Part shown: positions 1 through 40,770 of the stretch, piece after piece
Layout of the letters: each line of letters opens with the position of its first letter
Numbering within the stretch: the first letter of the stretch is position 1
Source of the DNA: Escherichia phage mellemsur
Length of the DNA stretch: 40,770 bases
Direction: 5' to 3' (one strand)
Sequence record: MN850570.1
Notes under the pieces: generated by a model
What the model was told of the DNA's origin: nothing
The model's input: the letters and a program-made list of their open reading frames with translations, nothing else
Databases searched by the model: none
Position numbers and translations under genes: made by a program

Positions 1-166
1 TGGATGTACCCGCCGTATGCTACCACGTAGTCGCCCAGCTTAAGCTCCTGCGTTTTCTTCTCGACGTATTGAAACGGCGAGTCGTCATGCACAGGTGCTG
101 GCGGTGCGCCAAAGGCATCCACCAACCAGCGCTGTAGCTTGGCTACGTTCTCACTCCACTTACTCA
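1..166 (-). CDS. hypothetical early protein, N-terminal fragment (gene continues beyond window start)
   Basis: ATG at 164-166 preceded by AGAGAGG Shine-Dalgarno; frame open to window edge (MSKWSENVAKLQRWLVDAFG...); E. coli-like codons. Confidence 0.4.
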
Positions 167-169
167 TAG

Positions 170-454
170 TCACACCTCTCTTTCTTCCAGCCATTGTTGC
201 GCGGCTGCATACGCATCTTCATAACTGATGAAGCCGTCGAACTCGTCGCCGTTCGGTGCGAGGAAGCACCAGTCGAGGTGTTTATGTGGGTTGCCCCGCG
301 AGAAGATTACGCAGGGGAATACGCCGCCGACCGAGTGCCCACGCAGGCCGCCGTTACCAGCACAGTGACCGAGCGTTGCGGCTACCCCACGCAGATGCTC
401 AGCCTCACGAATTGCGCCAGCTTGTTCGATAAGTGATTCAGATGCCAGTACCAT
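170..454 (-). CDS. hypothetical early protein
   Basis: 94-aa ORF; minus frame uses common codons (ctg, cgt, ggc, gaa) whereas overlapping plus-frame ORF 194..436 is rich in rare codons (ata, cga, cgg, ccc). Confidence 0.5.
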   Translation of the reverse strand: MVLASESLIEQAGAIREAEHLRGVAATLGHCAGNGGLRGHSVGGVFPCVIFSRGNPHKHLDWCFLAPNGDEFDGFISYEDAYAAAQQWLEEREV

Positions 455-456
455 AA

Positions 457-609
457 CTACCCCCGGATTAAATAATATTCATGGTGCATGTAGTGACCGC
501 CGAGGTATACCGCCCGGCTCATTAGGTTAGGGTTGCTCGCCCCGCCCAGCGCACAGTAACCAGCGTATGATATCTGGTTGGCGTGGGCATTGTATGTGCT
601 CCCACTCAT
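457..609 (-). CDS. hypothetical small protein (start moved to internal ATG, MSGSTYNAH...)
   Basis: GAGGT Shine-Dalgarno upstream of internal ATG; tightly packed between neighbours; some rare codons so uncertain. Confidence 0.3.
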   Translation of the reverse strand: MSGSTYNAHANQISYAGYCALGGASNPNLMSRAVYLGGHYMHHEYYLIRG

Positions 610-665
610 AGTGACCTCGCTCGTTTGATAATGACACAGCCCCCGCAAGCAGAGGCTGTAGCTTA

Positions 666-896
666 TCACTCGACCAGCTCGAAGCCATCGCCAAGCTGGG
701 TTACAACGGTGTCGCCTGCATCGTCATCTACCCACAGCTCGTTGGGCAGGCAGACTTCCAGACCATCCGGGTCAACCTCACCCAGCTCAGGAAGACGTGC
801 TGCATACAGCTCACCGATGGTGCAGTCACGAGCACAGAACTTGCTATGCACTGACTTATGCACGCCAGTGTAGCGAACGGTTACTTCTTTAGCCAT
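666..896 (-). CDS. small acidic early protein (paralog of 900..1145)
   Basis: 76 aa, strongly acidic; shares RD-x-TIG-x-xY-xA-xL-xE-xGE-x-x-PDG and C-terminal (L/I)VE with the adjacent gene. Confidence 0.55.
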   Translation of the reverse strand: MAKEVTVRYTGVHKSVHSKFCARDCTIGELYAARLPELGEVDPDGLEVCLPNELWVDDDAGDTVVTQLGDGFELVE

Positions 897-899
897 GAG

Positions 900-1145
900 T
901 TACTCCACGATTTCAATGGTGTGGCCAACGTGTGCGGCAGTGAATGCGAAGCACTCGTCACCCACATCGTCAACGAAGAAGATACCCTGTTCGTCAGTTG
1001 TGTAGCTGCCGTCAGGAAGTTCTTCACCATCCTCAACCAGCAGTGCGTCATACTCTTTGCCGATGGTGGTGTCACGTACTGCGCCAGAGAAATGCTCAGG
1101 CAGGGAAGTGTGACCGATGATGCGAATCAGAATTGAACGTGCCAT
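900..1145 (-). CDS. small acidic early protein (paralog of 666..896)
   Basis: Start moved to ATG (MARSIL...) with GAGGA Shine-Dalgarno; about 81 aa, strongly acidic; motif shared with neighbour. Confidence 0.55.
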   Translation of the reverse strand: MARSILIRIIGHTSLPEHFSGAVRDTTIGKEYDALLVEDGEELPDGSYTTDEQGIFFVDDVGDECFAFTAAHVGHTIEIVE

Positions 1146-1149
1146 ATAA

Positions 1150-1485
1150 TTAGTCCTCGTTGTCAATACCAAAGAGATACATCTGCCCTTCATAGATGGG
1201 AGTCAGTACCTTGAGCCACGTCTGGACAGCCAGCGGCGCGGCGCTATGATGTTGCTCGTTCAGCAGGTCAATGATGAATGGCCTGCGTCCGGCGTACGCT
1301 TTGAAGCGGTCGATGATTTGCTCGTCGGTCGCCTCGCTCGTCAGCATCTGCTGACCTAAGATTTCAATCTGGTCGATAACGACCAGCCCTTCCTGACCAT
1401 CGGGCAGGCGGTACAGCAGTACCGCCACGTCTTGCCCATCCGTAATGTCAGGCCCACGGAATACCTTGACCGGATGCAGCGCCAT
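1150..1485 (-). CDS. hypothetical early protein
   Basis: 111-aa ORF in co-directional early gene string. Confidence 0.5.
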   Translation of the reverse strand: MALHPVKVFRGPDITDGQDVAVLLYRLPDGQEGLVVIDQIEILGQQMLTSEATDEQIIDRFKAYAGRRPFIIDLLNEQHHSAAPLAVQTWLKVLTPIYEGQMYLFGIDNED

Positions 1486-1487
1486 GC

Positions 1488-1772
1488 TTAGACCTCGAAG
1501 CTACCAATCGCTTCGTAGCCCTTGGCAGGCATGTTCACAGCCGCGCCCTCATTCAAGGTGCCGCCGTTCAGCAGGAACGCCAGCTCACCCATGCGGCTGA
1601 TGTCAGATTCCAGCGACGGCAGCGCAGCCTTCGCATCTTCAACCGTGTTCAGTTCCGGTACGTCTTTGCAGCCGGAGATACACAGCGCCATGTTGCCTTC
1701 TTCGAAGCCATCGCCCACGATTGCAACGATATCTTTTTCAGAAGCGGAGTAGTAAGCAGTTACTTTAGCCAT
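1488..1772 (-). CDS. hypothetical early protein (start at MAKVTAYY)
   Basis: Internal ATG with GAGGG Shine-Dalgarno; track N-terminal extension uses rare codons (agg, ata, cta). Confidence 0.5.
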   Translation of the reverse strand: MAKVTAYYSASEKDIVAIVGDGFEEGNMALCISGCKDVPELNTVEDAKAALPSLESDISRMGELAFLLNGGTLNEGAAVNMPAKGYEAIGSFEV

Positions 1773-1840
1773 GATAAAACCCTCAGTTAGTTGTGGCATG
1801 ATTGCCCTACAGCCCACCGCTATGAATGGCCTGTCAGTAA

Positions 1841-2371
1841 TCACGCAGCTTGTTTAGCCTTGCGCAGCAGGTCGAGCACGTTCTGAGGCACTACGACCTT
1901 GTTCGCGTCTTCGTCCTTGCCTTCGTGACGCAGCTCATTGGCCTTGTTCAGCGCCTTCTCAGCTTTGGCAATCAGCTTTTCGAGCGCATCTTGCAGGTCG
2001 AAGCCTTCGAACGCCTGCTCAGGCTTCATGCTCCACCACATAGTGGCTTTGGCCGTGTCAATGTTCGCCTTGATATACTCAGCGCCTTGCCAGCCGATGA
2101 AGCCCTGTTTACCGCCGTTCTCACCGATAACCAGACCGCCGAACTTGACGAACCAGTCTACCAGCGCCTTGCCACGAACGCCCTGACCGAGCTGATTCAC
2201 GAAGGATTCAGCGCGAGTGTAGTCGCCGTGATGATAAGCGTGCAGGATGATGCCGACCGCAACGTTCTGAATCTCGTTACGGAGTGAGTGCGCCTTCTTG
2301 ACGGTAGACTCAATAGCCTTGTCCAGAGCGGCAGCGTCTTTGAAGCTGGTGTATTTGATTGCAGTAGTCAT
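1841..2371 (-). CDS. hypothetical early protein (start at MTTAIKY)
   Basis: AAGGGG Shine-Dalgarno about 7 nt upstream of internal ATG; about 176 aa. Confidence 0.5.
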   Translation of the reverse strand: MTTAIKYTSFKDAAALDKAIESTVKKAHSLRNEIQNVAVGIILHAYHHGDYTRAESFVNQLGQGVRGKALVDWFVKFGGLVIGENGGKQGFIGWQGAEYIKANIDTAKATMWWSMKPEQAFEGFDLQDALEKLIAKAEKALNKANELRHEGKDEDANKVVVPQNVLDLLRKAKQAA

Positions 2372-2519
2372 GATGTTACCCCTTGTCAGGTTGGTTGATT
2401 TCACATAGCGCCTCGCAAGACGCTATAGGCTATCAGCCACGGCGACGGCTCAGTCGCTGGTCAATGACCCAGCAGGCCGCCGCTATAACACACAGTGCAG
2501 TGAACATAGTCATGCCCCC

Positions 2520-2909
2520 TTACTCCACTACCCAAAACAGTTCACCGTCATAAGTCCAAGCGGTATGCTGCCCGGCTTCCATCTGCTCGCCTGTTTTGCT
2601 GACCAGCTTGCCAGCAGGCTTGCCCGGATACGGTGAATCCATGAAGATTGCATCATCATCTTTGGTCACTACCATGATGCAGTCCTGTTCAAGAGCTTTA
2701 CAGAACAGCTTAACAGCCTGCCTGATTTCGTAGATTCCATCGACAGGAAATACCATGCTCAACTCATACTGATTGTCGAACTTGCCTGTCAGCGTGACCG
2801 GAATCACTCCGAACATATCCTGCACCGTTCGCAGTGCCTTGCAATGAAGCGCCAGATTAACACATTCAGCGTTATTCGGACGATATGCGCTTGCATAGAT
2901 ACGGTACAT
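2520..2909 (-). CDS. hypothetical protein, first gene downstream of early promoter cluster
   Basis: 129-aa ORF with GGAG Shine-Dalgarno; preceded by about 400-nt leader. Confidence 0.5.
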   Translation of the reverse strand: MYRIYASAYRPNNAECVNLALHCKALRTVQDMFGVIPVTLTGKFDNQYELSMVFPVDGIYEIRQAVKLFCKALEQDCIMVVTKDDDAIFMDSPYPGKPAGKLVSKTGEQMEAGQHTAWTYDGELFWVVE

Positions 2910-3341
2910 AGTTATTTCTCCAGTTGTTGGCTATTTTCAGGTGGATAGTGAACCCATTGTGACGCGCCGTACAGTCTGCACTCGTTGGCATTGATTGGCT
3001 TGTCGGATTCACTACCCTGAAAAATCGCCCCGCCCATTTCGCGCCGTGGATATTGTCTGCATCCACTCTCAGGAGTCCTCCAGCAGTCCGGCTCACCGTT
3101 TCCAGCTTGCCTACCTACCCGCTTCACTCCGCGCCTTATAAGACGTTCGGGATTGTGCTGATACTGCGCTGCGTCTATCGCGCTTCTCCGTTCCCATCGC
3201 ACCGGGCGCTACCCCTATTGCCTTTCGGCGGTGCCCTCACCAGTTCCTAGCTGCGCCGGATACCCATGAGGCCGAGACACTACGTGGCCTGTTTACGTTC
3301 ACTCAGAGCAGGTTGTTTTGCAACCTTTCAACTCGGTGCTG

Positions 3342-3370
3342 ATTACATCACATCGTATTCAGCGTGTCAA
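3342..3370 (-). promoter_or_regulatory. sigma70-like early promoter (TTGACA-N17-TGTAAT on minus strand)
   Basis: plus-strand attaca at 3342-3347 and tgtcaa at 3365-3370 with 17-nt spacer. Confidence 0.45.
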
Positions 3371-3421
3371 CTACTTTTTACTTCTGACTGACTGGCTTGC
3401 TGCCCTGTCAATCTGGAGCGT

Positions 3422-3450
3422 ATTACAGCATACTCGTTTCATCCTGTCAA
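3422..3450 (-). promoter_or_regulatory. sigma70-like early promoter (TTGACA-N17-TGTAAT on minus strand)
   Basis: plus-strand attaca 3422-3427 and tgtcaa 3445-3450, 17-nt spacer. Confidence 0.45.
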
Positions 3451-3558
3451 CCGTTTTATTCAGCGCCCGTTCTGAGATGAATAATCCGTACCAGTTTGCC
3501 TGCGTGTGTTTTAACGTCTTTATCAATGACTGTTTGGCTTGCTGGCTGACGTGGAAGC

Positions 3559-3587
3559 ATTACAGCATAGTGAGCTTGCCTTGTCAA
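3559..3587 (-). promoter_or_regulatory. sigma70-like early promoter (TTGACA-N17-TGTAAT on minus strand)
   Basis: plus-strand attaca 3559-3564 and tgtcaa 3582-3587, 17-nt spacer. Confidence 0.45.
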
Positions 3588-3661
3588 TACACTCCAGATT
3601 GTTAAAGAGCAGTGCTACCGTTCAATCTTGTCTACTGGGCTAGTGCCTTTCGACGTGATGA

Positions 3662-3691
3662 ATTACAGCACATAACCAAAACAGTTTGCAA
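3662..3691 (-). promoter_or_regulatory. sigma70-like early promoter (TTGCAA-N18-TGTAAT on minus strand)
   Basis: plus-strand attaca 3662-3667 and ttgcaa 3686-3691, 18-nt spacer. Confidence 0.4.
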
Positions 3692-3712
3692 GTATTATTT
3701 TCAAGAAAAGTG

Positions 3713-3731
3713 ATAAGTTACTGTAATCATT
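3713..3731. repeat. direct repeat copy 1 (ataagttactgtaatcatt) in AT-rich spacer
   Basis: 19/19 identity with 3792-3810; flanks also similar (gagatta / agataatta). Confidence 0.6.
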
Positions 3732-3791
3732 GAGATTAAAGTTTGATTGGATAATCACAACACTGGATAGAATACCGTTATCAGATAGGTC

Positions 3792-3810
3792 ATAAGTTAC
3801 TGTAATCATT
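3792..3810. repeat. direct repeat copy 2 (ataagttactgtaatcatt)
   Basis: identical to 3713-3731, about 79 bp apart. Confidence 0.6.
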
Positions 3811-3818
3811 AGATAATT

Positions 3819-3850
3819 ATGAAAGTGTCTATAGTGATATAGTATCGCTA
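3819..3850 (-). promoter_or_regulatory. conserved element copy B (minus strand reads tagcgatactatatcactatagacactttcat)
   Basis: 21-nt core tatcactatagacactttcat identical to 25712-25732 (there on plus strand); contains CACTATAGA, the core shared with T7/SP6-type promoters. Confidence 0.4.
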
Positions 3851-4320
3851 GATACGCAGAGCGAGCGCGGCGCAGCCGAAACAAGCGAGCGCCGAACGGA
3901 TGACGGATGGCAGACCGTAGGACTGACAGACGGCAGACAGTGAAGGCAGTAGGACAGTAACAGCAGGTAGCAGAGCATGACGCGCAGAGCTGGCAGGCGC
4001 AGACAGTAGACCGGCACACCACACAGCAGGACGGCAGCACCACGCCGCACACCGCTACACACCAGCACCACACAGCACCACGAAAAGAGACAGATACCCG
4101 CACGACCGAGCGCAGCACGCAGCACCGCACAGCCAGCGCAGAGCGTCCCCATAGGACAGCACCGCACAGCACAGCCAGCAGGACAGCGCACAGCACGTCA
4201 CACGGCAGACGATGAAACGCGACACGCACGAGCTATACCGCACGCAGGCAATCCTCTTGACGCGCCGCGCAGCGCACGCGAGCAAATATCGCGCACGTCG
4301 CGAGGCTAATCCGCGCACAC
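3851..4320. repeat. T-depleted (plus strand) degenerate short-repeat tract, presumed genome terminus / terminal-repeat region
   Basis: Manual count roughly 29 T in about 470 nt; recurring CAGCAC/CACAGCA/GACAGC units; lies between last late gene and early promoters. Confidence 0.65.
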
Positions 4321-4384
4321 GTCATGGGGGTACGCGCGGTCATTTGGGTCGAGGGAGGGCCAAGCATAAACGTGCAATTTTCAA

Positions 4385-4406
4385 GCCGGGGTATTGCACC
4401 CACGGC
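4385..4406 (-). terminator. possible hairpin downstream of endolysin gene
   Basis: imperfect GC stem gccgggg...ccacggc; A/U-rich but not U-run tail; weak. Confidence 0.2.
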
Positions 4407-4435
4407 CTGTTCATTGCCTCAGCTTTTGGATACCC

Positions 4436-4972
4436 CTACAGCGTCGCACAGTAAGCGCTACAGCGTTTTGCACGAGCAACCAAGGCATCCCTATAGCGAA
4501 CCACTGTCGGGGCTGTAGAAGCCTTTAGGAACGCAATACGAAGGTCACAGATGGCTGCTGCTGCGGAGTGAGGTTCCAGACGTTTGGCTGCTGCCACGGT
4601 AGCAGGGCCAATAACCCCGTCTTGTGCAACGCCGCATACCCGCTGTAGAGCTTTCGCCGCACGGGAGACACCGGAGTTGACACCGTAGTCAAACACGGCA
4701 CATGCAATCGCAGGGTGAAGCTCGTCACCTCGGATGGGGGCGTAGTAATCCCGTCGATAGATTGCTTCGGCTTGTGCTTTGGTGAGGTCTTTGATAGGCA
4801 CGCAAATAGTACCGCCAAGCCCAGTAGGGACACCACAAGCTCGGCCATCCAGTTTGCCATCACGAGCGTCGCTAATTCCATGATTCGTTTCCCCTCCGGT
4901 ATCGCCGGGCAGCTTGGTGTAACCACCTTCTGCCAGCCCGGTGAACCGCATACAGATTTCAAAGTTAGTCAT
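4436..4972 (-). CDS. endolysin, GH108-type N-acetylmuramidase with C-terminal peptidoglycan-binding-like domain
   Basis: N-terminal EGGY...D-x-GG-x-T-x-x-GI motif typical of GH108; no signal/SAR sequence; ATGA overlap with upstream gene. Confidence 0.75.
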   Translation of the reverse strand: MTNFEICMRFTGLAEGGYTKLPGDTGGETNHGISDARDGKLDGRACGVPTGLGGTICVPIKDLTKAQAEAIYRRDYYAPIRGDELHPAIACAVFDYGVNSGVSRAAKALQRVCGVAQDGVIGPATVAAAKRLEPHSAAAAICDLRIAFLKASTAPTVVRYRDALVARAKRCSAYCATL

Positions 4973-5355
4973 TACATCCCCAGTAGTGTAGTGATGAAGG
5001 CTTGCAGTGAGCTTAAGTCACCAGCCTTGATTGCTAAGTAGATACCGCTACACAGGGATGCAGTTAAGAGACACCATTTGACAGCGTGAGCCGCCGCCGT
5101 AAACAACTTACCGATATGGCTCATAGTCTTTTGAATGTCCTGAATTTGCTCAACCACAAGGAGCTGCTGTTGAACCGTCTGCCAGCGGAGGTCGTTCTCA
5201 GCCAGCTTGGAAATCATTGCAGCATCGCCCTTTTCAAGAGTGGCGATTTGTACCTCGTGCTTGTCAAGTCGAAGTTCTACGGTCTGCATACGAGCCTCCA
5301 CTGCACCCATACGCGAGTGGATGTTAGGAGATGGCTCCTTCTTTGCTTCCGTCAT
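4972..5355 (-). CDS. lysis-associated membrane protein, putative holin (alternative start at 5289)
   Basis: Coiled-coil-like N-terminus plus single C-terminal TMD (AVKWCLLTASLCSGIYLAI); immediately upstream of endolysin; GGAGG Shine-Dalgarno before internal ATG at 5289. Confidence 0.35.
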   Translation of the reverse strand: MTEAKKEPSPNIHSRMGAVEARMQTVELRLDKHEVQIATLEKGDAAMISKLAENDLRWQTVQQQLLVVEQIQDIQKTMSHIGKLFTAAAHAVKWCLLTASLCSGIYLAIKAGDLSSLQAFITTLLGM

Positions 5356-5812
5356 CTTTCACTTTCCTTTTCCACGGAGATGGTACAAACCACATGACTA
5401 AACCAAGGATACACGTAAGGCCCATGCCGAAAGCCCATAGGAGGCTGCGTGGGTCGCTCTGAGAGACGATAACTGTGCGAGCCTGTACGTTTCCTTGGGT
5501 CATTTGCGACCCCTGCTTAGAAGCGTTTACAGAGCCTCCTGAGACGTCCTTGATGGATGTGCCATTCGAACCCTGCTTAGCGGTATCCACTTTCGCGTTG
5601 CCAGATACGTCACCGACTTCGGTTTCATCGGACTGTTTCGCAGTCACACCGATACCTTGCTTCGTATTTTCTGCACCTACCTGAGCCGTCAGTTCCGGCT
5701 TGTTGGGAGATACAGCCGAAGTTACAGCAGACAGTGCGCTAGTTGCGGAGCAGCCCGTCAGAGTCAGCGACGCTGATAGGACTGCCCCGGCCATTAGCCG
5801 AGACAGTTTCAT
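5324..5812 (-). CDS. outer-membrane lipoprotein with C-terminal transmembrane anchor, candidate unimolecular spanin
   Basis: Signal peptide with lipobox LTGC; Ser/Thr/Lys-rich region with KQG repeats; C-terminal TMD LLWAFGMGLTCILGLVMWFV and basic tail; adjacent to holin-like gene and endolysin. Confidence 0.5.
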   Translation of the reverse strand: MKLSRLMAGAVLSASLTLTGCSATSALSAVTSAVSPNKPELTAQVGAENTKQGIGVTAKQSDETEVGDVSGNAKVDTAKQGSNGTSIKDVSGGSVNASKQGSQMTQGNVQARTVIVSQSDPRSLLWAFGMGLTCILGLVMWFVPSPWKRKVKDDGSKEGAIS

Positions 5813-5822
5813 GAGATACCCC

Positions 5823-6017
5823 TTACGCTGCGGCGTTCGTCAGGTTAGTGAGCGCCGTTTGAACACGGGTCACGAACTCTTGGTAATACGCCACCAGCTC
5901 AGTGTTGGTGGTATCGAAGAAGTAGTCTTCCGTCCAAACGTTCAGATACTTGGCCGCCATATTACAGGCTGCCACGAACTCCGCACGTTCAGCAGCGGTA
6001 GAGTCAACAAGTGCCAT
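5823..6017 (-). CDS. hypothetical protein
   Basis: 64-aa ORF between post-terminase gene and lysis cassette. Confidence 0.45.
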   Translation of the reverse strand: MALVDSTAAERAEFVAACNMAAKYLNVWTEDYFFDTTNTELVAYYQEFVTRVQTALTNLTNAAA

Positions 6018-6028
6018 AAAGATTCTCC

Positions 6029-6709
6029 TTAAGAGAGTGCGATGCCAGTGATTACACCACTAGCGACAGTGAAGGTAACAGTATCCACGTAGGTGCCAGT
6101 TACCGGGATAGCCAGTGCATCACCGTTATCCACCATGGCCACAGTAGCGGCGAGGTTAAAGCCAGTGAGGGCACCGTTGCTTGCCACGAGAGCAGTGGCG
6201 TTATGAGCGTCAGCACCAGCAGAGTTACGGATGGAGTAAGTCGAACCGTTAAGCACTGCATCGGCGTTAGCTGGGAGCCGCACATTGCTCAGCAGGCCGT
6301 CAGCTACACGGGCGGTGGCAGTGGTGATGCCGAGGATAGAGCCGTCGAAGCGACGAATCTCAGTTGAGTCAGTGTGGTCTACCAGTGCTGCGGTAGACAG
6401 GACGAGCTGTACGTTATCCAGCGTGGTGCCAGTAACGTTGGCTGTGGCATTGTGCGCGTCGTTACCTGCGGAGTTGACCACAGATACAGTAGCGCCGTCA
6501 GCCAGCAGAGCGGAACCTTCCGGCGTACCAGCATAGCCAGCCGCCTCAAGTGCCGCCACCAGATTGGTGATAGCCGTTTCAATATCAGCAGCCTGAGCTG
6601 CCGTCACTGTACGGGTATCATTGATAAAGCGTTGAGTCACATTAGCTGCGATACCGCAGCGATAGCCAAGCTCATAACGCTGTGCATCAGTGATGGTGAT
6701 GATGGACAT
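6029..6709 (-). CDS. hypothetical protein with internal tandem duplication (possible virion-associated)
   Basis: 226 aa, Ala/Thr/Gly/Asn/Val-rich; NSAGNDAHNATANVTG and NSAGADAHNATALVAS repeat units; start overlaps terminase stop. Confidence 0.55.
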   Translation of the reverse strand: MSIITITDAQRYELGYRCGIAANVTQRFINDTRTVTAAQAADIETAITNLVAALEAAGYAGTPEGSALLADGATVSVVNSAGNDAHNATANVTGTTLDNVQLVLSTAALVDHTDSTEIRRFDGSILGITTATARVADGLLSNVRLPANADAVLNGSTYSIRNSAGADAHNATALVASNGALTGFNLAATVAMVDNGDALAIPVTGTYVDTVTFTVASGVITGIALS

Positions 6710-8469
6710 TATTTGATTCTCCGTCGCGTGCCGCGCACAGGTTTATGGCTACGCCACTTCGAGTCATCGTAACCCATTGGGTTGGCAAGGAACTCGCGTG
6801 CGGCAGCCGTCTCGCGCTTGGCAGCTTCTTCATGTTCGTCCTGCTGTAGCACCTCAGCGTGCAGGTACACGGCAGCAGATAGGGTTTCGATACGGTCATC
6901 GTGTGGGATGGATTGACGGTCTTGTGTCAGGTTCTGGAGCTGCCAGAACAGGCTGAACTCTCGACCACCGTTGTTCATCCCGCGACACAGCCGCAGGTCT
7001 TCTTCAACAACGCACCAGTGTACGACGACACGGTGACGCTGCATGATTGGGCCAAGGCGGTTGATGATACGCACCTCTTTCTGGCCGGACGAGTACACGC
7101 CTTCACAGCCAATGGCCAAGCTCTGGCGCTTAATCTCACCTCGGTACATGTTGGTCACGGTGCCGTGGCCCATGTTATCCTCAATGACCAGCCGTTTAAC
7201 CCCGGTTTCAGCGAGCCACTCTACCGCCGCCTTGATGTTTTCCTCCGTCTGGCCGCCGTGGTAGACGTGCATACCGATGACGTGGATAAACGGGCCGACA
7301 GAAGCGGTGGCAATGATAACTGATTCGTCCGACCCACCACCAGCAGGGTCAAGAAACGCCGAGGTATTTTCGAATGGTACATAAGTGTCCGAGAAATCAG
7401 CAGCCAAGAATAGCTGAGCACGAGCCAGTGGGAAATCCAGTGGCAGCTCGGCGGCATGGCGCGGGTGGTTCGACCAATGCAGAACCTCCGGCGCGGACTG
7501 CGTTGAGCCGTGGAAGAAGATTAAGTCTTTGAGATGTAACGTTTGTTTGAGCGCATCCGACAGCGACGTGTCCAGCATGAACTGCAACTGGAAGCCTGCC
7601 TGCTGGTAGTCTCGTTCGTTCTGCAACTGCTTTTCTTCGGAGTAGCGTTGCGGGTCAGTCTGTGCGCCACGGTTCCCAAGGATACCGTGTCCGGTACGCA
7701 GCTCAGGGTGGCCTTCCATCTTCTGCTTAATCCACGGGGCCAGACAGCCGCCGTAGCGTTCTTCTTCCTCAACCGTTGGGAAACGACCGGGCCAGATGCG
7801 AACGTCGAAGCCACGCTGTGGGAGCGTGTTGTAGATGGAGTCTTGAGTCTGTGGCGTGCCGAGGTACAGAATCTCTGCACCATCGTTGGCGATAGCCGCG
7901 AACTCTTTGGTCAGGGTGTTGATACGGGCGCGGTTGGCAGGAGAGCTACCGTTACTGGTAGTCTCCACGTCATCGGCAATCAACAGCGATACGTGGTTCC
8001 CCTGTAGCTGGCCGAAGATACCGACCGCTTTTACAGAGGGCTGTTTGTCAGGGATACGGAACGCGTGATGCACGTCGAAGCCGTCAGTAAATGACGTACG
8101 TGCGCCAGCGCGAGTCTCAGGCTTGAGCCATTCCAGACGTTCCCACTGCATGATAGCCGACACGATAGCGTGCGACAGCGTACCAGCATAGTCGTCGGAA
8201 CCGGACACAAGCAGGACAGTGGCGTTCGGCATCTGCACAAATTCGTACAGAGCGCGAGCAATACCGATGGTGGACTTTGCCTCACCACGCTGCGCCATGA
8301 CGCACTTGTTCTTGAGCGTCCTGTCGGCCATGTAGCGGCCAATGTCGAGCTGCATTTCAGTGAGGTCAAAGCCCAGCCATGCGAAGTAGTCATGCAGGAA
8401 CAGCGGGAAGTTGTTCTCGTAGTGGGCGCGAACGATTCCTGCCATCACCATGCGGCGTTGTAAATCCAT
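6709..8469 (-). CDS. terminase large subunit
   Basis: 586 aa (same length class as T7 gp19); position after tailspike and small ORF as in T7-like late operon. Confidence 0.75.
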   Translation of the reverse strand: MDLQRRMVMAGIVRAHYENNFPLFLHDYFAWLGFDLTEMQLDIGRYMADRTLKNKCVMAQRGEAKSTIGIARALYEFVQMPNATVLLVSGSDDYAGTLSHAIVSAIMQWERLEWLKPETRAGARTSFTDGFDVHHAFRIPDKQPSVKAVGIFGQLQGNHVSLLIADDVETTSNGSSPANRARINTLTKEFAAIANDGAEILYLGTPQTQDSIYNTLPQRGFDVRIWPGRFPTVEEEERYGGCLAPWIKQKMEGHPELRTGHGILGNRGAQTDPQRYSEEKQLQNERDYQQAGFQLQFMLDTSLSDALKQTLHLKDLIFFHGSTQSAPEVLHWSNHPRHAAELPLDFPLARAQLFLAADFSDTYVPFENTSAFLDPAGGGSDESVIIATASVGPFIHVIGMHVYHGGQTEENIKAAVEWLAETGVKRLVIEDNMGHGTVTNMYRGEIKRQSLAIGCEGVYSSGQKEVRIINRLGPIMQRHRVVVHWCVVEEDLRLCRGMNNGGREFSLFWQLQNLTQDRQSIPHDDRIETLSAAVYLHAEVLQQDEHEEAAKRETAAAREFLANPMGYDDSKWRSHKPVRGTRRRIK

Positions 8470-8774
8470 TAGTGCATCATCCCGCTATCTTCTGCGATTG
8501 AGTTGATGGCAGCAGACATGATATCTTTACGACCTGCTTCCGTTTTCTCGTTATTGAGCTGCTCTTGCAGCGCGAGTAAATCGTCGGCGTGGTCTTTATC
8601 AGCCTGAATACCGTTATCTTTCAGGAACTGGCGAAGTACGGACAGCTCAGCCGCCGCCATAGGTTCGATGATATTGCCGTGTTCATCTTTCCTACGAGCG
8701 TCGGCCAAGCGGTCGGACAGATACTCCACCAGCATCCGGTGCAGCCCGTCGAGCTGCTTATTCACGGATGCCAT
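8469..8774 (-). CDS. putative terminase small subunit
   Basis: 101-aa helical/acidic protein immediately upstream of large terminase with TAATG overlap; assignment by synteny only. Confidence 0.45.
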   Translation of the reverse strand: MASVNKQLDGLHRMLVEYLSDRLADARRKDEHGNIIEPMAAAELSVLRQFLKDNGIQADKDHADDLLALQEQLNNEKTEAGRKDIMSAAINSIAEDSGMMH

Positions 8775-8785
8775 GTGGTTTCTCC

Positions 8786-11158
8786 TTAGATGTAAGCCAC
8801 CGGGTAGGTAGCGGCGAGCTGCGTTCCCGCAGGGATTGCCGTCACAAGGGGCGGTGTAATGTCGATGCGCACCGGGTTTCCGATGTTGTTGTCCACCTGA
8901 TATGGAGCACGCACCACCGTTACAGTGAGCGTACCGCCGCTCGGCCCGGCACCCGGAATGTTGAGCCGAGTACCAGCAGAGATTGGCTTATGGTAAAGCC
9001 ACGAGGTGGATGCCTGAGTACCAGCCGGAGTCAGGTTCTGCTCCAGATACGTCTGGCCAGCGGCAGCAGCACGTACCTTGAAGTTGTTGCCATCATCCGG
9101 GATATACGCACCGAACCGGGTCACGATGAAATTGCCACCTGAGCCATCGGTCTTGAACAGCACAGTACCTTCGCAGAACTCTTTCCCGGTAGGGAACTCA
9201 TTACCGTCAAGGGTAGCGAGGTCGTTCGGCAGCGTGTACATGCGGTTGACCGGGGACAGGATGACACCCACGTTACCTTGGATGTTGGTGTACGGGATAG
9301 CACGCACGTTGGAGTTCAGCGTACTGATATCCGAGTAGCGAGCCTTACTGTACAGCGCACCCTCGGTCATGCCCGGCCCGTAGAAGTTCACGTTCACCAT
9401 GTTGAGAACAGTCTTCTTACGCGGGTACAGACCGTTGGATGACGTACCGCCGCTGGAGTCGTCGCCCACAGCGTCGAACTCCACACCAGTAACGTTGGTC
9501 ATATTCAACAGAGTTGCCACACCGAACAGCGTCATCTTGTAGCAGTGGATATTTTCAAGGTGGTACGTGTTGGTGTTGTCATCGTCGGAGCCGACACCAG
9601 CGTAGAAGCGCCCGGTGCGGGTCTGTACGTTACGCACAGTCATGTCAAACGATGGGCAAGCTACACCCGGCGTACCGCCAGCACCTGCTTGGTTCGCACC
9701 CCACTCCAGCATCACGACACGAATGTCGCCCGGCGCGGTAGACCCGGTGTTCAGAGGCTCACCGACTACACCGTCAATGGTCATGCGTTTGCAGCCGTAC
9801 GTGATTACGCCAGCGGCGCTCAGGCCAGTACCGATAGACACGGATAGGTCAGGGTTGGCCACTACGTTCTCGCAGGTGCTGTCACGCGTAACCTCGAAGT
9901 GGACGACCTGACGCACGCCACGCGGAGCATGGACGTTACGGACAGTGACGTTCTTCGCATACTGCGTCTCAGCAGCATCCCAACCAAACGGGCCTTGACC
10001 AGCGATACCGATACCGATACCCCAGTTGGACAGGGGGATTGGCGCATTGGTGCCGTCGATGTTCTCAAGGAAGATGTTCTCAATCAGCAGGCCACCATCA
10101 TAGTGCTTGTTGATTACGTTCATCTCGATACCGTCACCCTGCATATCCATCATGGTAATGCCACGGATAACGCCGTTGGTGATAGCCTCACCAGTACCCT
10201 GCTGGAGAATACCGAACTTGCCATTGCGGTGGATACCGTTCTCAATGACGTAACTGCCCCCGGCGATGTTGCCTTGGAACAGGATAGACGTAACCTTGGA
10301 GTTACTCGGCGCACTGGTGAACTCATAGTCAGCGATGCGTACCTCACCACCCCAGTAAGCTACACGGACAGTGGAGGCCACGAAGTTACGGAAGGTGGAG
10401 TTCAGTAGGCGAATGTCAGCCTTGCCGTGCCACGTACCGCCTACGACCTCAATACCGTCCATCAGGACAGTGGAGTCCACCGTACCTTCCCAGCCACGAG
10501 CGTCAACGACCTTGCCGTTGGCTTTCGCATAGTCGAAGCAAGCCTGTACCGCAGCGGCGACAGAGGCGTACCCGGTGTTGTTGGTGAACTCGGACAGGCA
10601 GACGGTATCCTGACGGTCGAGGAACGTGCCCCCGCCGAGAGTACCAATCCACTTACCGCCGTCAGCCATTGCCAGAGCAATCGCCAGAGCGGAGTCCGGG
10701 ATATCAACCAGAGGAATCATGAACGGCTGGCCATTGCTGTCAAAGCCCAGTGCCTTGTTGCGGCGGCCAGCGACGTTCGGTAGTGCGTTGATAGAGACCT
10801 CGGAGTTCGGAACACGGACGGCGCGGTCAAGCGGCGCGAGCCATGCTTCCTGAGTTTCCTCAGCCTTGAACAGAATCTGCTCAAAGTTCTCGTCAAGGTT
10901 CTGCCCGGTGAAGGCAGCATCTTGGCCGAACTTGTTCAGCAGAACCTCAGTGGTGTAGCGTTGTAGTCTGACAATCACCCCGGCGAGCGGGGCGGTGTCG
11001 AAGATAATCTGTTTGGTCACAGAGTTATAGGTGTACCCTTCCGTTTGGAGTTCGGAGTTGAGGTACACCTGAATCTCAGTGAACACGCGCTGCTCAAACG
11101 TGACGAGGAATGCGGTCTGTGAACCGTTCGCCACGTAAGCATTGTAGCTGTTCGCCAT
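8786..11158 (-). CDS. tail fiber / tailspike with beta-helix (depolymerase-like) domain
   Basis: 790 aa; N-terminus resembles T7 gp17-type particle-attachment region; central region has repetitive G-x-x-NV / VxNV beta-helix-like pattern. Confidence 0.65.
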   Translation of the reverse strand: MANSYNAYVANGSQTAFLVTFEQRVFTEIQVYLNSELQTEGYTYNSVTKQIIFDTAPLAGVIVRLQRYTTEVLLNKFGQDAAFTGQNLDENFEQILFKAEETQEAWLAPLDRAVRVPNSEVSINALPNVAGRRNKALGFDSNGQPFMIPLVDIPDSALAIALAMADGGKWIGTLGGGTFLDRQDTVCLSEFTNNTGYASVAAAVQACFDYAKANGKVVDARGWEGTVDSTVLMDGIEVVGGTWHGKADIRLLNSTFRNFVASTVRVAYWGGEVRIADYEFTSAPSNSKVTSILFQGNIAGGSYVIENGIHRNGKFGILQQGTGEAITNGVIRGITMMDMQGDGIEMNVINKHYDGGLLIENIFLENIDGTNAPIPLSNWGIGIGIAGQGPFGWDAAETQYAKNVTVRNVHAPRGVRQVVHFEVTRDSTCENVVANPDLSVSIGTGLSAAGVITYGCKRMTIDGVVGEPLNTGSTAPGDIRVVMLEWGANQAGAGGTPGVACPSFDMTVRNVQTRTGRFYAGVGSDDDNTNTYHLENIHCYKMTLFGVATLLNMTNVTGVEFDAVGDDSSGGTSSNGLYPRKKTVLNMVNVNFYGPGMTEGALYSKARYSDISTLNSNVRAIPYTNIQGNVGVILSPVNRMYTLPNDLATLDGNEFPTGKEFCEGTVLFKTDGSGGNFIVTRFGAYIPDDGNNFKVRAAAAGQTYLEQNLTPAGTQASTSWLYHKPISAGTRLNIPGAGPSGGTLTVTVVRAPYQVDNNIGNPVRIDITPPLVTAIPAGTQLAATYPVAYI

Positions 11159-14100
11159 TATTCACCCTTAACTGCTTCGTTGAGTGCTCGGACACCCGGC
11201 ACAATGGAGATTAGTGGGAGAGCCTGAATGATGTTCCCGGCTGCCTTGCGAGCGTTATGCCCGGCTTGGTCGATATCGCCAGTGGCCAGACTACCTGCTG
11301 TAGCAGAGGTGGCACCAGCAACACCGTACAGACGGTCGAGGAACAACAGACCCGGCGCACCAAAGCTGCGCTGCTGCCCGGTCAGAACTCCAGTGAACTC
11401 AGAGGCAAAGCCGATAGCGCCGAGATAGTTCAGTGCCTGACCAGCCAGTTTGTTCGGAGCCATGGTATCCGGGTCAGAGAATGCCTTACCGGAAATCACG
11501 TTATTGGCAGCAGTGGCCATCATCGCCAGCGGATACTGGTACGCCATCAGCGTTGCCAGCCCACGGGCACCCTCACGATTCCAAGTACCAACCAGAGTCT
11601 TGTTGTGCGTTGCCGCGACGAATCGACGGAACGTAAACAGGAACTTACCCAGCGTACTGAACTCAGCAAATGCAGGCAGCTCACCTACGCGAGCGCGAAC
11701 AATAGCGTCATCCATGGCATTCATCATGACAATGCGAGAGCGATTGAACACCCCTTCATCCCAAGCATCAGGCTTGGTGCCATGAGTACCAACCTGCTTG
11801 CGAATGTCAGCCAGCAGCGCGTCATTGGCACCGTAGGTTTTCATGGCTGCAATAGCCTTGGCATCACCTTCGGCTGCCTTACGCAGCGTCTGCATCACGA
11901 GCGCAGCATTGGTTCGAGTCTGGTGGAAGTGGATGTATTTCTGCATGTTGATGAACATCGTGGCATCGCGCAGGTGTTCCATACGCATGACCCACGGAGA
12001 CTTATCCGCAGAGAACATGTCGTCATAGTGCTGCATGATTGGGCGCATACGAATATCACTCGCTACAGCCGCAGTCAGCGCTTCCTCGGCATCCAGAGCC
12101 AATTGACGACCTTCCTTAGTAGACACCCTCATTTGCTTAAATAGTGCGCGTGCTTCGGGAATTGTACGCATCATGGCGCGAAACGTATTGACTGCCCCGA
12201 AACGTTGCATCATCGTGCCGTATTCTACCAACTGCCACAGGCCAGATGCAGCCAGACCAGTCGCCTGAGTCAGTGCCGAAAGCTGGCGCATGAACTCCGG
12301 CATTTCCTCACCAACAGGAGCACCTTGGTAGTAAGCCATGATGTTGTCGTATTGGTCGAGAGCCTTACGGCGTGCCGTGCTATCCGGGATGGATTTGGCC
12401 AGAGCCTCGCGAGCGGCGGCGCGTTCAGCATCAGTACCCAGTCCAGCCTCATGCAGAGCCAGTCGCCCGGTAATGCGGCGGTTATAGCTGTCCATCATAC
12501 TGGTGATGCTGTCGTCGAACAGGTCACGCACCTGCAAGTTAGGGCCGAGCTGGTGCATCATGTCGATGTTGATACGGCTCTTGAGCATCGACGGTCGGCC
12601 AGCGTCCGAGCCAGACTCACGAAGGAGTGCGGAAGCACGGGCCTTGGCAGCCTCGTCGAGACCTTTCGCGTTCTCAATGATTTCGAGCAATTCATCGCGA
12701 CCTTCCTTGTTGATAATCATACCGGAGTTGTCGATACCGTAACCCTTACGACGAGCACGCTCAACCATGGCATGGGCAATGACGTTGGCAGTCGGACGGT
12801 CAGTACCGATACCGCGCTGCACAGCGGTCGTCATCTGCTTCATGAATGGCTTCTTGCCGAGCAACTGCTCAGCCTGCTCAATCTTGGTCACGTTCATCCG
12901 GCGCGGGTAGTAGTACGGGTTCTTGTCTACGAAGCCCGGTTCCACCATGCCCTTCGCTTCCAGCTCGCGGCCCACGGCGCGGGAGTATTCCCCCAGTCGG
13001 TCGGCGGCAGCGGCCACGTTAGCGTTGGCACCACGGAACTCTTTGTCAATCATGCGCTTGTCCAGCTCGAAACGGACAGCAGCTTCGAACTCCTGCTGCG
13101 CCCGGCGATAGCCCACTGGGTCACGGAAGCGACGGATGTTAGTCCAGCCGTCAGTGTTCAGTGCATTACGCAGGGTGTCCTCGTACTGGTTCAGCAGCAC
13201 GCCAAACCGAGCCTGAGTCTCACGCTGGATTGATGCAGCGGAAGTCATGTTCGGGTTCAGTGGGTCATCCAGCAGTCGTCCGGCGAGCGCACTGGCTTCA
13301 TCGGAGTGCTGACTGAATGACTTGAACAGAGACCATTCAAGGAACGGACGCTTAGGGTTGGTCTGCTCACCGCGACGAGCGAGGTCGAGACCGCGCTGCG
13401 CAGTGGCCCGGATGGATTCCGGCACCTCGTCAACCACAGTAGCGCCACGACCACCAAAGCCCAAGGACATGGCCATTGGCGACATAGCATTGTTCGGGTC
13501 GAACTGCGGTGGGTTGTTCGGGTCAATGCCATTACGACGCTGCATCTCTGCTGCAAATTCCTCTGGCGACAGGTCGGCCAGCGAGCGCTGTACCGGAGCC
13601 GGGCGATAGAAGGCAGTGGTGGCCGCCCCGTGCAGGGCAGCCGCAAAGATGATTTCGTTCTGAGACACTGGGCGTGCTTCGTTACCCACCGCTGTCATAG
13701 TGGCAGCAGTTGAAGCTGCACCGACAGCGGCGGTTCCGAGGCGACCTAATTTCAGGGCAGTGCCTGCTCCCATCGAGAGCAGGTCAGTGGCGAGGTACAG
13801 CGGGTCAGCGAATTGCAGAACCGCGTTCATCACCGGGGCAGTGTGAGCCAACTGGGTACGCTCGCGCATCTCTTGGAGCTGCTGCGTACGCCAGTTGAAC
13901 TCGTCCATGGATTTGGATTTAAACAGGAAGGTTCTGTCGTCTTCACCTACCGGGAACTGCACGTTCTGCAAAGCCTCGTTGGGCTTGAAGTCCGGGTCAG
14001 CCTGAAAGGTAGGCTTGTTGAAGGCGGCATCAAAGAGCTGAGTGGTATCCCAGTTCTTCACAGAAGCGCTCAACGCCGTGGCCATCGGAGTCGCTTCCAG

Positions 14101-14262
14101 TTCCTGCATCTTATCGAACTGCTCGACGGCACCCTGACGAGTGGCATCTTGCAGCGGAGTGCTGAGGTCAGCAGTCTTTACGGGAGCTGGAATCACCAGC
14201 GTAGGGGCATTGGCCCCCTGCTTGGGAGCCATGAACTTGTCGAGCGATTCTTGTGTAATCAT
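11158..14262 (-). CDS. internal virion protein (gp16-like, large)
   Basis: 1034 aa; position between tail tube genes and tail fiber as in T7-like phages. Confidence 0.6.
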   Translation of the reverse strand: MITQESLDKFMAPKQGANAPTLVIPAPVKTADLSTPLQDATRQGAVEQFDKMQELEATPMATALSASVKNWDTTQLFDAAFNKPTFQADPDFKPNEALQNVQFPVGEDDRTFLFKSKSMDEFNWRTQQLQEMRERTQLAHTAPVMNAVLQFADPLYLATDLLSMGAGTALKLGRLGTAAVGAASTAATMTAVGNEARPVSQNEIIFAAALHGAATTAFYRPAPVQRSLADLSPEEFAAEMQRRNGIDPNNPPQFDPNNAMSPMAMSLGFGGRGATVVDEVPESIRATAQRGLDLARRGEQTNPKRPFLEWSLFKSFSQHSDEASALAGRLLDDPLNPNMTSAASIQRETQARFGVLLNQYEDTLRNALNTDGWTNIRRFRDPVGYRRAQQEFEAAVRFELDKRMIDKEFRGANANVAAAADRLGEYSRAVGRELEAKGMVEPGFVDKNPYYYPRRMNVTKIEQAEQLLGKKPFMKQMTTAVQRGIGTDRPTANVIAHAMVERARRKGYGIDNSGMIINKEGRDELLEIIENAKGLDEAAKARASALLRESGSDAGRPSMLKSRINIDMMHQLGPNLQVRDLFDDSITSMMDSYNRRITGRLALHEAGLGTDAERAAAREALAKSIPDSTARRKALDQYDNIMAYYQGAPVGEEMPEFMRQLSALTQATGLAASGLWQLVEYGTMMQRFGAVNTFRAMMRTIPEARALFKQMRVSTKEGRQLALDAEEALTAAVASDIRMRPIMQHYDDMFSADKSPWVMRMEHLRDATMFINMQKYIHFHQTRTNAALVMQTLRKAAEGDAKAIAAMKTYGANDALLADIRKQVGTHGTKPDAWDEGVFNRSRIVMMNAMDDAIVRARVGELPAFAEFSTLGKFLFTFRRFVAATHNKTLVGTWNREGARGLATLMAYQYPLAMMATAANNVISGKAFSDPDTMAPNKLAGQALNYLGAIGFASEFTGVLTGQQRSFGAPGLLFLDRLYGVAGATSATAGSLATGDIDQAGHNARKAAGNIIQALPLISIVPGVRALNEAVKGE

Positions 14263-16955
14263 TCCTGCATACCTGCGAGTAGAGTTTGGACGTAATACTG
14301 CTTACGCTCGTCCTGCGACAGCTTGTAAGCCGGGGTCGCAGCCAGAGCCTGAACAGCTTTCTCTCGGTCTCCAACACGGATTGCATCAGCCAGTTTGCTG
14401 TACGCACCATCAGTACGATACCAGCTTGAACCTGCCTGATAACCCATCTGCATCATGAACTGGAACTGGGCATCGTTATCACGACTCCACCCCAGTGCAG
14501 CAGCAGTGCCGGGCATCTGCCGGGCTACCATGTTGGTGTGTGCCACGAACGTATCGTGGATAGTTCGCGGAGACCATTCAGTACCGCCTTTCATACCGGA
14601 AGCCTGACCCTCAGCAAAGTACGGGCTGCGGTCAGAGATACCGACCCCGTTCGTCTGCACGCCAGTGCTGTCACGGTAAGTGGTGCTGCGGATACCTTCG
14701 AAGTCAATCAGTTTGCCACGGGCAACAAGCATACGCTGCTCGTCTACCCCAGCAGTATTCACGCCGTTCACGCGGATACCCACGTTACTGGTCTTATCAA
14801 CAAAGAGTTTCCCGTCGCCATAGACTTCGTTATTGGCAGTGGCCGCTGCACGGTCGTCTTCACGGATGCGCTCTTGCACGACCTGCGGCAGAATGCGTAC
14901 CGAGTTCGGAGAAACGTCACCTTGCTTGTTGAAGAACTGAACGTTCAGGGAGCCATCTGGCATAAAGGAGTAGGACGACTCGAAGCCTTCTGGTGCCTTG
15001 GTCTGGTCAAGTGCGGCGATAGCGCGACCGATACGGTCGGGGGCTACGTCAGCAGGCAAGCCGAGCATAGACTGAACAGTTTGGCCTCTCGGTGCGATAA
15101 GCACAGAGCCGGGGCTGAATGTGGTTTCCCCGACGCGGAGGACACGGTTAGCCAGCTTCGCGGATGCGAGGGCTTCCATACCATCTTTGGTCACGTTCGG
15201 GTTCTTGAGGACGACAGCTTGCAGTTCCTCGCGGTACGCGGCAGACACCTCCGACATTTCCTGCGCGGCAGTAATGTCACCAGATGCGACGCGAGCTTGG
15301 AACAGGTTCTGCTGAGTGTCTGAGAACAGACCAGCCAGCCCCTGCCAAGTGCGGGAGAAGAAGCCTTGAGCCTCAAGGGAGTTCACCACATTGTTAACGT
15401 CAGATTGACGCTGCGTGAGAATTTGAGATTTCTGTGCCGGGGTTAAGCCAGCGTAGTCCTGCTGCTGCTTGATGTAACCCTGACCAGCTTGGTCGATGGT
15501 GCGCCCGGCCTTAATCTGCTCGCGCATGTACACCATCTTCTCTTGGTTTTCCTCGGACAGACCAGACAGTAGTTTAGTCCACGCGGTCTTGTCACCCTGA
15601 TTCTCGGCCACGGTTACGCGGTCAATCAGCCCGGTCACGGTAGCGGCTGCATCAGGGTTCATTTCATCCACGGTGCCGAAGTTCGACAGGGACGGTTCAA
15701 TCAGTTTCGCGGCAGACTTGTACGCGGAAGGGAAACCAGTCTGTGCGCCAACTTGCAGCAGGTCGAATGCCACGGAGCTTGCCGTCGCGCCCGGTTGCTT
15801 CATGCGAGCCTTGATGAATGCGTCAGCACCATCCTGCTCGCTCGCGCCCTGCTGGAGCATGTACGTCTGGTTCCCGGTAGCGTAAGCCTGACCGAGCTGG
15901 CTGGCCTTGGCTTGCTTGGCGTAGTCCTTGTAGAAGGACTCGATAGCCGAGCTGAAACCGCTGGCGCTAATCAGTTTGTTGTCCACCATCTGCTGGAGCG
16001 TCTGAGTGTACTGCTCCGGCGTAACGTCACCGAACACTGCTTGTCGTGCATCGAGCTGACCTTTCTGCGCCAGCAGACCCATGTTGTCCTGAACCTCAGT
16101 ACGAGATTTGGATTCACGAATCTGACCTTGCAGCTTGGCCAAGTCTTCCGCAGGCAGCTCGTTGAACAGCCCGGAGTTCACAGCAGTCTCGACCGGAGTA
16201 CGCAAATCCTGCTGGAGCATCAGCCCCATCATGGACGTTACCTGAGTCCGGCGAGTTTCCAGTGGCAGCTTGTCGTCTGCCAGAATGGACTTGGCCCATG
16301 CCATGGTCGCAGCCGTAGCGTTAGCATACGCGCCGCCGTCACCAGTTGCTTTGGCCTGAGCCGCCAGAGTAACGAGAGTGTTACCCTGCGAGTTGTACAT
16401 CGCCGCACGCTGCTCAACCAGATACTTACCATGCTGGGCAGCCTGCGTACGGATAAGGGTGTTGCTGAACGTGAGCTGGTTCTCCAGCAAAGCCTTACGG
16501 CCATTCAGCGTCATGCCATCGGTGTTCTCGAACAGGCCAGTGGTCTTCTCGTCCACCACCTTCAAGAACTCGTCAGGACTCATTTTCGCGTACTGCGGCA
16601 TGTTAGCCGAGATTTCAGAGGCGACGTTCGCCATCTGCATACGCTTGTACTGGTCGTTGTAACCAGCTTTCTGGAACTGGGCGGTGAGCCAGTTCGAGTC
16701 CAAGTCCTCAACAGCCTTACCGCTCGCGGCGGCGTTAGCACCCTTGAGGTATTCTTCCTCGTTCGCACGCTCAGTAACACGACCAGCCAACTGGCTGGCC
16801 ATGTTCAGTACGCGCTGAATGGACTCGGTAGGAAACGTGTCGATGCGAGTATCGCGGCCTGCGAGACTAAACGGAGTCTGCGCCTGCTGCACACTTGGTA
16901 ATCCCTGCTGCGCAGCATTAAGGTTAGCGCCACGCTGGTCACGCAAAGTAGCCAT
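14259..16955 (-). CDS. internal virion protein (gp15-like)
   Basis: 898 aa; synteny. Confidence 0.6.
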   Translation of the reverse strand: MATLRDQRGANLNAAQQGLPSVQQAQTPFSLAGRDTRIDTFPTESIQRVLNMASQLAGRVTERANEEEYLKGANAAASGKAVEDLDSNWLTAQFQKAGYNDQYKRMQMANVASEISANMPQYAKMSPDEFLKVVDEKTTGLFENTDGMTLNGRKALLENQLTFSNTLIRTQAAQHGKYLVEQRAAMYNSQGNTLVTLAAQAKATGDGGAYANATAATMAWAKSILADDKLPLETRRTQVTSMMGLMLQQDLRTPVETAVNSGLFNELPAEDLAKLQGQIRESKSRTEVQDNMGLLAQKGQLDARQAVFGDVTPEQYTQTLQQMVDNKLISASGFSSAIESFYKDYAKQAKASQLGQAYATGNQTYMLQQGASEQDGADAFIKARMKQPGATASSVAFDLLQVGAQTGFPSAYKSAAKLIEPSLSNFGTVDEMNPDAAATVTGLIDRVTVAENQGDKTAWTKLLSGLSEENQEKMVYMREQIKAGRTIDQAGQGYIKQQQDYAGLTPAQKSQILTQRQSDVNNVVNSLEAQGFFSRTWQGLAGLFSDTQQNLFQARVASGDITAAQEMSEVSAAYREELQAVVLKNPNVTKDGMEALASAKLANRVLRVGETTFSPGSVLIAPRGQTVQSMLGLPADVAPDRIGRAIAALDQTKAPEGFESSYSFMPDGSLNVQFFNKQGDVSPNSVRILPQVVQERIREDDRAAATANNEVYGDGKLFVDKTSNVGIRVNGVNTAGVDEQRMLVARGKLIDFEGIRSTTYRDSTGVQTNGVGISDRSPYFAEGQASGMKGGTEWSPRTIHDTFVAHTNMVARQMPGTAAALGWSRDNDAQFQFMMQMGYQAGSSWYRTDGAYSKLADAIRVGDREKAVQALAATPAYKLSQDERKQYYVQTLLAGMQE

Positions 16956-16957
16956 GA

Positions 16958-17698
16958 TTAGCCCCCAAAGATTGAACCTGAGCCGTAGCCCATGTAACGA
17001 TTTGAATCATATTGCGCCGGAACCGGGTTAAATTCCCCAGCCTTTTGCATCCAGTTAGTTGTTCCATAACTCGCTGTAGTAGAGCCGAGGTTACTGAACG
17101 TTGACGCTGTAGCGCCTGCACTGCCACTCTGCGTGCCAGTACCTTTCGCACCTTCGGTCGGCATGTAGTCGAAGCTGGTCTGCGCGAGGCTTGAAGCGAA
17201 CTGCATAGCGGATACGCCAATGGCGCGGCCCACAATCATGCTGTTGCTCGCTGGCTTCTGCGAATAACGCTGAGCTGCGACTGCTGTGTCGATGATATCG
17301 TTGATGCTGGTGTCGAGGTTCATCTCCTGAATCTGCTCGTTGAACCGGGTCTGCGCTTGGCTTTCCTGATTCTGACGGCTGATATCCGTGACCGCCTCGT
17401 CCACAGAGGCACCTTCAATCCCGGCAGCGGCGGCGTTGTTAATGCTCGCGCCGGATGCCCGGTTAGCTTCCTTGTTGATATTGTACAGGTCGGTGCCAGT
17501 CTGCTGCCGGAGCAGGCCACGCTGGAGATTCACGGTGTTGATGCGCTGGCCCATTGCCTGCCACGTTTGCTTGTTCAGGCGTTCGTTCTCTGCCTGCACA
17601 GCCTTCATCTGCGCACGTTCCGCTCGTCCTTGAGCGTAGGTGGTGATGAAGGAGTTCGTAGCGTCGGCACCAGCTTTAGCAAAAGCTGCCCAACCCAT
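16958..17698 (-). CDS. internal virion protein (gp14-like)
   Basis: 246 aa, Gln/Ala-rich; synteny. Confidence 0.5.
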   Translation of the reverse strand: MGWAAFAKAGADATNSFITTYAQGRAERAQMKAVQAENERLNKQTWQAMGQRINTVNLQRGLLRQQTGTDLYNINKEANRASGASINNAAAAGIEGASVDEAVTDISRQNQESQAQTRFNEQIQEMNLDTSINDIIDTAVAAQRYSQKPASNSMIVGRAIGVSAMQFASSLAQTSFDYMPTEGAKGTGTQSGSAGATASTFSNLGSTTASYGTTNWMQKAGEFNPVPAQYDSNRYMGYGSGSIFGG

Positions 17699-17699
17699 A

Positions 17700-20144
17700 T
17701 TAGATTCTCCGAACTTTGTTGTAGAACTTGATGTAGTAGCCCAGCCCCTGAATGTTCAGGTCGCCAGCCGTGGACGAGTCCACAACCATGCTGCTGGATT
17801 CCACCTCAAGACCCATGCGAACTTTCAAGTGCGCACGCTTAGCCAGCGTCGCTGACTCCAGACCTAATTCCTGACTGGTGTACCGGATAGGGCTGCTGAT
17901 AATGTTCAGTGCCGAGTACGCACCCCGGTCGCTCGCTGTGATGTTGAACAGGCTCGTGTACCGCAACGTGAAGTTGTAGTGCATGATGACCATCTTGTTC
18001 ACATCCATGTACGAGCCATCCTGATTGAACACTCGCGGTGGCGTAGGGCTGAACACTGCTTTGAATCGCAGGCCCACATACAGTGAGGTGCTGCCATACG
18101 ATGGCTGGAGATAGACACGGCGGTTCGTGGTGTCGATGGACTTGATACCCACCTCAGCCCCGATGTAGTTGCCGGACGGCACTACGTTCGTCATGAAATC
18201 CCAGTTGCCCTCAGTCTGGTAGCGGTACTGGATGATATCCCACAGCGCCTTCTGCTCGCCTGTCGCGGCGAACTGAATGTACGAGCTGTCCGTGGCCGGG
18301 TTCGTCACAGTCATCAACTGGGCGTAGTCAATGGCCGGGAGGAATCGCGCCGGGTCAGTCGGGTCAGAGGAGTCTCGCATGGACAGCGTGAGCAAGTTCA
18401 TGTGGCCCTGCTGCTCAACCAGCACAACCAGAACCTCACGTACGAACCACGCAGCCTGCACGGTGCCGTAGATTTCCCAGCGGTGCCACGAGGACAGAAC
18501 CTTCTCGTCACCAGACCAGAGGTACTCGTTCACGTACAGCGTGGACTTCTCAGTCGTCGAGCCAAACACGACGATGTTGTTCGTGGTGCTGGCAGAGATG
18601 TACGAGTTGGCCCCTTCCAGATAGGTCGGCAGGTGGTCGGTCACATCCTGACTCACGTACTGCAAATCCGTGTAGCCGGACGGCAGCATCTCCTTGATGG
18701 AGAACGAGCTGTTCGAGCGCGGGTACGCATAATACAGGCTGCGGCCAGAGGTGGTCGGCGCTACGCCAGTGTCCATCTGGTACGTCGAGGTCAACACAGC
18801 GGTGGCGTTGTTCGGCGTGAGGATTTGGTTACGTCCGGGGATAACGGCTTGGTGTTCTTCACTGGCCAGAATCAGGTCAGAGTTGAACGGGATGCCGTAC
18901 CGGAACGATGCCCCGGCGAAGCTGGACGCAGTGAACTCAATACGGTCGTCGTCCAGTACCTGCGTCACAGTCGTACGGAAGAAGTTGTTGCGGTCTTCCT
19001 TGTTGCTGGAACCCATGGTGATGTACGGCCCGGAGAACACAATCAGGCGACCTTGGAAGGAGGCCAGTCCAGTAATGCCCACGCCATCAGCATCAGTGAA
19101 TGCTGGGATGGAGTTGGTCTTATCATCACCAGCCAGTCGGCCCGGCCACGTACCCTGCGTAAAGGTGTGCTGGTTCGTGGTTGAGGTCGTGCTAAAAATC
19201 AGCGGCATGGTGCTGGGGTTAATCCCGGTCGGGGAGCCGTAGGCACCCTTCTCCACCCAGCGTGAGTTCGCGTAATCCCACTGGAAATACTGAGCGAAGC
19301 TGTCGTCGCCCACGGTCATGATGAAGCCACCAGCCTGAGTCGGCAGACGTGCCGGGAGCTTGGTGGTTAAATCGACGCGGTGCGTGTTTGAGGCAATCGC
19401 ATAGCTGGAACCAGTGTTGGTTGATACGTTCAGGTCAGTGTACGCGGCAGTGGTCTGGAGGTACATGTATGCACCGTCCACCTGCACGACCTCAAGCCCG
19501 GTCGCGCCGCCGATGGCAGCGTCGAGCTGGGACTTCAACTGGCCGATGATGTACTCAGGAGTTGCCTGCGCAGATGCACCGGGCGCGTCTGAGTTCGGAG
19601 TCGTGTACGATGCAGACACAGCACCACCGCTGGTCTCAATACGGACGGTGTACTGCTTGCCGTAGCCGCCAGCCAGCACAAAGAAGTAACCCCGGCGACC
19701 CGGATTCATACGCGTCTCGTTCTCCAGAAGCACGGGCAGCTTGGAGCAGTTGGCAACATACATGGTGTTGCCCACGGTAGCGAATACAATGTCGTCGGGG
19801 TTGTTCGTGACGAGATAGCTGGACTGGCCCATGAACTGGACAGTCTCAGTCTCGACGATGGATGTGACGTAACCAGTCTTCGTGTTGACGATGAACGTGG
19901 TGATGCCCCATCCGAGGTTAGTGGTATAGAAGCGTAAGTGGCCGAAGTTACCAAGGCTCCAGACGTTCGCATTAGTGGAGTCCACAGTGCGGTGCAGTCG
20001 GGTGCCGGGGCGTTTACGCAGGCCACGAACAGTATCAGAGGTCATGTTGACCTGTTCCTCAACCTGCGATAGCTGTCGGTCGGTATAGACCTGCTGGCTC
20101 ACGCCGCCGAGGATGGATTTATAAGCGCCTTGGTATACTGGCAT
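17700..20144 (-). CDS. tail tubular protein B
   Basis: 814 aa (T7 gp12 size class); follows tail tubular A. Confidence 0.75.
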   Translation of the reverse strand: MPVYQGAYKSILGGVSQQVYTDRQLSQVEEQVNMTSDTVRGLRKRPGTRLHRTVDSTNANVWSLGNFGHLRFYTTNLGWGITTFIVNTKTGYVTSIVETETVQFMGQSSYLVTNNPDDIVFATVGNTMYVANCSKLPVLLENETRMNPGRRGYFFVLAGGYGKQYTVRIETSGGAVSASYTTPNSDAPGASAQATPEYIIGQLKSQLDAAIGGATGLEVVQVDGAYMYLQTTAAYTDLNVSTNTGSSYAIASNTHRVDLTTKLPARLPTQAGGFIMTVGDDSFAQYFQWDYANSRWVEKGAYGSPTGINPSTMPLIFSTTSTTNQHTFTQGTWPGRLAGDDKTNSIPAFTDADGVGITGLASFQGRLIVFSGPYITMGSSNKEDRNNFFRTTVTQVLDDDRIEFTASSFAGASFRYGIPFNSDLILASEEHQAVIPGRNQILTPNNATAVLTSTYQMDTGVAPTTSGRSLYYAYPRSNSSFSIKEMLPSGYTDLQYVSQDVTDHLPTYLEGANSYISASTTNNIVVFGSTTEKSTLYVNEYLWSGDEKVLSSWHRWEIYGTVQAAWFVREVLVVLVEQQGHMNLLTLSMRDSSDPTDPARFLPAIDYAQLMTVTNPATDSSYIQFAATGEQKALWDIIQYRYQTEGNWDFMTNVVPSGNYIGAEVGIKSIDTTNRRVYLQPSYGSTSLYVGLRFKAVFSPTPPRVFNQDGSYMDVNKMVIMHYNFTLRYTSLFNITASDRGAYSALNIISSPIRYTSQELGLESATLAKRAHLKVRMGLEVESSSMVVDSSTAGDLNIQGLGYYIKFYNKVRRI

Positions 20145-20692
20145 TATCCTCTCCGAGCACTCTCATAGCGCCACCAGCTTTTACGCTGGCGAGCATTGAA
20201 TCGACGCTGACGGGTATGAATGGTCTGGCACTGCTGGAGCGCCATGGCGTAGCCGCCCGTCACGCTGGCAGGTGGGTTGTCTCCCATGTCGTCCGCGTAC
20301 GCCGAGATAGCTGCTTGATAAGCAACGAGTCTTTGTACCGGACTTGGCAGGTCATCCCAACCCAAGTCATAAGTCACCAATCCCGGAACATCTTCTGTAA
20401 AAACAAAGGTTTGGGATTGCGCGTTGTAAAGATACCCGCCACGCACGATGCACTCAAACCCATCAGGGATGAAGCTCAGAGCGTCGGCGGGGTATTTTAC
20501 GCGACCGTCAGTTTCTCGCGGGATGGTGATTCGGATGTTGTTGAACCACCAACCGTCAGTGAGAACTTCCTCCTGAGCAATACCAATCTTGTCCAGCGCG
20601 AGCGTGACTGACGGGTTTCGAATCTCAGTGGAAGATACAGTGTGCTCAGACAATGCCCGAAGTACGATGTTTACAGCTTCGAGTAGAGTCAT
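20144..20692 (-). CDS. tail tubular protein A
   Basis: 182 aa (T7 gp11 size class); ATGA overlap with downstream gene. Confidence 0.7.
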   Translation of the reverse strand: MTLLEAVNIVLRALSEHTVSSTEIRNPSVTLALDKIGIAQEEVLTDGWWFNNIRITIPRETDGRVKYPADALSFIPDGFECIVRGGYLYNAQSQTFVFTEDVPGLVTYDLGWDDLPSPVQRLVAYQAAISAYADDMGDNPPASVTGGYAMALQQCQTIHTRQRRFNARQRKSWWRYESARRG

Positions 20693-20704
20693 TGCATTTC
20701 TCCA

Positions 20705-20893
20705 TTAACTGGTGAGGATGGCAGTCAGGTCGTCAGGAGTACCATCAAAGGTGCTCGTGTAAATCTGCGTGCCGTTAGCTGCGTGCTTAACGGTGGTCTT
20801 CGTTGGGTCTGTCGCATCTGCGAAGTAAGCGAAGATTTGTTCAGCCGGGAAGTAGATTGGCTTGCCATCATACACAGCAGTAATAACTTTCAT
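20705..20893 (-). CDS. hypothetical small protein downstream of capsid gene
   Basis: 62 aa; strong AAGGAGGG Shine-Dalgarno. Confidence 0.5.
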   Translation of the reverse strand: MKVITAVYDGKPIYFPAEQIFAYFADATDPTKTTVKHAANGTQIYTSTFDGTPDDLTAILTS

Positions 20894-20926
20894 GCACCCT
20901 CCTTTGGGTGAATAACGATAATCATA

Positions 20927-20949
20927 GAAGCCCCTCAGAGAAGGGCTTC
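20927..20949 (-). terminator. stem-loop / probable attenuating terminator after major capsid gene
   Basis: minus strand gaagccc-ttctctgag-gggcttc (7-bp stem) followed by U-rich uaugauuaucguuauu; analogous position to T7 T-phi after gene 10. Confidence 0.45.
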
Positions 20950-20959
20950 GAGTTTACCA

Positions 20960-21952
20960 TTAGGTCCCGGTAGTGACGACTGCCACCACGTCTGGACGAC
21001 GCTGACCCACAGTGTACATGTGGAAGCTATCCAGAACGTTGGTCAGTTCACGTTCGTCATCCCATACGCGGTTGAACAGCGGCTGGGCTTCGACAGTGAC
21101 CAGAGCCAGAGACGGGTCGAAGATAATCATCTTGCGCTGAATCTCGTCGGCGGTGACGTTGAAGTCAGGGCCGAGGATGTGGTCAGTGATTGCCGCCTGC
21201 GGGAACGCGTTGCTCTCGATGATACGGATACCGTTCACGTAAGCCACACGGCGCATTGCGAAGTCGTTGACACCACGGCCACCAGTGAACTCAACGTTCA
21301 TCAGTTTCTTGTGCTCCAGCAGAATGCTGAACCACGCCGGGTCAATCAGCGTAACCAGACGGCCAAGGTCAGCGTCGCGGCGAATGAACGCCTCGATAGC
21401 TTTCTTGTGGCCATGCACCAGCGCAGACGCGTTATCTTCCTCAGATGCCACGGTGTTAGTCAGAGTGACCTGCTCCTTGATACCTGCGTTGAACGCGCCA
21501 GCCAGAGAAGCCGGAGGCACGAAGTCAGCAGACTTCTGGAGCTGGATGACGTGCGCTTGGTCGAACGCCTTAGCCTGAGCAGTACCCATGTTACGGGTCA
21601 GCTCGGCACGGAAGTCCGGCGCAGTCCAGTCGTCCTGATAGTCAATCGGGATACGGATGTAAGACACGGTATCCACAGTGACAATCAGTTTCTCAGAGCG
21701 AACAGGCTGGTTGTCCAGCGCCTCGCCAGAGCGACGACCTTTAACGGTCACAGAGCCGAGACGGTCGCCACGCCAAGTGTTGGACTGGTTAGCCACAGAC
21801 TTGAAGTTGGTCAGACCGGAACGGAAGATGGAGTTGTAAATGAACTGGGTCTGCACGTCACGGTCATACACCTCAAGGTGAATGTCGTTGTCAGAGTTCG
21901 CGCCACCCCAGTGTGGACGGAACTGGTTCGGGGTATAAGCGTTATCAGCCAT
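20960..21952 (-). CDS. major capsid protein
   Basis: 330 aa; position after scaffold, before tail tube genes; followed by terminator. Confidence 0.8.
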   Translation of the reverse strand: MADNAYTPNQFRPHWGGANSDNDIHLEVYDRDVQTQFIYNSIFRSGLTNFKSVANQSNTWRGDRLGSVTVKGRRSGEALDNQPVRSEKLIVTVDTVSYIRIPIDYQDDWTAPDFRAELTRNMGTAQAKAFDQAHVIQLQKSADFVPPASLAGAFNAGIKEQVTLTNTVASEEDNASALVHGHKKAIEAFIRRDADLGRLVTLIDPAWFSILLEHKKLMNVEFTGGRGVNDFAMRRVAYVNGIRIIESNAFPQAAITDHILGPDFNVTADEIQRKMIIFDPSLALVTVEAQPLFNRVWDDERELTNVLDSFHMYTVGQRRPDVVAVVTTGT

Positions 21953-21972
21953 GAGAAATCCTTACGAAGAAA

Positions 21973-23205
21973 TTAGTAACCTTGAGCTTTAGCCTGACGG
22001 CGCTGCTCTACCAGTACGGCGTAATGCTTGTTGTATTCCGGGGAACCAACAGGATGCGCCTGCTCAAGCCAGCCAAGATGCTGACGGAATGCCTCGTTGG
22101 TCATAATCTCACGAGGTGCTTGACCGCCACCATTAGGCGTCAAAGTTTGTCCAGAGCGCTGAATCAAGTTCCCTGCGGAACCAGCGAACTGGAGAATGGT
22201 GTTCACTGCCAGACGTACCTGATTAGGGTCGCCGGAGTTAACAGCCGCGACAACAGCATCAATAGTGCCCTTGTCAGCAGCAGTATTGAATGCCTGTACA
22301 GCCAGACCCCATCGTTCCTCGCCGCCAGCCATCTGGTAAACCTGCTGCTCGATTGCAGCGTCGCGCTGCTGACCAGCCGCAACCAGTGCGCCGAATTGAC
22401 CTTTGAGGATTGATACAGTCTGTGGGTCGAACTGAGCCAGATAGCGGTCGTTCACCAGAGACGGGTCACGACGCTCGTAAGCAGAACCGAACGCTGCAAG
22501 CAGGTCGATGTTCTGGCCACGGGCAATGGTGTCCATGCCTTGGAATACGGCGCGACTGGTATCGTCCGGGAAAATCTGAGCAACCTGCTCTGCTGTCAGG
22601 CCACCTTCCTGAGTCGCCAGTTTCTCAGCCGTGAGGTTGGGATTCTGGAACTGCTGCGGCGGTTGACCCGGCTGCTGCGGCTGCAACTGCTGGAAAGGTT
22701 GCGGCTGCTGCTGCTGAGGCTGCGGTGCCTGCGGCTGGCCCGGCTGACGACCGTACGGGTCGAAAGCATAAGGCTGCGGAGCTACAGGGTTCTGGAACTG
22801 CTGTGCCGGAGCCGCTTGGCCCGGAGGCGTTGCGCCCGGATTCTGATACCCATTAACCGGAATTGGTGGTGCCGCAAACGGAGAGGTCTGCTGCGGAGCA
22901 CCATACGGGTTCTGCTGAGGTACGGGTGCGTAAGGACTTGGGTTTCCCTGTTGGGGCTGTGCATACGGGTTGTGCTCCTGTGCAGGAATCAGGCCCGGCT
23001 GCTGTCCGAACGGCTGCGCTGGCTGCGGGGTAGCGCCACCACGAGGTAACTCGATAGGCGTACCCAGTCGGCCTAGCGCTGGGTTCTGTACCACCTGTGG
23101 GCTTCCACCATAATCATTACCGCCGTGACCAGAGGGAGTATAGGTCGGGCCAGCGGGTACGTTTTGGGGAGCGGGTGCGGCAGTAGGTTGGGATTCACCA
23201 AACAT
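21973..23205 (-). CDS. scaffolding protein with N-terminal Pro/Gln-rich low-complexity region
   Basis: 410 aa between portal and capsid; first about 190 aa dominated by P/Q/G/A (QPQ, PQQ runs). Confidence 0.6.
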   Translation of the reverse strand: MFGESQPTAAPAPQNVPAGPTYTPSGHGGNDYGGSPQVVQNPALGRLGTPIELPRGGATPQPAQPFGQQPGLIPAQEHNPYAQPQQGNPSPYAPVPQQNPYGAPQQTSPFAAPPIPVNGYQNPGATPPGQAAPAQQFQNPVAPQPYAFDPYGRQPGQPQAPQPQQQQPQPFQQLQPQQPGQPPQQFQNPNLTAEKLATQEGGLTAEQVAQIFPDDTSRAVFQGMDTIARGQNIDLLAAFGSAYERRDPSLVNDRYLAQFDPQTVSILKGQFGALVAAGQQRDAAIEQQVYQMAGGEERWGLAVQAFNTAADKGTIDAVVAAVNSGDPNQVRLAVNTILQFAGSAGNLIQRSGQTLTPNGGGQAPREIMTNEAFRQHLGWLEQAHPVGSPEYNKHYAVLVEQRRQAKAQGY

Positions 23206-23215
23206 GTATTCTCCA

Positions 23216-24781
23216 TTAAATCTGTGCGATGTTAGGCGCTACATCAACTGCGCCCGGCTGTACGCCAGCGGCGGCAGCGGCTGCATTGTCGATGGCCTGA
23301 CCTTCTTGGGCCAAGTCTTGTGGCGACTTACGATAGTCGTCCAGCGCAACACCATTGGAGGCAAAGATAACCTCAAGGACTTTCTGAGGGTCGATGGTGT
23401 TAGCAACGCCATTAATATTCTGGACAGCAACCATTGCTGCCTGCGAGTCGGAGAGCGCTCTGATAAGCGTCTCAGCTTCAATGCTTCGACCGAGGGCATC
23501 CAAGCCAGCTTCGACTTGAAGCGACAGGATGTTGCCGACGATATCTGGTACGGTGGACTCGTCAATCTCCGCGAGCAGGACATACGCCAGAGGAATCTGG
23601 AGGGTCTTAGCCTGCATTGAGTACGGCCCACCCAGCCCACGCTCGGCGCTGGTTGCTACCTGCTGCACTTCGGTGGCGGTGGTACGTTCGGAGTCACGGA
23701 ACTCACCAGTGTACATGAAGGCTTGCGCCAGTCGCTGCACAATCTGGTTGATTTCGTCACGGGCCTGTTGAACTTTCTGGTAGTCCCCGACCTCCAGCCC
23801 CGACAACGTGGTGCCGTTCTGGAGTGGAATGACCTGCCCAGTCTCTGCGCTCTCAATGTCATCGACGTTGCCGCCAGAGCCAGTGAGCATCCACAGCACG
23901 CGTAGCGCTTCCTGCATGTACAGAGCAGAATGCTCAGACAGGAGCGACAGACGTGCGAAATCCCCAGCGTGGTCTTCGACAATCCCGCGACCGTAATGCT
24001 CGCCAGACTTCAAAGACCACACTGGGAATAACCATGGGCAGACTTTTTCAGGGTAGTAATCTTTACCGGGGGTATAGACGCAGCCTTGGTAGTTGCCAAT
24101 CTGCTGCGTTACTTCGTAGCCGTAATTGCCACTGTCCTTCTGAACGCGAAGGACGCGGGTATACAGCCACACGCGTTTGTTCCCACCACAGCGGAAGCCT
24201 TTGGAGTTCAGCTCATTCTGAAAGTCCTTCGGCAGAGAATCCCACTGGATGCGCTCCTTGACAATAGCATCCACCACAACGCCACGACCGTCGCGCTGCA
24301 CCACGAAGGATTCCAATCCGTACACTCGGTACGAACCAGTTTCCATATCGCGGTACAGCGCGGCGTTTCCGGTCACAGCTTGTTGGGCAATGCACTGGAG
24401 CAGGTCAGCGTAGCCGCCATTCTCTTTGGCTTTGTCTACGATGGCCTTCTCAATAGTGATAAGCGCCTGATTCACTTGCGACATAGACTGCCGCTGTTGG
24501 TCAGACACCTTGTTTAATTTCAGCTTCACGAATCGTGCGGAAGCCGGGAACAGGAACTCACCCAACCGAGCGGTCAGGTTGTTGACGAGCAGAGCGCCGA
24601 CAGACTGGTAATCACGAGTAATCTGCTGGCGGTTCATGTCGTCCACGTCACTGCGGTCGTACTCGCTCACCAGCTTAGCCAGTGTGTAGCGGCTGTACTC
24701 CCGCGCTTTCGTGACAACGTTGCTATCCCGGTACTTCTGCCACAGAGACTCATAGCTGACGTTCTGCGCGTCTTGAGTCAT
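23216..24781 (-). CDS. portal (head-tail connector) protein
   Basis: 521 aa (T7 gp8 size class); position upstream of scaffold/capsid. Confidence 0.75.
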   Translation of the reverse strand: MTQDAQNVSYESLWQKYRDSNVVTKAREYSRYTLAKLVSEYDRSDVDDMNRQQITRDYQSVGALLVNNLTARLGEFLFPASARFVKLKLNKVSDQQRQSMSQVNQALITIEKAIVDKAKENGGYADLLQCIAQQAVTGNAALYRDMETGSYRVYGLESFVVQRDGRGVVVDAIVKERIQWDSLPKDFQNELNSKGFRCGGNKRVWLYTRVLRVQKDSGNYGYEVTQQIGNYQGCVYTPGKDYYPEKVCPWLFPVWSLKSGEHYGRGIVEDHAGDFARLSLLSEHSALYMQEALRVLWMLTGSGGNVDDIESAETGQVIPLQNGTTLSGLEVGDYQKVQQARDEINQIVQRLAQAFMYTGEFRDSERTTATEVQQVATSAERGLGGPYSMQAKTLQIPLAYVLLAEIDESTVPDIVGNILSLQVEAGLDALGRSIEAETLIRALSDSQAAMVAVQNINGVANTIDPQKVLEVIFASNGVALDDYRKSPQDLAQEGQAIDNAAAAAAGVQPGAVDVAPNIAQI

Positions 24782-24783
24782 GC

Positions 24784-25044
24784 TTAGCTCCCAATGCCGA
24801 GGTTACTTGCCACACCAGTTCCGGTGCGACGGCGGCGACCACCCAGCGTATCAGAGGCCGAGCTTACTTGGCCACCTGCCTGAATGGTTGGGGTGTTCTC
24901 ACCAGCGAGGTCGGCTGCAAGGTTAGCCTGCATGGTTTCTGCCTTTACCTGCGCCGGGTCAGTCTTGATAGTGTACTGCGGCTTTTGGCTACCCAGTCCG
25001 AAGACGGAGCCAATGCCCTTGAATACTTTGCCTACGCTACCCAT
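24784..25044 (-). CDS. hypothetical protein (possible small virion protein)
   Basis: 86 aa Gly/Ser-rich with Arg cluster; directly upstream of portal. Confidence 0.4.
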   Translation of the reverse strand: MGSVGKVFKGIGSVFGLGSQKPQYTIKTDPAQVKAETMQANLAADLAGENTPTIQAGGQVSSASDTLGGRRRRTGTGVASNLGIGS

Positions 25045-25463
25045 TACGGTTTCTCCAAATCAATGAAGCGGTACTCCTGAACGTAAGGCCGCACCATATG
25101 GGAGTAACCGCACCAACGCACACCCGCTGAACGGGCCACGTCTTTGAGTACACGGAGGATGGCACGCATCACTCCACGGTTTCTGTACTGGGGCCAGACG
25201 TATGAGGCCATAACGACCACCATCTCGCCCACATGAATATCGAATAATCTGCCGATGTGAGCGACAGCCATGAGGCTGCCGTCATCGTCAGTGATGTAAA
25301 CGTCAACGCAACCGGAGGCGGTGGCCTCATACATGCTGTCAACAATCACATCGGGAGATAGGTCTGACCATGGCCGCTCAGCTTGAATACCTTCGGCCAC
25401 AGCACGGCGAATGTCGAGTGGCATCGTCGTGTGTGATGTATTTCCCATAGTAGACACTTTCAT
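25044..25463 (-). CDS. hypothetical protein, possible GNAT-like acetyltransferase
   Basis: 139 aa; segment WPQYRNRGVMRAIL resembles GNAT motif A; weak. Confidence 0.35.
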   Translation of the reverse strand: MKVSTMGNTSHTTMPLDIRRAVAEGIQAERPWSDLSPDVIVDSMYEATASGCVDVYITDDDGSLMAVAHIGRLFDIHVGEMVVVMASYVWPQYRNRGVMRAILRVLKDVARSAGVRWCGYSHMVRPYVQEYRFIDLEKP

Positions 25464-25464
25464 T

Positions 25465-25650
25465 TCAAATCACTCTTTCTCTGATGAAATCCAGAACGTC
25501 TTGCTTACCAGCCTCTCTGTTAATCAGAGGTAGGTTAGTGTCGGGAGTGACTGTCTTACCTACCTGAGACCATGTACCGAAGTGCTTCTCCAGTAGAGCT
25601 AACTGTGCTTTAGTGAACTGAACTCTTTCAAGTGGAGATTCTTTACCCAT
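25465..25650 (-). CDS. hypothetical small protein (start at MGKESPLERV)
   Basis: AAGAGAGGA Shine-Dalgarno before internal ATG; first gene after RNAP. Confidence 0.45.
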   Translation of the reverse strand: MGKESPLERVQFTKAQLALLEKHFGTWSQVGKTVTPDTNLPLINREAGKQDVLDFIRERVI

Positions 25651-25699
25651 ACAATCCTCTCTTAGTGGCAGCAACCCCCGCCACTGACGGGGCTACCGG

Positions 25700-25732
25700 T
25701 AGCGTGATATCTATCACTATAGACACTTTCAT
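25700..25732 (+). promoter_or_regulatory. conserved element copy A (plus strand tagcgtgatatctatcactatagacactttcat)
   Basis: Near-identical to reverse complement of 3819-3850; core CACTATAGA as in T7/SP6 promoters; flanked by 12-bp palindrome gctaccggtagc (25692-25703) and GC hairpin (25676-25692). Confidence 0.4.
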
Positions 25733-25760
25733 TTAAGTCAATGATACATATCACTATTTA

Positions 25761-28193
25761 TCAGCAGAAAAACTTGCTTGATTGTTTCACAAGCTGGATA
25801 TCCAGATTGCCCCGTTCGGGTGCAACAGCATTGTATCGTACAGCAAGTTGTTGAATTGGGTCATGTTGCTCATACATCTGTACGAACTTTTCACGAATGA
25901 CCTTGTGGAGTAACCCGGCATGTGCAGCCGCCACCCCGAACGAATCGTGGATGGACACCATGTACACCCCGTTATTCCACATCTCCCACAACACCTTCAT
26001 CATGTGGCTAGCATCCATGGCGTGTACGAAATTCGGAGCAATCGCAGCGGCACACTTCCTGCCGTCCGGCTTGTCCAGATACTCGCGCAGCTTAATGCTG
26101 TGGATACCCATGAGGTTGATGTTGTTGAGCATCGTCTCCTTGCTGGCTTGATACAGGTTAACCACCCGCAACCCCGATGGTGCAATGATTTCCACGTACT
26201 CGCCGTTGGCTGCCGCCTCAACAGCGATAGCCTGCAACCATGCCATCAGCTCTGCCGCCTTCGGCACAACGCGAGGGATTGCATTCCACATAAACTCTGC
26301 GATGAACTGCGCACACTCCAGCAGGCTCTTGCCGTCCGGCAGCTTGACCCGGTTCTCTCGCAGGTACAGGCAGTAGTAGTCCACCATGCCGTGCCGGGTT
26401 GCCCCGTACACGTAGGTCATCACTGGCTTCTTAGCCATCGCCCGGACAATACCGATTGAAACAAGCCACGTACCCATCTGCGTCGGTGACTGCGCCTCAC
26501 TATCTTCAAGAGCCTGCATCGCCGCTGCTGCCGTCTTGAGATATATGTCTGCTTTTCTTCCCACGCTATTGATAAGATTGACAGCAGCACCGCCAACTTC
26601 ATCTCGTAGCATCGCACTGAGGTGCTGTAATCCTGAACAGGTAGCGTCCCATTGCGTAACCACTCGGCAGGGATAAGTCTCAGGACTTCCTGAGTCGATA
26701 GCGCGAATGAGTTCAACAGAGGCAGCCCACGCGCTGATAGGGCTATCGGCTTCTGACCAGAACGAATCAAATGCCTCTGGAAGACGGCACGCCTCACGTA
26801 GTCGGGGGAGTGTCTTGTCCGTCCACGCCGCCCGGTCGTCGAAGTCTGTTGCGTCGTAGCCGAAGCAATTCGCAACATGAACCTTGAGCCAGAACAGCCC
26901 CTCAGTTCCGAGAGCCACTGGTTCCGCAAGCTCAAGCAGCGCTCGCACTGCGTCGATAGACTGAGGGTTAAGGGTCGAAGAATAATAAATTCGGCCCCGC
27001 GTATCGGCGTAAGTCGGGAGATAAATCCTATCGTACTGTGCATACCTGTCTGCCTCTTTGACTGCACCATTCAACGCCAGCATCTGCGACGTGAACTTAC
27101 GCAACTCATTGTAATACAAGCGAGTCTTCACCTTGTACTCATGAGCTTCGGCACCCATCTGCTGCTGCATCTCTGGTGGGAACTTGCTGATGTACTGTGC
27201 AAAGCTCACACCAGCGGGGATGGTGAACGGAAGTGTAGGCTCACGGGGTGGCACAGGCAGCCCCATAACGCCTGTACGGTTCGTTCGCAGGAACTCCAGT
27301 ACCATTGGGTTAACTCGGTACGGAACGCTGCTGAGCATCATACACGGCTCTATAACGGGGGTCGGGTCAACGTTCAATGCACGATACCCTTTGTGGTTCA
27401 TGCGGCTCATGACCCGGTACATCGCCGCCTGCCCATCGGAATGCCACATACCGCTGCGACCGTTCGGGGCAATCTGCTTCGGTGGGATAATCAGCGGTGG
27501 GCAGCACATGCCATCAGCACGCGGCATGTCCAGCCAGTCGTTCATCGTAGCCAGCACATCTTCGTGCAGTGCGAAGTGTGCCGTACCGCGCTGGCGCTGG
27601 TTGCCGCCGGCGCGAATCGTGGACACCAGACCAGTTGGCTCGACGCACTTCATCATCAGCTTGCCAATGGTAATCAGCGCACGCTGCGGCAGCACATCAA
27701 TCTCTACCCCAACGTTCGCCGCCGACGCACGCGCTTTGTTGTAGACGTGGTTCGCTGACTTCGAGCGAGACTTCTTCACGTCCTGCTTAACGCGCTCCAT
27801 GTACGCCGCCTGCTGTGGCCCGGTCTGCTTCGCCCGGAGGTACACTACCTCAGCCATCAGTGCCTTGCCCATGCTCTTGAGCAGACTCAGTACCGCCTGC
27901 TCCGACGCAGCACCGGACACCGCCATGCTCAGTGCGAGAGAGGCACACGCTTTGGTGCCAATCTCACGCATGTACGTCCGGTACTGCGCACCATACCCAC
28001 GGGTCGTTTCGCTCAAGGTTTCTTGCATCGCAGCTTCGACCAGAGGATAAGCCTCAACCATCATACGCTGGAGCAACGGCACCGACCCGGCGCGGCCACT
28101 GGCCATCGCCTCTTTGATATTATCCAGCCAGCCCTCGCGGTGTCTGGCTCGCGCTTCTTCTTCAAGTCGAATCTGCTCTGCAAGTAAATCCAC
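25761..28193 (-). CDS. single-subunit DNA-dependent RNA polymerase (T7/phiKMV-type)
   Basis: 810 aa; DATCSGLQHLSAML (T7 RNAP motif A region) and SIHDSFG (motif C region). Confidence 0.9.
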   Translation of the reverse strand: MDLLAEQIRLEEEARARHREGWLDNIKEAMASGRAGSVPLLQRMMVEAYPLVEAAMQETLSETTRGYGAQYRTYMREIGTKACASLALSMAVSGAASEQAVLSLLKSMGKALMAEVVYLRAKQTGPQQAAYMERVKQDVKKSRSKSANHVYNKARASAANVGVEIDVLPQRALITIGKLMMKCVEPTGLVSTIRAGGNQRQRGTAHFALHEDVLATMNDWLDMPRADGMCCPPLIIPPKQIAPNGRSGMWHSDGQAAMYRVMSRMNHKGYRALNVDPTPVIEPCMMLSSVPYRVNPMVLEFLRTNRTGVMGLPVPPREPTLPFTIPAGVSFAQYISKFPPEMQQQMGAEAHEYKVKTRLYYNELRKFTSQMLALNGAVKEADRYAQYDRIYLPTYADTRGRIYYSSTLNPQSIDAVRALLELAEPVALGTEGLFWLKVHVANCFGYDATDFDDRAAWTDKTLPRLREACRLPEAFDSFWSEADSPISAWAASVELIRAIDSGSPETYPCRVVTQWDATCSGLQHLSAMLRDEVGGAAVNLINSVGRKADIYLKTAAAAMQALEDSEAQSPTQMGTWLVSIGIVRAMAKKPVMTYVYGATRHGMVDYYCLYLRENRVKLPDGKSLLECAQFIAEFMWNAIPRVVPKAAELMAWLQAIAVEAAANGEYVEIIAPSGLRVVNLYQASKETMLNNINLMGIHSIKLREYLDKPDGRKCAAAIAPNFVHAMDASHMMKVLWEMWNNGVYMVSIHDSFGVAAAHAGLLHKVIREKFVQMYEQHDPIQQLAVRYNAVAPERGNLDIQLVKQSSKFFC

Positions 28194-28195
28194 GA

Positions 28196-28510
28196 CTACT
28201 CCTTAACTTGTTTGCTCAGGTGCTCAATCAGCTTACCGTCTTCGGCGTACTGCTCAACGAGACCTACACCGTATGATGGCTTGCCCGGCTCGTCATATCC
28301 CGGCTGCGCTTGTTTGCGCTGGCCTAAGTCACTCAGTACAGAATGTTGCAGTGCCGGGTCATTCGTACCCGTACCGCCGCAGGCTTCGCAATCCATCAGG
28401 ACTACCTGCCCACCAATCAACATGCCACGGTAGGTGCCGCTACCCATGCAGGCACCACACACTTTATGGTCAACCACCGTGTCGTCAATGGCTCTTTGAT
28501 AACGACTCAT
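28196..28510 (-). CDS. small zinc-finger protein
   Basis: CGACMGSGTY...CEACGGTGT resembles DnaJ-type CxxCxGxG zinc-finger repeats; start moved to internal ATG. Confidence 0.45.
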   Translation of the reverse strand: MSRYQRAIDDTVVDHKVCGACMGSGTYRGMLIGGQVVLMDCEACGGTGTNDPALQHSVLSDLGQRKQAQPGYDEPGKPSYGVGLVEQYAEDGKLIEHLSKQVKE

Positions 28511-28518
28511 ACAATCTC

Positions 28519-28695
28519 CTACGCAAGACAGGCAAACAGAATAGCAGGGATGACAGCCAAGAATACCCACAGGATAAAGCCTGCTGCACCAGACCTGTCA
28601 ACGTGTGTCTTGTTGTACTGGTCGCACGCAGCCAGACAGACAACAGAGAACAGGGCAAACCATACCACAGCTACAATCCAAAGTAAAACACTCAT
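28519..28695 (-). CDS. small membrane protein
   Basis: about 58 aa with two hydrophobic helices; start moved to MSVLLWIV. Confidence 0.4.
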   Translation of the reverse strand: MSVLLWIVAVVWFALFSVVCLAACDQYNKTHVDRSGAAGFILWVFLAVIPAILFACLA

Positions 28696-29270
28696 TTGCG
28701 TTTCCTTAATTCGAGTTCCAGAATGAACAGCGCATTGCACGCAGCGTGCGCCAGATGGTGCAGGTTGGATTCGCTATCCAGTTCCTCACCCTTGCCCACC
28801 GCCGTCAGGTGCCGGAGCAGCGCTGACTTGTAGCGTTCCTCACCTTCCGGTACAGTCTGCCACGAGTGGGCTGCATACTTCTCAGCGCCGAAGGTGAGCA
28901 CGCTGGCTACAGCCTCCAGTGCATTCGGGCAGCCATCGAACAGCAGTGACATGCGGGGCTTGCCGCCGTCAAACTTCATGCCGCCCGGCCCAGCACTCTT
29001 GGCCACGGCCACCTCAACATCACTGGCCGGGTCGTACGGGTCAACCGGGATGAACGCAGTCTCGACTTCTTTCACCTCGAACGGCTCCAGTACCAGCGTG
29101 TGGGTCTTGCCATCCTTCACGCAGGTGTAGTAATCGCGGCTGTCATTCGGCACATCGTACGGTTCGTCGTACGTCAGGATGATACCTTGCTCAGCAATGT
29201 CGCTCAGCAGCGTGCCAGTACCCCAGTTGCGTGTCGGGTCTAAGATAAACTTCTGACCTTTCTTACCCAT
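28692..29270 (-). CDS. putative dATP/dGTP diphosphohydrolase-domain protein
   Basis: C-terminal half KFDGGKPR...VLTFGAEKY...W...LRHL...ELDSESNLHHLAHAACNALF matches my recollection of the dGTP diphosphohydrolase N-terminal domain family; GGAGG Shine-Dalgarno before MGKKGQ start. Confidence 0.45.
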   Translation of the reverse strand: MGKKGQKFILDPTRNWGTGTLLSDIAEQGIILTYDEPYDVPNDSRDYYTCVKDGKTHTLVLEPFEVKEVETAFIPVDPYDPASDVEVAVAKSAGPGGMKFDGGKPRMSLLFDGCPNALEAVASVLTFGAEKYAAHSWQTVPEGEERYKSALLRHLTAVGKGEELDSESNLHHLAHAACNALFILELELRKRK

Positions 29271-29790
29271 TCGCCTTACCTCCATCGACCTTAGAATCAG
29301 CGCCATCGTATTTAGCATTGGCATGAACATACTCATGATTGTCCTCGTACCGGGTCACTTCATAAACCGTGATGCCGAGGCCACGCATGAAGTCAACGAT
29401 GTGCGGCAGGTCGTCGAAAGCACACACGATGTTCTCAATGCCAATGTCCTCCAGCGCCGCCAGCTTCATCTCTGTGTCTTTACGGCAGTCGCCAATCTCT
29501 CTCATGATTAGTTTGTCGTAAACCACACCAGCTTCGTCGAGCCACTGCTCGGTTACTTCACGGGCCACGGCTCCGCGTCCGGTCAGGATGATAATGCGAT
29601 ACGTGAGGGCCAGAGCGTTCACAATATCAATCGTGTCCTGAAACGCAGGGTCGTCAGCGCCAGCCAAGTTGAACTCGGCCCACGCTTCATCAAGGTGCCG
29701 ACGCTCCGGTGGAGGCAGCAGGTGTAAACGCCAACGGCCATCGGCCAGCGTGCCGTCAAGGTCTACTACTACGGTGTCTTTCATGTGCAT
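29263..29790 (-). CDS. HAD-family polynucleotide 3'-phosphatase (T4 Pnk phosphatase-domain-like, no kinase domain)
   Basis: DLDGTLAD (HAD motif I), TGRG, GDCRKD, AFDD collinear with phosphatase domain of T4 polynucleotide kinase; no P-loop. Confidence 0.65.
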   Translation of the reverse strand: MHMKDTVVVDLDGTLADGRWRLHLLPPPERRHLDEAWAEFNLAGADDPAFQDTIDIVNALALTYRIIILTGRGAVAREVTEQWLDEAGVVYDKLIMREIGDCRKDTEMKLAALEDIGIENIVCAFDDLPHIVDFMRGLGITVYEVTRYEDNHEYVHANAKYDGADSKVDGGKANG

Positions 29791-29980
29791 CGTGTGCTTC
29801 CTCAAGAGCGAAAATAATATCTCGGACATATGCCCAAGGCAACCAGACTTCCTCACCGTCCTGCGAAATGCAGACGGTGCCATCCTTATACAGCTCGACC
29901 TGAGTGTTGGCCTCCCACTCAATGGAGAGGCCATCCTCTTTGAGCTGCACCACATCTTCTTGGTACAGTGTTCTCGTCAC
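29756..29980 (-). CDS. hypothetical small protein
   Basis: 74-aa ORF with GTG start overlapping stop of upstream gene; overlaps HAD start. Confidence 0.35.
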   Translation of the reverse strand: MTRTLYQEDVVQLKEDGLSIEWEANTQVELYKDGTVCISQDGEEVWLPWAYVRDIIFALEEAHDAHERHRSSRP

Positions 29981-31104
29981 TCCAACATCTCCGGGCTAAT
30001 GGTGAATCGTGCGACCTCACCGTACCGGGCATGATAAGTAATCACGCTCGCGCTGCGCTCACTCAGCCAGCCACCACGAGAAGCATAGGCATCCTTCGCC
30101 GCCAGCGTGCGGTGCTGCTCGACAATCATGACACCAGACTCTAGCACCTTCTTGTGATGCAGGTGGCCAACGTGTGCATACGCATGTTTGGTTCGGCCAT
30201 ACACTTCGCGGAACTTGGCGACCAGTACAGTCTCCAGTTGTTCTGCCTTACGCTTGTGACCATGGTGGAAGAACAGCGCCGTCTCGCCATGCTCGTAGCA
30301 GTAGTACGGGTCAGGGCTGCGGTCAACAGTGACACGCGGCTCGTCGGCGTACAGTACATGCAGCAGCTCACGCATCCAGATTGAGCTGGCCATGTCGTGG
30401 TTGCCCTCGGCACACACTACGTGAACCTGCGGGAACTTCTCCAGCAGCATACCAATGATGCGGCGCTGCGCCCTGATAGCCACACGTACCAGTTTCTGGA
30501 ATCGCGTGTCAGCATCAAGCACATGCCCACTCGATGGCGTTACTGCATCCAACCCATCCCAGTGCAGGAAGTCACCGAGCTGGCCGAAGATAGCAACCTG
30601 TGCTGGCGGCGCACTGGCAATCGCTGCCGAGAACCACTTGACCAGCAGGTCTTCCGCAATCTTCATATCCCAGTCGTCACCAGTTTCCTCTGCCCACGCC
30701 AGCATACCGAGGTGGTAGTCAGTCAGCACGAACAGGTTCAGCAGCTCAGCAGGTGCCGCGCCCCCGGCGTACGGTCGGGCAGCTTCCGGGGTGATGCTCT
30801 CGCTAATTGCATCGACAGCTTCTTGCAGCAGCGCCAGCTCCTGCTCGCGGTCGAGTGCCGTCTTCACCCACTGCATGACAACGTTGCCGTCCTTATCGTA
30901 CAGCGTGGACGTACCCTTCACCGCATACGGCTCCGGCACTTCCTTCGTCATGTCGTGCTCAGGACTCCAGCCGCTCTTGGCAAGCTGGCGCTTCCGGTAT
31001 CGAATGGCGCTCTCGGTCATGTCATGCTTCTCAGCAATGGCCTTGGTGCCAAGCCCTTCGGCAATGTCTTCTTTGAGTTGGTGATTAGTTAACTTGGTCA
31101 TCAT
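29977..31104 (-). CDS. calcineurin-like metallophosphoesterase with N-terminal HTH-like region
   Basis: Motifs TDYHLG, GDFLH, GNHD, HHGH, GHLHH (binuclear metallophosphoesterase signature); N-terminal about 50 aa helix-turn-helix-like. Confidence 0.7.
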   Translation of the reverse strand: MMTKLTNHQLKEDIAEGLGTKAIAEKHDMTESAIRYRKRQLAKSGWSPEHDMTKEVPEPYAVKGTSTLYDKDGNVVMQWVKTALDREQELALLQEAVDAISESITPEAARPYAGGAAPAELLNLFVLTDYHLGMLAWAEETGDDWDMKIAEDLLVKWFSAAIASAPPAQVAIFGQLGDFLHWDGLDAVTPSSGHVLDADTRFQKLVRVAIRAQRRIIGMLLEKFPQVHVVCAEGNHDMASSIWMRELLHVLYADEPRVTVDRSPDPYYCYEHGETALFFHHGHKRKAEQLETVLVAKFREVYGRTKHAYAHVGHLHHKKVLESGVMIVEQHRTLAAKDAYASRGGWLSERSASVITYHARYGEVARFTISPEMLE

Positions 31105-31493
31105 TTCCCCTTAGTGATTAAGGCTCGCGCTTTCGCGGCTGCTGCCTTCTTACGTCTCTCGGCTGTCGCCGCTTTCTTCTCTGCCTCGGTCTTGTGCGTT
31201 GGGTACATCAGACCAGTGTGTTGCTTACGTCGCCACTCGATGGCGCTGTCCAGCCAGTCATCAACTGTGCGCTGGCGCTTCGCTCGGTTGGCAGAGTTCT
31301 CTACCTTGCCGAGCTGAGCATTACACCAGCGGCAGATGACACCGCGAATCTCCCCACTCACATGGTCGTGGTCAACCACCATGAGCTTGAGGTCTACCAT
31401 CGGCTCGTTACAGAGTGGGCAAGGACAGCCCATCGCATTCTTCCGCATCTGCAACAAGGTCGCGCCAGTCACTTTCCGCATACCATTCCTCAT
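31101..31493 (-). CDS. endonuclease VII-family junction-resolving nuclease
   Basis: CPCPLC...DHDH...GEIRGVICRWCN pattern typical of T4 endo VII / HNH-like fold. Confidence 0.7.
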   Translation of the reverse strand: MRNGMRKVTGATLLQMRKNAMGCPCPLCNEPMVDLKLMVVDHDHVSGEIRGVICRWCNAQLGKVENSANRAKRQRTVDDWLDSAIEWRRKQHTGLMYPTHKTEAEKKAATAERRKKAAAAKARALITKGK

Positions 31494-32382
31494 TCAATTT
31501 CTTATGCAGCCAGACACGCAGCTCCTTGCTCAAGGTCAGCGTATTGAGGTGGGCTGCGAATGAGTAGGTCGGCGTGCGGTACAGCCACAACGCCACTGCT
31601 TCTGGCCATGGGTTCTGGTCGCGCACCATGTACTCACGGAGCACGAACTCAGCCACAGCCGACTCGTCATCAGTCTCCTGATAATCGACCAGCATATCGT
31701 AAGCTGTCTGCTTACCAATCTTCTTGACACCAGCGATGTTGTCGGCGCTGTCGCCCATCAACATCTGCGCCCAAAAGAAGATAGGCCCATGACCAATCAG
31801 CGACTTGTCACTCTTGGTCTCGTGCCACCACAGACGGCCAACACCTTTGCACGGCTCCAGTACCTTGTTGTCGTACGGGTCGAGGAACCTGCCCGGCCAG
31901 CAGCGCAGGTCTTTATCCGCGCTGTAGATTACTGCATCGTTAATGCCAATCGTCCACGCGTCCATGATTAAGGTGTCGTCAGCCTCGAACTCAAAGTTCA
32001 GGTGAACGTACCAGTCCTCACCATCAGGAACGTTGAACATGTTCCGGCCAATTGCTTTACGCAACGGCTCAACCAGACCGGGCTTGCGGTCTTTGTCTCG
32101 GTTGCCTTGGTACAGCTTGGCCCCACGCAGCTTGTACCGTCCAGCTTTCGTACACTCCGCAGCGGTCAACTCGATACGAACTGACTGAGCATTGGCGAGG
32201 AACTTGGCAGTCAGTACCCCGGAACAGAATCGTGTCTTCGCCGTCTCGATGTTCTTCGTGGTTGCTGCCGCGACGTAGACTGTCGAGTCAGCATCACACA
32301 GCAGAATACGACCAGACACGTAACCATCAAACTGGTCATCAAGTTCCTCGGCATTGTGAAGCAAGCGTTTCAATCTGCTCAT
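31408..32382 (-). CDS. 5'-3' exonuclease (FEN-like)
   Basis: LLCDADS, EADD, GDSADNIAGV motifs of 5'-nuclease family. Confidence 0.8.
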   Translation of the reverse strand: MSRLKRLLHNAEELDDQFDGYVSGRILLCDADSTVYVAAATTKNIETAKTRFCSGVLTAKFLANAQSVRIELTAAECTKAGRYKLRGAKLYQGNRDKDRKPGLVEPLRKAIGRNMFNVPDGEDWYVHLNFEFEADDTLIMDAWTIGINDAVIYSADKDLRCWPGRFLDPYDNKVLEPCKGVGRLWWHETKSDKSLIGHGPIFFWAQMLMGDSADNIAGVKKIGKQTAYDMLVDYQETDDESAVAEFVLREYMVRDQNPWPEAVALWLYRTPTYSFAAHLNTLTLSKELRVWLHKKLNEEWYAESDWRDLVADAEECDGLSLPTL

Positions 32383-32554
32383 TCACTCTCTCCATCAGCA
32401 TGTTCTCAATCATCTTCTTCAAAGTGAAGAACATGTCGTAGCTCATTTCAACTTTCTCGCTGCGGCTTTTGATTACCATGCACATGTCGCGAGGCTCGTC
32501 GTAAACGATAACCTCGCCCGGCTCTAACTCTCGCATGTATCCTCCACGGCACAT
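32339..32554 (-). CDS. hypothetical small protein
   Basis: 71-aa ORF overlapping exonuclease start. Confidence 0.4.
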   Translation of the reverse strand: MCRGGYMRELEPGEVIVYDEPRDMCMVIKSRSEKVEMSYDMFFTLKKMIENMLMERVNEQIETLASQCRGT

Positions 32555-32571
32555 CCCTGTGCCACTGTCAG

Positions 32572-33471
32572 TTACAGACTCGGCAGGCCGAAGTCAGCAT
32601 CGCCAGTCACGTCCGGCTCAGGCTTGGATGCTGCCGACTTGTCAGCCGCGCCAGCCGTTGCCAGCTCCTGCACTTCCTGCTTAACCTCAGCCACTTCCTC
32701 CGGCTGGCCCACGTCGCCCAGCTCAGGCAGCTCAGCGATTGCCGAGCCAGCACCAGCGCCGTTCAGCAGCAGGTCAAGCGGAGAGCCGGGGAACTCAGGA
32801 GATTCCAGCAGCTTGTCCTGAATCCAGTTCTTGGATTTGCCATCGTCGTTCTTGCCTTCGATGTACAGGGATTCCCAGTCCTCTTTGGTCGGACGGTTCC
32901 ACAGGAACAGCTTGAACAGCGTCTCGTCCTCAACCTCCGGCACCGGGTACGGCTGGTCAGTCACCGGGTCAACCGCGAGCATGATGTTCTCAAGGTCGAT
33001 GTTGGCGTACACCTTCTTGTTCTCACCCTCGCCCGATTCGTTGTGGATAATCGGAACAATGAAGGTGTGGTTCAGAAGCTGCGCGAAGTGCTTCGCAGTC
33101 TTGTCCGGGTTCATACGCTTGAACAGTTTGTAAGCGCCGGACTTGCTGTTCAGGTCTTTCTTCACAGCGATGAACTGCGTGCGCACCTTGCCCGGCACCA
33201 TCTTACCATTGACAACTTCATGGTAAGTCTCGCCGTTCTTGGCCTTGCCCCACAGTGCGAACTGGAGGAAGAACTTATTGACAGGCGGTTTGTCCGGTGC
33301 CTGCTTGGTCACGCTCGGCCCCACTTCAATGTAGCCAACCAGTCGCGCCAGTGCCTTACCTTCCGGCAGCAGCTTACCACCACCGGACGTGGCTTCGTTA
33401 AAGTCAAGTTCTTCCTCGTCAACATACTGTTCGACGATGGAGTTCATGCGGTTCAATACAGATGCGGTCAT
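32572..33471 (-). CDS. hypothetical protein with acidic C-terminal tail (possible DNA-replication accessory / ssDNA-binding)
   Basis: 299 aa immediately downstream of DNA polymerase; acidic C-terminus ending ...DADFGLPSL; function speculative. Confidence 0.45.
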   Translation of the reverse strand: MTASVLNRMNSIVEQYVDEEELDFNEATSGGGKLLPEGKALARLVGYIEVGPSVTKQAPDKPPVNKFFLQFALWGKAKNGETYHEVVNGKMVPGKVRTQFIAVKKDLNSKSGAYKLFKRMNPDKTAKHFAQLLNHTFIVPIIHNESGEGENKKVYANIDLENIMLAVDPVTDQPYPVPEVEDETLFKLFLWNRPTKEDWESLYIEGKNDDGKSKNWIQDKLLESPEFPGSPLDLLLNGAGAGSAIAELPELGDVGQPEEVAEVKQEVQELATAGAADKSAASKPEPDVTGDADFGLPSL

Positions 33472-35933
33472 AATGCGATACCCTTACTCGTCAGGAATTG
33501 TCTCTTAAACTCCAGCACTTCATCGGCTGTCGTCTCTACGTGGTGCTTCTCGTACATGCTTGGCCCTGCTTCCACCTCTGCCGGGAACGGCACTGTCAGG
33601 TTATACTCTGGCCATACGTGGTTATAGTATTCCGGGATGCTCTCCATGATTGCCTTGAGTCCAACGAAGAACTCGTGAGGGCAGTCAGGTGCAATGTCGA
33701 AATAGAATGCGTCATGCACTTGGTTGATGGGAACCACACGCCCACCAAAGAAGTCGTTCGATAGCAGCCAGCGGAACAGCAGGCCACCGATTCCCTGTAC
33801 CCAAAATGCGGTCTCACCCTGAATCGGGTAGTTACGCATCTGAGTTGGTTTGTATTCCATCAGGTGAGCACGCGCCGCCTTGTTCCATTTCTCGTACTGA
33901 CGGAATGAATAACAAGTTCCACCCGGCGACCGGAAGTGACCACGGCGATACACCTGCCATCTTCCGTTCTCGTCCTGCTCCTTGAACACATTGCTCTGTC
34001 CACTTTTCTCCACGGCTGGGAAGATAACCGAGTCGAACCATTCTTCAACTTCCGGGAACAGACCCTTCTCGTTGTCGATGAACGCTTGAGCTTCTTCCTC
34101 AGAGCAACCAGTCGAGTACGCAATGCCTCGCGCTGTTGCACCATACTGATATGAGAACGCCTTCGGCTTAATGTCAGTACGCATCTGACTATATCGTGCA
34201 TGGTCAGGATGGGATTCATCCTTGCACTTCTTAAGCACGTCCTCGTATGGCTCGTTGAGCTGAGCTGACAGACGCATACAGTGCATGTCGATACCGTCGA
34301 GCAATGCACGAATCAGGTTCTTATCCTTGCTGAACCCGGCCAGCCCCACCACTTCCAGTGCCGAGTAGTCAGCCTCAACGATGCGGCCACCTTCACCAAA
34401 GCGGGAGGTGAACATCTGCTTAACTTTACTCGTGCCTTTACGTGGCAAGTTCTGACTGTTAGGTCGCGCCGATGATAGGCGCGTCGTCTCCGTCGCGGTC
34501 ATGTTGATGGTGTGGTGTACGATACTGTCCGGCTGGATGAACTGCATCATCCCCGACTGGCCAGTCACGTTCCCTTCTTCATCGAACGTCTCGCTCAGGT
34601 AGTAAGTGCCGAGGTCTTTCTGTGCCTTGGCTCGGTCGGCAATCTCCACCACGCCGGGAATCTTACGCGCTGCCAGAATGTCCAGCACCTCACCCGCCGT
34701 ACTGAATACCGGACTGCCATCGGCAAGCCTGCGCTTACCAACCCAGTCACCCGTGCGCCGCAGGTATTCGCCCGGTCGCTTCGGGTCTTCCCATTCGAGG
34801 TTGTCTGCAATCTCCTTCGCTCGTTTATCCTGCACACGCAGGAGGCCCGGCATTCGGAACAGCACCTCACCCCACTTGGTATCCACTTCATCCGTTGCCA
34901 GCTTCTCAAACTTGGGCGCACCCTTGTTCTTCCCGCTGGTGTAGATGGTCTGGTGTACCTTCTCAACCGGGTCATACCATAGCCCGGTCTCGGCATCCCA
35001 CTCGCACTCGTTGGTATGCTTGACCCACTTGTCCTTGCCACGCTTGAACAGTGGTGCATCCACCTTGACGTAAATGAGATTGCCATCCCCATCCCGGCGC
35101 TCGACTCGCGCCTTGTACTTCATCACGCCGCCGAACACGAACGCACTCATGTGGTAAGCTGACGTGAACTTGAACTGGTCACGCGCTTCCTGTGGCATGT
35201 CGGCTGGCAGGTAACTCAGCAGCGTATCAGTCAGCCCACTGATTGCATCTTGCAACTCACGGCGGTTGCGCTCGGCAACCTCGCGGTCAACGTGCAGACC
35301 AGCGTGCATCATGTACGCCCACATGAGCATACCTTCGAACCGGGTCAGTGCCATTGGCAACATGCCCTGCTTCGTCAGCTCAGCCCACTGACCAACGAAC
35401 AGCTTGGTCGTGTTCTCGATATCGCCGGACGGCCCGGACAGATATTCGCTCAGCAGCTCAGGGTCAATCTGGCTGGTCAGGTATCCCGACTCCCACATTG
35501 CCTTGACTGCATCCACCTTGTGAGTACCACCATACTTCGGTGCTGTCTCGTTCAAGGATGGGTACTGGGATTGCTGATGCGTCAGCAGGTACTCAGCATA
35601 CGCGGTACAGAATACACGGCCACCTCGTTTGAGGAAGGCAATGAACTCGTCACCGTAATGCTCGAACCACCAGCTCAATTCATACGGCGCGTTGTGAGCT
35701 ACCAGAATGTTCGTGTCAGGATGCAGGTGCAGACTCTTGTTCTGCAACCAGTCCTCACGAGAACTGTACCGATACTCCTCGCGCTCGTAGAATACCCAGC
35801 CATCCTTGGTCAGCACACAGTCACGCTGGCCCTGCATAACCACATAGTTATCCGGGCAGCGCGGCGATGCCAGCTCCCCATACCACTCATGGTTCTCAGT
35901 CTCAACGTCGATTACCTGTGCTCTTATTGCCAT
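33468..35933 (-). CDS. DNA polymerase, family A
   Basis: 821 aa; DYSALEV (motif A), K-x-x-F-x-YQYG (motif B), QVHDA (motif C). Confidence 0.9.
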   Translation of the reverse strand: MAIRAQVIDVETENHEWYGELASPRCPDNYVVMQGQRDCVLTKDGWVFYEREEYRYSSREDWLQNKSLHLHPDTNILVAHNAPYELSWWFEHYGDEFIAFLKRGGRVFCTAYAEYLLTHQQSQYPSLNETAPKYGGTHKVDAVKAMWESGYLTSQIDPELLSEYLSGPSGDIENTTKLFVGQWAELTKQGMLPMALTRFEGMLMWAYMMHAGLHVDREVAERNRRELQDAISGLTDTLLSYLPADMPQEARDQFKFTSAYHMSAFVFGGVMKYKARVERRDGDGNLIYVKVDAPLFKRGKDKWVKHTNECEWDAETGLWYDPVEKVHQTIYTSGKNKGAPKFEKLATDEVDTKWGEVLFRMPGLLRVQDKRAKEIADNLEWEDPKRPGEYLRRTGDWVGKRRLADGSPVFSTAGEVLDILAARKIPGVVEIADRAKAQKDLGTYYLSETFDEEGNVTGQSGMMQFIQPDSIVHHTINMTATETTRLSSARPNSQNLPRKGTSKVKQMFTSRFGEGGRIVEADYSALEVVGLAGFSKDKNLIRALLDGIDMHCMRLSAQLNEPYEDVLKKCKDESHPDHARYSQMRTDIKPKAFSYQYGATARGIAYSTGCSEEEAQAFIDNEKGLFPEVEEWFDSVIFPAVEKSGQSNVFKEQDENGRWQVYRRGHFRSPGGTCYSFRQYEKWNKAARAHLMEYKPTQMRNYPIQGETAFWVQGIGGLLFRWLLSNDFFGGRVVPINQVHDAFYFDIAPDCPHEFFVGLKAIMESIPEYYNHVWPEYNLTVPFPAEVEAGPSMYEKHHVETTADEVLEFKRQFLTSKGIAL

Positions 35934-35943
35934 TCATCCCCCG

Positions 35944-36627
35944 CTATGCTGTGCCACCCAAATGGTCTGGCATACGATTGACGTATGCTTCGATGCGCTC
36001 GCGGTGTGTCTCGTGCTTCTCCAGCATGTAGGCCACACGACTCAGGCTGGCATCCGGTCGGCAGACACGGAGAGTCAGCAGGTCGTCGTAGCTTTCAACC
36101 AGACTGGCCAGCGCCGGATACCACTGCACGTCCTCGGCTGTTAGCTTCGGCTCGTACGGGTACGCCATGAACTCACCGGGGTCACGGCTGTACTGCCCGG
36201 AGTATCGCGGGATACTGGACGGGAAGTAGAACTGGTTCAGGTTGAAGTCGAACTCGCTCAGCACCTGTGACCAGCAGCCACATTTACTAATGATGATGTC
36301 AACCGGGCCGAGCTTGAACACACCGTACAGACGGGAACCGAAGTCGCCGCCCTCGGCTGCGTCGTGGTAGCTTGGCATGTACTCATACGGCAGGTTGTGC
36401 TGCTTGGCGTACGCTTCGAGGTTGGTGTCCAACCATTCGAGTCTGCCGACCACACGGCTTACATCCCCACCCCAACCAAAGACCACGATGTCATAGTCCT
36501 TCGGCTCAACACCCAGCGCTGTATCCCTTGCCCCTCCCCCGGCAACCACAAAGTTCAGCTCATGTGATTGCAGCAGACGGCAGATGTCCTCTGCCCATAC
36601 GCGCTTGACTTCTGCATTACTTATCAT
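35944..36627 (-). CDS. Pol-beta-superfamily nucleotidyltransferase, CCA-adding-enzyme/poly(A)-polymerase head-domain-like
   Basis: FVVAGGGARDTALGVEPKDYDIVV matches GG-x-x-RD-x-x-LG...KD-x-D-x-VV signature of class II tRNA nucleotidyltransferases; only 227 aa. Confidence 0.6.
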   Translation of the reverse strand: MISNAEVKRVWAEDICRLLQSHELNFVVAGGGARDTALGVEPKDYDIVVFGWGGDVSRVVGRLEWLDTNLEAYAKQHNLPYEYMPSYHDAAEGGDFGSRLYGVFKLGPVDIIISKCGCWSQVLSEFDFNLNQFYFPSSIPRYSGQYSRDPGEFMAYPYEPKLTAEDVQWYPALASLVESYDDLLTLRVCRPDASLSRVAYMLEKHETHRERIEAYVNRMPDHLGGTA

Positions 36628-36808
36628 GCTTCTGTTTCCCCTTGCGATAAGTGAAGTTCACCACTGCCACCACATCAGCAGGCGGCACATTGAAACGTTC
36701 GGCCAGCGCCTCGGCACCACGGAACGCATCACCCTTCCGGTACTGCGCCCGGATGGTTGCTTGCTCACGTTGGTTTAAGGGTGCCGCTCGATACGTGCGT
36801 TCTTCCAT
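36617..36808 (-). CDS. hypothetical small basic protein
   Basis: 63-aa ORF; overlaps NTase start. Confidence 0.4.
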   Translation of the reverse strand: MEERTYRAAPLNQREQATIRAQYRKGDAFRGAEALAERFNVPPADVVAVVNFTYRKGKQKHDK

Positions 36809-36928
36809 ACTGCTTTACTCCACACTTTTCACATTCGTAAATCACCAGCGTCTTGCCAGTGGCCTTGCCCTTGGTCTGCTCAGCCAGCAGACTGCCGCCG
36901 CAAGAGCAACGGCGATAGCTGCGGCCCC

Positions 36929-37291
36929 TCACCACTTACTCGGCACGCTGCCGGGCAGGTAGCTGGTCGTCGGCTTACGCTCAACGTACTGGTTGTACAC
37001 TGACATGGCATCACACGCTGCTTGGTACAGACGCTCAGCCTCAGCGTAGCTCCAGTCCTCGGCAGTCGCCTCCGGTTCAGGCGTGGCTGCTACATGCGGT
37101 GCGTCACCAATCAGCGCCCACGACGCATGGCGTGCAGTCCACGAGCCACTGATACCAGAACCACGCGCACCATCGTCGCGGTCAATGCTCACGTACTTGT
37201 CGTTGATGTCAACCACAGTACCCTTCGCACCGTAATGCACACTGCGTGCATCAATGTTTACTACTCGGTCGCCTACCTTCAAATGGCTCAT
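36929..37291 (-). CDS. hypothetical protein with KOW/SH3-like N-terminal motif
   Basis: 120 aa; KVGDRVVNIDARSVHYGAKGTVV resembles KOW motif; overlaps helicase stop. Confidence 0.45.
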   Translation of the reverse strand: MSHLKVGDRVVNIDARSVHYGAKGTVVDINDKYVSIDRDDGARGSGISGSWTARHASWALIGDAPHVAATPEPEATAEDWSYAEAERLYQAACDAMSVYNQYVERKPTTSYLPGSVPSKW

Positions 37292-38556
37292 TACATGTCC
37301 TCGTATTGGCAGCGGTCAGCAAAGAAGTGTACCTGCGACCGCACGTTGCTTGGACGCCCAGCAATCTGGCGTTTGTTCTTCGGCGTACTGACACCGCGCC
37401 GCGCCGCCAGTGATGGGTCATCCACACTGCCGAGCATCACGATAACATCAGTCGCCCCTTGGATACCAGTCTTGGAATCCTTGAGCGCATCCAGTGCCGG
37501 GAACATATCATCGGCACCATCAGCAGATACCTGAACCGTAGCCAGTGACACGAAGTTGTGTCGCACTGCCAGCTCACGTACCTCCTGCCATAGCTGCTCA
37601 ACCTGACTCGCCTTGTTGCTCGACGGGTCAGACACAGACAGCTTGAAGTTGGCAAGCATATCCCACACCACGATGCACGGGTTCATCGCTTCGATAACCT
37701 GCTCAGCTTTTGCCAGCGTCGCGCCGTGCATATCCTTCACACGAATCACATTGGCTGGCGCACCCAGTGCCTTGGCGTACGCAGCGTGCAGCTTGCTCCT
37801 GTCCTCACCCAGCTCTTTCAGTTCCGGGAGCGTACAGTTGAGCGCCGCCTGATAGATGCGCGGGATGATGTTGATGCCCTGCCCTTCGTTGTTGAACCAC
37901 AGGATTGGTCTGCCCGGATACAGCTTCGCCGCTGTCGCCGCCATTCGCGTAAGGTTAAACGCGATGAAGCTGGTCTTCCCACTGTCAGGTCGGGCAGCGA
38001 TTGCAACGGAGTCGCCGGGAAGCAGTACGCGTACGCTATCTTGCAGACACATGAGACCGAACTTAAAACCTTGGTCATCATCAGTGCGATTAATAATGTC
38101 AACCACATCGTCATCGACGTAATCGGTAACTGATGATTGGCCCCGACTGCGGCGTGCGCCCTCAGCCAGACGGCCAAGCTCATAGATAATATCCAGTTCT
38201 TCACCATTGTCGTACCTCTGCATCAGCAGGTTCGCACGGCCAGCGGTGTCCAACTCTACGAGCTGGTCAAGGATGCCTTCCTTCTGTTCCTTCGTGGGCT
38301 GATACTCTTTGAGCTGAGCACACAGGGAATCAAAGGCCGCCATCTGTTCAGGCGTGCTGCCTGTCTTTAAACGAACGTGCGTACCCAGTGTCTCAATGTC
38401 AATGAAGTCACTGTCCGGGAACGCGTCAAAGTATGAGCCGTAAGCACGCAGCATATAGCCCGTGGTCTGGCTCATGGTATCTTCCGGGATGGCGTGTCGC
38501 AGGGAGTTATACTTCCCGCGCTCGCGCATCACCGTTAACAACAGCTTGTCAAGCAC
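37291..38556 (-). CDS. replicative DNA helicase (DnaB/gp4-like)
   Basis: 421 aa; Walker A AIAARPDSGKTSF; adjacent to putative primase. Confidence 0.7.
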   Translation of the reverse strand: MLDKLLLTVMRERGKYNSLRHAIPEDTMSQTTGYMLRAYGSYFDAFPDSDFIDIETLGTHVRLKTGSTPEQMAAFDSLCAQLKEYQPTKEQKEGILDQLVELDTAGRANLLMQRYDNGEELDIIYELGRLAEGARRSRGQSSVTDYVDDDVVDIINRTDDDQGFKFGLMCLQDSVRVLLPGDSVAIAARPDSGKTSFIAFNLTRMAATAAKLYPGRPILWFNNEGQGINIIPRIYQAALNCTLPELKELGEDRSKLHAAYAKALGAPANVIRVKDMHGATLAKAEQVIEAMNPCIVVWDMLANFKLSVSDPSSNKASQVEQLWQEVRELAVRHNFVSLATVQVSADGADDMFPALDALKDSKTGIQGATDVIVMLGSVDDPSLAARRGVSTPKNKRQIAGRPSNVRSQVHFFADRCQYEDM

Positions 38557-38557
38557 A

Positions 38558-39268
38558 TCACTCTCCTACGATTTGCACACGCCCAACGACACGCAGCTCC
38601 CGGCGTATGCGCTGAGCACTTGGGTGGTGGCAGATAACCACGAGGTTGTATCCATACGCCAGCGTCACACTGACCAGCGCCTGCAACGTTGAGTCGTCCA
38701 CGTTGGGAACGAACGCGCAGTTGCCGCCGTCGCGTACCTGCTGGAGATACTCGTCCACCTCACCATAAATCCAGAGGCAGTTGGTCTCAGCATTACCACG
38801 AGGGCTGACCTTCATTGCCAAGCTGTGCTTGTGCGGCGAGCGCCACGGGATGAACTGCCTGCCCGTGTAGTCCAGACCACAGTAACTGCCCGTGTCGTCC
38901 GGCAGATACAGCCTGCCATACGTTGGGCTTGCAGTCAGGATAGACAGGTGCGGCATCAGGTTCTCCCGCTCCAGCACTGGCAGTAGCAAGCGCGGCTGCT
39001 TGGCAATCACCTCAGTGATAGGCACCACATCCGTTGGCACCTTCACTTGCACCTCCGCTGGCGGCACGTACACAGCATGGGTTAAGTCATGCTTGCGGCT
39101 ATACCCACAGCGGTGGCACTTGCACCAGATGTAATCCGGCGCACGACCGTACTCGAAGTTGGTCTTGTTGAATGACCGCGAGCAACTGTGAAACGTCCTT
39201 CGCTTTTGTCCTACTGGCAGACGCTTCGCCAGCTCCGGCCACTCGTCGTTGCTCACTGATTTCATCAT
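38558..39268 (-). CDS. putative DNA primase (zinc-ribbon)
   Basis: 236 aa; Cys4 pattern HSCSRSF...CKCHRCGY near N-terminus; position directly upstream of helicase. Confidence 0.45.
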   Translation of the reverse strand: MMKSVSNDEWPELAKRLPVGQKRRTFHSCSRSFNKTNFEYGRAPDYIWCKCHRCGYSRKHDLTHAVYVPPAEVQVKVPTDVVPITEVIAKQPRLLLPVLERENLMPHLSILTASPTYGRLYLPDDTGSYCGLDYTGRQFIPWRSPHKHSLAMKVSPRGNAETNCLWIYGEVDEYLQQVRDGGNCAFVPNVDDSTLQALVSVTLAYGYNLVVICHHPSAQRIRRELRVVGRVQIVGE

Positions 39269-39705
39269 TCGTTATCCCAGTCCGGTATGTACTGAATCTT
39301 CTTCTTCATCTTCACGCTGGCTACAACTTGCAGCACACGGACAGTACCTCCGTTCCGCTCTGCCAAACGTTCAGCTTCGTCACGCGCCTCGCGCTCAGTG
39401 ATGTGCTCAACCTTCGGCGGCGCATTACTGCCTTCGACCAAGCACATGAACCGACCACGCTTCTCTGCTGGCGTGCTGACCAGACTGGTGTTGTCCTCCA
39501 GCCAATCAGATTTGTAGTGGCTGATATCCGGCTGCGCATTGAGGCGCTCACCAATCCAGCTCACGATGTAACGAGTCTCCCCGCTACGTTCCCACGCTCG
39601 GCGGTCAGGGTTAACCCACGCGATGATACCCAGCTTACCTGACCGGGTGCCAGTGCCATCGTCGCCTACGATTTCATCCCCGACTTTATACTTTGGCTTC
39701 ACCAT
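39265..39705 (-). CDS. hypothetical protein
   Basis: 146-aa ORF; N-terminal KVGDEIV segment. Confidence 0.45.
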   Translation of the reverse strand: MVKPKYKVGDEIVGDDGTGTRSGKLGIIAWVNPDRRAWERSGETRYIVSWIGERLNAQPDISHYKSDWLEDNTSLVSTPAEKRGRFMCLVEGSNAPPKVEHITEREARDEAERLAERNGGTVRVLQVVASVKMKKKIQYIPDWDNE

Positions 39706-39902
39706 TTAATCCACCTCCGGCTCTGGCCTACACTCAGGCTCAACTGCATCAGACCCCAGCCCACCAGCATACCGAGCAGCGTGCCCAGTGTTGAAGTGGC
39801 TGACTCACCGACAGCAGGGATAAGCACCAGTGATGCAAGACCTACCCACAATGCTCCCCAAATAATAACCAGAAGTAGGAACAACAATATTACTTTGAAC
39901 AT
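39699..39902 (-). CDS. small membrane protein
   Basis: 67 aa, two hydrophobic helices; GAGGTG Shine-Dalgarno. Confidence 0.5.
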   Translation of the reverse strand: MFKVILLFLLLVIIWGALWVGLASLVLIPAVGESATSTLGTLLGMLVGWGLMQLSLSVGQSRRWIKW

Positions 39903-39923
39903 AGTTCACCTCACGTTGGCCAA

Positions 39924-39938
39924 TATAGACACCTTCAT
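39924..39938 (+). promoter_or_regulatory. partial third copy of conserved element (plus tatagacaccttcat), preceded by hairpin 39940-39964
   Basis: 14/15 match to core of elements A/B; located about 21 nt upstream (gene direction) of ATG at 39902; 7-bp stem atgcctg/caggcat. Confidence 0.3.
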
Positions 39939-39974
39939 AATGCCTGCTAAATAATAACAGGCATGAGTAGATGA

Positions 39975-40166
39975 CTACGCCGGAATAACATTACGCACTA
40001 TACGTTGCAGGTCTTCGAGTTTACTCTCGGCCTCCCACTTTGTATCACGTACAGCCAAAGGTTTATTCGGCTGGAGTTTATTAACAACCCACCAGAATAA
40101 TCCGGTGGGTGATTTGATTACGGCCAGCTTAGTGTCGCGTTGCATTCTTCGACTCCAGCATTGCAC
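39975..40166 (-). CDS. hypothetical small protein
   Basis: 63-aa ORF overlapping 3' end of upstream gene; uncertain. Confidence 0.3.
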   Translation of the reverse strand: MQCWSRRMQRDTKLAVIKSPTGLFWWVVNKLQPNKPLAVRDTKWEAESKLEDLQRIVRNVIPA

Positions 40167-40641
40167 GAATCATTTCTTCAACGTTACCCTTGAGGGTACG
40201 AATCGTTGCGTCAATGAACTCACCCACGAACAGCAGACCCAGCGCAGTCTCGCTGATATCCTTCGGCACGTTGGCGCACGCCATGTACCAGTCGTGATAC
40301 TGCTCAGCAATATCCTTGCTCGACATGGCCTGCGCCGCCAGCTTGCCAGCCAGACGCAGCTCGACCTGTGCTTCTTCGTCGCCAGCAGCCTGCGCCACTC
40401 GCATGTTCATGCCGATGATGACGCTGACATTGCGAGCCAGCAGCGCACCGGTACGAGTGGCCGGAATAATATCCAGCGCCGCCTCTTTACCAGCACGCAC
40501 CGCGCCGATGTAGCTTTGCTTCGGCATGTACCCGCCTTTGTACTCAATGATTTCACTGAGCATCGGCTCGCTGTCGATGTGGTCGGCCAGCATTTTAATC
40601 ACGGCCAACTGCTGAGGGTTAAATGTTTTGAAGTCAATCAT
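40129..40641 (-). CDS. hypothetical protein
   Basis: 170-aa ORF; start overlaps stop of upstream partial gene (ATGA). Confidence 0.5.
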   Translation of the reverse strand: MIDFKTFNPQQLAVIKMLADHIDSEPMLSEIIEYKGGYMPKQSYIGAVRAGKEAALDIIPATRTGALLARNVSVIIGMNMRVAQAAGDEEAQVELRLAGKLAAQAMSSKDIAEQYHDWYMACANVPKDISETALGLLFVGEFIDATIRTLKGNVEEMIRAMLESKNATRH

Positions 40642-40770
40642 TTGTTATCACCTTTTAAAATGCGCACGGTGAACTCGTCGTCCTCGTACGCCTGCCACTC
40701 ACGTTCAGGGCCATGCCCCAGTTTGGTAACAACCAGTCGGCTGCCGTCATATTCCTCGGCACCGATGCGC
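40638..40770 (-). CDS. hypothetical protein, C-terminal fragment (gene starts beyond window end)
   Basis: minus frame open from window edge (...RIGAEEYDGSRLVVTKLGHGPEREWQAYEDDEFTVRILKGDNK) to TGA overlapping next ATG. Confidence 0.4.
   Translation of the reverse strand, partial: RIGAEEYDGSRLVVTKLGHGPEREWQAYEDDEFTVRILKGDNK

Follow-up and report, generated by a model that had tools for sequence, protein, structure and literature searches.

Two adjacent genes for acidic proteins in a variable early slot of a Bonnellvirus belong to a family of predicted SH3-like barrels

Genes A and B in the early region

The window analysed here is the whole stretch of 40,770 nucleotides from Escherichia phage mellemsur (MN850570.1), with position 1 as its first letter. 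Its first 4 kb match Bonnellvirus phages, Escherichia phage megetsur being the best match (98.9%); Bonnellvirus belongs to the Autographiviridae and is now classed in the Autoscriptoviridae, Stentvirinae. Because position 1 runs directly into position 40770 in an alignment with an IMG/VR contig, the window represents a complete, circularly permuted Bonnellvirus genome, presented as its reverse strand. The first early gene (2520-2909) encodes a SAM lyase (Pfam S-AdoMet_lyase, E = 3.8e-25), and downstream of the early genes lie those for a DnaB-like helicase, a family A DNA polymerase, a T7-type RNA polymerase, a portal protein, a terminase and an endolysin. Since the RNA polymerase comes after the replication genes, the gene order is phiKMV-like. 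The 'T7-like' early setting proposed in an earlier note on this DNA is therefore apt in one respect, in that the genes belong to the early region of an Autographiviridae phage related to T7, next to a SAM lyase, but the term is loose with respect to gene order. The two genes of interest, A and B, come fifth and sixth after the SAM lyase gene, and it is from this position in the genome that we infer their early expression.

The features of the locus, all on the minus strand, are as follows.

457-609: downstream flank, a 50-aa Gly/Tyr/His/Ala-rich ORF, beyond which lies a 94-aa gene (170-454)
635-660: G+C-rich 11-bp hairpin just past the stop codon of A, at the 3' boundary of the slot described below; no U-tract
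666-896: gene A, 76 aa, net charge -10, pI 4.33; phrog_23195 subfamily
900-1145: gene B, 81 aa, net charge -13, pI 4.28; phrog_17459 subfamily
903-906: Shine-Dalgarno sequence GGAG of gene A, 6 nt before its ATG and within the last codons of B
1150-1485: upstream flank, a 111-aa acidic protein (net charge -9) with no PHROG or Pfam match
1154-1158: Shine-Dalgarno sequence GAGGA of gene B, 8 nt before its ATG at 1145 and within the 3' end of the 111-aa gene

For gene B, a start at 1193 (giving a 97-aa ORF) was rejected because of its overlap with the end of the preceding gene; the ATG at 1145 is preferred, and the protein begins with MARSIL in all orthologues and in the GenBank annotation (megetsur_9, 246 bp). 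The stop codon of B (TAA, 902-900), a CTC triplet and the ATG of A follow one another in a single frame, leaving a gap of 3 nt, and this close spacing suggests translational coupling of the two genes. A read-through fusion of B and A across 897-902 was considered and dropped, because the frame relation is not kept in phage aldrigsur, where neighbouring family genes are separated by 2 nt or share 1 nt; for the same reason, the shared frame is probably a coincidence.

Both proteins are strongly acidic, with 16 D+E against 6 K+R in A and 17 against 4 in B, which agrees exactly with the net charges of -10 and -13 counted by hand in the earlier note and amounts to -0.13 to -0.16 per residue. Their pI values fall inside the range of DNA mimics (~3.8-5.5). 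However, a low pI does not discriminate DNA mimics here, because unrelated neighbours are equally acidic: the five neighbouring proteins of at least 94 aa, the 176-aa protein excluded, carry net charges of -5 to -9. Thus, acidity characterizes both proteins, as had been noted, but it is hardly their hallmark, given these neighbours, the early proteins of aldrigsur (-8 to -17) and the existence of near-neutral family members. Across the early region, nearly all small proteins are strongly acidic (net -5 to -13 at 170-2909 on the minus strand, and net -8 to -17 in aldrigsur, 1670-5246 of locus L001), the slightly basic exceptions being the 176-aa protein (phrog_1448) and the 50-aa ORF.

Homology, wider family and predicted fold

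A and B align over their full length in BLASTP with 29 identities in 82 positions (35%; composition-adjusted E = 3e-10). Their Smith-Waterman score is 90 (z = 14.7), where 5000 shuffles of B gave 24.4 +/- 4.4 and never exceeded 53, and A and B reach scores of just 20-36 against three other acidic neighbours; the high score within the pair and the low scores outside it indicate homology rather than shared composition. The pairwise alignment thus bears out the relationship that the earlier note had drawn from a shared motif and a common C terminus. Both elements are indeed present in the two adjacent genes: the 24-residue motif RD-x-TIG-xx-Y-x-A-x-L-x-E-x-GE-xx-PDG reads RDCTIGELYAARLPELGEVDPDG in A and RDTTIGKEYDALLVEDGEELPDG in B, and each protein carries LVE/IVE at its C terminus.

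Considering that A and B are short and compositionally biased, one could attribute their similarity to acidic composition alone, or deny that the two ORFs are genes at all. We discarded both ideas as having practically no chance of being correct. The shuffles, the neighbour scores and the composition-adjusted E-value speak against a compositional artefact, while the ribosome-binding sites, the homologues in distant phage groups and the selection on the coding sequences, with dN/dS of 0.1-0.3 at saturated dS, speak against non-coding ORFs. More precisely, the dN/dS values of A, B and a third slot gene, C, are 0.11-0.32, which implies purifying selection, and at the whole-gene level (dN/dS < 1) there is no sign of diversifying selection.

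The earlier note had described a duplicated pair. The two are true paralogues, but a local or recent duplication does not fit the identities: A is 47.5% identical to its counterpart in the Drulisvirus Kp2 (E = 6e-21) and only 35% identical to B, and B is ~40% identical both to gp183 of phage phi92 and to the slot subtype D. Because A is nearer to the Drulisvirus proteins than to B, a recent tandem duplication is not supported; judged from their sequences, A and B represent two old subfamilies set side by side, probably through cassette exchange.

Both genes have relatives well beyond Bonnellvirus, in a family that is widespread among phages and specific to them. At E < 1e-3, an exhaustive HMM search of 1.84 billion representative proteins returned 109 clusters (50% identity), so that the family comprises at least that number. 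Its members are nearly all single-domain proteins of 70-85 aa. In PHROGs, A matches phrog_23195 (8.8e-16) and weakly also phrog_17459, and B matches phrog_17459 (4.3e-9), so that both proteins are direct members of these entries by sequence; both entries are labelled as unknown function. When 92 family members were compared with PHROGs, 50 of the 92 matched phrog_17459 and 33 phrog_23195 (83 matching either), and phrog_34652 and pVOG VOG7380 are further database entries of the family. Deposited members include megetsur_9 and megetsur_10, aldrigsur_33-35, Phi92_gp183 and Kp2 ALJ98102. The megetsur counterparts of A and B are 97-99% identical to them. By tblastn, A-like genes occur in Drulisvirus-type phages of Klebsiella and Enterobacter (42-58% identity) and B-like genes in phi92-like myoviruses (Phi92_gp183, ~40%), all annotated as hypothetical. 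In Kp2, as in two Autographiviridae-like contigs from metagenomes, homologues occupy the same kind of early site.

The family consensus reads M-x-K-x-V-K-x-K ... [RK]D-x-T-V-G-K-x-Y-x-A ... GE-x-D-xx-G ... F-x-DDVGD-x-V ... E-x-V, with T27, G29, Y32, G40, D59, D60 and G62 conserved in at least 90% of members. Several acidic positions are conserved as well (D25 in 89%, E41 in 82%, D59 and D60 in 97-98%, D63 in 89%). The median net charge is -7, with 80% of members at -5 or below, and the median pI is 4.5; nearly neutral members are subtype C (-1 to -3), the Kp2 homologue (-3) and phi92 gp183 (-4). Two family domains share one chain in the metagenomic proteins P0016 (143 aa), P0018 (155 aa), P0022 (174 aa) and P0056 (170 aa). 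In P0057 and P0105, a single family domain precedes a repeat of unrelated sequence (DWNTV.W..IPEDVEAV...) that is present twice.

Annotation offers little further guidance. Pfam gave nothing significant for A, B, the unassigned genes of their neighbourhood, the 92 relatives or 10 longer relatives; PADLOC returned noise for A and B (AbiEi at 0.044 for A); a sequence profile search of the PDB at E <= 10 gave only spurious RCC1 matches; and word-indexed searches of 5.8 billion proteins found no relative that was named or Pfam-annotated. No homologue with an annotated or tested function emerged from the PHROG, tblastn, protein and BFVD searches, and we found no functional data in the literature on Bonnellvirus and Drulisvirus early genes. 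The family is thus already known in PHROGs and pVOGs, where it stands without a function, its genes deposited as hypothetical proteins. What is new is that the families split between database entries form, on the basis of their sequences, a single predicted SH3-like superfamily with four subtypes in Bonnellviruses; also new are the accessory slot with its 0-3 copies, the recombination signature and the analogy to CarS, all discussed below.

AlphaFold2 with the family alignment produced models with a pLDDT of 96.2 and pTM of 0.83 for A, and 85.1 and 0.74 for B. Both are predicted to be small SH3-like barrels built from five antiparallel strands, whose loops include RT-like, n-Src-like and distal ones. 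Strands 1 and 2 are joined by a long loop that contains a short helix, strands 2 and 3 by a long acidic loop holding GE-x-D-xx-G, and strands 3 and 4 by the tight DD-x-GD hairpin. In SH3 domains, the positions of the RT-like and n-Src-like loops form the ligand face. The matches found in BFVD with Foldseek were uncharacterized phage proteins only. Because SH3/Tudor-like barrels rank with the most frequent phage-specific folds (bioRxiv 10.1101/2025.05.14.653371), the fold itself tells little about function.

The earlier note had suggested Ocr-type proteins, with the two copies aimed at two host systems and structure prediction as a check. Ocr has a helical fold and forms an elongated dimer that imitates bent B-DNA. 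Like Ocr (T7 gp0.3), ArdA and Arn, A and B are small, very acidic, early phage proteins, and like Ocr they are encoded near the first gene of the genome, here the SAM lyase gene. Unlike the helical Ocr, A and B are predicted to be all-beta; they have no sequence match to these proteins and are not members of the Ocr family: in a search for the Ocr family by sequence, Pfam gave no match for A, B or the 92 relatives and the PDB profiles gave the spurious RCC1 matches only. Neither Ocr, ArdA nor any other anti-restriction mimic was among the structural matches listed for the two models, and instead of a helical fold the confident models show all-beta, SH3-like barrels. We therefore abandoned the Ocr-type assignment. 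The functional proposal behind it, namely that A and B are Ocr-type DNA mimics blocking restriction-modification or BREX, with two copies for two systems, draws on the pI of 4.3, the charge density, the early position beside an anti-restriction gene and the precedent of an acidic SH3-fold DNA mimic, CarS (PMC2926617); we regard it as quite improbable.

CarS/CarS1, an antirepressor of Myxococcus xanthus (PDB 2kss), mimics operator DNA by means of an SH3 topology. It shares with A and B, as modelled, a highly acidic five-stranded SH3-like barrel, but there is no sequence homology. We take CarS to be the closest working analogue of A and B, the resemblance being structural and not evidence of membership. 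A looser, generic likeness at the level of the fold exists to Gp54 of phage Bas11 (PDB 9axb), a small beta-barrel that triggers CapRelSJ46; it differs in being six-stranded, in lacking sequence similarity to A and B and in coming from another phage group.

The accessory slot and possible roles of its proteins

In a scan of 15 related early regions with the family HMM, we found that A and B occupy a slot between the conserved 111-aa gene on one side and the conserved 50-aa and 94-aa genes on the other. This slot holds 0-3 family members of four subtypes (A-D), together with unrelated cargo (X, Y and Z), namely two proteins of 88 aa and 81 aa, plus one of 104 aa that carries a signal peptide (Z). 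A search for related loci by alignment found one IMG/VR locus. The following arrangements were observed.

This window and megetsur: B-A
aldrigsur: B-C-A
altidsur: C-B
LF82-23 and one IMG/VR contig: C-X-B
HHU8: C-D-Y
BHUENT7: B as the sole family member
smaasur, J8-65 and Lidtsur: family absent

The arrangement Z-D-Y also occurs among the slot contents. Subtype C has a 17-residue insertion and almost zero net charge, and subtype D is 83 aa long. The 104-aa protein, with its signal-peptide-like N terminus (MKVSKGYLFVLLMLATLYLS...), is found in forsur, glasur, Lidtsur and others, as well as at 1572-1886 of locus L008 and 955-1269 of locus L015, and may be a secreted or membrane-bound exclusion factor, as far as its sequence suggests.

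These arrangements bear on the possibility that A and B act as one unit, a two-barrel heterodimer. Their adjacency, the probable coupling of their translation and the common frame across TAA-CTC would suit such a unit, as would the natural two-domain chains described above. However, altidsur, LF82-23, BHUENT7 and the IMG/VR contig carry B but not A, subtype D is the only family member in five phages, and Drulisvirus and phi92 have a single copy each. Since B, D and other members so often occur singly, the identity of a partner is not conserved, and an obligate pair appears unlikely.

The flanks are stable while the content of the slot changes. The 111-aa protein retains 93-99% amino acid identity among the closer Bonnellviruses and 56-68% among the distant ones, and the 50-aa ORF (MSGSTYNAHANQISYAGYCALGG...HYMHHEYYLIRG), for which megetsur, LF82-23, HHU8 and others have a CDS annotation and which has no PADLOC match, is 84-100% identical across Bonnellviruses. 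By contrast, B orthologues drop to 59-90% identity where the flank proteins of closer relatives stay at 93-99%, and in the closest comparison, that of the window and LF82-23, dS is 0.83 in B versus 0.097 and 0.079 in the flanks, a difference of ~8-10-fold. Because dS in the slot is so far above that of the flanks, the divergence is better explained by old alleles swapped through recombination than by rapid evolution in place. In PADLOC, residues 20-102 of the 111-aa neighbour weakly match a TIR effector model (E = 0.005), a result that is probably noise.

At the 3' boundary of the slot, the hairpin at 635-660 is predicted to fold with -27.9 kcal/mol (z = -3.2), and none of 200 shuffles was as stable. 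It lies within a conserved block that is 98.8% identical in a relative without gene A. This hairpin could serve in RNA processing or stability, or mark a boundary of recombination.

Thus, comparison of these sequences points to an accessory region maintained by cassette exchange, with conserved flanks and a content that varies among close relatives. A published study depicts phage accessory regions as sites where variable genes, often with anti-defence roles, cluster (bioRxiv 10.1101/2023.04.06.535777), and the behaviour of the slot agrees with that description. The family motifs are absent from the screened accessory genes in the supplements of Silas et al. (bioRxiv 10.1101/2023.04.06.535777). 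Moreover, the family is dispensable in J8-65, smaasur and Lidtsur, since these Bonnellviruses, grown on E. coli K-12, lack it. Taken jointly, the identity of A and B, their homology, the predicted fold and the accessory-slot behaviour are, in our judgement, very likely correct.

What the proteins do can be addressed with much less confidence. Their small size, their lack of a catalytic signature and their conserved acidic loops, which lie at the RT-like and n-Src-like sites, suggest binders of a basic surface, and so do their dispensability, their copy-number variation and the nearby SAM lyase. Since the slot behaves like a phage accessory region, a role in host takeover or anti-defence is a reasonable guess. 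We propose that A and B are early, translationally coupled genes for diverged SH3-like barrel proteins in an accessory slot, and that each protein would be a stoichiometric binder produced early in infection. Its conserved acidic loop face would dock on a basic surface of a host protein and block that protein, in the way that CarS, the acidic SH3-fold antirepressor, sequesters a DNA-recognition helix. Candidate targets would be a defence protein or a nucleic-acid-binding protein, and the subtypes might differ in their targets or allele specificities. By analogy, that A and B inhibit a host or defence protein is a tentative reading, to which we give somewhat less than an even chance; against it stand the commonness of the fold, the absence of the family from three Bonnellviruses grown on K-12, dN/dS values that show no diversifying selection over whole genes, the acidity shared with unrelated early neighbours, and the weakness of this acidity in subtype C, the Kp2 homologue and phi92 gp183. 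That they do so specifically as DNA mimics, as the comparison with CarS could suggest, seems improbable.

An alternative explanation is that the proteins, instead of countering defence, serve the phage's own early programme, as small adaptors or regulators whose targets would be host RNA polymerase, the nucleoid or phage replication proteins, or as binders of divalent cations through their conserved D/E loops. Yet core functions seldom vary between 0 and 3 copies among phages that are 80-99% identical in nucleotide sequence over the region, and the unrelated cargo of the slot (the 88-aa and 81-aa proteins and the 104-aa protein with its signal peptide) is typical of accessory genes; we consider this explanation rather unlikely, albeit worth keeping in mind.

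Extending the inhibitor reading to the whole family, subtypes A-D could form a previously unrecognized modular family of acidic SH3-fold decoys, widespread in phages of Enterobacteriaceae (Bonnellvirus, Drulisvirus, phi92-like and rV5-like). Each subtype would neutralize its own target, a defence protein or a DNA-binding protein of the host, by posing as nucleic acid or as a basic-surface ligand, and the cassettes would be swapped to fit the defences of the host. Such a scenario is speculative and, as we see it, unlikely.

At present, this is another uncharacterized family of small early proteins and would not surprise a phage specialist. If its members do inhibit host proteins, they would constitute a new and easily recognized class of counter-defence or takeover factors, with the signature RD-x-T-x-G-xx-Y-x-A ... 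DD-x-GD. The family spans phages of E. coli, Klebsiella, Enterobacter and their relatives, some of them used in therapy, and the near-identical Bonnellviruses with 0, 1, 2 or 3 members offer a natural series for finding the targets.

Other features of the early region

Between the endolysin and SAM lyase genes lie ~1.5 kb (2910-4435) with no convincing genes, corresponding to the region of the genome ends and the early promoters. A consensus scan of its minus strand detected no strong sigma-70 site. This region contains a 28-nt direct repeat at 3704 and 3783, along with several C/A-rich repeats, and a Cys-rich 188-aa ORF (3663-4229) that appears spurious.

Compared with megetsur and the IMG/VR relative, the window lacks ~1.67 kb with four or five small acidic early genes; in megetsur, the segment holds five, megetsur_2 to megetsur_6. 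The junction lies as follows.

1811-1848: putative deletion junction, with the 176-aa gene (1841-2371) on one side and a 94-aa gene (1488-1772) on the other

In the relative, the segment missing from the window is bounded at both ends by CTGCGTGATTnCTG followed by a hairpin, and the window has a hybrid copy of this element, which suggests, from the sequences compared, that the 1.67 kb were lost via recombination between repeated intergenic elements.

Follow-up and report, generated by a model that had tools for sequence, protein, structure and literature searches.

Early promoter clusters read by the host RNA polymerase are textbook knowledge for T7, and the locus studied here raises the question of whether another phage runs such a cluster on promoters whose -10 element departs from consensus at its most critical base. 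The window (that is, the whole 40,770-nucleotide stretch of DNA analysed, from Escherichia phage mellemsur, MN850570.1) is a permuted Bonnellvirus genome. A sequence-only reading had placed four tandem sigma70-like promoters with identical -10 hexamers on its minus strand, about 80–140 bp apart, and one TTGCAA-N18-TGTAAT and three TTGACA-N17-TGTAAT sites are indeed present at the positions that it gave, with -35-to--35 distances of 104, 137 and 80 bp (Table 1). The window has three copies of the arrangement TTGACA-N16–18-TGTAAT, for which 100 dinucleotide-preserving shuffles give an expectation of 0.00; neither hexamer is enriched by itself (TGTAAT, 16 genome-wide against 10.7 expected; TTGACA, 25 against 22), so the promoter signal resides in their combination. 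We consider it probable that the four sites are early promoters for the host sigma70 polymerase, tuned through a G at -11, with a boxA element carried by P1 transcripts only.

Table 1 Features of the early promoter region and its surroundings (positions of the window; start sites are predictions)
Feature	Position	Strand	Details
P1 promoter	3662..3691	minus	TTGCAA-N18-TGTAAT; -35 3691..3686, TG 3670..3669, -10 3667..3662; extended -10 TGTGC; predicted start near 3655
P2 promoter	3559..3587	minus	TTGACA-N17-TGTAAT; extended -10 TATGC; predicted start near 3552
P3 promoter	3422..3450	minus	TTGACA-N17-TGTAAT; extended -10 TATGC; predicted start near 3415
P4 promoter	3342..3370	minus	TTGACA-N17-TGTAAT; extended -10 TGTGA; predicted start near 3335
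A-rich UP-element-like tract	3692..3703	minus	TGAAAATAATAC; adjoins P1 -35 on upstream side
Variable segment, P1 start to boxA	3612..3654	minus	boxB-like position
rrn-type boxA	3599..3611	minus, transcribed sense	TGCTCTTTAACAA; between P1 and P2, directly 5' of P2 -35
GT-rich stretch	3588..3598	minus	TCTGGAGTGTA; after boxA; resembles (resemblance only) rrnB leader AATCTGTGTGGG (boxC region)
Untranslated G-rich structured leader	2910..3341	minus	432 nt, P4 to SAM lyase start codon; G 138, C 102
Long near-invariant helix	2934..3023	minus	5' arm 3023..3002, 3' arm 2963..2934
First early gene, S-adenosylmethionine (SAM) lyase	2520..2909	minus	T3 gp0.3-type anti-restriction; Pfam PF23780, E = 3.8e-25; SAMase in relatives' annotation
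Phage RNA polymerase gene	28193..25761		~16 kb downstream of cluster (phiKMV-type order)

The sigma70 optimum is a TTGACA -35 hexamer at 17 bp, and the hexamers are 17 bp apart at P2–P4 and 18 bp apart at P1 (17 or 18 bp in relatives), within the 17 ± 1 bp expected of such promoters. Two further elements had escaped the sequence-only reading: a TG at -15/-14 before each of the four -10s, forming TRTGn motifs, and A-rich tracts immediately 5' of the -35 at P1, P3 and P4. The sequence TGNTGTAAT occurs seven times against 0.94 expected, with four of the seven copies inside the cluster, and GAAAATAA in the tract upstream of P1 is unchanged in all relatives; from its base sequence, this tract may serve as an UP element. 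The -10 hexamer itself is where the sites depart from consensus. Positions -11 and -7 are the two flipped bases of the -10, and -11 is the most critical, normally a near-invariant A; TGTAAT keeps the T at -7 and has G, not A, at -11. A scan with the promoter consensus, the kind of check that had been proposed for these sites, reported none of the four because it requires A at the second hexamer position, and predictors with this requirement would overlook real early promoters of this group.

Conservation was assessed in 15 genomes with 59 promoter copies, and it falls on exactly these elements: the core (-35, TG at -15/-14 and -10) varies in 2 of 56 columns, compared with 31 of 61 in the spacers (p ~5e-9) and 108 of 293 in other intergenic sequence. 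The TG is present in all 59 copies and G at -11 in 58; the -35 is TTGACA in 44 of 44 copies of P2–P4, and at P1 it is TTGCAA in 14 genomes and TTGCCA in one. The P1 spacer varies in 11 of 16 columns and in length (17 or 18) between fixed hexamers and TG, and the P4 spacer in 9 of 15 columns, with a fixed TG followed by A, T or G at -13; the -10 of P4 reads TGAAAT in smaasur alone. At P2, not only the core (0 of 14 columns) but also the spacer (1 of 15) is nearly invariant, which may reflect a role of this stretch within the P1 transcript. The sister genus likewise keeps TTGTCA, TTGACG or TTGACA-N17–18-TGTAAT. Identical hexamers had been put down to either duplication or strong selection, and it is selection that these counts favour. 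Outside the core, similarity among the four copies is at chance level (the best pair, P3–P4, matches at 16 of 37 positions, p ~0.04 uncorrected), and an invariant core between unrelated flanks points to selection rather than recent duplication. Identical core elements in four neighbouring copies might also invite the view that the sites are chance matches or inert relics of tandem duplication; we regard this as exceedingly improbable, given an expectation of zero, conservation specific to the core in 15 genomes and the sister genus, and the dissimilar flanks. Occasional copy-to-copy exchange is seen in individual genomes (a P2/P3 fusion in Lidtsur and the P4 spacer of RZ4).

The position of the cluster is that of an early promoter region. 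The linear relative J8-65 has a 259-bp terminal repeat (1–259), -35 hexamers at 687, 793, 929 and 1008, promoters spanning nt 687–1036 and its first CDS at 1468; the window has the same arrangement, in which the cluster has the physical left end on one side and the first gene on the other. The proposed likeness to T7 A1, A2 and A3 holds up on this basis (that is, a cluster that follows the terminal repeat in J8-65 and faces the SAM lyase gene), and further backing comes from a boxA 17-mer common to both phages and from the coding strand between the cluster and the phage RNA polymerase gene (~16 kb), where the promoter scan found no other credible sigma70 site. Both phages have tandem rightward host promoters ~100–130 bp apart within the first kilobase beyond the terminal repeat (starts at 498, 626 and 750 in T7, compared with the J8-65 -35s above), near-perfect -35 hexamers at 17–18 bp, the 17-mer GCTCTTTAACAATCTGG and an anti-restriction first gene. 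In addition, P3 and T7 A3 share AAAACGGTTGACA (3457..3445 in P3) and a spacer ATGAA; P3 matches A2 and A3 at 17 of 37 positions outside the -35 hexamer (p ~0.02–0.03 before correction for 21 comparisons), and the other pairs compared are at chance level. There are also clear differences. In the T7 -10s (GATACT, TAAGAT and TACGAT) the base at -11 is A and the TG extension is lacking, whereas each of the four sites here has TG before a TGTAAT, and hence G at -11. The T7 boxA lies downstream of A1, A2 and A3, that of the window between P1 and P2, and the T7 RNA polymerase gene is ~3 kb from the left end.

A closer precedent is Pantoea phage LIMEzero (NC_015585; Waewaevirus), the record of which lists 'Putative Pantoea specific promoters' at homologous positions before the corresponding SAM lyase gene. 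Of its three annotated promoters, two are TTGTCA-N17-TGTAAT and TTGACG-N17-(TGA)TGTAAT, so that both the kind of element and the TGTAAT -10 are already predicted in a public record, as predictions of the depositors only. LIMEzero has fewer copies, a degenerate P2 equivalent and an unannotated ORF between boxA and the last promoter, and its boxA (GCTCTTTATACA) has one mismatch to the consensus. The presence of a cluster was to be expected, T7 being the textbook case, and homologous sites are annotated in LIMEzero; the new point is the retention of G at -11 throughout a phage subfamily, under measurable purifying selection and always together with TG and a consensus -35. Our literature search found no promoter study of a Bonnellvirus.

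How a promoter works with this base can be approached from biochemistry. In a promoter with consensus -35, TG and -10, G at -11 was the largest single-change defect in vitro and left too few heparin-resistant complexes for kon or koff to be measured (PMC1919498); for this reason, the word 'strong' that the sequence-only reading applied to the cluster is unproven. The replacement of A by G in all four promoters rather suggests a tuned than a maximal strength, and we favour the interpretation that -11G would make open complexes short-lived and so tune output. The absence of T and C at -11 among the 59 copies, the substituting base being always G, hints at a constraint beyond plain weakening. That TGTAAT is able to act as a -10 follows from the AhdI CR promoter (TGGACT-N18-TGTAAT), the start of which was mapped by primer extension after this hexamer (PMC2275141), and from predicted TGTAAT -10s in regions bound by Esigma70 in SELEX, including TTGACA-17-TGTAAT at bdcA. 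The AhdI CR promoter is of the sigma70 type like the phage sites, yet single, weak, without a consensus -35 and regulated by the C protein (sites centred at -29 and -44), and it is not a phage early promoter. Closer in setting is the putative A1-homologous promoter of IMM-002-type Studiervirinae, which precedes boxA and a SAM hydrolase gene. It combines a perfect or near-perfect -35, a 17-bp spacer and a TG extension absent from T7 A1 with a -10 in which -11 is not A (TGG-TTTAAT or TGG-CCTAAT). The base in question is T or C where the sites of the window have G, and the departure is confined to the first promoter of that cluster.

The same comparison bears on whether the -10 has been placed in the right register. 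TAATNN would need a spacer of 19–20 bp and lacks T at -7 (C or A instead), TATGCT would require a 12-bp spacer, and AATNNN has an inconsistent T at -7; TGTAAT at 17 bp fits better than every other register tried. This register is supported by the homology of the IMM-002 promoter to T7 A1 and, suggestively, by the likeness of the P3 sequence to T7 A3.

Given that hardly any stable complexes form in vitro on -11G promoters, even with a consensus -35 and TG, the sites could be thought of as tight-binding but mostly unproductive docking or sink sites, perhaps with a single one firing, and early transcription would then start mainly elsewhere. This is quite unlikely, as 16 kb of coding strand offer no alternative host-type promoter while the phage RNA polymerase gene needs the host polymerase first, a boxA after P1 would be pointless unless P1 fires, and TGTAAT promoters with mapped starts are known. 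Attenuation has a selective rationale in T7, where, according to one study (PMC3709561), down-mutations in A3 or mutations in boxA abolish the need for the host-polymerase inhibitor Gp2. It would tie in with the harm done to T7 by an excess of boxA-antiterminated host transcription. If the promoters fire in vivo, they constitute a natural experiment on how far an extended -10 and a -35 can make up for a missing flipped adenine at -11, and bear on why a lytic phage uses attenuated, possibly growth-state-sensitive early promoters.

An alternative cause for the fixation of G is that (C)TGTAAT doubles as an operator at which an early phage protein or a host protein turns the early promoters off (or on), and the specificity of that protein, not polymerase kinetics, would then fix the base. 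We consider this unlikely, although it would explain a preference more specific than for any weakening base (58 of 59 copies keep the G), CTGTAAT clusters on both strands (five of seven genome copies within 3422–3806), and another shut-off route is conceivable in a phage with no recognisable Gp2-type inhibitor (a search with PHROGs found no Gp2 homologue). However, the two opposite-strand copies belong to 19-nt repeats, and their ATTACAG core is not kept in J8-65, smaasur, aldrigsur and Lidtsur; P4 has ATGTAAT, GTGTAAT or TTGTAAT, which leaves only TGTAAT as the common part; the hexamers lack dyad symmetry and have no candidate binding protein; and the genome-wide count of CTGTAAT (7 against 3.4 expected) was reached in 4 of 100 shuffles.

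Another holoenzyme or an accessory factor that tolerates -11G (for example, sigmaS or a factor delivered by the virion) is in our view very unlikely. C at -13 is a base favoured by sigmaS, and TGC precedes the -10 of P1–P3 in nearly all genomes; a second podovirus lineage also has a non-A base at -11. However, sigmaS has the same A-11/T-7 requirement as sigma70, which weakens this reading, the -13 base of P4 is A, T or G, no sigma-like gene was found among the proteins scanned, and perfect TTGACA at 17 bp is the optimum of sigma70 itself. A CTTGAAA 5' of P1 resembles a sigma32 -35, without a CCCCAT -10 and absent from half the genomes, and inspection by eye revealed no sigma54, sigma28 or sigmaE pattern. 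Promoters for the phage RNA polymerase can be set aside because the motif is confined to the cluster: neither it nor the 19-nt upstream repeat occurs elsewhere in the genome, and no genome-wide repeat family was found. Also rejected were a CRP site at P4 (TGTGATGTAATCAGCA, with only 2 of 5 matches in the second half-site), the late-promoter motif of phage 7-11 (tgtgatgttata, resembled by TGTGATGTAAT at P4 and absent from P1–P3, with no sigma gene found) and a 19-mer match in locus L020, which is a chance match in an unrelated contig.

We return to sigma70 promoters as the preferred reading, for which the sequence between P1 and P2 is informative. The P1 transcript carries a boxA at about +44 to +56, and P1 is the only promoter upstream of it. 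The 17-mer CACTGCTCTTTAACAAT (3614..3598) is identical at 17 of 17 positions to the E. coli rrnB leader, and GCTCTTTAACA at 3610..3600 fits the functional boxA consensus GYTCTTTAANA (PMC5725501) and follows P1 in the sense direction. This consensus matches once in the window against 0.07 expected, and there is one match at the equivalent position of each Bonnellvirus and of two further loci (L017 and L021); a C-to-T change in J8-65 falls on the Y position. T7 carries the identical 17-mer at 813–829, and its boxA is genetically functional (Savalia 2010, cited in PMC3709561). Apart from such work on T7, our search found no paper tying boxA to Autographiviridae. A second boxA after P4 was considered and rejected (TGCTCTGAGTGAA matches at only 8 of 13 positions and fails the consensus).

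The setting also resembles E. coli rrnB, in which tandem promoters (P1 and P2) with an A/T-rich upstream tract likewise precede a long untranslated structured RNA, and in which the boxA stretch is followed, as in the phage, by AATCTG and a GT-rich segment. Unlike the phage TGTAAT, the rrn -10s are canonical (TATAAT or TATTAT), and boxA in the phage is preceded by P1 alone; the short-lived open complexes of rrn promoters are due to a spacer of 16 bp and a GC-rich discriminator rather than to the base at -11. The segment between the P1 start and boxA falls into three unalignable sequence types, which were folded singly without a consensus fold. In most relatives it forms a stable hairpin (-15.8 to -22.4 kcal/mol, z -2.3 to -4.0) with compensation (GUAGC/GCUAC versus GUAAC/GUUAC), whereas the hairpin of the window is weak (-6.7 kcal/mol, z -0.39). 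Both boxB and boxC are dispensable in rrn.

On the basis of these observations, we propose that P1–P4 are the functional counterpart of T7 A1–A3 at the leading end of the genome, from which the host polymerase would transcribe the entering DNA and, if entry proceeds as in T7, also help to pull it in. Each promoter would combine recruitment elements (-35, 17–18-bp spacer, TRTGn and A-rich tract) with a defective melting element (-11G), giving high polymerase occupancy with slow-forming or short-lived open complexes and thus a tuned, conditional output. P1 transcripts alone would acquire boxA and, by analogy with rrn and T7, load NusB/NusE and other Nus factors, and the modified polymerase would then be processive as far as the phage RNA polymerase gene, across ~16 kb of genes for early functions and DNA metabolism. 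P2–P4 would contribute further transcripts, without the modification, that cover the structured leader and first genes. More tentatively, the Stentvirinae (and, independently, IMM-002-type T7 relatives) might represent a distinct early-promoter design, in which maximal recruitment by an UP-like tract, a consensus -35 and TRTGn is paired with a selected non-A base at -11 for kinetics like those of rRNA promoters, with high occupancy but an inherently unstable open complex, and output is split between boxA-modified P1 and unmodified P2–P4 transcripts. If true, early transcription would be sensitive to the growth state of the host (initiating NTP, ppGpp/DksA and supercoiling) and self-limiting later in infection; the P1 class would reach the distant polymerase gene, and the P2–P4 class would yield mainly leader RNA and the first genes.

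The leader that follows P4 is long and highly structured; in T7, the A3 start and gene 0.3 are ~175 nt apart. Its minimum free energy has a z of -2.5, and RNAalifold on 14 Bonnellvirus leaders gives 114 pairs, 14 of them with compensatory changes. When three Waewaevirus-type leaders are added, 81 pairs remain, in which 99.1% of cells are paired against 93.0% in shuffles (0 of 500); this enlarged set has 20 double-change pairs, compared with 8.1 when shuffled and 1–5 with slid partners. No Rfam family or tRNA was found in the leader; the only hits fell below threshold and ran antisense to the SAM lyase gene (Mn riboswitch at 20 bits, cut-off 45 bits, E = 0.005), and they were treated as chance. 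Together, boxA and this covarying leader offer handles on how the host polymerase travels ~16 kb to the polymerase gene in phiKMV-type genomes. Towards its 3' end, the leader contains an irregular conserved helix of ~20 bp or more that ends ~25 nt 5' of the ATG; by its placement, which is like that of T7 R0.3, this helix is a candidate RNase III site. LIMEzero retains the helix through three compensatory pairs.

The promoter region of this phage matches about 20 Bonnellvirus records at 83–96% identity (subfamily Stentvirinae, Autographiviridae, now Autoscriptoviridae), and on its circularly permuted map the genes run along the minus strand. Four sites on that strand (P1–P4, numbered in transcription order) are exactly as the sequence-only reading described them, with three matches to TTGACA-N16–18-TGTAAT found in the window against 0.00 expected. 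Neither TTGACA alone nor TGTAAT alone is enriched genome-wide, and the combination with a TG extension has no further copy anywhere in the genome. All four −10 hexamers, which deviate from TATAAT only at position −11 (G for A), are preceded by TG at −15/−14 within a TRTGn motif, and A-rich tracts lie immediately 5′ of the −35 hexamer in P1, P3 and P4. P1–P4 are quite probably early σ70 promoters. Promoter prediction, proposed earlier as a check, failed to recover them: a consensus scan of the window reported 0/4, because it demands A at −11.

Features of the probable promoter region and associated loci (window coordinates unless a locus is named)
Feature	Position	Strand	Description
P1	3691..3662	minus	TTGCAA-N18-TGTAAT
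P2	3587..3559	minus	TTGACA-N17-TGTAAT
P3	3450..3422	minus	TTGACA-N17-TGTAAT
P4	3370..3342	minus	TTGACA-N17-TGTAAT
boxA	3611..3599	minus	TGCTCTTTAACAA; invariant block between P1 and P2
Leader	2910–3341	minus	432 nt, untranslated, G-rich; between P4 and SAM lyase ATG
Long irregular helix	3002–3023 paired with 2934–2963	minus	near-invariant; ends ~25 nt ahead of SAM lyase ATG
Repeat AATGATTACAGTAACTTAT	3713–3731, 3792–3810	minus	two exact copies 79 bp apart, in AT-rich stretch just 5′ of P1
A-poor stretch	3850–4230	minus	~380 bp; 18 A in 381 nt of coding strand
Phage RNA polymerase gene	28193..25761		single-subunit; ~16 kb downstream of P1 on permuted map
69-aa ORF	25465–25674	minus	adjoins 3′ end of phage RNA polymerase gene
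Mn2+ riboswitch match	2645–2684	plus	antisense to SAM lyase CDS
~115-codon ORF	LIMEzero (L015) ~989–1336; contigs L021 ~8234–8580, L017 ~5509–5850		unannotated in LIMEzero record

Across the window and 14 relatives, 59 promoter copies were located, of which 58 carry TGTAAT, one (P4 of smaasur, L012 852–880) carries TGAAAT and none carries TATAAT; TG occupies −15/−14 in 59/59, next to an A, T or G at −13 in P4. The −35 hexamer is TTGACA in 44/44 copies of P2–P4 and TTGCAA in 14 of the 15 copies of P1, in which the hexamers stay fixed and the spacer between them differs in sequence as well as in length (17 or 18 bp), a classic footprint. In the multiple alignment, variable columns make up 2/56 of the core (that is, both hexamers and the TG), 31/61 of the spacers and 108/293 of other intergenic sequence (Fisher p ~5e-9). 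The earlier suggestion of either duplication or strong selection is thus borne out in its second half only: outside the core, P1–P4 are no more alike than shuffled sequences (best pair P3–P4, 16/37, p ~0.04 uncorrected), and the common hexamers therefore point to selection, not recent duplication. Exchange between promoter copies does take place: Lidtsur (L014 718–746) has three promoters and has lost exactly the P2-to-P3 unit in an exact P2/P3 fusion, apparently through a shared TATGCTGTAAT, and in RZ4 (L011 1257–1286) 15 nt of the phage's P1 spacer recur in its P4 spacer, suggestive of gene conversion between the copies.

The predicted design is retained in the sister genus Waewaevirus. In Pantoea phage LIMEzero the depositors annotated TTGTCA-N17-TGTAAT and TTGACG-N17-(TGA)TGTAAT as putative host promoters, and TTGACG-N18-(TGC)TGTAAT and TTGACA-N17-TGTAAT occur in two LIMEzero-like contigs from metagenomes, together with the variants TTAGAT and AACTAT. 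Farther afield, IMM-002-type relatives of T7 (L026 ~520–548; homologous sites in L054 and L096) have a promoter homologous to T7 A1 and in its register, with a spacer GTCTAAC and a downstream GACACGGC in common, that reads TTGACA-N14-TGG-TTTAAT or TTGACT-N14-TGG-CCTAAT. Whereas T7 A1 (TAG-GATACT) is without a TG extension, these sites combine one with T or C at −11; the homology supports the assigned hexamer register, and non-A at −11 paired with TG has therefore evolved in two or more podovirus lineages.

The test promoter of Schroeder et al. (PMC1919498), a consensus −35 and −10 with a TG extension, has precisely the architecture of P1–P4, and in it no other single change cost as many stable complexes as G at −11, which left too few for kon or koff to be measured. 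TGTAAT does not preclude promoter function; it is the −10 hexamer ahead of the mapped start of the AhdI CR promoter (PMC2275141) and the predicted one in several genomic SELEX regions bound by Eσ70, among them bdcA (TTGACA-17-TGTAAT). We suggest that P1–P4 join strong recruitment elements to a weakened melting step, a combination that, with kinetics inferred, may yield a tuned and probably condition-sensitive output; their strength is unproven. Weakening does not fully explain why G, and not any non-A base, is strictly fixed. A −10 hexamer doubling as a protein operator would accommodate this, as well as the local enrichment of CTGTAAT on both strands, yet conservation does not extend to the copies on the opposite strand, and we regard it as a minor alternative to a weakened melting step.

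As had been claimed, the promoters point at early genes, the first being that for S-adenosylmethionine (SAM) lyase (Pfam E = 3.8e-25; T3 gp0.3-type anti-restriction function). The proposed resemblance to T7 A1–A3 also holds, given this first gene, a common boxA 17-mer and the position in the linear type phage J8-65, where the homologous region lies directly 3′ of the 259-bp terminal repeat and ahead of the first annotated gene at 1468. P3 shares AAAACGGTTGACA and ATGAA with T7 A3, an overall likeness that is only suggestive. With its flanks, boxA agrees at 17/17 positions with the corresponding boxA stretch of the E. coli rrnB leader, and it conforms to GYTCTTTAANA, a consensus established by experiment (PMC5725501). 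The window has one match against 0.07 expected, and every Bonnellvirus and both LIMEzero-like contigs likewise have a single one at the equivalent position. Between boxA and the last promoter, Waewaevirus-type genomes have an ORF that Bonnellvirus lacks (~115 codons, ATGCATCCAATCAC...). The segment from the P1 start to boxA (the boxB position) forms a stable hairpin in most relatives and a weak one in the window.

T7 has the identical 17-mer (GCTCTTTAACAATCTGG) at 813–829, past A1–A3 and ahead of gene 0.3. The same 17-mer is found in at least 120 stretches of viral contigs (L024–L143) and at least 120 of metagenome contigs (L144–L263), some of the latter appearing to be bacterial rrn leaders that continue into the 5′ end of 16S; phage leaders with a boxA are therefore nothing new. 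A prophage-like context (GGACGCTTA-17-mer-TCCCCATCAACAAG, with TTGACA-16-CATAAT 138 bp upstream) occurs 36 times among the matches listed. What is new here is the conserved G at −11 and the placement of boxA behind the first promoter only, whereas in T7 it follows all of A1–A3.

Before the phage RNA polymerase gene lie helicase, DNA polymerase and exonuclease genes, and the coding strand from the cluster to that gene holds no convincing host-type promoter (matches at or below chance, none above 9/12); host polymerase started at the cluster is therefore the only visible route to early and middle gene expression. The 69-aa ORF just beyond, which weakly matches a PHROG without assigned function (E = 4e-4), lies at the place of the Gp2-like host-RNAP inhibitor gene in phiKMV-like phages. 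Predicted P1 transcripts alone would carry boxA and, if it acts as in rrn operons and T7, might gain Nus-factor-dependent processivity toward the distant polymerase gene, and P2–P4 would add transcripts without this modification. T7 boxA is an established element whose function has been shown genetically, and, according to the account of Savalia et al. (2010) in PMC3709561, boxA mutations or A3 down-mutations render the host-RNAP inhibitor Gp2 dispensable, which provides a documented reason why excess antiterminated host transcription harms.

The leader is, as modelled, a conserved structured RNA with a strongly covarying multi-helix fold (MFE z = −2.5). With the structure derived from the same alignment that served for the counts, 114 pairs are predicted within the genus (14 compensatory), and 81 across Bonnellvirus and Waewaevirus-type genomes. 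In this wider set 99.1% of cells are paired (shuffles, 93.0%), and 20 pairs have changed on both sides, a number that compares with 8.1 for shuffles and 1–5 for slid partners. Indels are hairpin-sized, GATAGACNCAG, CAAACGTCTWATARG and AGCTGGCAACGGTGA are conserved single-stranded blocks, and the leader matches no Rfam family. The long helix, retained in LIMEzero by compensatory changes, is by position a candidate RNase III processing site (compare T7 R0.3). The Rfam match to the Mn2+ riboswitch scores 20.4 bits, below the 45-bit cut-off (E = 0.005), and is most likely due to chance.

Upstream of P1, the AATGATTACAGTAACTTAT repeat has no other copy in the genome and is partly conserved in relatives (ACTTATC being most constant); each copy holds CTGTAAT on the opposite strand, and the pair might serve as a leftward A0-like promoter or as a signal for packaging or replication. 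The A-poor stretch consists of degenerate short G/C/T repeats (periods 5–10); the 170–190-aa 'hypothetical proteins' annotated at its equivalent in several relatives look like artefacts of skewed composition, and the stretch is probably a portion of a repeat structure near the genome end.

Follow-up and report, generated by a model that had tools for sequence, protein, structure and literature searches.

Conserved 19-bp boxes beside a predicted antisense promoter at the genome end of Bonnellvirus phages and their re-use by Escherichia coli islands

The genome end of Escherichia phage mellemsur carries two identical 19-bp boxes, here termed E1 and E2, in the control region of a predicted antisense promoter for the phage RNA polymerase. 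The results presented below show that the E boxes are selected, position-constrained cis-elements of the genome-end region; they are regarded as functional because of their conservation, their fixed spacing and their re-use by chromosomal islands. In the account that we favour, to which we give somewhat less than an even chance, the boxes are candidate sites for a sequence-specific protein, and the module that they form with the promoter is most likely a cis-acting replication or maturation element of the genome end. The analysis concerned the whole sequence record MN850570.1, a stretch of 40,770 nucleotides referred to below as the window.

Positions 3300 to 4400 match phages of the genus Bonnellvirus (J8-65, Lidtsur, megetsur and others) with 74-94% identity, and the window is the genome of a Bonnellvirus, a T7-like podophage of the Autographiviridae. 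All long ORFs are on the minus strand; relative to the conventional orientation the record is reverse-complemented, and it is circularly permuted. The sign of the GC skew switches near 3.5-4 kb and 23.5-25 kb; these changes coincide with the early/middle and late gene blocks, so that gene class confounds the skew as a pointer to an origin. A non-coding stretch, 3203-4435, contains the genome ends. In the annotation of phage J8-65 a 259-bp direct terminal repeat is found at 1-259 and 40723-40981, and nt 1-294 of J8-65 align to window positions 4352-4073, with nt 1 falling on 4352. On the strength of this alignment the physical left end is placed by homology at 4352 and the terminal repeat at about 4105-4352, which bears out the earlier note on this DNA in its statement that the boxes lie near a phage terminus; they are 540-640 bp from the predicted left end. 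The features of this end are the following.

4348-4391, no strand assigned: block conserved in J8-65, Lidtsur and LIMEzero that spans the predicted left-end cut site CCTCCC/TCGAC (the slash marks the cut); judging from the sequence, likely a terminase recognition or cleavage region
about 4105-4352, no strand assigned: predicted direct terminal repeat, present as one collapsed copy in the assembly
4083-4095, minus strand: signal like the class II pause signal of the T7 concatemer junction, ATCTGTCTCTTTT, at the inner edge of the predicted terminal repeat

The consensus of the T7 class II pause signal is ATCTGTT, which ATCTGTCTCTTTT resembles, and an equivalent pause-like ATCTATCTTTTTT is present about 10 nt past the end of the annotated J8-65 repeat. 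An ORF at 3663-4229 on the minus strand, entered as 'hypothetical protein' in some relatives, was rejected as a spurious-looking frame in a non-coding region, because its strand is A-poor, so that stop codons are rare, and because 1-bp and 11-bp indels separate the clades in its AT-rich part. A literature search on Bonnellvirus found no account of promoters or terminal elements and no transcriptome.

The sequence ATAAGTTACTGTAATCATT is present exactly twice, on the plus strand, as the earlier note had reported.

3713-3731, plus strand: box E1, copy 1 of the 19-mer, by exact match
3792-3810, plus strand: box E2, copy 2 of the 19-mer, by exact match

No third match with up to three mismatches was found on either strand of the window, and no match arose in 100 dinucleotide-preserving shuffles. 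The similarity of the flanks, also pointed out before, reaches 9 nt further to the left, giving 28 nt with 89% identity (3704-3731 and 3783-3810). The AT-richness claimed for the segment was found to be extreme: no other 150 bp of the 40.8-kb sequence are as unstable as 3694-3843 (27% GC), whose nearest-neighbour dG of -1.13 departs from the mean of -1.48 for the genome by about six standard deviations (sd 0.056). The approximate consensus of the E box is RTAAGT-N3/4-TG-NN-ATCAWT. When a weight matrix made from all E variants was run over the window, E1 and E2 were the only sites to exceed shuffle level, and the adjacent phage promoter scored weakly. Searching IMG/VR for the exact 19-mer yielded one Bonnellvirus-like contig and five chance matches in unrelated low-GC phages; retrieval of loci by means of the SAM lyase gave nothing beyond copies of genomes already known.

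A 21-mer, ATGAAAGTGTCTATAGTGATA (3819-3839), begins 8 bp past E2 and occurs exactly once more, at 25732-25712 on the minus strand, right behind the ORF encoding an 810-aa RNA polymerase. The phage-polymerase promoter that starts here had escaped the earlier note. It belongs to a family whose members in the window, together with the polymerase gene, are listed below.

3816-3839, plus strand: predicted antisense phage-RNA-polymerase promoter, ATTATGAAAGTGTCTATAGTGATA, based on recurrence of the 21-mer, co-variation, the LIMEzero annotation and the parallel with LUZ19 P001
25761-28193, minus strand: gene of a single-subunit, T7-like RNA polymerase (E = 1e-57 to T7 RNAP structures)
25712-25735, minus strand: site 2, a paralogous late promoter immediately behind the RNA polymerase gene, with the 21-mer match and a degenerate E-like sequence upstream
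25443-25466, minus strand: promoter-family site 3, assigned by its motif, on the start codon of a gp36-like gene
39918-39941, minus strand: promoter-family site 1, at the early/middle boundary behind a hairpin, syntenic with an annotated LIMEzero promoter at 7294

By analogy with T7, transcription from the antisense promoter would start at the G at 3834. The promoter opposes all genes and points leftward in the conventional orientation, toward the terminal repeat. A looser search with the core TGAAAG-NNN-CT identified four syntenic sites in four Bonnellvirus genomes and three sites in Lidtsur; the positions are the early/middle boundary, the end of the RNAP gene, the start codon of the next-but-one gene and, on the opposite strand, the left-end non-coding DNA. 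At site 3 the encoded residues shift with the motif (MKVS, MKVT or MKAT). Comparison of 11 genomes revealed that the variable triplet is concerted across the sites of one genome and differs between genomes, as follows.

TGT: the window, altidsur, LF82-23
TGA: ROV85, RZ4, glasur
CTA: Kc261, usur
TAA or TAT: J8-65, smaasur, Lidtsur

The polymerase segment aligned with T7 residues 743-758, the specificity loop, is a hotspot of variation and differs in step with the triplet. In LIMEzero a related motif, TATGAAGGCAAGCACTAAGG, occupies these same four positions, with the copy at nt 656 inverted, and two of these sites are annotated 'putative phage specific promoter'. A T7-like RNAP gene, recurrence of the motif and co-variation of triplet and loop were all found for the 21-mer, as is expected of a phage promoter. 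The 19-mers, however, do not vary with the type of polymerase, and on this ground the possibility that they are extra phage promoters was rejected. The sequence of E1 and E2 is unchanged across genomes and islands of the TGT, TGA, CTA, CAT and TAA types; since it does not follow the promoter triplet, the E boxes are not read by the specificity loop of the polymerase and would form a separate recognition element.

A promoter of this kind is already known from the phiKMV-like phages. ONT-cappable-seq of phage LUZ19 (Putzeys et al. 2024) identified four phage-specific promoters: two right behind the RNAP gene, another in the structural region, and P001, which is antisense, lies near the left end and is conserved in 15 Phikmvvirus species (PMC10914365). 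In the LUZ19 sequence the repeat extends from 1 to 472, P001 is at about 748 and host promoters are present from 913. In both phages the motif that runs against the genes is located between the terminal repeat with its skewed tract and the host-type early promoters, sister promoters lie directly behind the RNAP gene, and the predicted transcript is U-poor. In contrast, the left end of LUZ19, when checked, was not AT-rich and had no comparable direct repeats upstream of the promoter; the motif sequences are unrelated, and P001 rests on mapped transcripts, its Bonnellvirus counterpart being a purely sequence-based prediction. We conclude with high confidence from these sequence comparisons that 3816-3839 is the Bonnellvirus counterpart of LUZ19 P001, a phage-RNAP promoter directed on the plus strand toward the terminal repeat.

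On the other side of the boxes are promoters of the host type.

3662-3690, minus strand: first host-type early promoter, Pc, TTGCAA-18-TGTAAT, read from the sequence, with an UP-like A/T block upstream at 3691-3703
3559-3586 and 3422-3449, minus strand: host-type early promoters TTGACA-17-TGTAAT, with the architecture of Pc

Each of the three elements is preceded by A/T-rich UP-like DNA, and all sit upstream of the first gene, which encodes a SAM lyase (2520-2909). A scan of 3100-4500 for consensus sigma-70 promoters and terminators returned no promoter and one weak terminator-like site; the early elements were missed because the second base of their -10 hexamer is G. LIMEzero has counterparts that its annotation gives as host promoters. 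Conservation of the hexamers is 98-100% at two of the three sites and about 80% at Pc. Pfam searches with ten ORFs of the early region recognised the SAM lyase alone and no DNA-binding domain.

Conservation in related genomes, which the earlier note had proposed as a check, was clear for E1. Its mean pairwise identity over 14 genomes is 0.971, against 0.73-0.82 in its flanks; in the alignment no fixed difference in E1 separates the two main clades, though the spacer between the boxes differs widely. E1 is also recognisable in J8-65, smaasur, Lidtsur and LIMEzero. The block to which E2 belongs, 3776-3870, shows 91-100% conservation. The 3' half of E2 comes in two forms, TGTAATCATT and TGATATCAAT, independently of E1, and is not essential since the divergent form is found in 5 of 15 phage genomes and 6 of 11 metagenome contigs. 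No E2 could be recognised in the J8-65, smaasur and Lidtsur lineages, in which the sequence between E1 and the promoter is unalignable.

The positions of the boxes are constrained as well. E2 and the promoter are separated by 8 bp without exception in 15 phage genomes and the aligned metagenome contigs, so that E2 would cover about -42 to -24 of the antisense promoter if +1 is 3834. The window shares with J8-65, smaasur and Lidtsur a gap of 87 bp from the end of E1 to the promoter, and in the clade whose boxes are 80 bp apart this gap is 88 bp; the spacing of E1 to E2 is 79 bp (as in the window) or 80 bp. The sole sizeable indel, between E1 and the early promoter, measures 11 bp, one helical turn. 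Between E1 and the -35 hexamer of the first (outermost) early promoter there are 21 bp, and the two boxes bracket a spacer of about 125 bp and 27% GC between the divergent promoters. Comparable arrangements exist elsewhere. In LIMEzero, a member of another genus, an E-like box, GTAAGTGTATGTATTGATT, precedes the antisense promoter by 9 bp and a second, weaker one adjoins the first host promoter, and in Kc261 and usur the 26 nt upstream of the late promoter match the context of E2 at 19 of 26 positions (counted by eye).

Two features describe the DNA into which the antisense promoter would transcribe.

3834-3975, plus strand: predicted initially transcribed region, purine-rich with more G than C, 82-98% identical between phages and islands
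3861-4230, plus strand: T-poor terminal tract (U-poor in the predicted RNA), 4.6% T vs 22.9% genome-wide

GC skew is +0.16 in the interval 3501-4000, and the depletion of T is common to J8-65, LIMEzero and LUZ19. A structured non-coding RNA is unlikely here, the predicted transcript being less structured than shuffled sequences (fold z-score +1.28); Rfam gave no match on either strand of 3100-4500.

The same module was found outside phages. A scan of metagenomes with the E2-promoter junction as query gave 11 relevant contigs. One of them is simply the left end of a Bonnellvirus, its promoter being of the TAA type. The ten others share two pieces only with the window, a stretch that starts at the first base of E2 and the block 4348-4391. 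The first extends over about 110-270 nt, mostly to about 3996, with 82-98% identity, and the second, the only other block common to phage and islands, is present in five of the ten. These island contigs have a single E box, in a flank that is different but equally AT-rich, and E1 is absent. Their promoter triplets are TGT, TGA and CTA, plus a new one, CAT. Among 5,426 complete E. coli genomes the phage-like stretch is carried by 52 (about 1%), in integrative islands at tRNA-Leu and once per chromosome, and every listed alignment begins at window position 3791 or 3792. What is copied comprises E2, the promoter and about 180 nt of the tract; the islands also retain a pause-like ATCTTTCTTTTTCG and carry a second promoter-like motif without an E box. 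In E. coli OkiPb01685 the element spans about 15.7 kb at the tRNA-Leu gene leuX, with a 25-bp repeat of the 3' end of this gene at its boundaries. Besides an integrase and a resolvase, its genes specify a YafO toxin, an HNH endonuclease, a DEAD-box helicase, an AbiJ-like protein and a capsid protein that has 56% identity to the major capsid protein of the phage; RNAP, terminase and portal genes are absent. The boundary at E2 may reflect one historical recombination endpoint; as the islands form one family, it is suggestive and does not count as independent evidence.

The islands encode an integrase, a homologue of the T7-like capsid protein, a helicase, a resolvase and defence genes, with RNAP, terminase and portal lacking, a content that brings to mind phage satellites. 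Our literature search for satellites of T7-like phages found none. It is possible, and we put it forward tentatively as the less probable outcome, that the E box, promoter and tract are a cis-acting handle for Bonnellvirus replication and maturation, and that the islands of about 15 kb that E. coli and its relatives carry at tRNA-Leu or tRNA-Gly are a previously undescribed satellite family of T7-like lytic phages, having copied the module, the pause signal and the repeat edge for expression, replication and packaging by the helper. On this reading packaging would probably occur into small capsids built with the islands' own capsid protein, and the promoter triplets of the islands would track the polymerase specificities of their helpers.

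The favoured account, a replication or maturation element, can be laid out in steps. A protein encoded by the phage or the host would bind the E boxes sequence-specifically, give order to the readily melting spacer and determine how active the terminal promoter is. The antisense promoter would then transcribe the G-rich, U-poor tract into the terminal repeat, and E box, promoter and conserved tract together may act as a promoter-origin or maturation element in the style of T7. No binding protein was identified, and comparison by eye with the LexA, CRP, Fis, TyrR, OmpR and H-NS consensus sequences gave no convincing match. The role proposed for the module rests on the analogy with T7, in which every origin requires a T7 promoter (PMC8373140), RNAP pausing at the concatemer junction starts packaging (PMC3276506), and ori, pac and terminal repeat suffice for replication and packaging of a plasmid (PMC13236587, citing Chung & Hinkle 1990). 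The promoter module, pause-like signal and repeat-edge block of the islands resemble this last set, although the T7 phagemids are engineered plasmids and the islands are natural integrative elements. Because the island set matches ori, pac and terminal repeat of T7, the stretch from E2 to the repeat edge suggests a cis-acting terminal unit.

The likeness to the T7 origins themselves (phi1.1A/B as primary, and secondary ones such as phiOR) is partial. Both combine a phage-RNAP promoter with AT-rich, easily melted DNA, and in both a paralogous promoter module lies directly behind the RNAP gene and another near a genome end. To our knowledge, T7 origins have no sequence-specific repeated boxes. 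Furthermore, the AT-rich DNA of T7 origins is downstream of the promoter, whereas in Bonnellvirus it is upstream (3694-3815) and the transcript enters a GC-rich tract poor in T, which argues against a simple origin of the T7 type. A fork or transcript leaving the antisense promoter also heads to the nearby left end, where it would be of little use on a linear monomer. Two further observations go against the favoured account as a whole: E2 has no recognisable form in J8-65, smaasur and Lidtsur, and the antisense promoter of LUZ19 lies in a region devoid of both the AT-rich block and comparable repeats.

The main rival is a purely transcriptional switch, which we consider a serious possibility even if not a probable one. 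The boxes would bind a regulator, or serve as upstream promoter DNA, to control the divergent pair of promoters, and the antisense RNA would insulate the early genes from late read-through across the concatemer junction, with no part in replication or packaging. Such insulation has already been hypothesised for LUZ19 P001 (PMC10914365). The geometry fits a switch: the gap to the promoter is invariant, and the indel toward the early promoter preserves helical phase. So do the E-like sequence that Kc261 and usur have ahead of their late promoter, in the corresponding position, and the location of the E box roughly 55-95 bp upstream of a host-type promoter in the islands and LIMEzero. However, the islands have kept about 180 bp surrounding the promoter at 82-98% identity, far above what a promoter and one operator need, and their second promoter-like motif does without an E box. 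In addition, the Pfam searches with early ORFs disclosed no regulator gene.

Compared with the replication/maturation and transcriptional readings, the remaining ones are less likely. That the boxes are a packaging signal, recognised at the concatemer junction by the small terminase subunit or another maturation factor, is unlikely. It is true that the distance from the boxes to the inner edge of the terminal repeat is no more than about 300 bp, that the islands, if they are satellites in need of helper packaging, keep E2 with the pause-like signal and the repeat-edge block, and that packaging in T7 is initiated where RNAP pauses at the junction (PMC3276506). Yet the block 4348-4391, which crosses the predicted cut site and is conserved across genera, is a better candidate for such a signal; E1 is missing from the islands, and J8-65, smaasur and Lidtsur package their DNA with no E2.

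We find it quite improbable that the boxes are an evolutionary relic, that is, decayed duplicates of an ancestral promoter retained through low divergence alone. AAGTTACTGTAAT and the promoter core of the J8-65 type, AAGTAACTGTAGT, agree at 11 of 13 positions, and the promoter has a weak score with the E-box matrix. Against this, E1 is far better conserved than the DNA on both sides of it, the spacing is fixed across the genus, and the islands and a second genus have retained E-like boxes.

A classical iteron or DnaA-type origin, in which initiator repeats and a DnaA box recruit DnaA or an initiator to melt AT-rich DNA, has very little chance of being correct. The earlier note had reported a DnaA-box-like TTATCCAA between the copies. 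It is present, as TTGGATAA at 3747-3754 on the minus strand, but agrees with the consensus TTATNCACA at only 7 of 9 positions and is not conserved, most relatives having TTAGATAA or TTGAATAG instead; this lack of conservation largely refutes the reading. Direct repeats beside the least stable DNA do recall the iteron/DUE origins of plasmids, lambda and oriC, and a possible IHF site adjoins E1 in relatives. In contrast to those origins there are two copies only, 79 bp apart, with no further copy detected by the weight matrix and no adjoining initiator gene, and T7-like phages initiate with their own RNAP (PMC8373140). The general suggestion of the note, that the repeats are protein-binding, origin or packaging elements, survives insofar as they are functional cis-elements; the iteron-like array does not.

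Equally remote is the idea that the boxes are leftward host sigma-70 promoters: they contain CTGTAAT, as do the -10 regions of the three early promoters, with -35-like TTTCAA and TTATCA 17 bp upstream, and alignment on CTGTAAT gives the 17-bp spacing of the early promoters, but the scan finds no site, the -10-like hexamer TGTAAT does not have A at -11, the clade with the 11-bp insertion has lost the -35-like hexamer of E1, TGTAAT in E2 is changed to TGATAT in 5 of 15 phage genomes and several islands, and the LIMEzero boxes have no TGTAAT.

As far as we found, the conserved upstream boxes and the re-use of the module by E. coli islands have not been described. If the conclusions are true, Bonnellvirus gains a promoter map with natural orthogonal pairs of promoter and polymerase (TGT, TGA, CTA, CAT and TAA), and the antisense left-end promoter of the Pseudomonas phiKMV-like phages extends to their enterobacterial relatives, accompanied by upstream boxes that can be mutated to probe what the promoter is for. 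The module would also be a compact candidate origin/maturation element for the engineering of T7-style phagemids. Finally, E. coli islands that borrow this module would make the existence of satellites of strictly lytic T7-like phages a directly testable question.

The antisense promoter, a predicted phage-RNAP promoter facing the terminal repeat 8 bp past E2 (E1 and E2 being the E boxes, two copies of a 19-mer at 3713-3731 and 3792-3810 (+)), belongs to a family with the core TGAAAG-NNN-CTAT that has four members in the window:

3816-3839 (+): phage-RNAP promoter family, the antisense promoter
25712-25735 (-): phage-RNAP promoter family
25443-25466 (-): phage-RNAP promoter family
39918-39941 (-): phage-RNAP promoter family

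The NNN triplet is concerted inside each genome and differs among Bonnellvirus lineages (TGT, TGA, CTA and TAA, with CAT in the chromosomal islands described below), and it varies in step with the specificity-loop region of the polymerase. Judged from these sequences, the promoter/polymerase pairs would constitute a natural, putatively orthogonal series. The member at 25443-25466 overlaps the gp36-like gene at its start codon, and the N-terminus of the encoded protein reads MKVS, MKVT or MKAT. These first residues shift with the promoter triplet, and therefore selection at the DNA level overrides the coding sequence at this position. The E-box core AAGTTACTGTAAT (3715-3727) is identical at 11 of 13 positions to the J8-65-type promoter core AAGTAACTGTAGT; the E boxes may descend from duplicated promoters with an older specificity. 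Directly past E1, a perfect IHF consensus, AATCAAATATTTA, fitting WATCAANNNNTTR, is found in clade B and in the relatives J8-65, smaasur and Lidtsur, at -82/-83 relative to the promoter motif, and LIMEzero, from another genus, carries a further perfect match at -61. The IHF-like site of the window's own clade, AATCAAACTTTAA at 3736-3748 (-), is degraded by one mismatch.

Three early promoters were identified on the strand that carries the genes:

3422-3449 (-): early promoter
3559-3586 (-): early promoter
3662-3690 (-): early promoter

All three have the -10 hexamer TGTAAT preceded by TG(C), an unusual -10 with G in the normally invariant second position; the annotated host promoters of LIMEzero have the same hexamer. 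A conserved untranslated leader of about 500 nt (2910-3415 (-), 92% identity) separates the innermost early promoter from the SAM lyase gene, the first phage gene.

Downstream of the antisense promoter, the transcribed-sense strand of the segment 3861-4230 (+) is nearly devoid of T, at 4.6% compared to 22.9% genome-wide. Of the genome's five longest T-free runs, four are inside this tract and the fifth begins just upstream, at 3854. The same T depletion is seen in J8-65, LIMEzero and the Phikmvvirus LUZ19, so these genome ends seem to conserve either low U in the antisense transcript or low A in the top strand. A 188-aa ORF (3663-4229 (-)) spans the tract and both 19-mers; its equivalent is annotated 'hypothetical protein' in several relatives (HHU8, Kc261), and similar ORFs in forsur and Lidtsur cover the tract only. 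This ORF looks spurious as a gene because its strand is A-poor and the clades differ by indels that break the frame.

Two elements were found at the edges of the predicted terminal repeat:

4083-4095 (-): pause-like signal ATCTGTCTCTTTT, inner edge
4348-4391: block covering the predicted left-end cut site CCTCCC|TCGAC

The former is similar to the class II pause signal of the T7 concatemer junction and has equivalents in J8-65, Lidtsur and the islands. The latter, whose conservation extends to J8-65, Lidtsur, LIMEzero and the islands, makes the strongest candidate for the terminase recognition/cleavage signal.

Integrative islands of about 15 kb carry three Bonnellvirus parts: the stretch comprising E2, promoter and tract, the pause-like signal and the repeat-edge block. 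Their locations are as follows:

L056, 9644-25423: island in the E. coli OkiPb01685 chromosome
L039-L042, L045-L047, L050, L051 and L054: further islands, on metagenome contigs

The integration site is tRNA-Leu(CAA), or tRNA-Gly in L050, and of 5,426 complete E. coli genomes, 52 carry such an island. A second promoter-like motif, TTTTGAAAGTGACTATTAAGG (L056 19803 (-), L039 6802 (+), L040 10922 (+), L041 863 (-)), lies about 225 bp from the first promoter on the opposite strand, facing the helicase operon; it is always of the TGA type and without an E box. The islands encode an integrase, a DEAD-box helicase, a resolvase, an HNH endonuclease, a YafO toxin, an AbiJ-like gene product and a T7-like capsid protein homologue (56% aa identity); RNAP, terminase and portal are absent from their gene content. 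The islands are possibly satellites of T7-like phages.

Follow-up and report, generated by a model that had tools for sequence, protein, structure and literature searches.

The sequence analysed is that of Escherichia phage mellemsur (MN850570.1), a stretch of 40,770 nt referred to here as the window. The region matches phages of Bonnellvirus (Autographiviridae), with identity up to 94.6%. The large open reading frames all lie on the minus strand and the gene order is phiKMV-like. We read the window as a complete genome, circularly permuted and with a single collapsed terminal repeat, since both of its ends are contiguous in relatives. Rightward denotes the gene direction, which is the minus strand, and leftward the opposite (anti-gene) direction, which is the plus strand and runs towards higher window coordinates. 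The features relevant to the left end are the following.

4100..4352, minus strand: probable terminal-repeat region, by homology to the annotated 259-bp repeats of phage J8-65; its inner boundary is placed approximately
4081..4099, minus strand: conserved motif GGGTATCTGTCTCTTTTCG, containing TATCTGT, at the edge of the unique region that adjoins the repeat
3851..4260, minus strand: A-poor tract, in which A makes up 5.9% of gene-strand bases (22.9% over the whole genome)
3842..3855, plus strand: short inverted repeat GTATC-GCTA-GATAC, within the first ~22 nt of the predicted leftward transcript
3818..3839, plus strand: copy A (tATGAAAGTGTCTATAGTGATA), a putative promoter assigned from its motif family, its polarity, covariation with a loop of the phage RNA polymerase (RNAP) and parallels with Dev-CD-23823 and LUZ19 P001
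3662..3817, minus strand: AT-rich spacer with two 28-nt direct repeats, then the first sigma70-like promoter
3691..3662, minus strand: first sigma70-like promoter, TTGACA/TTGCAA-N17-TGTAAT
3587..3559, 3450..3422 and 3370..3342, minus strand: three further sigma70-like early promoters of the same TTGACA/TTGCAA-N17-TGTAAT form
25761..28193, minus strand: gene for a single-subunit RNAP of 810 aa, E = 1e-57 to T7 RNAP

The physical left end is predicted at 4352, matching base 1 of J8-65 (TCGACCC). The A-poor tract has a G+C content of ~63% and, seen on the plus strand, is a T-depleted tract. The four sigma70-like sites are skipped by a stricter consensus scan because they carry G at position 2 of the -10 element. 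The RNAP gene stands at the end of the replication module. A preliminary description had reported an element at 3819-3850 next to a T-depleted tract and upstream of four host-type promoters, with a second copy near 25.7 kb, and in these respects it is accurate. The minus strand from 3850 to 3819 reads tagcgatactatatcactatagacactttcat exactly, and 21 nt of the element are perfectly repeated within the second copy (25700-25732), the chance expectation for such a perfect 21-nt pair being about 2e-4 in 40.8 kb. The 28-nt direct repeats (AATGATTACAGTAACTTAT...) between copy A and the first sigma70-like promoter occupy 3704-3731 and 3783-3810, 79 bp apart, and the promoter-proximal unit is kept across the genus.

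The repeated element belongs to a family. A polar motif, ATGAAAGTGTCTATA-GTG, occurs in four copies in the window. Copy A is opposite to the gene direction; the other three follow it.

25712..25732, minus strand: copy B, putative promoter in gene sense, 28 nt past the stop codon of the RNAP gene, with the late genes following
25443..25463, minus strand: copy C, in gene sense, overlapping the start codon of the gp36-like gene (ATGAAAGTGTCTAC-TATGGG)
39918..39938, minus strand: copy D (ATGAAGGTGTCTATATTGGCC), putative promoter, intergenic, in gene sense, ahead of the primase/helicase module

Copy C occupies the next gene junction after B, with the motif intact up to position 13 and divergent beyond. 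Copy D is flanked by a hairpin with a 7-bp stem on one side and by a Shine-Dalgarno sequence and start codon on the other. This hairpin, ATGCCTG-N10-GCAGGCAT at 39942-39967 (minus strand), lies directly upstream of copy D and mirrors the annotation of phage LIMEzero, in which a terminator followed by a phage promoter is placed at the equivalent site (7255-7313). Taken as a set, the copies are a repeated motif of ~20 bp and fixed polarity, with B and D in intergenic DNA ahead of the late and replication modules. A promoter of a T7-type single-subunit polymerase would have an AT-rich upstream edge, a TATA-like melting region and a purine start; (A/T)ATGAAA and CTATA are present and G is available at two positions, but the base that matches the mapped +1 of the Dev-CD-23823 promoter is T.

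The polarity of copy A is central to its interpretation. Within genomes, identity between copies is ~1.0 over ATGAAAGTnnCTnTA and ~0.9 at the TG two bases on, and falls to background beyond. The block with its TG is asymmetric about the palindrome CTATAG. Copies A and B are inverted with respect to each other, positions 3819-3839 of the plus strand being identical to 25732-25712 of the minus strand, and so cannot both face the same way with respect to the genes. The plus-strand reading of copy A agrees with B at 20/22 positions and with D at 18/22, the gene-strand reading at only 10/22 and 8/22. Since the conserved block is asymmetric and copy A carries it on the strand opposite to that of B, C and D, we infer that copy A fires leftward, and its exact start point is likewise deduced from the sequence.

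The preliminary description had assigned the element to the gene strand, in the same sense as the T7 promoter core, and likened it to the phage promoter that precedes the host promoters in T7, phiOL. This reading would have copy A act rightward on the gene strand (TATCACTATA-GACAC) and feed the early region. It is not without attraction. The gene-strand word TCACTATAG in copy A equals T7 positions -8 to +1 at 9/9, and KP34, Dev-CD-23823 and T7 each have a left-end copy that follows the gene direction. Like copy A, the phage promoter phiOL (nt 405) has the core CTATAG and occupies the stretch that separates the terminal repeat from the host early promoters, but it points rightward with the genes. 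The gene-strand resemblance to T7 arises because the core CTATAG is palindromic and a GTGA start region adjoins it. If the promoter acted rightward, the shared positions would be +1 to +11 while -17 to -5 would be unconserved, and there the J8-65 copies are wholly different. What survives of the earlier assignment is a phage promoter close to the left end that precedes the host-type promoters; its direction has to be reversed, and the analogy with phiOL lapses with it. We regard a rightward, phiOL-type promoter as very unlikely. Some weak rightward initiation from the gene strand of copy A may nevertheless occur, given the palindromic core and the 9/9 match to T7.

Is the arrangement particular to mellemsur? 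We compared it with nine other Bonnellvirus genomes and with LIMEzero, all oriented to the gene strand; the ten Bonnellvirus genomes are those of the window, aldrigsur, glasur, RZ4, ROV85, usur, Kc261, J8-65, smaasur and Lidtsur. The motif ATGAAAGTnnCTnT(A) is present in the gene direction past the RNAP stop codon (B) and ahead of the primase/helicase module (D) in all ten. A gene-sense copy C at the start of the gp36-like gene is seen in seven of the ten. Copy A is the sole reversed copy of the motif in each of the ten and always lies between the A-poor tract and the sigma70-like promoters, so that the left-end position reported earlier is kept in every relative examined, and the gene direction of phiOL is absent from copy A throughout.

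Some records of the relatives call for comment at these sites. That of glasur starts exactly at the inverted promoter copy (1-21), which is probably an assembly break at an inverted repeat and not a physical end. A CDS in J8-65 is annotated to start at 5664, on the ATG inside copy D, and the A-poor/T-poor tract, which is short of stop codons on both strands, contains several 'hypothetical protein' calls in relatives. These calls (J8-65 5664; glasur 41898-42374; Kc261 41017-41556; ROV85 23520-24700) are probable annotation artefacts.

The promoter motif varies across the genus and every one of the ten genomes has one shared variant across all its copies. The variants are set out here with the RNAP stretch aligned by HMMER to the T7 specificity loop (T7 residues ~739-758; residues ~684-700 of the mellemsur enzyme).

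Window and aldrigsur: promoter variant GTGT, loop ETMLNNINLMGIHS
Glasur, RZ4 and ROV85: promoter variant GTGA, loop EIALNNINLMGIHG
Usur and Kc261: promoter variant GCTA, loop ESPM-HLHLMGVHQ
J8-65, smaasur and Lidtsur: promoter variant GTAA with CTGT (GTAA..G), loop ETTM-GIKLMGVHA, slightly different in Lidtsur

The four promoter variants match four loop variants, and LIMEzero has a promoter and loop pair of its own, the pattern expected of co-evolution. The loop segment is about half different between polymerases that are ~91% identical overall. Copy C varies together with A and B, changing from T to A in glasur, RZ4 and ROV85. The T7 residues R746, N748, R756 and Q758 reportedly read the -7 to -11 region, a finding ascribed to Cheetham et al. 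1999; the four groups, in the order given, have N, N, H and G at the residue aligned to R746. Concerted evolution through recombination between copies could add to the covariation. Under a rightward reading of copy A, the positions that covary with the loop would fall in the transcribed region, which further argues against it.

These observations also bear on whether the element is a promoter at all. It might be bound by some other protein, or be a relic left when the left end recombined with the RNAP-gp34 junction. The motif does start ATGAAAGT, two copies overlap annotated start codons, and the longest identity is that of A with B. A relic, however, would not track four successive specificity variants, nor would it become LIMEzero-type in LIMEzero, and copy D lies between genes, with a separate Shine-Dalgarno sequence and start codon after it. 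A function other than that of a promoter is therefore most improbable. A protein-coding explanation of the ATG in the motif was considered separately and rejected: the frame opened by copy A runs for 7 codons in the window and is not homologous to the one opened in J8-65, and a separate Shine-Dalgarno sequence and ATG follow copy D, despite the overlap with start codons at copy C and at copy D of J8-65. On the evidence of motif family, polarity and covariation, copy A is very probably a promoter for the phage's own T7-type single-subunit RNAP, pointing leftward.

A precedent exists in a phage with mapped transcripts. In the Pseudomonas phage LUZ19, four phage-specific promoters were mapped by ONT-cappable-seq (Putzeys et al. 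2024, PMC10914365). Two of them, P007 and P008, are located directly past the RNAP gene, and one is in the structural region; P001 is antisense and its transcripts reach the right-end genes (PMC10914365). The P001 arrangement is kept in 15 other Phikmvvirus species, and the authors hypothesize that it shields against late read-through by head-on transcription (PMC10914365). We located the published P001-type motif in the LUZ19 sequence on the minus strand at 736-748, flanked by the repeat (1-472) with its A-poor tract and by the sigma70 promoters (913-1182). The spacing in J8-65 is nearly equal, with the repeat ending at 259 and copy A at 528-548, and by eye the A-poor tracts of LUZ19 and LIMEzero resemble that of mellemsur.

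The resemblance of P001 to copy A is one of organization. Each is a promoter assigned to the phage's own polymerase, has the repeat and A-poor tract on one side and the sigma70 promoters on the other, and faces away from the genes; each genome has few such promoters, with companions directly past the RNAP gene (B and C in mellemsur). Copy A therefore shares with P001 a consensus belonging to its own phage, location and orientation, and the companions after the RNAP gene. The sequences are unrelated (P001 is GgtTATGTCACacACAnnGG), the hosts differ, LUZ19 infecting Pseudomonas, and P001 is backed by mapped transcripts whereas copy A is a candidate identified from sequence. With these differences in mind, we consider copy A to be the Bonnellvirus counterpart of P001.

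LIMEzero (Waewaevirus, FR751545) provides a second case. Its record annotates putative phage promoters at 7294-7313 (TTTAAAGGCAATCACTAAGG) and 20330-20349 (TATAAAGGCAAGCACTATGA), both in gene sense. We find the same motif inverted at 637-656, the left-end position, where it is unannotated; it matches each annotated copy at 17/20 positions and lies between the A-poor tract and the annotated host promoters. The gene-sense promoters correspond to D and B in position, before the primase and after the RNAP gene, and the motifs of both groups begin TATGAA/TATAAA..G. They differ in the central specificity region, and the Bonnellvirus and LIMEzero polymerases are 70% identical.

The layout of the motif itself has a parallel in Dev-CD-23823; its promoter, AATGTATACCCCTATAT-ACAC, was validated in vitro and its +1 was mapped (Takatsuki et al. 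2025, PMC12272871). This promoter (AATGTATACCCCTATATACAC) shares with copy A the layout AATG-N7-CTATA and the direction in which it is read. The polymerase is distant from that of mellemsur and is absent from tblastn matches at E <= 1e-100. Dev-CD-23823 also differs in that its left-end copy is in gene sense and its sole antisense copy is just past the RNAP gene. There the copies are back to back (19301-19321 minus and 19334 plus), one aiming into the polymerase gene. Cronobacter phage Peggy, tried as a stand-in for Dev-CD-23823, lacks that promoter. In KP34 too the left-end copy follows the gene direction, and the outward layout is thus not universal.

T7 has a leftward promoter of its own, A0 (annotated at nt 224), placed after the terminal repeat and ahead of the early promoters. 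It is like copy A in place and direction but is used by the E. coli host polymerase instead of the phage enzyme. We know of no function for A0.

How might a leftward promoter operate at this location? The polymerase, once made in middle infection, would bind to the plus-strand ATGAAAGTGTCTATA and initiate at G3834 or G3836, or at a T by analogy with the Dev-CD-23823 +1. It would then transcribe leftward across the A-poor tract and the terminal repeat, producing a U-poor RNA and passing on its way the motif GGGTATCTGTCTCTTTTCG (4099..4081) beside the repeat. On a monomer the polymerase would run off the left end after ~520 nt. On a concatemer the transcript would continue antisense into the lysis genes (endolysin region) of the upstream genome copy.

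The RNA itself displays few signs of a function. Hairpins at the predicted transcript starts have energies of -6 to -8 kcal/mol, weak and short of formal covariation; copy B and the J8-65 copies also start with a small hairpin, with different pairing partners. RNAalifold applied to seven distinct sequences of the leftward transcript gives -6.4 kcal/mol with little covariation and no convincing structure, and single-sequence folding yields z-scores of -2.0 to +0.2. Rfam searches return no matches at the gathering threshold for the whole window and none at E <= 1 for 2800-4500. Terminator-like sites over 3800-12000 are no more frequent than in shuffled sequence, the plus-strand frequency of ATCTGTT is at chance level, and no terminator for the leftward transcript was found there. 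With neither a terminator nor a conserved RNA structure downstream, the RNA looks like a by-product of the act of transcription rather than a functional RNA.

The role we favour is the one hypothesized for P001. Head-on transcription from copy A might keep late read-through transcription out of the early region and the concatemer junction; we advance this role tentatively, as the likeliest of those considered but with somewhat less than an even chance of being correct. Such an insulating promoter possibly acts jointly with the repeat-adjacent TATCTGT motif. The motif, GGGTATCT(G/A)TCTCTTTT, is kept in all ten Bonnellvirus genomes, and the J8-65 copy, at 270-290, begins 13 nt past the annotated 259-bp repeat. 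In T7 the sequence ATCTGTT (161-167) is directly past the 160-bp terminal repeat. Polymerase pausing at this T7 concatemer-junction signal is required for concatemer processing. By comparison, the Bonnellvirus motif may act at the concatemer junction as a class II pause signal.

Two further roles, both compatible with copy A being a promoter, had been raised in the preliminary description. The first is in replication. Origins of T7, primary and secondary, depend on phage promoters, and transcription from copy A could similarly open or prime the left-end DNA; the copy lies outside a gene-expression context and adjoins the AT-rich spacer, ~190 bp in this accounting, with its two 28-nt direct repeats. 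The AT-rich region of the T7 primary origin is downstream of the promoters, however, whereas here it is behind copy A, and what lies downstream is the A-poor tract with its ~63% G+C. Leftward synthesis would in addition reach the end after ~520 nt. The cumulative GC skew is uninformative with regard to an origin. We consider an origin at this position unlikely.

The second role is in concatemer processing, with leftward transcription through the terminal repeat converging on TATCTGT to mark or open the repeat for cutting by terminase and duplication. The order repeat, TATCTGT motif, A-poor tract and outward promoter is kept across Bonnellvirus, LIMEzero has a similar order with a looser CTCTTTTCG motif, and the position of ATCTGTT in T7 and the need for pausing there are suggestive. 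Against this, the T7 signal acts on rightward transcription, so that it would be inactively oriented for a polymerase coming leftward. KP34 and Dev-CD-23823 also manage without an outward copy. A processing role appears improbable on balance, and a more specific proposal, in which outward promoter, A-poor tract and TATCTGT form one conserved module where polymerases converging on the concatemer junction mark or open the repeat for terminase cutting and repeat duplication, is distinctly doubtful.

A leftward promoter for the phage polymerase remains our preferred reading of copy A, and its significance should be judged against what was known. The antisense left-end promoter is a kind already described from Phikmvvirus in 2024, to which mellemsur copy A adds. 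What is extended is its range, since the outward arrangement now reaches two further genera, Bonnellvirus and that of LIMEzero, with promoters unrelated to the LUZ19 motif. The Bonnellvirus set comprises phages of E. coli, Enterobacter, Kosakonia, Cronobacter and Pantoea. That the same arrangement is seen despite unrelated promoters and polymerases only 70% identical argues that it is maintained by selection and is not a peculiarity of one genus. The analysis also yields a likely promoter consensus, with its specificity variants, for several single-subunit polymerases that are so far uncharacterised. Because E. coli K-12 supports the growth of Bonnellviruses, the function of this class of promoter is accessible to simple phage genetics. 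Should the doubtful module proposed above for the concatemer junction exist, it would be common to phiKMV-like phages of Pseudomonas, E. coli and Pantoea and genetically testable in K-12.

Two other properties of the mellemsur sequence are worth recording. The long untranslated leader that runs from the fourth early promoter to the SAMase gene (2905-3345, minus strand) has no Rfam match and is 98.2% identical to that of J8-65. The polymerases of the two phages are, in contrast, only 76% identical, and the disparity points to a recent mosaic exchange. Chi sites (GCTGGTGG) number seven, at 5891, 7337, 8726, 19327, 20171, 35667 and 39761, against ~2.7 expected; three of 100 shuffled sequences reached seven, and all of the sites are on the gene strand with none on the other.

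Follow-up and report, generated by a model that had tools for sequence, protein, structure and literature searches.

Location and Identity of the Adenine-Poor Tract

The DNA analysed here is the 40,770-nt sequence of Escherichia phage mellemsur (MN850570.1; "the window"), in which all long open reading frames (ORFs) are located on the minus strand. A tract (positions 3851–4320) which is poor in T on the plus strand and, hence, adenine-poor in the gene-sense (minus) orientation separates the last late gene from the early promoters. It is flanked on one side by the endolysin gene (4436–4972, minus), which was taken from the ORF list and carries the endolysin annotation in LF82-23, megetsur, altidsur and J8-65, and on the other side by an AT-rich early promoter zone. 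The first early gene (2520–2909, minus) encodes a SAMase homologue with 92% identity over 129 aa to the "anti-restriction SAMase" of J8-65. An earlier note on this DNA had placed the tract between the endolysin and the early promoters, and this placement is correct, with the endolysin at 4436–4972, the promoters at 3342–3587, and all of them on the minus strand.

Phages of the genus Bonnellvirus (Autographiviridae), including LF82-23, megetsur, altidsur, Kc261, and J8-65, match the region at 82–98% identity. In a circularity test, the last 400 and the first 400 nt of the window were joined to an 800-nt query, which aligned to the relatives in one piece (megetsur, 99.3%). The two ends are, thus, contiguous in the relatives, implying that the assembly is circularly permuted and complete. 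As judged from these alignments, the window is a complete, circularly permuted Bonnellvirus genome of the J8-65/LIMEzero group within the Autographiviridae. The 25-mers of the predicted terminal repeat (see below) have one occurrence each in the window, which implies that one of the terminal-repeat copies was collapsed in the assembly.

Base Composition and Short Repeats

The 470 nt of the tract comprise 141 A, 162 C, 138 G and 29 T on the plus strand, corresponding to 6.2% T versus 22.9% across the whole window. In a sliding count over the whole window, the fewest T per 300 nt (13) are found at ~3925, with a minimum of 48 and a median of 68 elsewhere; the AT skew rises up to +0.83 at 4001–4200, and the GC content of the tract is 0.60–0.66. 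The manual count of about 6 percent T in the earlier note agrees with the sliding base composition, which identifies the tract as the lowest of any stretch in the window. Its statement that T is far less frequent in the central 350 nt applies, however, only to the core at 4008–4233 (6 T in 226 nt, 2.7%), since positions 3900–4250 still contain 19 T (5.4%). Likewise, the interval 3851–4320 is biased throughout, but its right edge falls short by ~30 nt, the bias running to ~4352.

The degenerate units of the CAGCAC, CACAGCA and GACAGC type which had been described for the tract are real, but only weakly tandem according to Tandem Repeats Finder (TRF) and a repeat search. On the sense strand, GTGCTG (corresponding to CAGCAC) is present eight times, and TGCTGT and GCTGTG six times each; TRF reports low-scoring arrays only, with periods of 5, 7 and 10, and the repeat search yielded 13–16-nt families with 4–5 copies. 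Inverted repeats are absent from 3600–4500 according to the repeat search. Together with the alignment described below, the two repeat analyses locate a short-repeat array directly internal to the left repeat, whose copy number differs among close relatives.

Coding and RNA Potential of the Tract

Three minus-strand ORFs (188, 120, and 87 aa) and one plus-strand ORF (80 aa) extend over the tract. These open gene-strand frames, together with CDSs annotated over the tract in HHU8, Kc261, ROV85 and forsur, might be taken to indicate a Cys/Val/Arg/Leu-rich protein, which is how some GenBank relatives come to list a "hypothetical protein" here; we regard this reading as scarcely credible. All stop codons contain A, so that an A-poor strand is open in every frame, and the three frames are open simply for this reason, as the earlier note had reasoned from the base bias. 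Moreover, they begin with GTG, and neither Pfam nor PHROG returned a match for the 188-, 120-, and 87-aa minus-strand ORFs or for the 80-aa plus-strand ORF. The 13 relatives differ by many indels in the tract, most of which are not multiples of three, and the homologous DNA of J8-65 is an annotated terminal repeat. Based on the lack of Pfam and PHROG matches for all four ORFs and on the frame-breaking indels, a protein-coding function was rejected. A conserved protein encoded here had been named beforehand as the finding that would speak against a genome terminus; the searches returned no family match, and the indels of the relatives break the frame. The negligible chance which we assign to a structured non-coding RNA or a folded DNA element (e.g., an origin hairpin) takes into account that the region is long, conserved and non-coding, and that it contains one weak terminator-like hairpin (4303–4289). 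On the opposite side, the covariance models of Rfam 15 gave no match at E ≤ 1 in 2800–4600, by which a known RNA family was rejected; folding is not stronger than in dinucleotide shuffles (z of +0.8 for the repeat as single-stranded DNA, +0.5 for the 502-nt tract as RNA), by which a specific RNA or single-stranded DNA structure was likewise rejected; inverted repeats are missing; and indel turnover is high.

Anatomy of the Tract

The window was aligned with its 13 relatives in sense orientation, giving a set of 14 Bonnellvirus sequences. Conserved islands emerge from this alignment, between which GTGCTG-type zones carry indels of 1–35 nt that are mostly not multiples of three. All elements described in the following are on the minus strand and are presented in sense order.

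Downstream of the endolysin gene, the block CCCGGCTTGAAAATTG (4375–4390) is invariant in 14 of the 14 aligned Bonnellvirus sequences and unique in the window; it is located 22 nt upstream of the predicted terminus and constitutes a candidate terminase recognition (pac-like) element. The AAAATTG...CCTCCC/TCGACCC block also precedes the repeat in L008, where extra genes follow the endolysin gene, and in LIMEzero-like contigs. Its retention next to a different last gene and in these contigs indicates that the block belongs to the terminus and not to the endolysin gene. A repeated phage promoter as an identity for the AAAATTG block was unsupported, given its single occurrence in the genome.

The predicted genome end, i.e., the outer repeat edge, is the junction CCTCCC-cut-TCGACCC (4346–4358), which is conserved in all aligned relatives and in which nucleotide 1 of J8-65 corresponds to the T of TCGACCC; transferred from J8-65, the genome's left end is predicted between 4353 and 4352. 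At a distance of 23–30 nt from this end follows the left-end signature CCCCCATG (4323–4330), which is of the CCCCC[A/G]T type. The predicted direct terminal repeat (DTR), present as one collapsed copy (4100–4352), aligns to the annotated DTR of J8-65 (nt 1–259) and would be ~246–257 bp long, depending on whether its inner edge is set at ~4107 by homology to J8-65 (246 bp) or at ~4096, abutting ATCTGT as in T7, T3 and SP6 (257 bp). These boundaries are transferred from one annotated relative, J8-65, whose paper gives no account of the way in which its ends were mapped. Within the predicted repeat, a GTGCTG/GCTGG repeat zone (4149–4205) is indel-rich, with insertions or deletions of at least 10 nt among close relatives.

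The inner repeat edge is marked by the conserved island GGGTATCTGTCTCTTTT (4083–4099), which is unique in the window and in all 14 aligned sequences reads ATCTGTC or ATCTATC and then a T run. From there, a spacer of short, fast-evolving repeats extends over ~240 nt to the AT-rich zone. It comprises a post-repeat array of degenerate GTGGTGCTG-type units (3995–4082), highly variable in length and covering a TRF period-10 array (4017–4081) as well as the repeat families D1, D2 and D4, and a distal adenine-poor leader with CTGTC/CTGCC units (3851–3994), which was delineated by alignment and composition and is better conserved inside the main clade. In the adenine-poor leader, ATG, stop codons and A/T-containing palindromes are absent, and neither strand carries a sigma-70 -10 hexamer. 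Further conserved islands in the 14-sequence alignment are GGACGC.CTGCGCTGG and CCAGCTC..CGCGTC.

The adjoining AT-rich zone (3640–3850), recognised by composition and repeat search, carries two 28-nt direct repeats (3704–3731 and 3783–3810) containing TTACTGTAA. A pattern search on the sense strand located three early host-type promoters of the form TTGACA-N17-TGTAAT with a TGn extension (3587–3559, 3450–3422, and 3370–3342), at 765, 902, and 982 nt from the predicted end. A consensus promoter scan of 2800–4600 returned none; the three promoters were missed there because of the G at the second position of the -10 element (TGTAAT).

Based on this anatomy, the tract is probably (at a rough probability of 0.7) a non-coding region comprising the concatemer junction and left end of a Bonnellvirus genome whose assembly was circular. 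The earlier proposal of a presumed genome terminus lying between the endolysin and the early promoter cluster appears to be borne out by the alignment to the J8-65 DTR and left end. It had assigned the whole tract to the terminus, of which the right half (~4100–4352) would be terminal repeat, whereas the left half is unique leader. As such, the tract is an expected and known kind of feature; the unusual part is the near-total exclusion of one base.

The Inner-Edge Island and the T7 Class II Pause Signal

The consensus of the T7 class II signal is ATCTGTT followed by a U run. Any change in the 7-nt core has been reported to abolish termination by the T7 polymerase, and the complex of T7 polymerase and lysozyme has been reported to pause at the signal, to contact gp18 and gp19, and to start maturation and packaging. 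In the window, the island consists of ATCTGTC followed by TCTTTTC, matching the core at six of seven positions, and in the J8-65 clade of ATCTATC followed by TTTTTTC, matching at five of seven. The strict 7-nt core ATCTGTT is, hence, not present in the island of the window (ATCTGTC), and a U-rich run is found just downstream of the core (ATCTGTCTCTTTTCG). Judged by its letters, the island is not a class II signal in the strict sense, whereas its position at the inner edge and its T run agree with one. The phage encodes its own, divergent RNA polymerase, and the T7 core requirement is a requirement of the T7 polymerase.

With respect to position, the island is located 12 nt past the inner repeat edge transferred by homology, and in J8-65, the annotated inner edge (259) is 12 nt before ATCTAT, not abutting it. 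Two more sense-strand copies of ATCTGTC are found elsewhere in the window, inside genes. In other phages, ATCTGT occurs at the inner DTR edge of T7 (position 161; 160-nt redundancy verified as exact, edge CCCT/ATCTGTT), in SP6 at 174 (174-nt redundancy verified by sequence, edge GGGCTA/TCTGTT), in T3 at 232 (annotated DTR, 231), in gh-1 at 210 and 220 (DTR, 216), and in JG068 at 216 (DTR, 216). The left ends of phiKMV, LKA1, LIMElight and KP34 are without ATCTGT, and LKA1, LIMElight and KP34 carry T runs of the TGCCT(C)TTTT type (YCTCTTTT) at or near the annotated inner edge. LIMEzero-like contigs contain CTCTAYCTCTTTT at 307–362 nt from TCGACCC. The GGGTATCTGTCTCTTTT island is a candidate pause or termination signal of the phage RNA polymerase, similar to a concatemer junction signal, or else a candidate processing signal.

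Proposed Role in Concatemer Processing and DNA Entry

In sense order, the region would start with the AAAATTG...CCTCCC/TCGACCC block, where terminase would make the genome end (4353/4352). This would be followed by one direct terminal repeat of ~250 bp, extending to ~4100 and having the TATCTGTCTCTTTT island at its inner edge, and then by a ~240-nt spacer of short A-free repeats, the AT-rich zone, and three presumably strong host promoters, which would drive the SAMase gene.

By analogy with T7, the terminal repeats of replicated genomes may pair, resulting in concatemers in which each junction has a single repeat. The phage RNA polymerase, in late transcription, would then pass through the endolysin gene into the repeat and would pause or stop at the T-run signal of the inner edge. 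Such a pause or stop could shield the early region from late transcription and, at the same time, mark the junction for the terminase, which would cut at the outer edge while the repeat is being duplicated. Upon infection, the tract end would enter the host first, with the spacer setting the promoters at ~0.8–1.0 kb from the end; this would be comparable to LUZ19, where 913–1248 nt apply. The roles of the tract in packaging and concatemer resolution suggested in the earlier note are, thus, modelled on T7.

As a result of the exclusion of adenine, the leader is genetically inert, and single strands of the post-repeat spacer have very little structure of their own. In our view, this exclusion is a property that the spacer has maintained, and not in itself a signal.

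Possible Reasons for the Exclusion of One Base

Substitutions among the aligned sequences were counted with regard to selection against adenine. Over all ungapped columns of the tract, including the J8-65 clade and indel-adjacent columns, the minor alleles are A in 42, C in 84, G in 64 and T in 79 cases; in the same columns (J8-65 clade included), G→A was counted 19 times versus 41 times for C→T. In a strict set, for which only main-clade sequences and columns four or more positions away from any gap were used, 10 changes to A compare with 19 to T, five G→A with six C→T, and three C→A with 12 G→T (p = 0.035). In this set, A was gained at 10 of 311 sites and T at 19 of 244, and A sites were lost in 8 of 27 cases; these gain and loss rates predict a stationary A content of ~10%, implying that the asymmetry is maintained and not decaying. 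Evidence for active selection against adenine is weak; the counts are too small to separate selection from turnover by slippage of A-free units.

Folding as single-stranded DNA was compared with a background of 224 stretches of 200 nt, matched in GC and drawn from the present genome and from other Autographiviridae. The post-repeat spacer folds far more weakly than this background, with a z-score of +3.6 for the top and +3.1 for the bottom strand in the window. Values of +3.05 in J8-65, +3.1 in LIMEzero, +2.65 in phiKMV and +2.0 in LKA1 were obtained for the respective spacers, and +3.7 for the CCTAAAG array of T7 (about -1.4 kcal/mol for 200 nt); the spacers of T3 and KP34 show ordinary folding. 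The terminal repeat itself folds normally (z-scores of -0.3 to +0.7). Low self-structure is fully explained by composition (z versus shuffles, ~0.5–0.8). It is the one property linking A-poor and G-poor arrays; it does not prove a single-stranded stage.

Several explanations for the excluded base have to be weighed. Adenine poverty might be without a function of its own if slippage and unequal pairing of A-free units merely copy an old A-poor sequence, so that the composition would be passed on even where the sequences have ceased to be alignable; this would leave the identity of the region unchanged, and we hold this to be possible, at somewhat less than even odds. It would account for the observation that close relatives differ mostly by 7–29-nt indels built of GTGCTG-type units, that the strict substitution counts are only weakly asymmetric, that lineages use different units and even a different depleted base (G at 10–12% in the CCTAAAG array of T7), and that low self-structure follows from composition alone. 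The bias is, however, also found in non-repetitive, conserved parts of the repeat and in the distal leader, as well as in the unalignable left ends of several genera (phiKMV, LKA1, LIMEzero, RSB1), and the gain and loss rates, with their predicted stationary A of ~10%, point to a maintained asymmetry. Alternatively, the spacer could have been selected to be structure-free because it is single-stranded at some stage—as a 3' tail or gap in concatemer formation, resulting from resection or an incomplete lagging strand, or as a displaced strand during repeat duplication. The folding of the spacer at 3–4 SD weaker than the GC-matched background in the window, its recurrence in J8-65, LIMEzero, phiKMV, LKA1 and the unrelated T7 CCTAAAG array, and the absence of inverted repeats from 3600–4500 fit this explanation. 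We consider it unlikely nonetheless, because the spacers of T3 and KP34 are not unusual, the terminal repeat, which is the part that must anneal, folds normally, and any asymmetric array of short direct repeats would show low structure.

Protection of the leading end against restriction until SAMase is made was also considered. Type I sites need a methylatable A on both strands; an A-free strand devoid of Type I sites and of A/T palindromes would, hence, be immune. The tract contains no EcoKI, EcoBI, EcoAI, EcoR124I, GATC or CCWGG sites, has CAGCAG, AGACC and CAGAG on one strand only, and is followed by a SAMase gene as the first gene of the phage; in addition, sites are avoided genome-wide, with GATC found 0 times versus 148 expected and CCWGG 0 versus 89. 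Yet, the ~1 kb of promoters and 5' leader that would enter before SAMase is made has an ordinary composition, palindromes of G and C only (GCGC, CGCG) are abundant in the tract, and Type I sites do occur in the remainder of the genome. Moreover, the trait does not track SAMase, since T3 has SAMase as the first gene without depletion, and phiKMV shows the strongest depletion; protection of this kind is, therefore, improbable in our view. End protection by a cluster of Chi sites was rejected, as the tract contains no exact Chi and one 7/8 match, and as the T-free, 3'-ended strand of the left end cannot carry Chi. A mutational origin by cytosine deamination in exposed single-stranded DNA was rejected by reasoning; it predicts G→A in the sense strand at the left end, which is the opposite of the bias, and the sense strand of the genome is without A/T skew. 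Apart from these explanations, strand-specific exclusion of one base from several hundred nt at and just inside the left repeat may be a selected rule of T7-like phages that spans lineages, providing a structure-free and signal-free segment for a single-stranded or vulnerable state in concatemer formation, repeat duplication or entry. This is put forward tentatively, as a rather doubtful generalisation.

Significance for Genome Annotation and Phage Biology

For the permuted assembly, the predictions made here supply an opening point, namely a left end at 4352 on the minus strand, followed by a predicted terminal repeat of ~250 bp. The "hypothetical protein" CDSs placed over the tract in several GenBank Bonnellvirus records are composition artefacts. 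For sequence-only prediction of ends in phiKMV-like phages, landmarks are available in the form of AAAATTG...CCTCCC/TCGAC, CCCCCRT near the end, and ATCTGT or CTCTTTT at the inner edge.

A post-repeat spacer depleted in one base and poor in self-structure is found repeatedly in distant lineages, T7 included. If this property is selected, it would hint at some mechanistic demand made by concatemer processing or DNA entry. We know of no function that has been assigned to the short-repeat arrays beside the terminal repeats of the T7 group, and literature searches retrieved none; selected exclusion, if true, would provide these arrays with a testable function. No account of adenine-poor terminal regions was retrieved by full-text literature searches.

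Comparison with Known Phage Termini

For comparison, a panel of 11 Autographiviridae phages with defined or deposited ends was used, comprising T7, T3, SP6, gh-1, phiKMV, LKA1, LIMElight, KP34, JG068, RSB1 and J8-65. Ten of the 11 have a CCCCC[A/G]T motif in the first 40 nt, ~20–35 nt from the left end; LIMElight has CCCCAT. The sense strand is adenine-poor in phiKMV (nt 1–800, 4–11% A), LKA1 (nt 1–450), LIMEzero (nt 100–600) and RSB1 (nt 1–400; the RSB1 record holds no second terminal-repeat copy); depletion is weaker in LIMElight, KP34 and SP6, and is missing from T3 and gh-1. Adenine is the base excluded in the lineages of phiKMV, LKA1, LIMEzero and Bonnellvirus, and guanine that in T7, where the post-repeat CCTAAAG array contains 10–12% G.

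Beyond this panel, a TerL-anchored scan of IMG/VR revealed more A-poor tracts downstream of late genes, in related as well as in high-GC contigs, many contigs ending before the region. In the search for independent contigs with an end at the physical terminus, no record matched the exact endolysin, and a fixed-spacing pattern scan found none; a variable-gap pattern scan returned relatives that were already known, two LIMEzero-like contigs that were new, and three chance matches.

The closest comparison is J8-65, whose record (KM247287) is linear, with a repeat_region at 1–259 and at 40723–40981, the two copies being identical. Comparison with the termini of relatives had been proposed in the earlier note as a check, and the tract does align to the annotated 259-bp DTR and the adjoining left end of this phage. 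The first ~500 nt of J8-65 contain 5–12% A; next come an AT-rich zone, the three promoters also seen in the window, and the SAMase gene. Thus, J8-65 is homologous to the window and alignable with it, sharing the TCGACCC start, the adenine-poor stretch of ~500 nt, the ATCT(G/A)TCT..TTTT island, the three TTGACA-N17-TGTAAT promoters, and SAMase as the first gene. The J8-65 clade differs from the window by many indels and ~15–25% substitutions in the tract and by ATCTATC in the island, and the J8-65 record contains two repeat copies, in contrast to the one collapsed copy of the window.

T7, whose repeat measures 160 bp, has the parts in the same order as the window: the genome end and CCCCCAT are followed by the repeat with TATCTGT at its inner edge, by a short-repeat array and host promoters, and by an anti-restriction first gene. 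Its post-repeat array is likewise depleted in one base and nearly without self-structure. In T7-like Yersinia phages, the number of repeats between the left repeat and the first promoter has been reported to vary. There is, however, no sequence homology between T7 and the window; the CCTAAAG array of T7 is G-poor and A-rich, its core is ATCTGTT as opposed to ATCTGTC followed by a T run, and its promoters A1–A3 are at 498–750 versus 765–982 in the window. LUZ19 begins early transcription at 913–1248 nt from its left end.

In phiKMV (414-bp repeat) and LKA1 (298-bp repeat), the sense strand resembles that of the window in having 4–11% A over the repeat and onward for several hundred nt as far as the early promoters, in carrying short G/T/C repeats, and in showing a T-run motif at or near the inner edge. 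The sequences are unalignable with the window; the units are CCTGG and GCCTCTTGTGG, ATCTGT is absent, and in phiKMV, the depleted zone is longer, extending over ~800 nt.

The Predicted Genome End and Its Sequence Environment

Directly ahead of the predicted terminal repeat lies a block of the form AAAATTG-N(14–20)-CCTCCC|TCGAC, which is located at 4375–4390 of the window, at about 4875–4915 of L008, a relative carrying extra genes after the endolysin, and at about 11464–11492 of L073, another of the sequences compared. The block occurs in Bonnellvirus and LIMEzero-like phages regardless of the identity of the last gene, and it is a candidate for the terminase recognition and cutting region.

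Over the homologous adenine-poor tract, “hypothetical protein” CDSs are annotated in the GenBank records of HHU8 (560–1108), Kc261 (671–1210), ROV85 (719–1285) and forsur (761–1276); these CDSs fall within the terminal repeat and leader, and biased composition is very likely all that produces them. At the adenine-poor end of the IMG/VR contig L108 (69% GC), a 27-nt unit, GCGCCTGAGCGTGTGCGCGTGCGCC, is tandemly repeated in at least four copies (8990–9100); most of this unit consists of runs in which pyrimidines and purines alternate. The J8-65, RSB1 and L073 repeats likewise show long stretches of alternating CG/TG in their outer halves, and such stretches may render the repeats prone to Z-DNA formation.

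Early Promoters and the AT-Rich Zone

By pattern, three early promoters are recognizable on the minus strand at 3342–3587, each following TTGACA-N17-TGTAAT with an upstream TGn. All three carry G at the second -10 position in place of the usually essential A, a feature that J8-65 shares. Near 3670 (about 3662–3692) the same strand carries one more TGnTGTAAT, the fourth, whose -35 element is TTGCAA; a generic promoter scan detected neither this element nor any of the three early promoters. Within the AT-rich zone, two 28-nt direct repeats (3704–3731 and 3783–3810), 79 nt apart and each containing the near-palindrome TTACTGTAA, could be where a protein binds ahead of the early promoters.

Genome-Wide Sequence Biases

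Across the whole window, the avoidance of Dam and Dcm sites is total, with no GATC (148 ± 11 expected from shuffles) and no CCWGG (89 ± 9 expected). Exact Chi octamers, GCTGGTGG, number seven versus 2.7 expected, a total reached in 3 of 100 shuffles, and all seven (5891, 7337, 8726, 19327, 20171, 35667 and 39761) lie on the minus, gene-sense strand, with none on the other. Chi sites so oriented would be read by RecBCD coming in from the right genome end. The pattern may be no more than an effect of codon usage (CTG-GTG).

Genome Size and Permutation

Positions 1 and 40770 are contiguous in relatives, as evident from one-piece alignment (99.3% to megetsur); therefore, the sequence represents a genome that is complete but circularly permuted, with a length of 40,770 bp, or about 41.0 kb once the second repeat copy is added. 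For Kc261, the GenBank record MW250275 comprises 42,432 bp, which is 229 bp above the 42,203 bp given in its paper; this gap is near the expected terminal-repeat length. Compared with most relatives, which measure 42.1–42.5 kb, the mellemsur genome is roughly 1.1–1.7 kb shorter.

Follow-up and report, generated by a model that had tools for sequence, protein, structure and literature searches.

Which gene supplies the holin in Escherichia phage mellemsur (sequence record MN850570.1)? The genome, analysed here as a single window of 40,770 nucleotides, is that of a Bonnellvirus, a T7-like coliphage with 99% identity to phage megetsur. We found no database record or paper that recognises a holin in Bonnellvirus or LIMEzero-like phages. 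The Bonnellvirus records and LIMEzero all lack a holin annotation, and the Kc261 paper reported the endolysin only. J8-65 and LIMEzero were placed in the T1 gp11 u-spanin family (Kongari et al. 2018), and the spanin-survey supplements contain no holin entry for either phage. The ORF at 4972–5355 had been nominated as the likeliest holin from a reading of the DNA alone, hereafter the original prediction, and it was analysed for conservation, genomic context, architecture, and relatedness to known lysis proteins.

The candidate starts with ATG and encodes 127 residues between the spanin and the endolysin genes. It is located on the minus strand; the strand was left out of the original prediction. 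The upstream overlap, estimated at about 32 nt, was found to be exactly that: the candidate and the u-spanin gene share 5324–5355, so that the final 10 codons and the stop of the u-spanin overlap the candidate's start. At the other end, the candidate stop and the endolysin ATG overlap by one base (TAATG at 4972). The ORF is a real gene and not a chance ORF, since it is kept in 21 phage records and its codons 23–127 display a dN/dS of 0.08–0.10, a sign of strong purifying selection. Searches against Pfam, NCBIfam, and PHROGs yielded one above-threshold match, phrog_35530 (2.5e-57), which is annotated 'unknown function'; no match was obtained in the plasmid collection. This family reaches metagenomic T7-like phages at 20–30% identity. 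A protein on contig L013 carrying a RIGAVEARMQSLE motif was considered as a further relative and rejected: its TMD is N-terminal, a reverse-transcriptase-like ORF lies alongside, and the motif match was judged unrelated.

The gene order of the cassette is TerL, two small genes, u-spanin, candidate, endolysin. The u-spanin (5324–5812, minus strand; phrog_1804 'Rz-like spanin', 6.9e-36) has a signal with the lipobox LTLTGC and a C-terminal TMD at residues 125–143. The endolysin (4436–4972, minus strand) is a GH108 protein (PF05838, 8.9e-22; phrog_315), and the Kyte–Doolittle scan detected no hydrophobic N-terminus in it. The candidate had been described as the only membrane protein adjacent to a signal-less GH108 endolysin. 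The lack of a signal in the endolysin was borne out; the word 'only' was not, given the lipobox and TMD of the u-spanin, and it also missed an out-of-frame ORF with a TMD inside the endolysin gene. The candidate was considered as an i-spanin too, and this assignment was dropped: its TMD is C-terminal, its 90-residue, highly charged N-terminal domain has no export signal, and a u-spanin is already there.

A holin gene is expected beside the endolysin in the lysis cassette. Here, the candidate overlaps the genes on both sides, and in 8/8 examined lineages the homologue stands immediately upstream of the endolysin, its stop either overlapping the endolysin start or lying no more than 10 nt from it. 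The homologues of Bonnellvirus and Waewaevirus are paired with a GH108 endolysin, and those of six metagenomic T7-like lineages (20–30% identity) with a PF00959 (T4-type) lysozyme; two of these six (L025 and L026) keep the order u-spanin, homologue, endolysin. The endolysins of the eight lineages have no N-terminal hydrophobic segment, and therefore a hole-former is needed. The u-spanin apart, the endolysin–homologue neighbourhoods of the examined cassettes revealed no other membrane protein, and Bonnellvirus and LIMEzero have no membrane protein in common besides the u-spanin and the candidate. The adjacency to the endolysin supports a holin role, though by association only.

Holins are small phage proteins with at least one TMD. 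In the 127-residue candidate, the Kyte–Doolittle scan detected one hydrophobic segment; its top 19-residue window (residues 91–109) had a mean of 1.58, marginally above the cut-off of 1.5 set for a TMD. The cores of the L014 and L017 relatives scored under this cut-off. The AlphaFold2 model (mean pLDDT 84.5, above 90 at residues 21–90) consisted of a continuous helix over residues 12–110, a break at 111–113, and a short helix at 114–125. The long N-terminus and single C-terminal TMD proposed from the DNA alone were thereby reproduced. A Foldseek search of the model against viral structures gave no hit at E ≤ 0.001, as is to be expected for a single long helix.

Residues 12–22 (5290–5322, minus strand, as are all segments below) form the N-terminal motif IHSRMGAVEAR, which is kept family-wide with a dN/dS of 0–0.15 and reads YRRxGGLExxV in distant relatives. 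It opens a predicted cytoplasmic α-helical or coiled-coil domain (residues 12–90; 5086–5322), in which the Pfam matches were sub-threshold and of coiled-coil type only. The domain carries an XhlA-like motif, ExRMxxVExRxDKHExQI, at residues 20–37. The best-conserved juxtamembrane segment is LxVVEQIQDIQKTMxxIGK (residues 65–83; 5107–5163), recognised by its invariant alignment columns, and in hhalign it lines up with the N4 gp63 'Receiver domain'. The predicted membrane anchor, K-[WCLLTASLCSGIYLAI]-K (residues 93–110; 5026–5079), has a 16-residue hydrophobic core between lysines and a small-residue stripe of S100, G104, and A108. The basic-flanked core of this length is kept across the whole family and also in N4 gp63. 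Residues 111–127 (4975–5025) comprise a Gly112–Asp113 turn, invariant in the family alignment, and a C-terminal amphipathic helix; they are presumed to be periplasmic or interfacial. A highly charged C-terminal tail is typical of holins; the C-terminus here, KAGDLSSLQAFITTLLGM, is amphipathic with one Lys and one Asp. The 18 residues preceding the hydrophobic segment hold three Lys, while the net charge after it is 0, and the positive-inside rule thus favours an N-in/C-out orientation for the candidate.

The original prediction also considered two start sites conceivable, and pointed to an internal ATG at 5289 with a GGAGG element. This ATG (5289–5287) encodes Met23; its Shine–Dalgarno sequence occupies 5299–5295 with a 5-nt spacer. 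The first ATG has a weak, Shine–Dalgarno-like AAGGA element 9 nt upstream (5365–5369, minus strand), which sits within the u-spanin coding region, and the Waewaevirus-clade loci have an equivalent TAAGGG ahead of theirs. Every Bonnellvirus and Waewaevirus locus has two in-frame starts, Met1 with AAGGA or AAGGG and Met23 with GGAGG and a 5-nt spacer. All 8 aligned loci from the two genera keep the GGAGG unchanged, with GAG as the only codon for Glu20 and a G closing the codon before it. Synonymous diversity falls to 0.19 at codons 12–23, which lie outside the overlap with the spanin gene, as compared to 0.36–0.48 in the rest of the gene. The two-start idea gained support from this conservation and from the suppressed synonymous variation at the inner start. 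Distant relatives have Val or Leu at the Met23 position with no Shine–Dalgarno sequence, and a single strong start placed upstream of the residues 12–22 motif. Met16 was rejected as a start, having no Shine–Dalgarno sequence and being Ile in L012.

We infer from these signals that translation also begins at Met23. The gene would then probably give two products, the full-length protein from Met1 and a putative form shorter by 22 residues (105 aa; 4972–5289, minus strand), which would be without the conserved N-terminal motif. Met23 is the first residue in the PHROG profile and in several database entries. The strong GGAGG and the location of Met23, 34 nt past the spanin stop, make termination–reinitiation coupling to the spanin gene plausible. 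RNAalifold predicted a 9-bp hairpin at this site (5287–5313, minus strand; arms 5313–5305 and 5295–5287), with GGAG in the loop and the Met23 AUG plus the last G of its Shine–Dalgarno sequence in the stem. In the consensus of the 8 loci, the 9 pairs were nearly invariant, the changes were one-sided only, and no compensatory changes were found. The single-sequence fold was no better than shuffles (z −0.6). The hairpin at the internal start is thus a weak lead only.

Sub-threshold similarity pointed to two groups of characterised lysis proteins. Of the Pfam families, XhlA (PF10779) was matched most widely, by 10/13 members of the candidate's family (best E 5.4e-4), all under the gathering score. 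The candidate itself reached 13.0 bits (E 0.12) against a gathering threshold of 34.7 bits, and the best family member in a further comparison 21.9 bits (E 2e-4), still sub-threshold. The PHROG 'hemolysin' family phrog_1193 was matched by 7/13 members. Phage phi105, examined for an XhlA sequence, has none, and SPP1 gp24.1 was used instead; hhalign gave the candidate a probability of 70% against gp24.1 over 27 columns, which is a motif-level similarity. For N4 gp63 (phrog_5211), hhalign of the candidate's family resulted in 66.9% and 84.7% over 91–92 colinear columns. The family-versus-family alignment (92 colinear columns, 84.7%) scored 36.6, above all 40 block-shuffled controls (19.9 ± 4.4, maximum 31.3). 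In profile searches, the candidate did not match phrog_5211 at E ≤ 0.1, its relative P0036 matched it at full length with E 0.059, and the gp63-family HMM ranked generic coiled-coil decoys above members of the candidate's family. Homology to XhlA/gp24.1, and likewise to gp63, is suggestive, not proven.

With these results in hand, we consider it fairly probable that the candidate gene encodes the phage's holin. This agrees with the original nomination and is the best-supported reading, drawing on the holin slot in the cassette, the endolysin linkage in 8/8 lineages, and the N4 gp63 architecture. The protein would be a C-terminally anchored, N-in/C-out inner-membrane protein, whose cytoplasmic helix of about 90 residues may oligomerise as a coiled coil. 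It would accumulate during late gene expression, until the short TMDs, with their many small and polar residues, pack together and breach the membrane lethally. Through this lesion the signal-less GH108 endolysin would reach the murein, and the u-spanin would afterwards disrupt the outer membrane. The ratio of the Met1 and Met23 products may tune the timing of lysis in a holin/antiholin fashion. Hole formation, the hole size, and which isoform inhibits which are the conjectural parts of this scheme. Among the points that speak against a holin are the marginal 16-residue core, the tail that is not highly charged, and the sub-threshold level of the homologies. The holin reading is readily testable, because the hosts are E. 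coli K-12 and complementation tools based on lambda and phage 21 exist.

Both characterised look-alikes, gp63 and XhlA/gp24.1, act beside a two-TMD protein, and neither alone releases a soluble endolysin. These precedents make a co-holin or regulator role possible for the candidate. As a co-holin of the XhlA/gp24.1 or N4 gp63 type, it would release the soluble endolysin only with a second membrane protein, an alternative that we regard as unlikely. XhlA and gp24.1 have the same layout, are harmless alone, and are lethal together with XhlB or gp26, respectively (PMC6316719). In SPP1, the partner gp26 is transcribed early and gp24.1 late (PMC6316719); here too, the partner could be early and the late candidate could set the lysis time. 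The motif-level similarity to gp24.1 fits this arrangement, yet no two-TMD gene was found in any of the 8 family cassettes. The partner, or else a rival holin, could be a 67-aa protein of the early/middle region (39699–39902, minus strand), a conserved membrane ORF with a long N-terminal hydrophobic stretch, a weaker second one, and a basic C-terminus. It is present in 19/19 Bonnellvirus records (40–100% identity), but LIMEzero lacks a homologue, the sequence does not resemble gp62 or gp26, and family searches gave no assignment. An open-frame scan yielded another possible partner or rival, which lies within the endolysin gene in its +1 frame (ATG 4881; 4525–4881, minus strand), with 118 aa and one N-terminal TMD. 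This ORF is open in all Bonnellvirus loci and is longer than synonymous-codon shuffles in 10/11 loci (p 0.000–0.05; 0.052 in LIMEzero), and its TMD exceeds the shuffles in hydrophobicity in Bonnellvirus only. However, it is broken in LIMEzero, its hydrophobic stretch is lost in the Waewaevirus clade, and its product is conserved far less than the endolysin (44–81% versus 66–93% identity). The shuffle test is moreover not specific, since it flagged 8/98 gene-frames genome-wide. A 58-aa ORF with two TMDs (28522–28695), which is unrelated to gp62, was rejected as a general holin candidate, being missing from LF82-23 and LIMEzero.

The candidate could instead be a pure regulator (an antiholin or lysis timer) or a pinholin-like depolariser, with an unrecognised protein making the hole that releases the endolysin. 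N4 gp63 makes pinholes only, and a short, marginal TMD suits small lesions more than holes on the micron scale; the conserved cytoplasmic part, long domain and juxtamembrane segment alike, aligns with the N4 'Receiver domain' and looks regulatory. Yet a soluble endolysin gains nothing from a pinholin, soluble endolysins are the partners throughout the family, and its phages have no other conserved hole-former candidate in common; we consider this role quite improbable. A membrane-anchored coiled-coil protein with some other late function (assembly, DNA-end handling, exclusion) would owe its place beside the endolysin to an inherited T7-like gene order. All the lineages found are T7-like podoviruses, so common ancestry of the gene order is possible, and a non-lysis function is also compatible with lysis-family matches that are all sub-threshold. 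This function is nevertheless very improbable: the gene stayed adjacent and translationally coupled to the endolysin even as the latter was swapped for one of an unrelated family (GH108 versus PF00959), and the flanking genes vary by lineage (with or without a u-spanin; a tail fibre or a tailspike gene downstream). A holin thus remains our preferred assignment. It would make phrog_35530 a holin candidate and fill an annotation gap in some 20 phages in culture as well as in a group of T7-like phages from metagenomes.

In T of phage T4, the prototype of the class III holins, the cytoplasmic N-terminus is short, and the antiholin RI is bound by a large C-terminal domain in the periplasm. T has a single TMD in the N-in/C-out orientation, as inferred for the candidate, and releases a soluble endolysin. 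The proportions of the candidate are inverted, since most of it is predicted to be cytoplasmic and the periplasmic tail would have 17 residues, and no search detected sequence similarity to T. By its single TMD and N-in/C-out topology, the candidate would belong to class III, although only 17 residues follow the TMD in place of the large periplasmic C-terminal domain of this class. The original statement that it does not fit the classical holin classes is therefore revised. Its atypical nature was overstated as well, since C-terminally anchored helical lysis proteins had already been described (PMC12642591, PMC6316719). The KP34-like phages (Drulisvirus) have a cassette in the same order, with a u-spanin of the T1 gp11 family, an annotated single-TMD holin, and the endolysin downstream of TerL. 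The KP34 holin gp55 differs in having 83 aa, a central TMD, a charged C-terminus, and a SAR endolysin, and it was rejected as a relative of the candidate (hhalign 0.2%).

XhlA and gp24.1 are C-terminally anchored helical lysis proteins (PMC6316719). With them the candidate shares the layout of an N-terminal coiled coil and a C-terminal TM helix, the location in a lysis cassette, and the motif ExR(I/M)xx(L/V)ExRxD(K/R)H(D/E)xQI; a dual in-frame start is found in SPP1 gp24.1 too. The candidate differs by about 40 additional helical residues between motif and anchor. XhlA-type proteins are found in phages of Gram-positive hosts, always with a canonical holin (XhlB, gp26, Phage_holin_1, Dp1), whereas no canonical multi-TMD holin of the XhlB/gp26 type accompanies the candidate's family in the 8 cassettes.

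N4 gp63 was described as a class III pinholin of N-in/C-out topology, and its pinholin function was demonstrated experimentally (bioRxiv 10.1101/2025.11.12.688109 = PMC12642591). It has 110 aa (127 in the candidate), a C-terminal anchor, and a helical cytoplasmic N-terminal domain; rapid-lysis mutations map to S62–I72, and it complemented pinholin function only (PMC12642591). The candidate, likewise encoded in a lysis cassette, matches this layout of a C-terminal anchor and a long helical cytoplasmic domain. In both proteins, K-W is followed by 16 hydrophobic residues with a stripe of glycine or small residues, and then by a basic residue. In both genes, GGAGG with a 5-nt spacer also precedes an internal in-frame AUG, and the two AUGs align (Met17 in N4, Met23 in the candidate). 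The dual start was rejected as a feature of the gp63 family, where only 2/119 sequences have this Met, in contrast with the candidate's, which is kept in two genera. The differences extend to the C-terminal tail, which has 17 residues with an invariant Gly–Asp turn in the candidate versus 9 in gp63, and to the setting: N4 has a SAR endolysin and an adjacent two-TMD gp62, whereas here the endolysin is a soluble GH108 protein and the cassette holds no two-TMD ORF.

The lambda holin gene, too, uses two in-frame starts (S105/S107) close to an RNA hairpin, which in the candidate is a predicted one. The isoforms of lambda are 2 residues apart in length and act via the topology of TMD1; those of the candidate would differ by 22 cytoplasmic residues bearing the conserved motif, and any antiholin mechanism must consequently differ from that of lambda. 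A conserved 22-residue dual start just past the spanin stop would represent another solution to holin timing. It is also conceivable, though doubtful when taken as a whole, that the candidate's family belongs with N4 gp63 and the XhlA/gp24.1 proteins of Gram-positive hosts in a single ancient superfamily of tail-anchored coiled-coil lysis proteins, with Bonnellvirus as the first lone-acting member. A marginal 16-residue TMD and a cytoplasmic coiled-coil 'clock' would then pass a folded soluble endolysin, and the long and short isoforms, the short one coupled to the u-spanin, would time lysis. If the candidate does act alone, a single short TMD behind a large cytoplasmic coiled coil would be enough for a tail-anchored protein to free a soluble endolysin, while its closest characterised look-alikes either form pinholes only (N4 gp63) or depend on a partner (XhlA/gp24.1).

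Bases 4300–6800 of the window were 99.2% identical to Escherichia phage megetsur and matched 19 records of Bonnellvirus, T7-like podoviruses with hosts among E. coli, Enterobacter, Kosakonia, Cronobacter and Pantoea. All lysis-region genes lie on the minus strand; downstream of TerL (6709–8469), in the order of transcription, come a 226-aa ORF (6029–6709), a 64-aa ORF (5823–6017), a unimolecular spanin (5324–5812; lipobox LTLTGC, C-terminal TMD, phrog_1804), the holin candidate (the target gene, 4972–5355) and a GH108 endolysin without signal or SAR sequence (4436–4972). Kongari et al. (2018) assigned the spanins of two close relatives, J8-65 and the Pantoea phage LIMEzero, to the T1 gp11 family.

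Several further features of this region were recorded. The first gene after TerL (window 6029–6709; LIMEzero ORF51; 4694–4987 and 2612–2734 in the metagenomic contigs L014 and L017) was between 40 and 226 aa long. Across lineages it kept both termini (N-terminal MSxITxLTxAQ..., C-terminal ...ITGIALS), the whole middle being variable or dispensable, and the C-terminus matched a PHROG with the annotation 'virion structural protein'. Between the endolysin and the early genes, a non-coding stretch (3663–4300) is strongly C/A-rich on the plus strand, contains degenerate CACCACACAG-type repeats at 4017–4081 and gives rise to spurious long Cys/Val-rich minus-strand ORFs. This is probably where a circularly permuted record carries its genome end or terminal repeat. 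Approximately 130 nt 3′ of the endolysin stop, at 4289–4303 on the minus strand, a weak hairpin followed by a T-rich tail resembles an intrinsic terminator and may mark the end of the late transcript. In the scan, such sites were no more frequent than in shuffled sequence. In three Waewaevirus-like contigs (L008, 3895–4161; L009, 2773–3039; L011, 3584–3850), an 88-aa ORF with an N-terminal, signal-anchor-like hydrophobic segment lies directly 3′ of the endolysin. In LIMEzero, its place is taken by the soluble ORF56.

The sequence statements of the original prediction on the target gene, coordinates and features alike, all proved right. The ORF encodes 127 aa and overlaps the spanin gene by 32 nt (5324–5355); the internal ATG at 5289 corresponds to Met23 and is preceded by GGAGG (5299–5295) with a 5-nt spacer. 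The only element at Met1 (5355) is an AAGGA 9 nt upstream, inside the spanin gene, and the target-gene stop has one base in common with the endolysin ATG (TAATG). The protein has a single hydrophobic segment, for which the best 19-residue Kyte–Doolittle window (residues 91–109) scored a marginal 1.58. AlphaFold2, run with an 11-sequence alignment, yielded one helix (12–110), a break (111–113) and a second helix (114–125), with a mean pLDDT of 84.5. At codons 23–127, dN/dS was 0.08–0.10, calculated against relatives with synonymous sites near saturation. The target gene is real.

The long form, starting at Met1, is real as well. Residues 12–22 were conserved throughout the family, codons 12–22 gave dN/dS values of 0–0.15, and in the distant relatives the only start lies upstream of the residue 12–22 motif and has a strong Shine–Dalgarno sequence. 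The internal start was confined to the Bonnellvirus/Waewaevirus clade and fully conserved there: every locus had the inner ATG and GGAGG with the 5-nt spacer, the Glu20 codon was always GAG, and the codon before it always ended in G. Synonymous diversity was 0.19 at codons 12–23, which lie outside the spanin overlap, as compared with 0.36–0.48 in the rest of the gene. RNAalifold predicted a 9-bp hairpin at 5287–5313 in which the inner AUG is paired; it revealed no compensatory changes there, and the single-sequence folding energy was ordinary. We infer that Met23 is used as a start. In both genera, the inner ATG lies 34 nt downstream of the spanin stop, and the short form could arise by termination–reinitiation; the long form would need independent initiation within the spanin gene. 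The two forms may stand in an antiholin relationship.

In PHROGs, the target protein belongs to phrog_35530 ('unknown function'), the profile of which starts at Met23; GenBank records list it as 'hypothetical' and start it at either Met1 or Met23. Among cultured phages, the family was found only in Bonnellvirus and LIMEzero (Waewaevirus; 54% identity). Searching 1.84 billion representative proteins with a profile added approximately ten full-length relatives at 20–30% identity. One layout was common to all members. An N-terminal motif (IHSRMGAVEAR in the window protein, YRRxGGLExxV elsewhere) is followed by a long helix and the strongly conserved juxtamembrane segment VVEQIQDIQKTMxxIGK; a 16-residue hydrophobic core with Lys or Arg on either side comes next, then Gly-Asp, which is invariant, and an amphipathic tail. 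Six metagenomic lineages, all on T7-like contigs, were recovered. In all six, the homologue lies directly 5′ of the endolysin gene, with an overlap or a gap of at most 10 nt, and the endolysin belongs to the T4-type lysozymes (PF00959) instead of GH108. The order unimolecular spanin–target gene–endolysin was kept in L025 and L026, and no adjacent spanin was present in L014, L017, L020 and L027. The endolysin, whatever its catalytic family, is therefore the constant partner, which is the classic holin pattern.

The target gene is rather likely to be the holin of mellemsur's phage group; the earlier proposal that it is the likeliest holin stands at that level, the main new evidence being the endolysin linkage in the relatives. 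Its product is most probably a tail-anchored, class III-like protein with its coiled coil in the cytoplasm, and the dual start is conserved. Since holins are notoriously diverse, a new holin family would be no large surprise. The main rival reading, which we regard as unlikely, is a co-holin of the XhlA (PF10779) or N4 gp63 type requiring a second membrane protein. Each of these analogues works together with a partner that has two TMDs (gp62 in N4, PMC12642591; XhlB in PBSX and gp26 in SPP1, PMC6316719), which is the main reason for caution over the holin reading. In the cassettes of the six metagenomic lineages, we found neither a further membrane ORF nor a hydrophobic N-terminus on the endolysin, and a hydrophobicity scan of all ORFs of the window, LIMEzero and the Bonnellvirus phage LF82-23 revealed no canonical holin.

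Three other membrane-protein candidates were considered. A 67-aa protein (39699–39902, minus strand) is encoded where the early region ends, immediately upstream of the primase module; its N-terminal stretch is very hydrophobic, a second stretch less so, and its C-terminus (RRWIKW) is basic. It was kept in 19 of 19 Bonnellvirus records (40–100% identity), had no homologue in LIMEzero, was unrelated to gp62 and gp26, and received no family assignment. A 58-aa ORF with two strong TMDs (28522–28695, minus strand), ATGA-coupled to the stop of the upstream gene, lies between a 192/214-aa gene and a Q-like gene, upstream of the RNA polymerase. The insert of approximately 180 nt carrying it was absent in LF82-23 (same genus) and LIMEzero; the ORF resembles an accessory (moron-like) membrane gene. 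The third is embedded in the +1 frame of the endolysin gene (4525–4962, minus strand; internal ATG at 4881) and has one TMD. At 10 of 11 loci, from both genera, 137–153 of 176–179 codons were open, exceeding synonymous-codon shuffles (p = 0.000–0.05); in LIMEzero the frame is broken, with only 100 codons open (p = 0.052). The hydrophobic stretch exceeded shuffles only in Bonnellvirus, the product was far less conserved than the endolysin, main-frame synonymous diversity dropped modestly (0.22–0.26 inside, 0.37 otherwise), and the shuffle test flagged 8 of 98 gene-frames genome-wide. An embedded holin gene has a precedent in S. aureus phage 187. Either an embedded lysis gene or a side effect of codon usage could account for this frame, and we rate it as an open lead, not a finding.

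The earlier claim of an unprecedented topology is outdated. N4 gp63 has been shown to be a pinholin in a 2025 preprint (PMC12642591). The protein is described there as having 110 aa, being 'C-terminally anchored' with a helical N-terminal domain in the cytoplasm, belonging to class III (N-in/C-out) and possessing an alternate start at Met17. It aligned colinearly with the target family from the N-terminal motif through the anchor end. Hhalign gave 66.9% for the single sequence and 84.7% (score 36.6) for family against family; 40 controls, in which the soluble part was block-shuffled while the TMD stayed in place, scored 19.9 ± 4.4 (maximum 31.3). In both anchors, K-W precedes 16 hydrophobic residues that carry a small-residue stripe, and a basic residue follows. 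The 'Receiver domain', in which the N4 rapid-lysis mutations cluster (PMC12642591), aligned with the most conserved segment of the target family. Because generic coiled-coil proteins outscored target-family members on the gp63-family HMM, the window protein did not reach phrog_5211 (the gp63 family), and only 2 of 119 gp63 relatives have Met at the position of N4 Met17, gp63 is a possible remote homologue only, while being the closest functional and architectural analogue. In many N4-like phage records, gp63 homologues are named 'tail length tape-measure protein', and by JGI 'chromosome segregation ATPase'; both names are coiled-coil-driven misannotations.

XhlA was the Pfam family matched by most target-family members, always below threshold. 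The motif ExR(I/M)xxLExRxD(K/R)H(D/E)xQI is common to the target family and the XhlA-type SPP1 gp24.1 (hhalign 70% over 27 columns), again an analogue and only possibly a remote homologue. The target protein is of interest for this possible link to XhlA and gp63, for its unusual dual start, for appearing to stand alone with soluble endolysins, and for being easily testable in E. coli K-12. KP34-like phages have the same cassette order, and the slot of the target gene is occupied there by an annotated holin of unrelated sequence.

What the first reader, a model, noticed from the sequence alone, without database searches (positions are those of the whole stretch)
5324..5812. Candidate unimolecular spanin: lipoprotein with C-terminal transmembrane anchor in the lysis cassette
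One polypeptide carries an N-terminal lipoprotein signal (lipobox LTGC), a periplasmic Ser/Thr/Lys-rich region with KQG repeats, and a C-terminal TMD plus basic tail. This is the architecture of u-spanins such as T1 gp11, which bridge outer and inner membrane in one chain, instead of the usual two-component Rz/Rz1. It sits directly upstream of the holin-like gene and endolysin.
Basis: partly seen in the sequence, partly recalled or inferred. Interest (0 to 1): 0.55.

Follow-up and report, generated by a model that had tools for sequence, protein, structure and literature searches.

The report
Known T1-type unimolecular spanin gene
The gene is a single-chain spanin, the phage protein that ties the inner and outer membranes together and breaks the outer membrane at the end of lysis; it is a real example, but this family and its near-identical orthologue were already catalogued in 2018.

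Summary
Window 5324..5812 (minus strand) encodes a 162-aa protein with a lipoprotein signal (lipobox LTGC, Cys21, Ser at +2). It has a ~100-aa Cys-free periplasmic segment, one C-terminal transmembrane helix (~123-147) and a basic tail. It is the only credible lipoprotein ORF in all six frames, and no i-spanin-like gene exists.

The window is a Bonnellvirus (Autographiviridae) genome, 99% identical over the 2.5-kb cassette region to Escherichia phage megetsur, which carries the identical protein ("putative Rz1A protein"). The protein is homologous to T1 gp11: same PHROG 1804, pairwise E 2e-16, invariant TAQVGAENTKQ motif. The J8-65 orthologue (94% identical) is listed in the T1 gp11 u-spanin family by Kongari et al. 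2018, who noted its unusual length and its pairing with a non-SAR endolysin.

Small additions:
- The extra length comes from a 21-aa module present in 1, 2 or 3 copies across the family.
- The neighbouring 127-aa "holin-like" gene belongs to an unannotated family (PHROG 35530). That family sits directly upstream of soluble endolysins of two unrelated families, which makes it a candidate holin.

Function is inferred by homology only. Interest is low.

The parts
5324..5812 (-). u-spanin CDS, 162 aa plus stop codon (T1 gp11 family, PHROG 1804)
   Evidence: ORF. PHROG 1804 E 6.9e-36. 100% identical to megetsur QHR70541.1. Homology to T1 gp11.
5819..5824 (-). Shine-Dalgarno-like AAGGGG, 6 nt upstream of the ATG; overlaps the stop codon of the upstream 64-aa gene
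   Evidence: Upstream sequence printed; read directly from the sequence.
5753..5812 (-). Signal peptide, residues 1-20 (n-region K2/R5, hydrophobic h-region), predicted to be cleaved by signal peptidase II
   Evidence: AF2 helix 4-19.
5750..5761 (-). Lipobox L18-T-G-C21. Cys21 is the predicted lipidated first residue of the mature protein, followed by Ser at +2.
   Evidence: Cys invariant and Gly nearly invariant in 48 homologues. 119 of 120 homologues match the lipobox pattern.
5657..5689 (-). Invariant family motif TAQVGAENTKQ (residues 42-52), shared with T1 gp11
   Evidence: Alignments. QVGAENTKQ is present in 111 of 120 homologues.
5555..5617 (-). 21-aa periplasmic repeat, copy 1 (residues 66-86, VGDVSGNAKVDTAKQGSNGTS)
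   Evidence: self-alignment score 43 against 26.5 +/- 5.1 in shuffles, 24 of 2000 shuffles reach it. The indel in alignment corresponds to this unit.
5495..5554 (-). 21-aa periplasmic repeat, copy 2 (residues 87-106, IKDVSGGSVNASKQGSQMTQ); this is the copy present in all family members
   Evidence: A 14-nt DNA echo lies at a spacing of 60 nt.
5372..5446 (-). C-terminal transmembrane helix (residues ~123-147), the inner-membrane anchor
   Evidence: KD maximum 2.0 or 2.11 with a 17-residue window. AF2 helix 121-142, the only part with pLDDT >70. 118 of 120 homologues have a C-terminal TMD.
5327..5371 (-). Basic cytoplasmic tail KRKVKDDGSKEGAIS; its last 10 codons overlap the start of the next gene
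4972..5355 (-). 127-aa candidate holin (PHROG 35530, 'unknown function'): one long helix (residues 12-110) ending in a TMD bracketed by K93 and K110, then an invariant G-D and a short tail
   Evidence: AF2 pLDDT 83. Always found directly upstream of an endolysin gene.
4436..4972 (-). Endolysin: GH108 muramidase plus PG_binding_3, with no signal or SAR sequence
   Evidence: Pfam PF05838 E 8.9e-22. PHROG 315. No hydrophobic segment in the frame-0 product.

Best explanation
The gene encodes a unimolecular spanin of the T1 gp11 family. It is the last-acting component of a three-gene lysis cassette: u-spanin, candidate holin, soluble GH108 endolysin.

Proposed mechanism, all inferred from the prototype:
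1. The precursor is exported by Sec. Cys21 is lipidated and the signal peptide is removed by signal peptidase II.
2. [quoted passage not shown]
3. The C-terminal helix (~123-147) stays in the inner membrane, with its basic tail in the cytoplasm.
4. The ~100-residue Cys-free periplasmic segment therefore threads through the peptidoglycan mesh and tethers the two membranes.
5. While the wall is intact the tethers are held in place and inactive.
6. When the holin fires and the endolysin degrades the wall, the spanins can diffuse, cluster and change conformation. This pulls and fuses the inner and outer membranes and releases the progeny.

Shown here: the architecture, the homology, the family-wide conservation of the lipobox and the TMD, the cassette position, and the absence of any Rz/Rz1 pair.

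Inferred: lipidation, sorting, dual-membrane topology, regulation by peptidoglycan, and membrane fusion.
For: - Architecture.
- Homology to T1 gp11: pairwise BLASTP E 2e-16, 34% identity over the whole length. A tblastn search hits the T1 CDS annotated 'u-spanin', whose GenBank record cites PMID 30135120 for its molecular function.
- T1 gp11, the CB5 and LIMEzero u-spanins and this protein all match PHROG 1804, at E 1e-33 to 1e-44.
- In a 10-sequence alignment that includes T1 gp11, L18, G20, C21 and TAQVGAENTKQ are invariant.
- 117 of 120 database homologues keep both the lipobox and the C-terminal TMD. Two exceptions are truncated fragments; the third has LMGC, which my pattern did not accept.
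- +2 is S, A or G in all 119 homologues with a lipobox, never D.
- Synteny TerL ... u-spanin, holin, endolysin matches KP34-like and phiM1-like phages (PMC4411677 and PMC6115819).
- Kongari et al. 2018 place J8-65 (94% identical) and LIMEzero in the T1 gp11 family. They report that gp11 complements the lambda RzRz1 defect (PMC6139136).
- No other lipoprotein ORF and no N-terminal-TMD/coiled-coil i-spanin candidate on the coding strand.
Against: - There is no experimental evidence for this protein or for any Bonnellvirus orthologue.
- Identity to T1 gp11 is only 34%, with a 20-30 residue insertion.
- The AF2 monomer model is uninformative for the periplasmic part (mean pLDDT 51.5, coil). The beta-rich pattern described for the family could therefore not be confirmed here.
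- The partner holin is unverified.
- Database annotations are inconsistent: 'Rz1A', 'Rz1-like lysis protein', 'Rz-like spanin', 'hypothetical protein'.
Confidence: 0.9

Rival explanations
1. It is the o-spanin (Rz1-like outer-membrane lipoprotein) of a two-component spanin, and its i-spanin partner is encoded elsewhere. This is what the annotations 'Rz1A' and 'Rz1-like lysis protein' imply.
For: GenBank and UniRef names such as 'putative Rz1A protein' and 'putative Rz1-like lysis protein'. It is a lipoprotein encoded in a lysis cassette.
Against: - It carries its own C-terminal TMD with a basic tail, which o-spanins lack.
- No gene for an N-terminal-TMD plus periplasmic coiled-coil protein exists on the coding strand.
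- There is no periplasmic Cys for the intermolecular disulfides seen in Rz/Rz1.
- It is homologous to the experimentally defined u-spanin gp11.
Confidence: 0.03
2. It is a phage lipoprotein with another role, for example superinfection exclusion or receptor masking like T5 Llp or Cor, and it merely sits next to the lysis genes.
For: Small phage lipoproteins with such roles exist (general knowledge). No functional test exists for this clade.
Against: - Those proteins have no C-terminal inner-membrane anchor.
- Here homology (PHROG 1804, T1 gp11), the conserved dual anchors and the conserved cassette position across more than 500 phage records all point to spanin function.
- The genome would otherwise lack any outer-membrane disruption gene.
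Confidence: 0.04
3. It is a decayed or non-functional relic, and the outer membrane is disrupted by some other factor, for example a disruptin-like peptide.
For: About 13% of phages in the 2018 survey lack recognisable spanins, so alternative routes exist (PMC6139136). The protein is 'unusually long' for its family.
Against: - The ORF is intact.
- The lipobox, the TAQVGAENTKQ motif and the TMD are conserved from 96% down to ~50% identity among database homologues and in 34%-identical T1 gp11.
- The length change is a clean in-frame module duplication, not decay.
Confidence: 0.03

Closest known systems
Escherichia phage J8-65 gp45 (YP_009101394) and Escherichia phage megetsur gp51 (QHR70541): Bonnellvirus u-spanins
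   Same: Megetsur gp51 is 100% identical and J8-65 gp45 is 94% identical. Length, cassette and genus are the same. J8-65 is listed as a T1 gp11-family u-spanin of 163 aa in Kongari et al. 2018.
   Different: Essentially nothing. Only the database names differ ('putative Rz1A protein', 'Rz-like spanin').
Phage T1 gp11, the prototype unimolecular spanin (AAP49988)
   Same: Lipobox signal, C-terminal TMD, Cys-free periplasmic domain, the invariant TAQVGAENTKQ motif, and the same PHROG 1804.
   Different: - 34% identity; 162 aa against 133 aa, because of an extra 21-aa module.
- Gene order here is spanin, holin, endolysin. In T1 it is holin, endolysin, spanin.
- T1 pairs it with a pinholin and a SAR endolysin. 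Here the endolysin is a soluble GH108 enzyme and the holin candidate is unrelated.
u-spanins of KP34-like (Drulisvirus) and phiM1/CB5-like (Phimunavirus) Autographiviridae
   Same: Same family (~50-55% identity to the Pectobacterium phage proteins) and the same gene order of spanin, holin, endolysin after TerL. The spanin 3' end overlaps the holin start (PMC4411677, PMC6115819).
   Different: Those proteins are ~127-135 aa with one copy of the 21-aa module. They are paired with a PHROG 20 pinholin and a SAR endolysin.
Lambda Rz/Rz1 two-component spanin
   Same: The same inferred job: tether the inner and outer membranes through the wall and disrupt the outer membrane after endolysin action. 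gp11 complements the RzRz1 defect (PMC6139136).
   Different: Rz/Rz1 is two chains, with an alpha-helical coiled-coil i-spanin and disulfide-linked dimers. Here there is one chain, no coiled coil and no periplasmic cysteine.

Membership tests
T1 gp11-family unimolecular spanin | N-terminal signal peptidase II signal with a lipobox and an invariant Cys | tested here: met
   MKLSRLMAGAVLSASLTLTG|C with lipobox LTGC. The Cys is invariant in the alignments. This is pattern and hydropathy analysis; no LipoP or SignalP was available.
T1 gp11-family unimolecular spanin | Outer-membrane sorting: no Asp at +2 after the lipidated Cys | tested here: met
   +2 is Ser here. It is S (101), A (15) or G (3) in 119 homologues. 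The Lol-avoidance rule is from established knowledge.
T1 gp11-family unimolecular spanin | Single C-terminal TMD followed by a positively charged cytoplasmic tail | tested here: met
   Residues ~123-147, KD maximum 2.0-2.1, then KRKVK. AF2 helix 121-142. Present in 118 of 120 homologues.
T1 gp11-family unimolecular spanin | Detectable sequence homology to gp11 | tested here: met
   BLASTP E 2e-16. A tblastn search hits the T1 u-spanin CDS. Both fall in PHROG 1804. Shared TAQVGAENTKQ motif.
T1 gp11-family unimolecular spanin | Encoded within or adjacent to the holin/endolysin lysis cassette | tested here: met
   It overlaps the 127-aa single-TMD gene by 32 nt, and that gene abuts the GH108 endolysin gene.
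T1 gp11-family unimolecular spanin | Periplasmic domain predicted as a short helix plus several beta strands, with no coiled coil | tested here: inconclusive
   AF2 gives a short helix at 24-30 and otherwise low-confidence coil (pLDDT <50). The Kongari supplement reports 15 helical and 35 strand residues out of 102 for J8-65.
T1 gp11-family unimolecular spanin | Genome lacks a two-component spanin | tested here: met
   It is the only credible lipoprotein ORF in six frames. No real gene encodes an N-terminal TMD followed by a long periplasmic domain.
T1 gp11-family unimolecular spanin | Complements a lambda Rz/Rz1 lysis defect, and is lipidated and attached to both membranes | not testable with these tools
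   Requires experiments. Shown only for T1 gp11 (PMC6139136; GenBank note citing PMID 30135120).
Two-component spanin (Rz/Rz1 type) | Separate i-spanin gene (N-terminal TMD plus periplasmic coiled coils), with an embedded, overlapped or adjacent o-spanin gene | tested here: not met
   No such gene pair on the coding strand.
Two-component spanin (Rz/Rz1 type) | The o-spanin is a short lipoprotein without a membrane-spanning segment, and periplasmic Cys residues form intermolecular disulfides | tested here: not met
   This protein has a C-terminal TMD. Its only mature-chain Cys (C133) lies inside that TMD. The Kongari Cys table lists 0 for J8-65.

The most novel reading that the evidence does not exclude
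This u-spanin may belong to a sub-lineage that has swapped the usual pinholin/SAR-endolysin partners for soluble endolysins plus a previously unrecognised holin family (PHROG 35530). Members of that family are a ~100-residue continuous helix whose last turns form the only TMD, followed by K-[AS]-G-D. In the same sub-lineage the periplasmic tether has been lengthened in discrete 21-residue modules: 1, 2 or 3 copies, giving 127, 162 or 188 aa. The module number could act as a length adjuster for spanning the envelope.
Probability: 0.35. Interest if true: 0.4.

Novelty: already known. Interest (0 to 1): 0.15.

Why it matters
For annotation, the gene should be called 'u-spanin (T1 gp11 family)'. 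Related records currently use 'Rz1A', 'Rz-like spanin' or 'hypothetical protein'.

Biologically it adds little, because the J8-65 orthologue was already catalogued and its oddities noted. Two side points may be useful to lysis specialists:
- There is a natural 1-, 2- and 3-copy series of a 21-residue periplasmic module. This gives a ready-made set for testing how tether length affects u-spanin function.
- There is comparative evidence that the orphan PHROG 35530 protein is the holin that lets a gp11-type spanin work with soluble endolysins.

Tried and rejected
- AF2 of the u-spanin with a 48-sequence alignment gave mean pLDDT 51.5, with only the signal peptide, a short helix and the TMD modelled. 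No fold search was run, because matches would be meaningless.
- Pfam and NCBIfam have no model for the u-spanin. Only sub-threshold noise appeared, such as BSP_II and the Lpp signal peptide region.
- I tested whether a 118-aa +1-frame ORF embedded in the endolysin gene (4525..4881, minus; strong N-terminal TMD) is the real holin.
  - For: it is open in the Bonnellvirus phages and contigs examined, including contigs whose endolysin is only 66-80% identical. It is improbable given the protein sequence and codon usage: P(open) 0.006-0.03 and P(TMD) 0.0003-0.011.
  - Against: conditional tests are weak (0.08-0.10). Synonymous-site constraint is not significant against neighbouring genes in the two most diverged comparisons (p = 0.14 and 0.08). 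The +1 product evolves much faster than the endolysin. LIMEzero lacks it. Distant cassettes with T4-type endolysins have no counterpart.
  - Verdict: probably chance, left open.
- A weak Pfam XhlA resemblance of the 127-aa family (best 18.8 bits against a cut-off of 34.7) is confined to the coiled-coil part and sits among other coiled-coil noise. I did not accept it as homology.
- The search for related loci with the divergent alignment A5 failed because no stretch was conserved enough.
- The T1 gp11 J Virol paper (PMID 30135120) is not held.
- The promoter/terminator scan around the cassette showed nothing above shuffled expectation.

Full report
**What is at the coordinates.** Window 5324..5812 holds an ATG-initiated ORF on the minus strand, 162 aa long. 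An AAGGGG Shine-Dalgarno-like element lies 6 nt upstream and overlaps the stop codon of the preceding 64-aa gene.

The product begins MKLSRLMAGAVLSASLTLTG|C. It has two basic residues, an uncharged hydrophobic core, the lipobox L-T-G-C with Cys21, and Ser at +2. The next ~100 residues (22-122) are rich in Ser, Val, Ala, Gly, Thr and Gln. They contain no Cys and only 7 Lys, with KQG or KQS at residues 51, 59, 79 and 99.

Residues ~123-147 (SLLWAFGMGLTCILGLVMWFVPSPW) form the only strongly hydrophobic segment (Kyte-Doolittle maximum 2.0-2.1). The tail KRKVKDDGSKEGAIS follows.

I scanned all 1802-2011 possible start sites in six frames. This is the only ORF with a credible lipoprotein signal.

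**Where the window comes from.** The 2.5 kb around the gene is 99.2% identical to Escherichia phage megetsur (MN850608; Autographiviridae, Bonnellvirus). It is 84-98% identical to other Bonnellvirus phages, including J8-65.

On the coding strand the gene order is:
- TerS, TerL
- a 226-aa protein and a 64-aa protein
- the ORF in question
- a 127-aa protein
- a GH108 endolysin
- a non-coding region, then the early-gene SAMase

The megetsur protein is 100% identical and is named 'putative Rz1A protein'. The J8-65 and LF82-23 orthologues are named 'Rz-like spanin'. Several records call it hypothetical.

**Homology.** The protein matches PHROG 1804 ('Rz-like spanin') at E 6.9e-36. It has no Pfam or NCBIfam family.

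A search of 5.8 billion proteins returned 184 homologues. They include 'RzlA (u-spanin)' of Pectobacterium phage PPWS1 and 'Rz1A' of LIMEzero. A tblastn search against 50,697 phage records found 518 records. Most are Klebsiella KP34-like, Pectobacterium phiM1-like and T1-like phages, and they include T1 itself (AY216660, CDS 'u-spanin').

Pairwise BLASTP against T1 gp11 gives E 2e-16 and 34% identity end to end. T1 gp11 and the CB5 and LIMEzero proteins hit the same PHROG 1804, at E 1e-33 to 1e-44.

In a 10-sequence alignment that includes T1 gp11, L18, G20, C21 and the stretch T-A-Q-V-G-A-E-N-T-K-Q are invariant.

Of 120 database homologues, 117 keep both a lipobox and a C-terminal TMD. Two of the three exceptions are truncated fragments; the third has LMGC, which my pattern did not accept. 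The +2 residue is S, A or G in all 119 with a lipobox, never D. In 105 of those 119 the mature chain has no Cys.

**Absence of a two-component spanin.** No other lipoprotein ORF exists. On the coding strand, no real gene encodes an N-terminal TMD followed by a long periplasmic domain.

**Prior knowledge.** Kongari et al. 2018 (BMC Bioinformatics 19:326; PMC6139136) list 'Limezero, J8-65' among the 28 members of the T1 gp11 u-spanin family in their Table 5. [quoted passage not shown] They also note that these are the only family members not associated with a pinholin and a SAR endolysin.

Their supplement gives J8-65 as a 163-aa u-spanin with a 102-aa periplasmic domain, 15 helical and 35 strand residues, and no periplasmic Cys.

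The same paper summarises the functional basis. T1 gene 11 complements the lambda RzRz1 lysis defect, and lipobox variants behave as expected.

The order spanin, holin, endolysin with a u-spanin has been described for KP34-like and phiM1-like Autographiviridae (PMC4411677, PMC6115819).

**Mechanism.** This is inferred by homology and not tested here.
1. The precursor is exported by Sec. Cys21 is lipidated and the signal peptide is cleaved by signal peptidase II.
2. The Lol system delivers the acylated N-terminus to the outer membrane, because +2 is Ser.
3. The C-terminal helix remains in the inner membrane, with its basic tail in the cytoplasm.
4. The ~100-residue tether passes through the peptidoglycan mesh, which restrains it.
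5. Once the holin releases the GH108 endolysin and the wall is degraded, the spanins cluster and change conformation. This fuses the two membranes and removes the last barrier to release (model as stated in PMC6139136).

The AF2 monomer model is uninformative for the tether. Mean pLDDT is 51.5, with helices only at 4-19, 24-30 and 121-142. That fits a flexible or oligomerisation-dependent domain but proves nothing.

**What is slightly new.** The 'unusual length' has a simple basis. A 21-residue unit, V-x-D-V-[ST]-G-x-x-K-V-[DN]-x-[AS]-K-Q-G-x5, occurs in different copy numbers:
- once in the 127-129-aa proteins (for example PPWS1: IKDVQGPVNASKQG...)
- twice here and in J8-65 (residues 66-86 and 87-106)
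- three times in LIMEzero (188 aa)

Within this protein the self-match is modest: score 43 against 26.5 +/- 5.1 in shuffles, reached by 24 of 2000 shuffles. At the DNA level only a 14-nt echo at a spacing of 60 nt remains, so the duplication is old.

**The neighbouring 'holin-like' gene.** The 127-aa protein (4972..5355, minus) matches only PHROG 35530 ('unknown function'). It has 33 close homologues in 5.8 billion proteins, none carrying a functional name.

AF2 with a 14-sequence alignment (pLDDT 83) predicts one continuous helix from residue 12 to 110, a break at G112-D113, and a short helix at 114-125. The only hydrophobic stretch is a 16-residue core, W94-I109, bracketed by K93 and K110.

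An exhaustive profile search found a handful of full-length relatives at 21-30% identity. They share the architecture and have more clearly hydrophobic TMDs. G17, E20, L65, K93 and G112-D113 are invariant.

Their contigs are informative:
- In two contigs (L055, L056) the order is TerL, a gp11-family u-spanin (lipobox LWGC or LSAC; TAQVGKTNTKQ or TAQVGAENVKQ), the 35530-type gene overlapping the spanin 3' end, then a T4-type lysozyme (PF00959). In L056 and L058 the N-terminus shows no obvious hydrophobic stretch by eye.
- In two further contexts (L058/L059, L060) the gene again sits directly upstream of a PF00959 endolysin.

Keeping this position while the endolysin family changes from GH108 to the T4 type is good comparative evidence for a lysis role, most simply as the holin for soluble endolysins.

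Residues 8-22, upstream of the start chosen in RefSeq for J8-65 and LIMEzero (105-106 aa), are conserved even in LIMEzero, where much of this stretch lies beyond the end of the spanin gene. The longer form is therefore probably real.

**An embedded ORF I examined and do not endorse.** The +1 frame of the endolysin gene carries a 118-aa ORF (4525..4881, minus). It has a strong N-terminal TMD and an SD-like GGAGGGG upstream.

Evidence for it:
- It has the same start and stop in the Bonnellvirus phages and viral contigs examined by translation. These include contigs whose endolysins are only 66-80% identical.
- A tblastn search aligns nearly all of it in all 19 Bonnellvirus records.
- Recoding simulations give P(open) of 0.006-0.03 and P(a TMD this hydrophobic) of 0.0003-0.011.

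Evidence against it:
- Tests conditioned on inherited codons are weak (0.08-0.10).
- Synonymous-site constraint is not significant relative to neighbouring genes in the two most diverged comparisons (p 0.14 and 0.08).
- The +1 product diverges much faster than the endolysin. For Lidtsur it is 71% identical where the endolysin is 93%.
- LIMEzero lacks the TMD.
- The distant cassettes have no equivalent.

With roughly 100 alternative frames in the genome, this is compatible with chance.

**Verdict.** The novelty is nil for the spanin call itself. My confidence that this is a functional gp11-family u-spanin is 0.9. Interest is low (0.15). The module-copy series and the holin candidate are modest leads.

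Noticed in passing
window 4972..5355 (-); loci L055 1591..1974, L056 1461..1868, L058 3001..3381, L060 246..695: The 127-aa gene between the u-spanin and the endolysin belongs to an unannotated family (PHROG 35530). AF2 predicts one ~100-residue helix ending in a single TMD bracketed by Lys, followed by an invariant G-D. Relatives at 21-30% identity always sit immediately upstream of an endolysin, GH108 here and T4-type PF00959 elsewhere. Twice they also sit downstream of a gp11-type u-spanin. This makes the family a candidate new holin family.
   Followed up: partly
window 4525..4881 (-), inside the endolysin gene 4436..4972: A 118-aa ORF lies in the +1 frame of the GH108 endolysin gene, with a strong N-terminal TMD (KD 2.4) and an SD-like GGAGGGG upstream. 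It is open with the same start and stop in the Bonnellvirus relatives examined, down to 66% endolysin identity. It is unlikely given codon usage (P 0.006-0.03). However, there is no significant synonymous-site constraint in the most diverged comparisons, and it is absent from LIMEzero and from distant cassettes. It is probably chance, but not excluded.
   Followed up: partly
window 5495..5617 (-); LIMEzero P0023 residues 66-127: The length differences within the gp11 family (127, 162 and 188 aa) correspond to 1, 2 and 3 copies of a 21-residue periplasmic module (V-x-D-V-S/T-G-..-K-V-D/N-x-A/S-K-Q-G-x5).
   Followed up: partly
window 3880..4330 (sense = minus strand): A non-coding stretch of ~450 nt between the endolysin gene and the early region is strongly depleted in A on the coding strand: 30 of 451 bases (6.7%), against 22.9% genome-wide. 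It is the only such region in the window. It is full of GTGCTG-like short repeats (period 5-10) and overlaps the position of the 259-bp terminal repeat annotated in J8-65. The long Cys-rich 'ORFs' listed there are artefacts of this composition.
   Followed up: partly
window 28519..28695 (-) and 39699..39902 (-): Two small, very hydrophobic predicted proteins lie in the DNA-metabolism and early regions. One is 58 aa from the internal ATG and the other is 67 aa. Each has two TMD-like segments (KD 2.8-3.0). Neither matches a PHROG. They are other small membrane proteins that would need to be excluded as holins or antiholins.
   Followed up: partly
window 5823..6017 (-) and 6029..6709 (-); L013 1340..1651: The two genes between TerL and the u-spanin are paralogous. 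The 64-aa protein resembles the N-terminal ~60 residues of the 226-aa protein (E 0.004). In relatives the short gene also carries the C-terminal '...VTFTVA.G.IT.IALS' module of the long one (E 6e-8). Their function is unknown.
   Followed up: partly
J8-65 L002 868..1185 and LIMEzero L007 2552..2872, against window 4972..5355: The RefSeq start of the 127-aa gene's orthologues is set at the internal Met23 (105-106 aa). Residues 8-22 upstream (P..N..SRMG..EAR) are conserved even in LIMEzero, where much of this stretch lies beyond the end of the spanin gene. The longer form, which overlaps the u-spanin 3' end by 32 nt in the window, is therefore probably the real one.
   Followed up: partly
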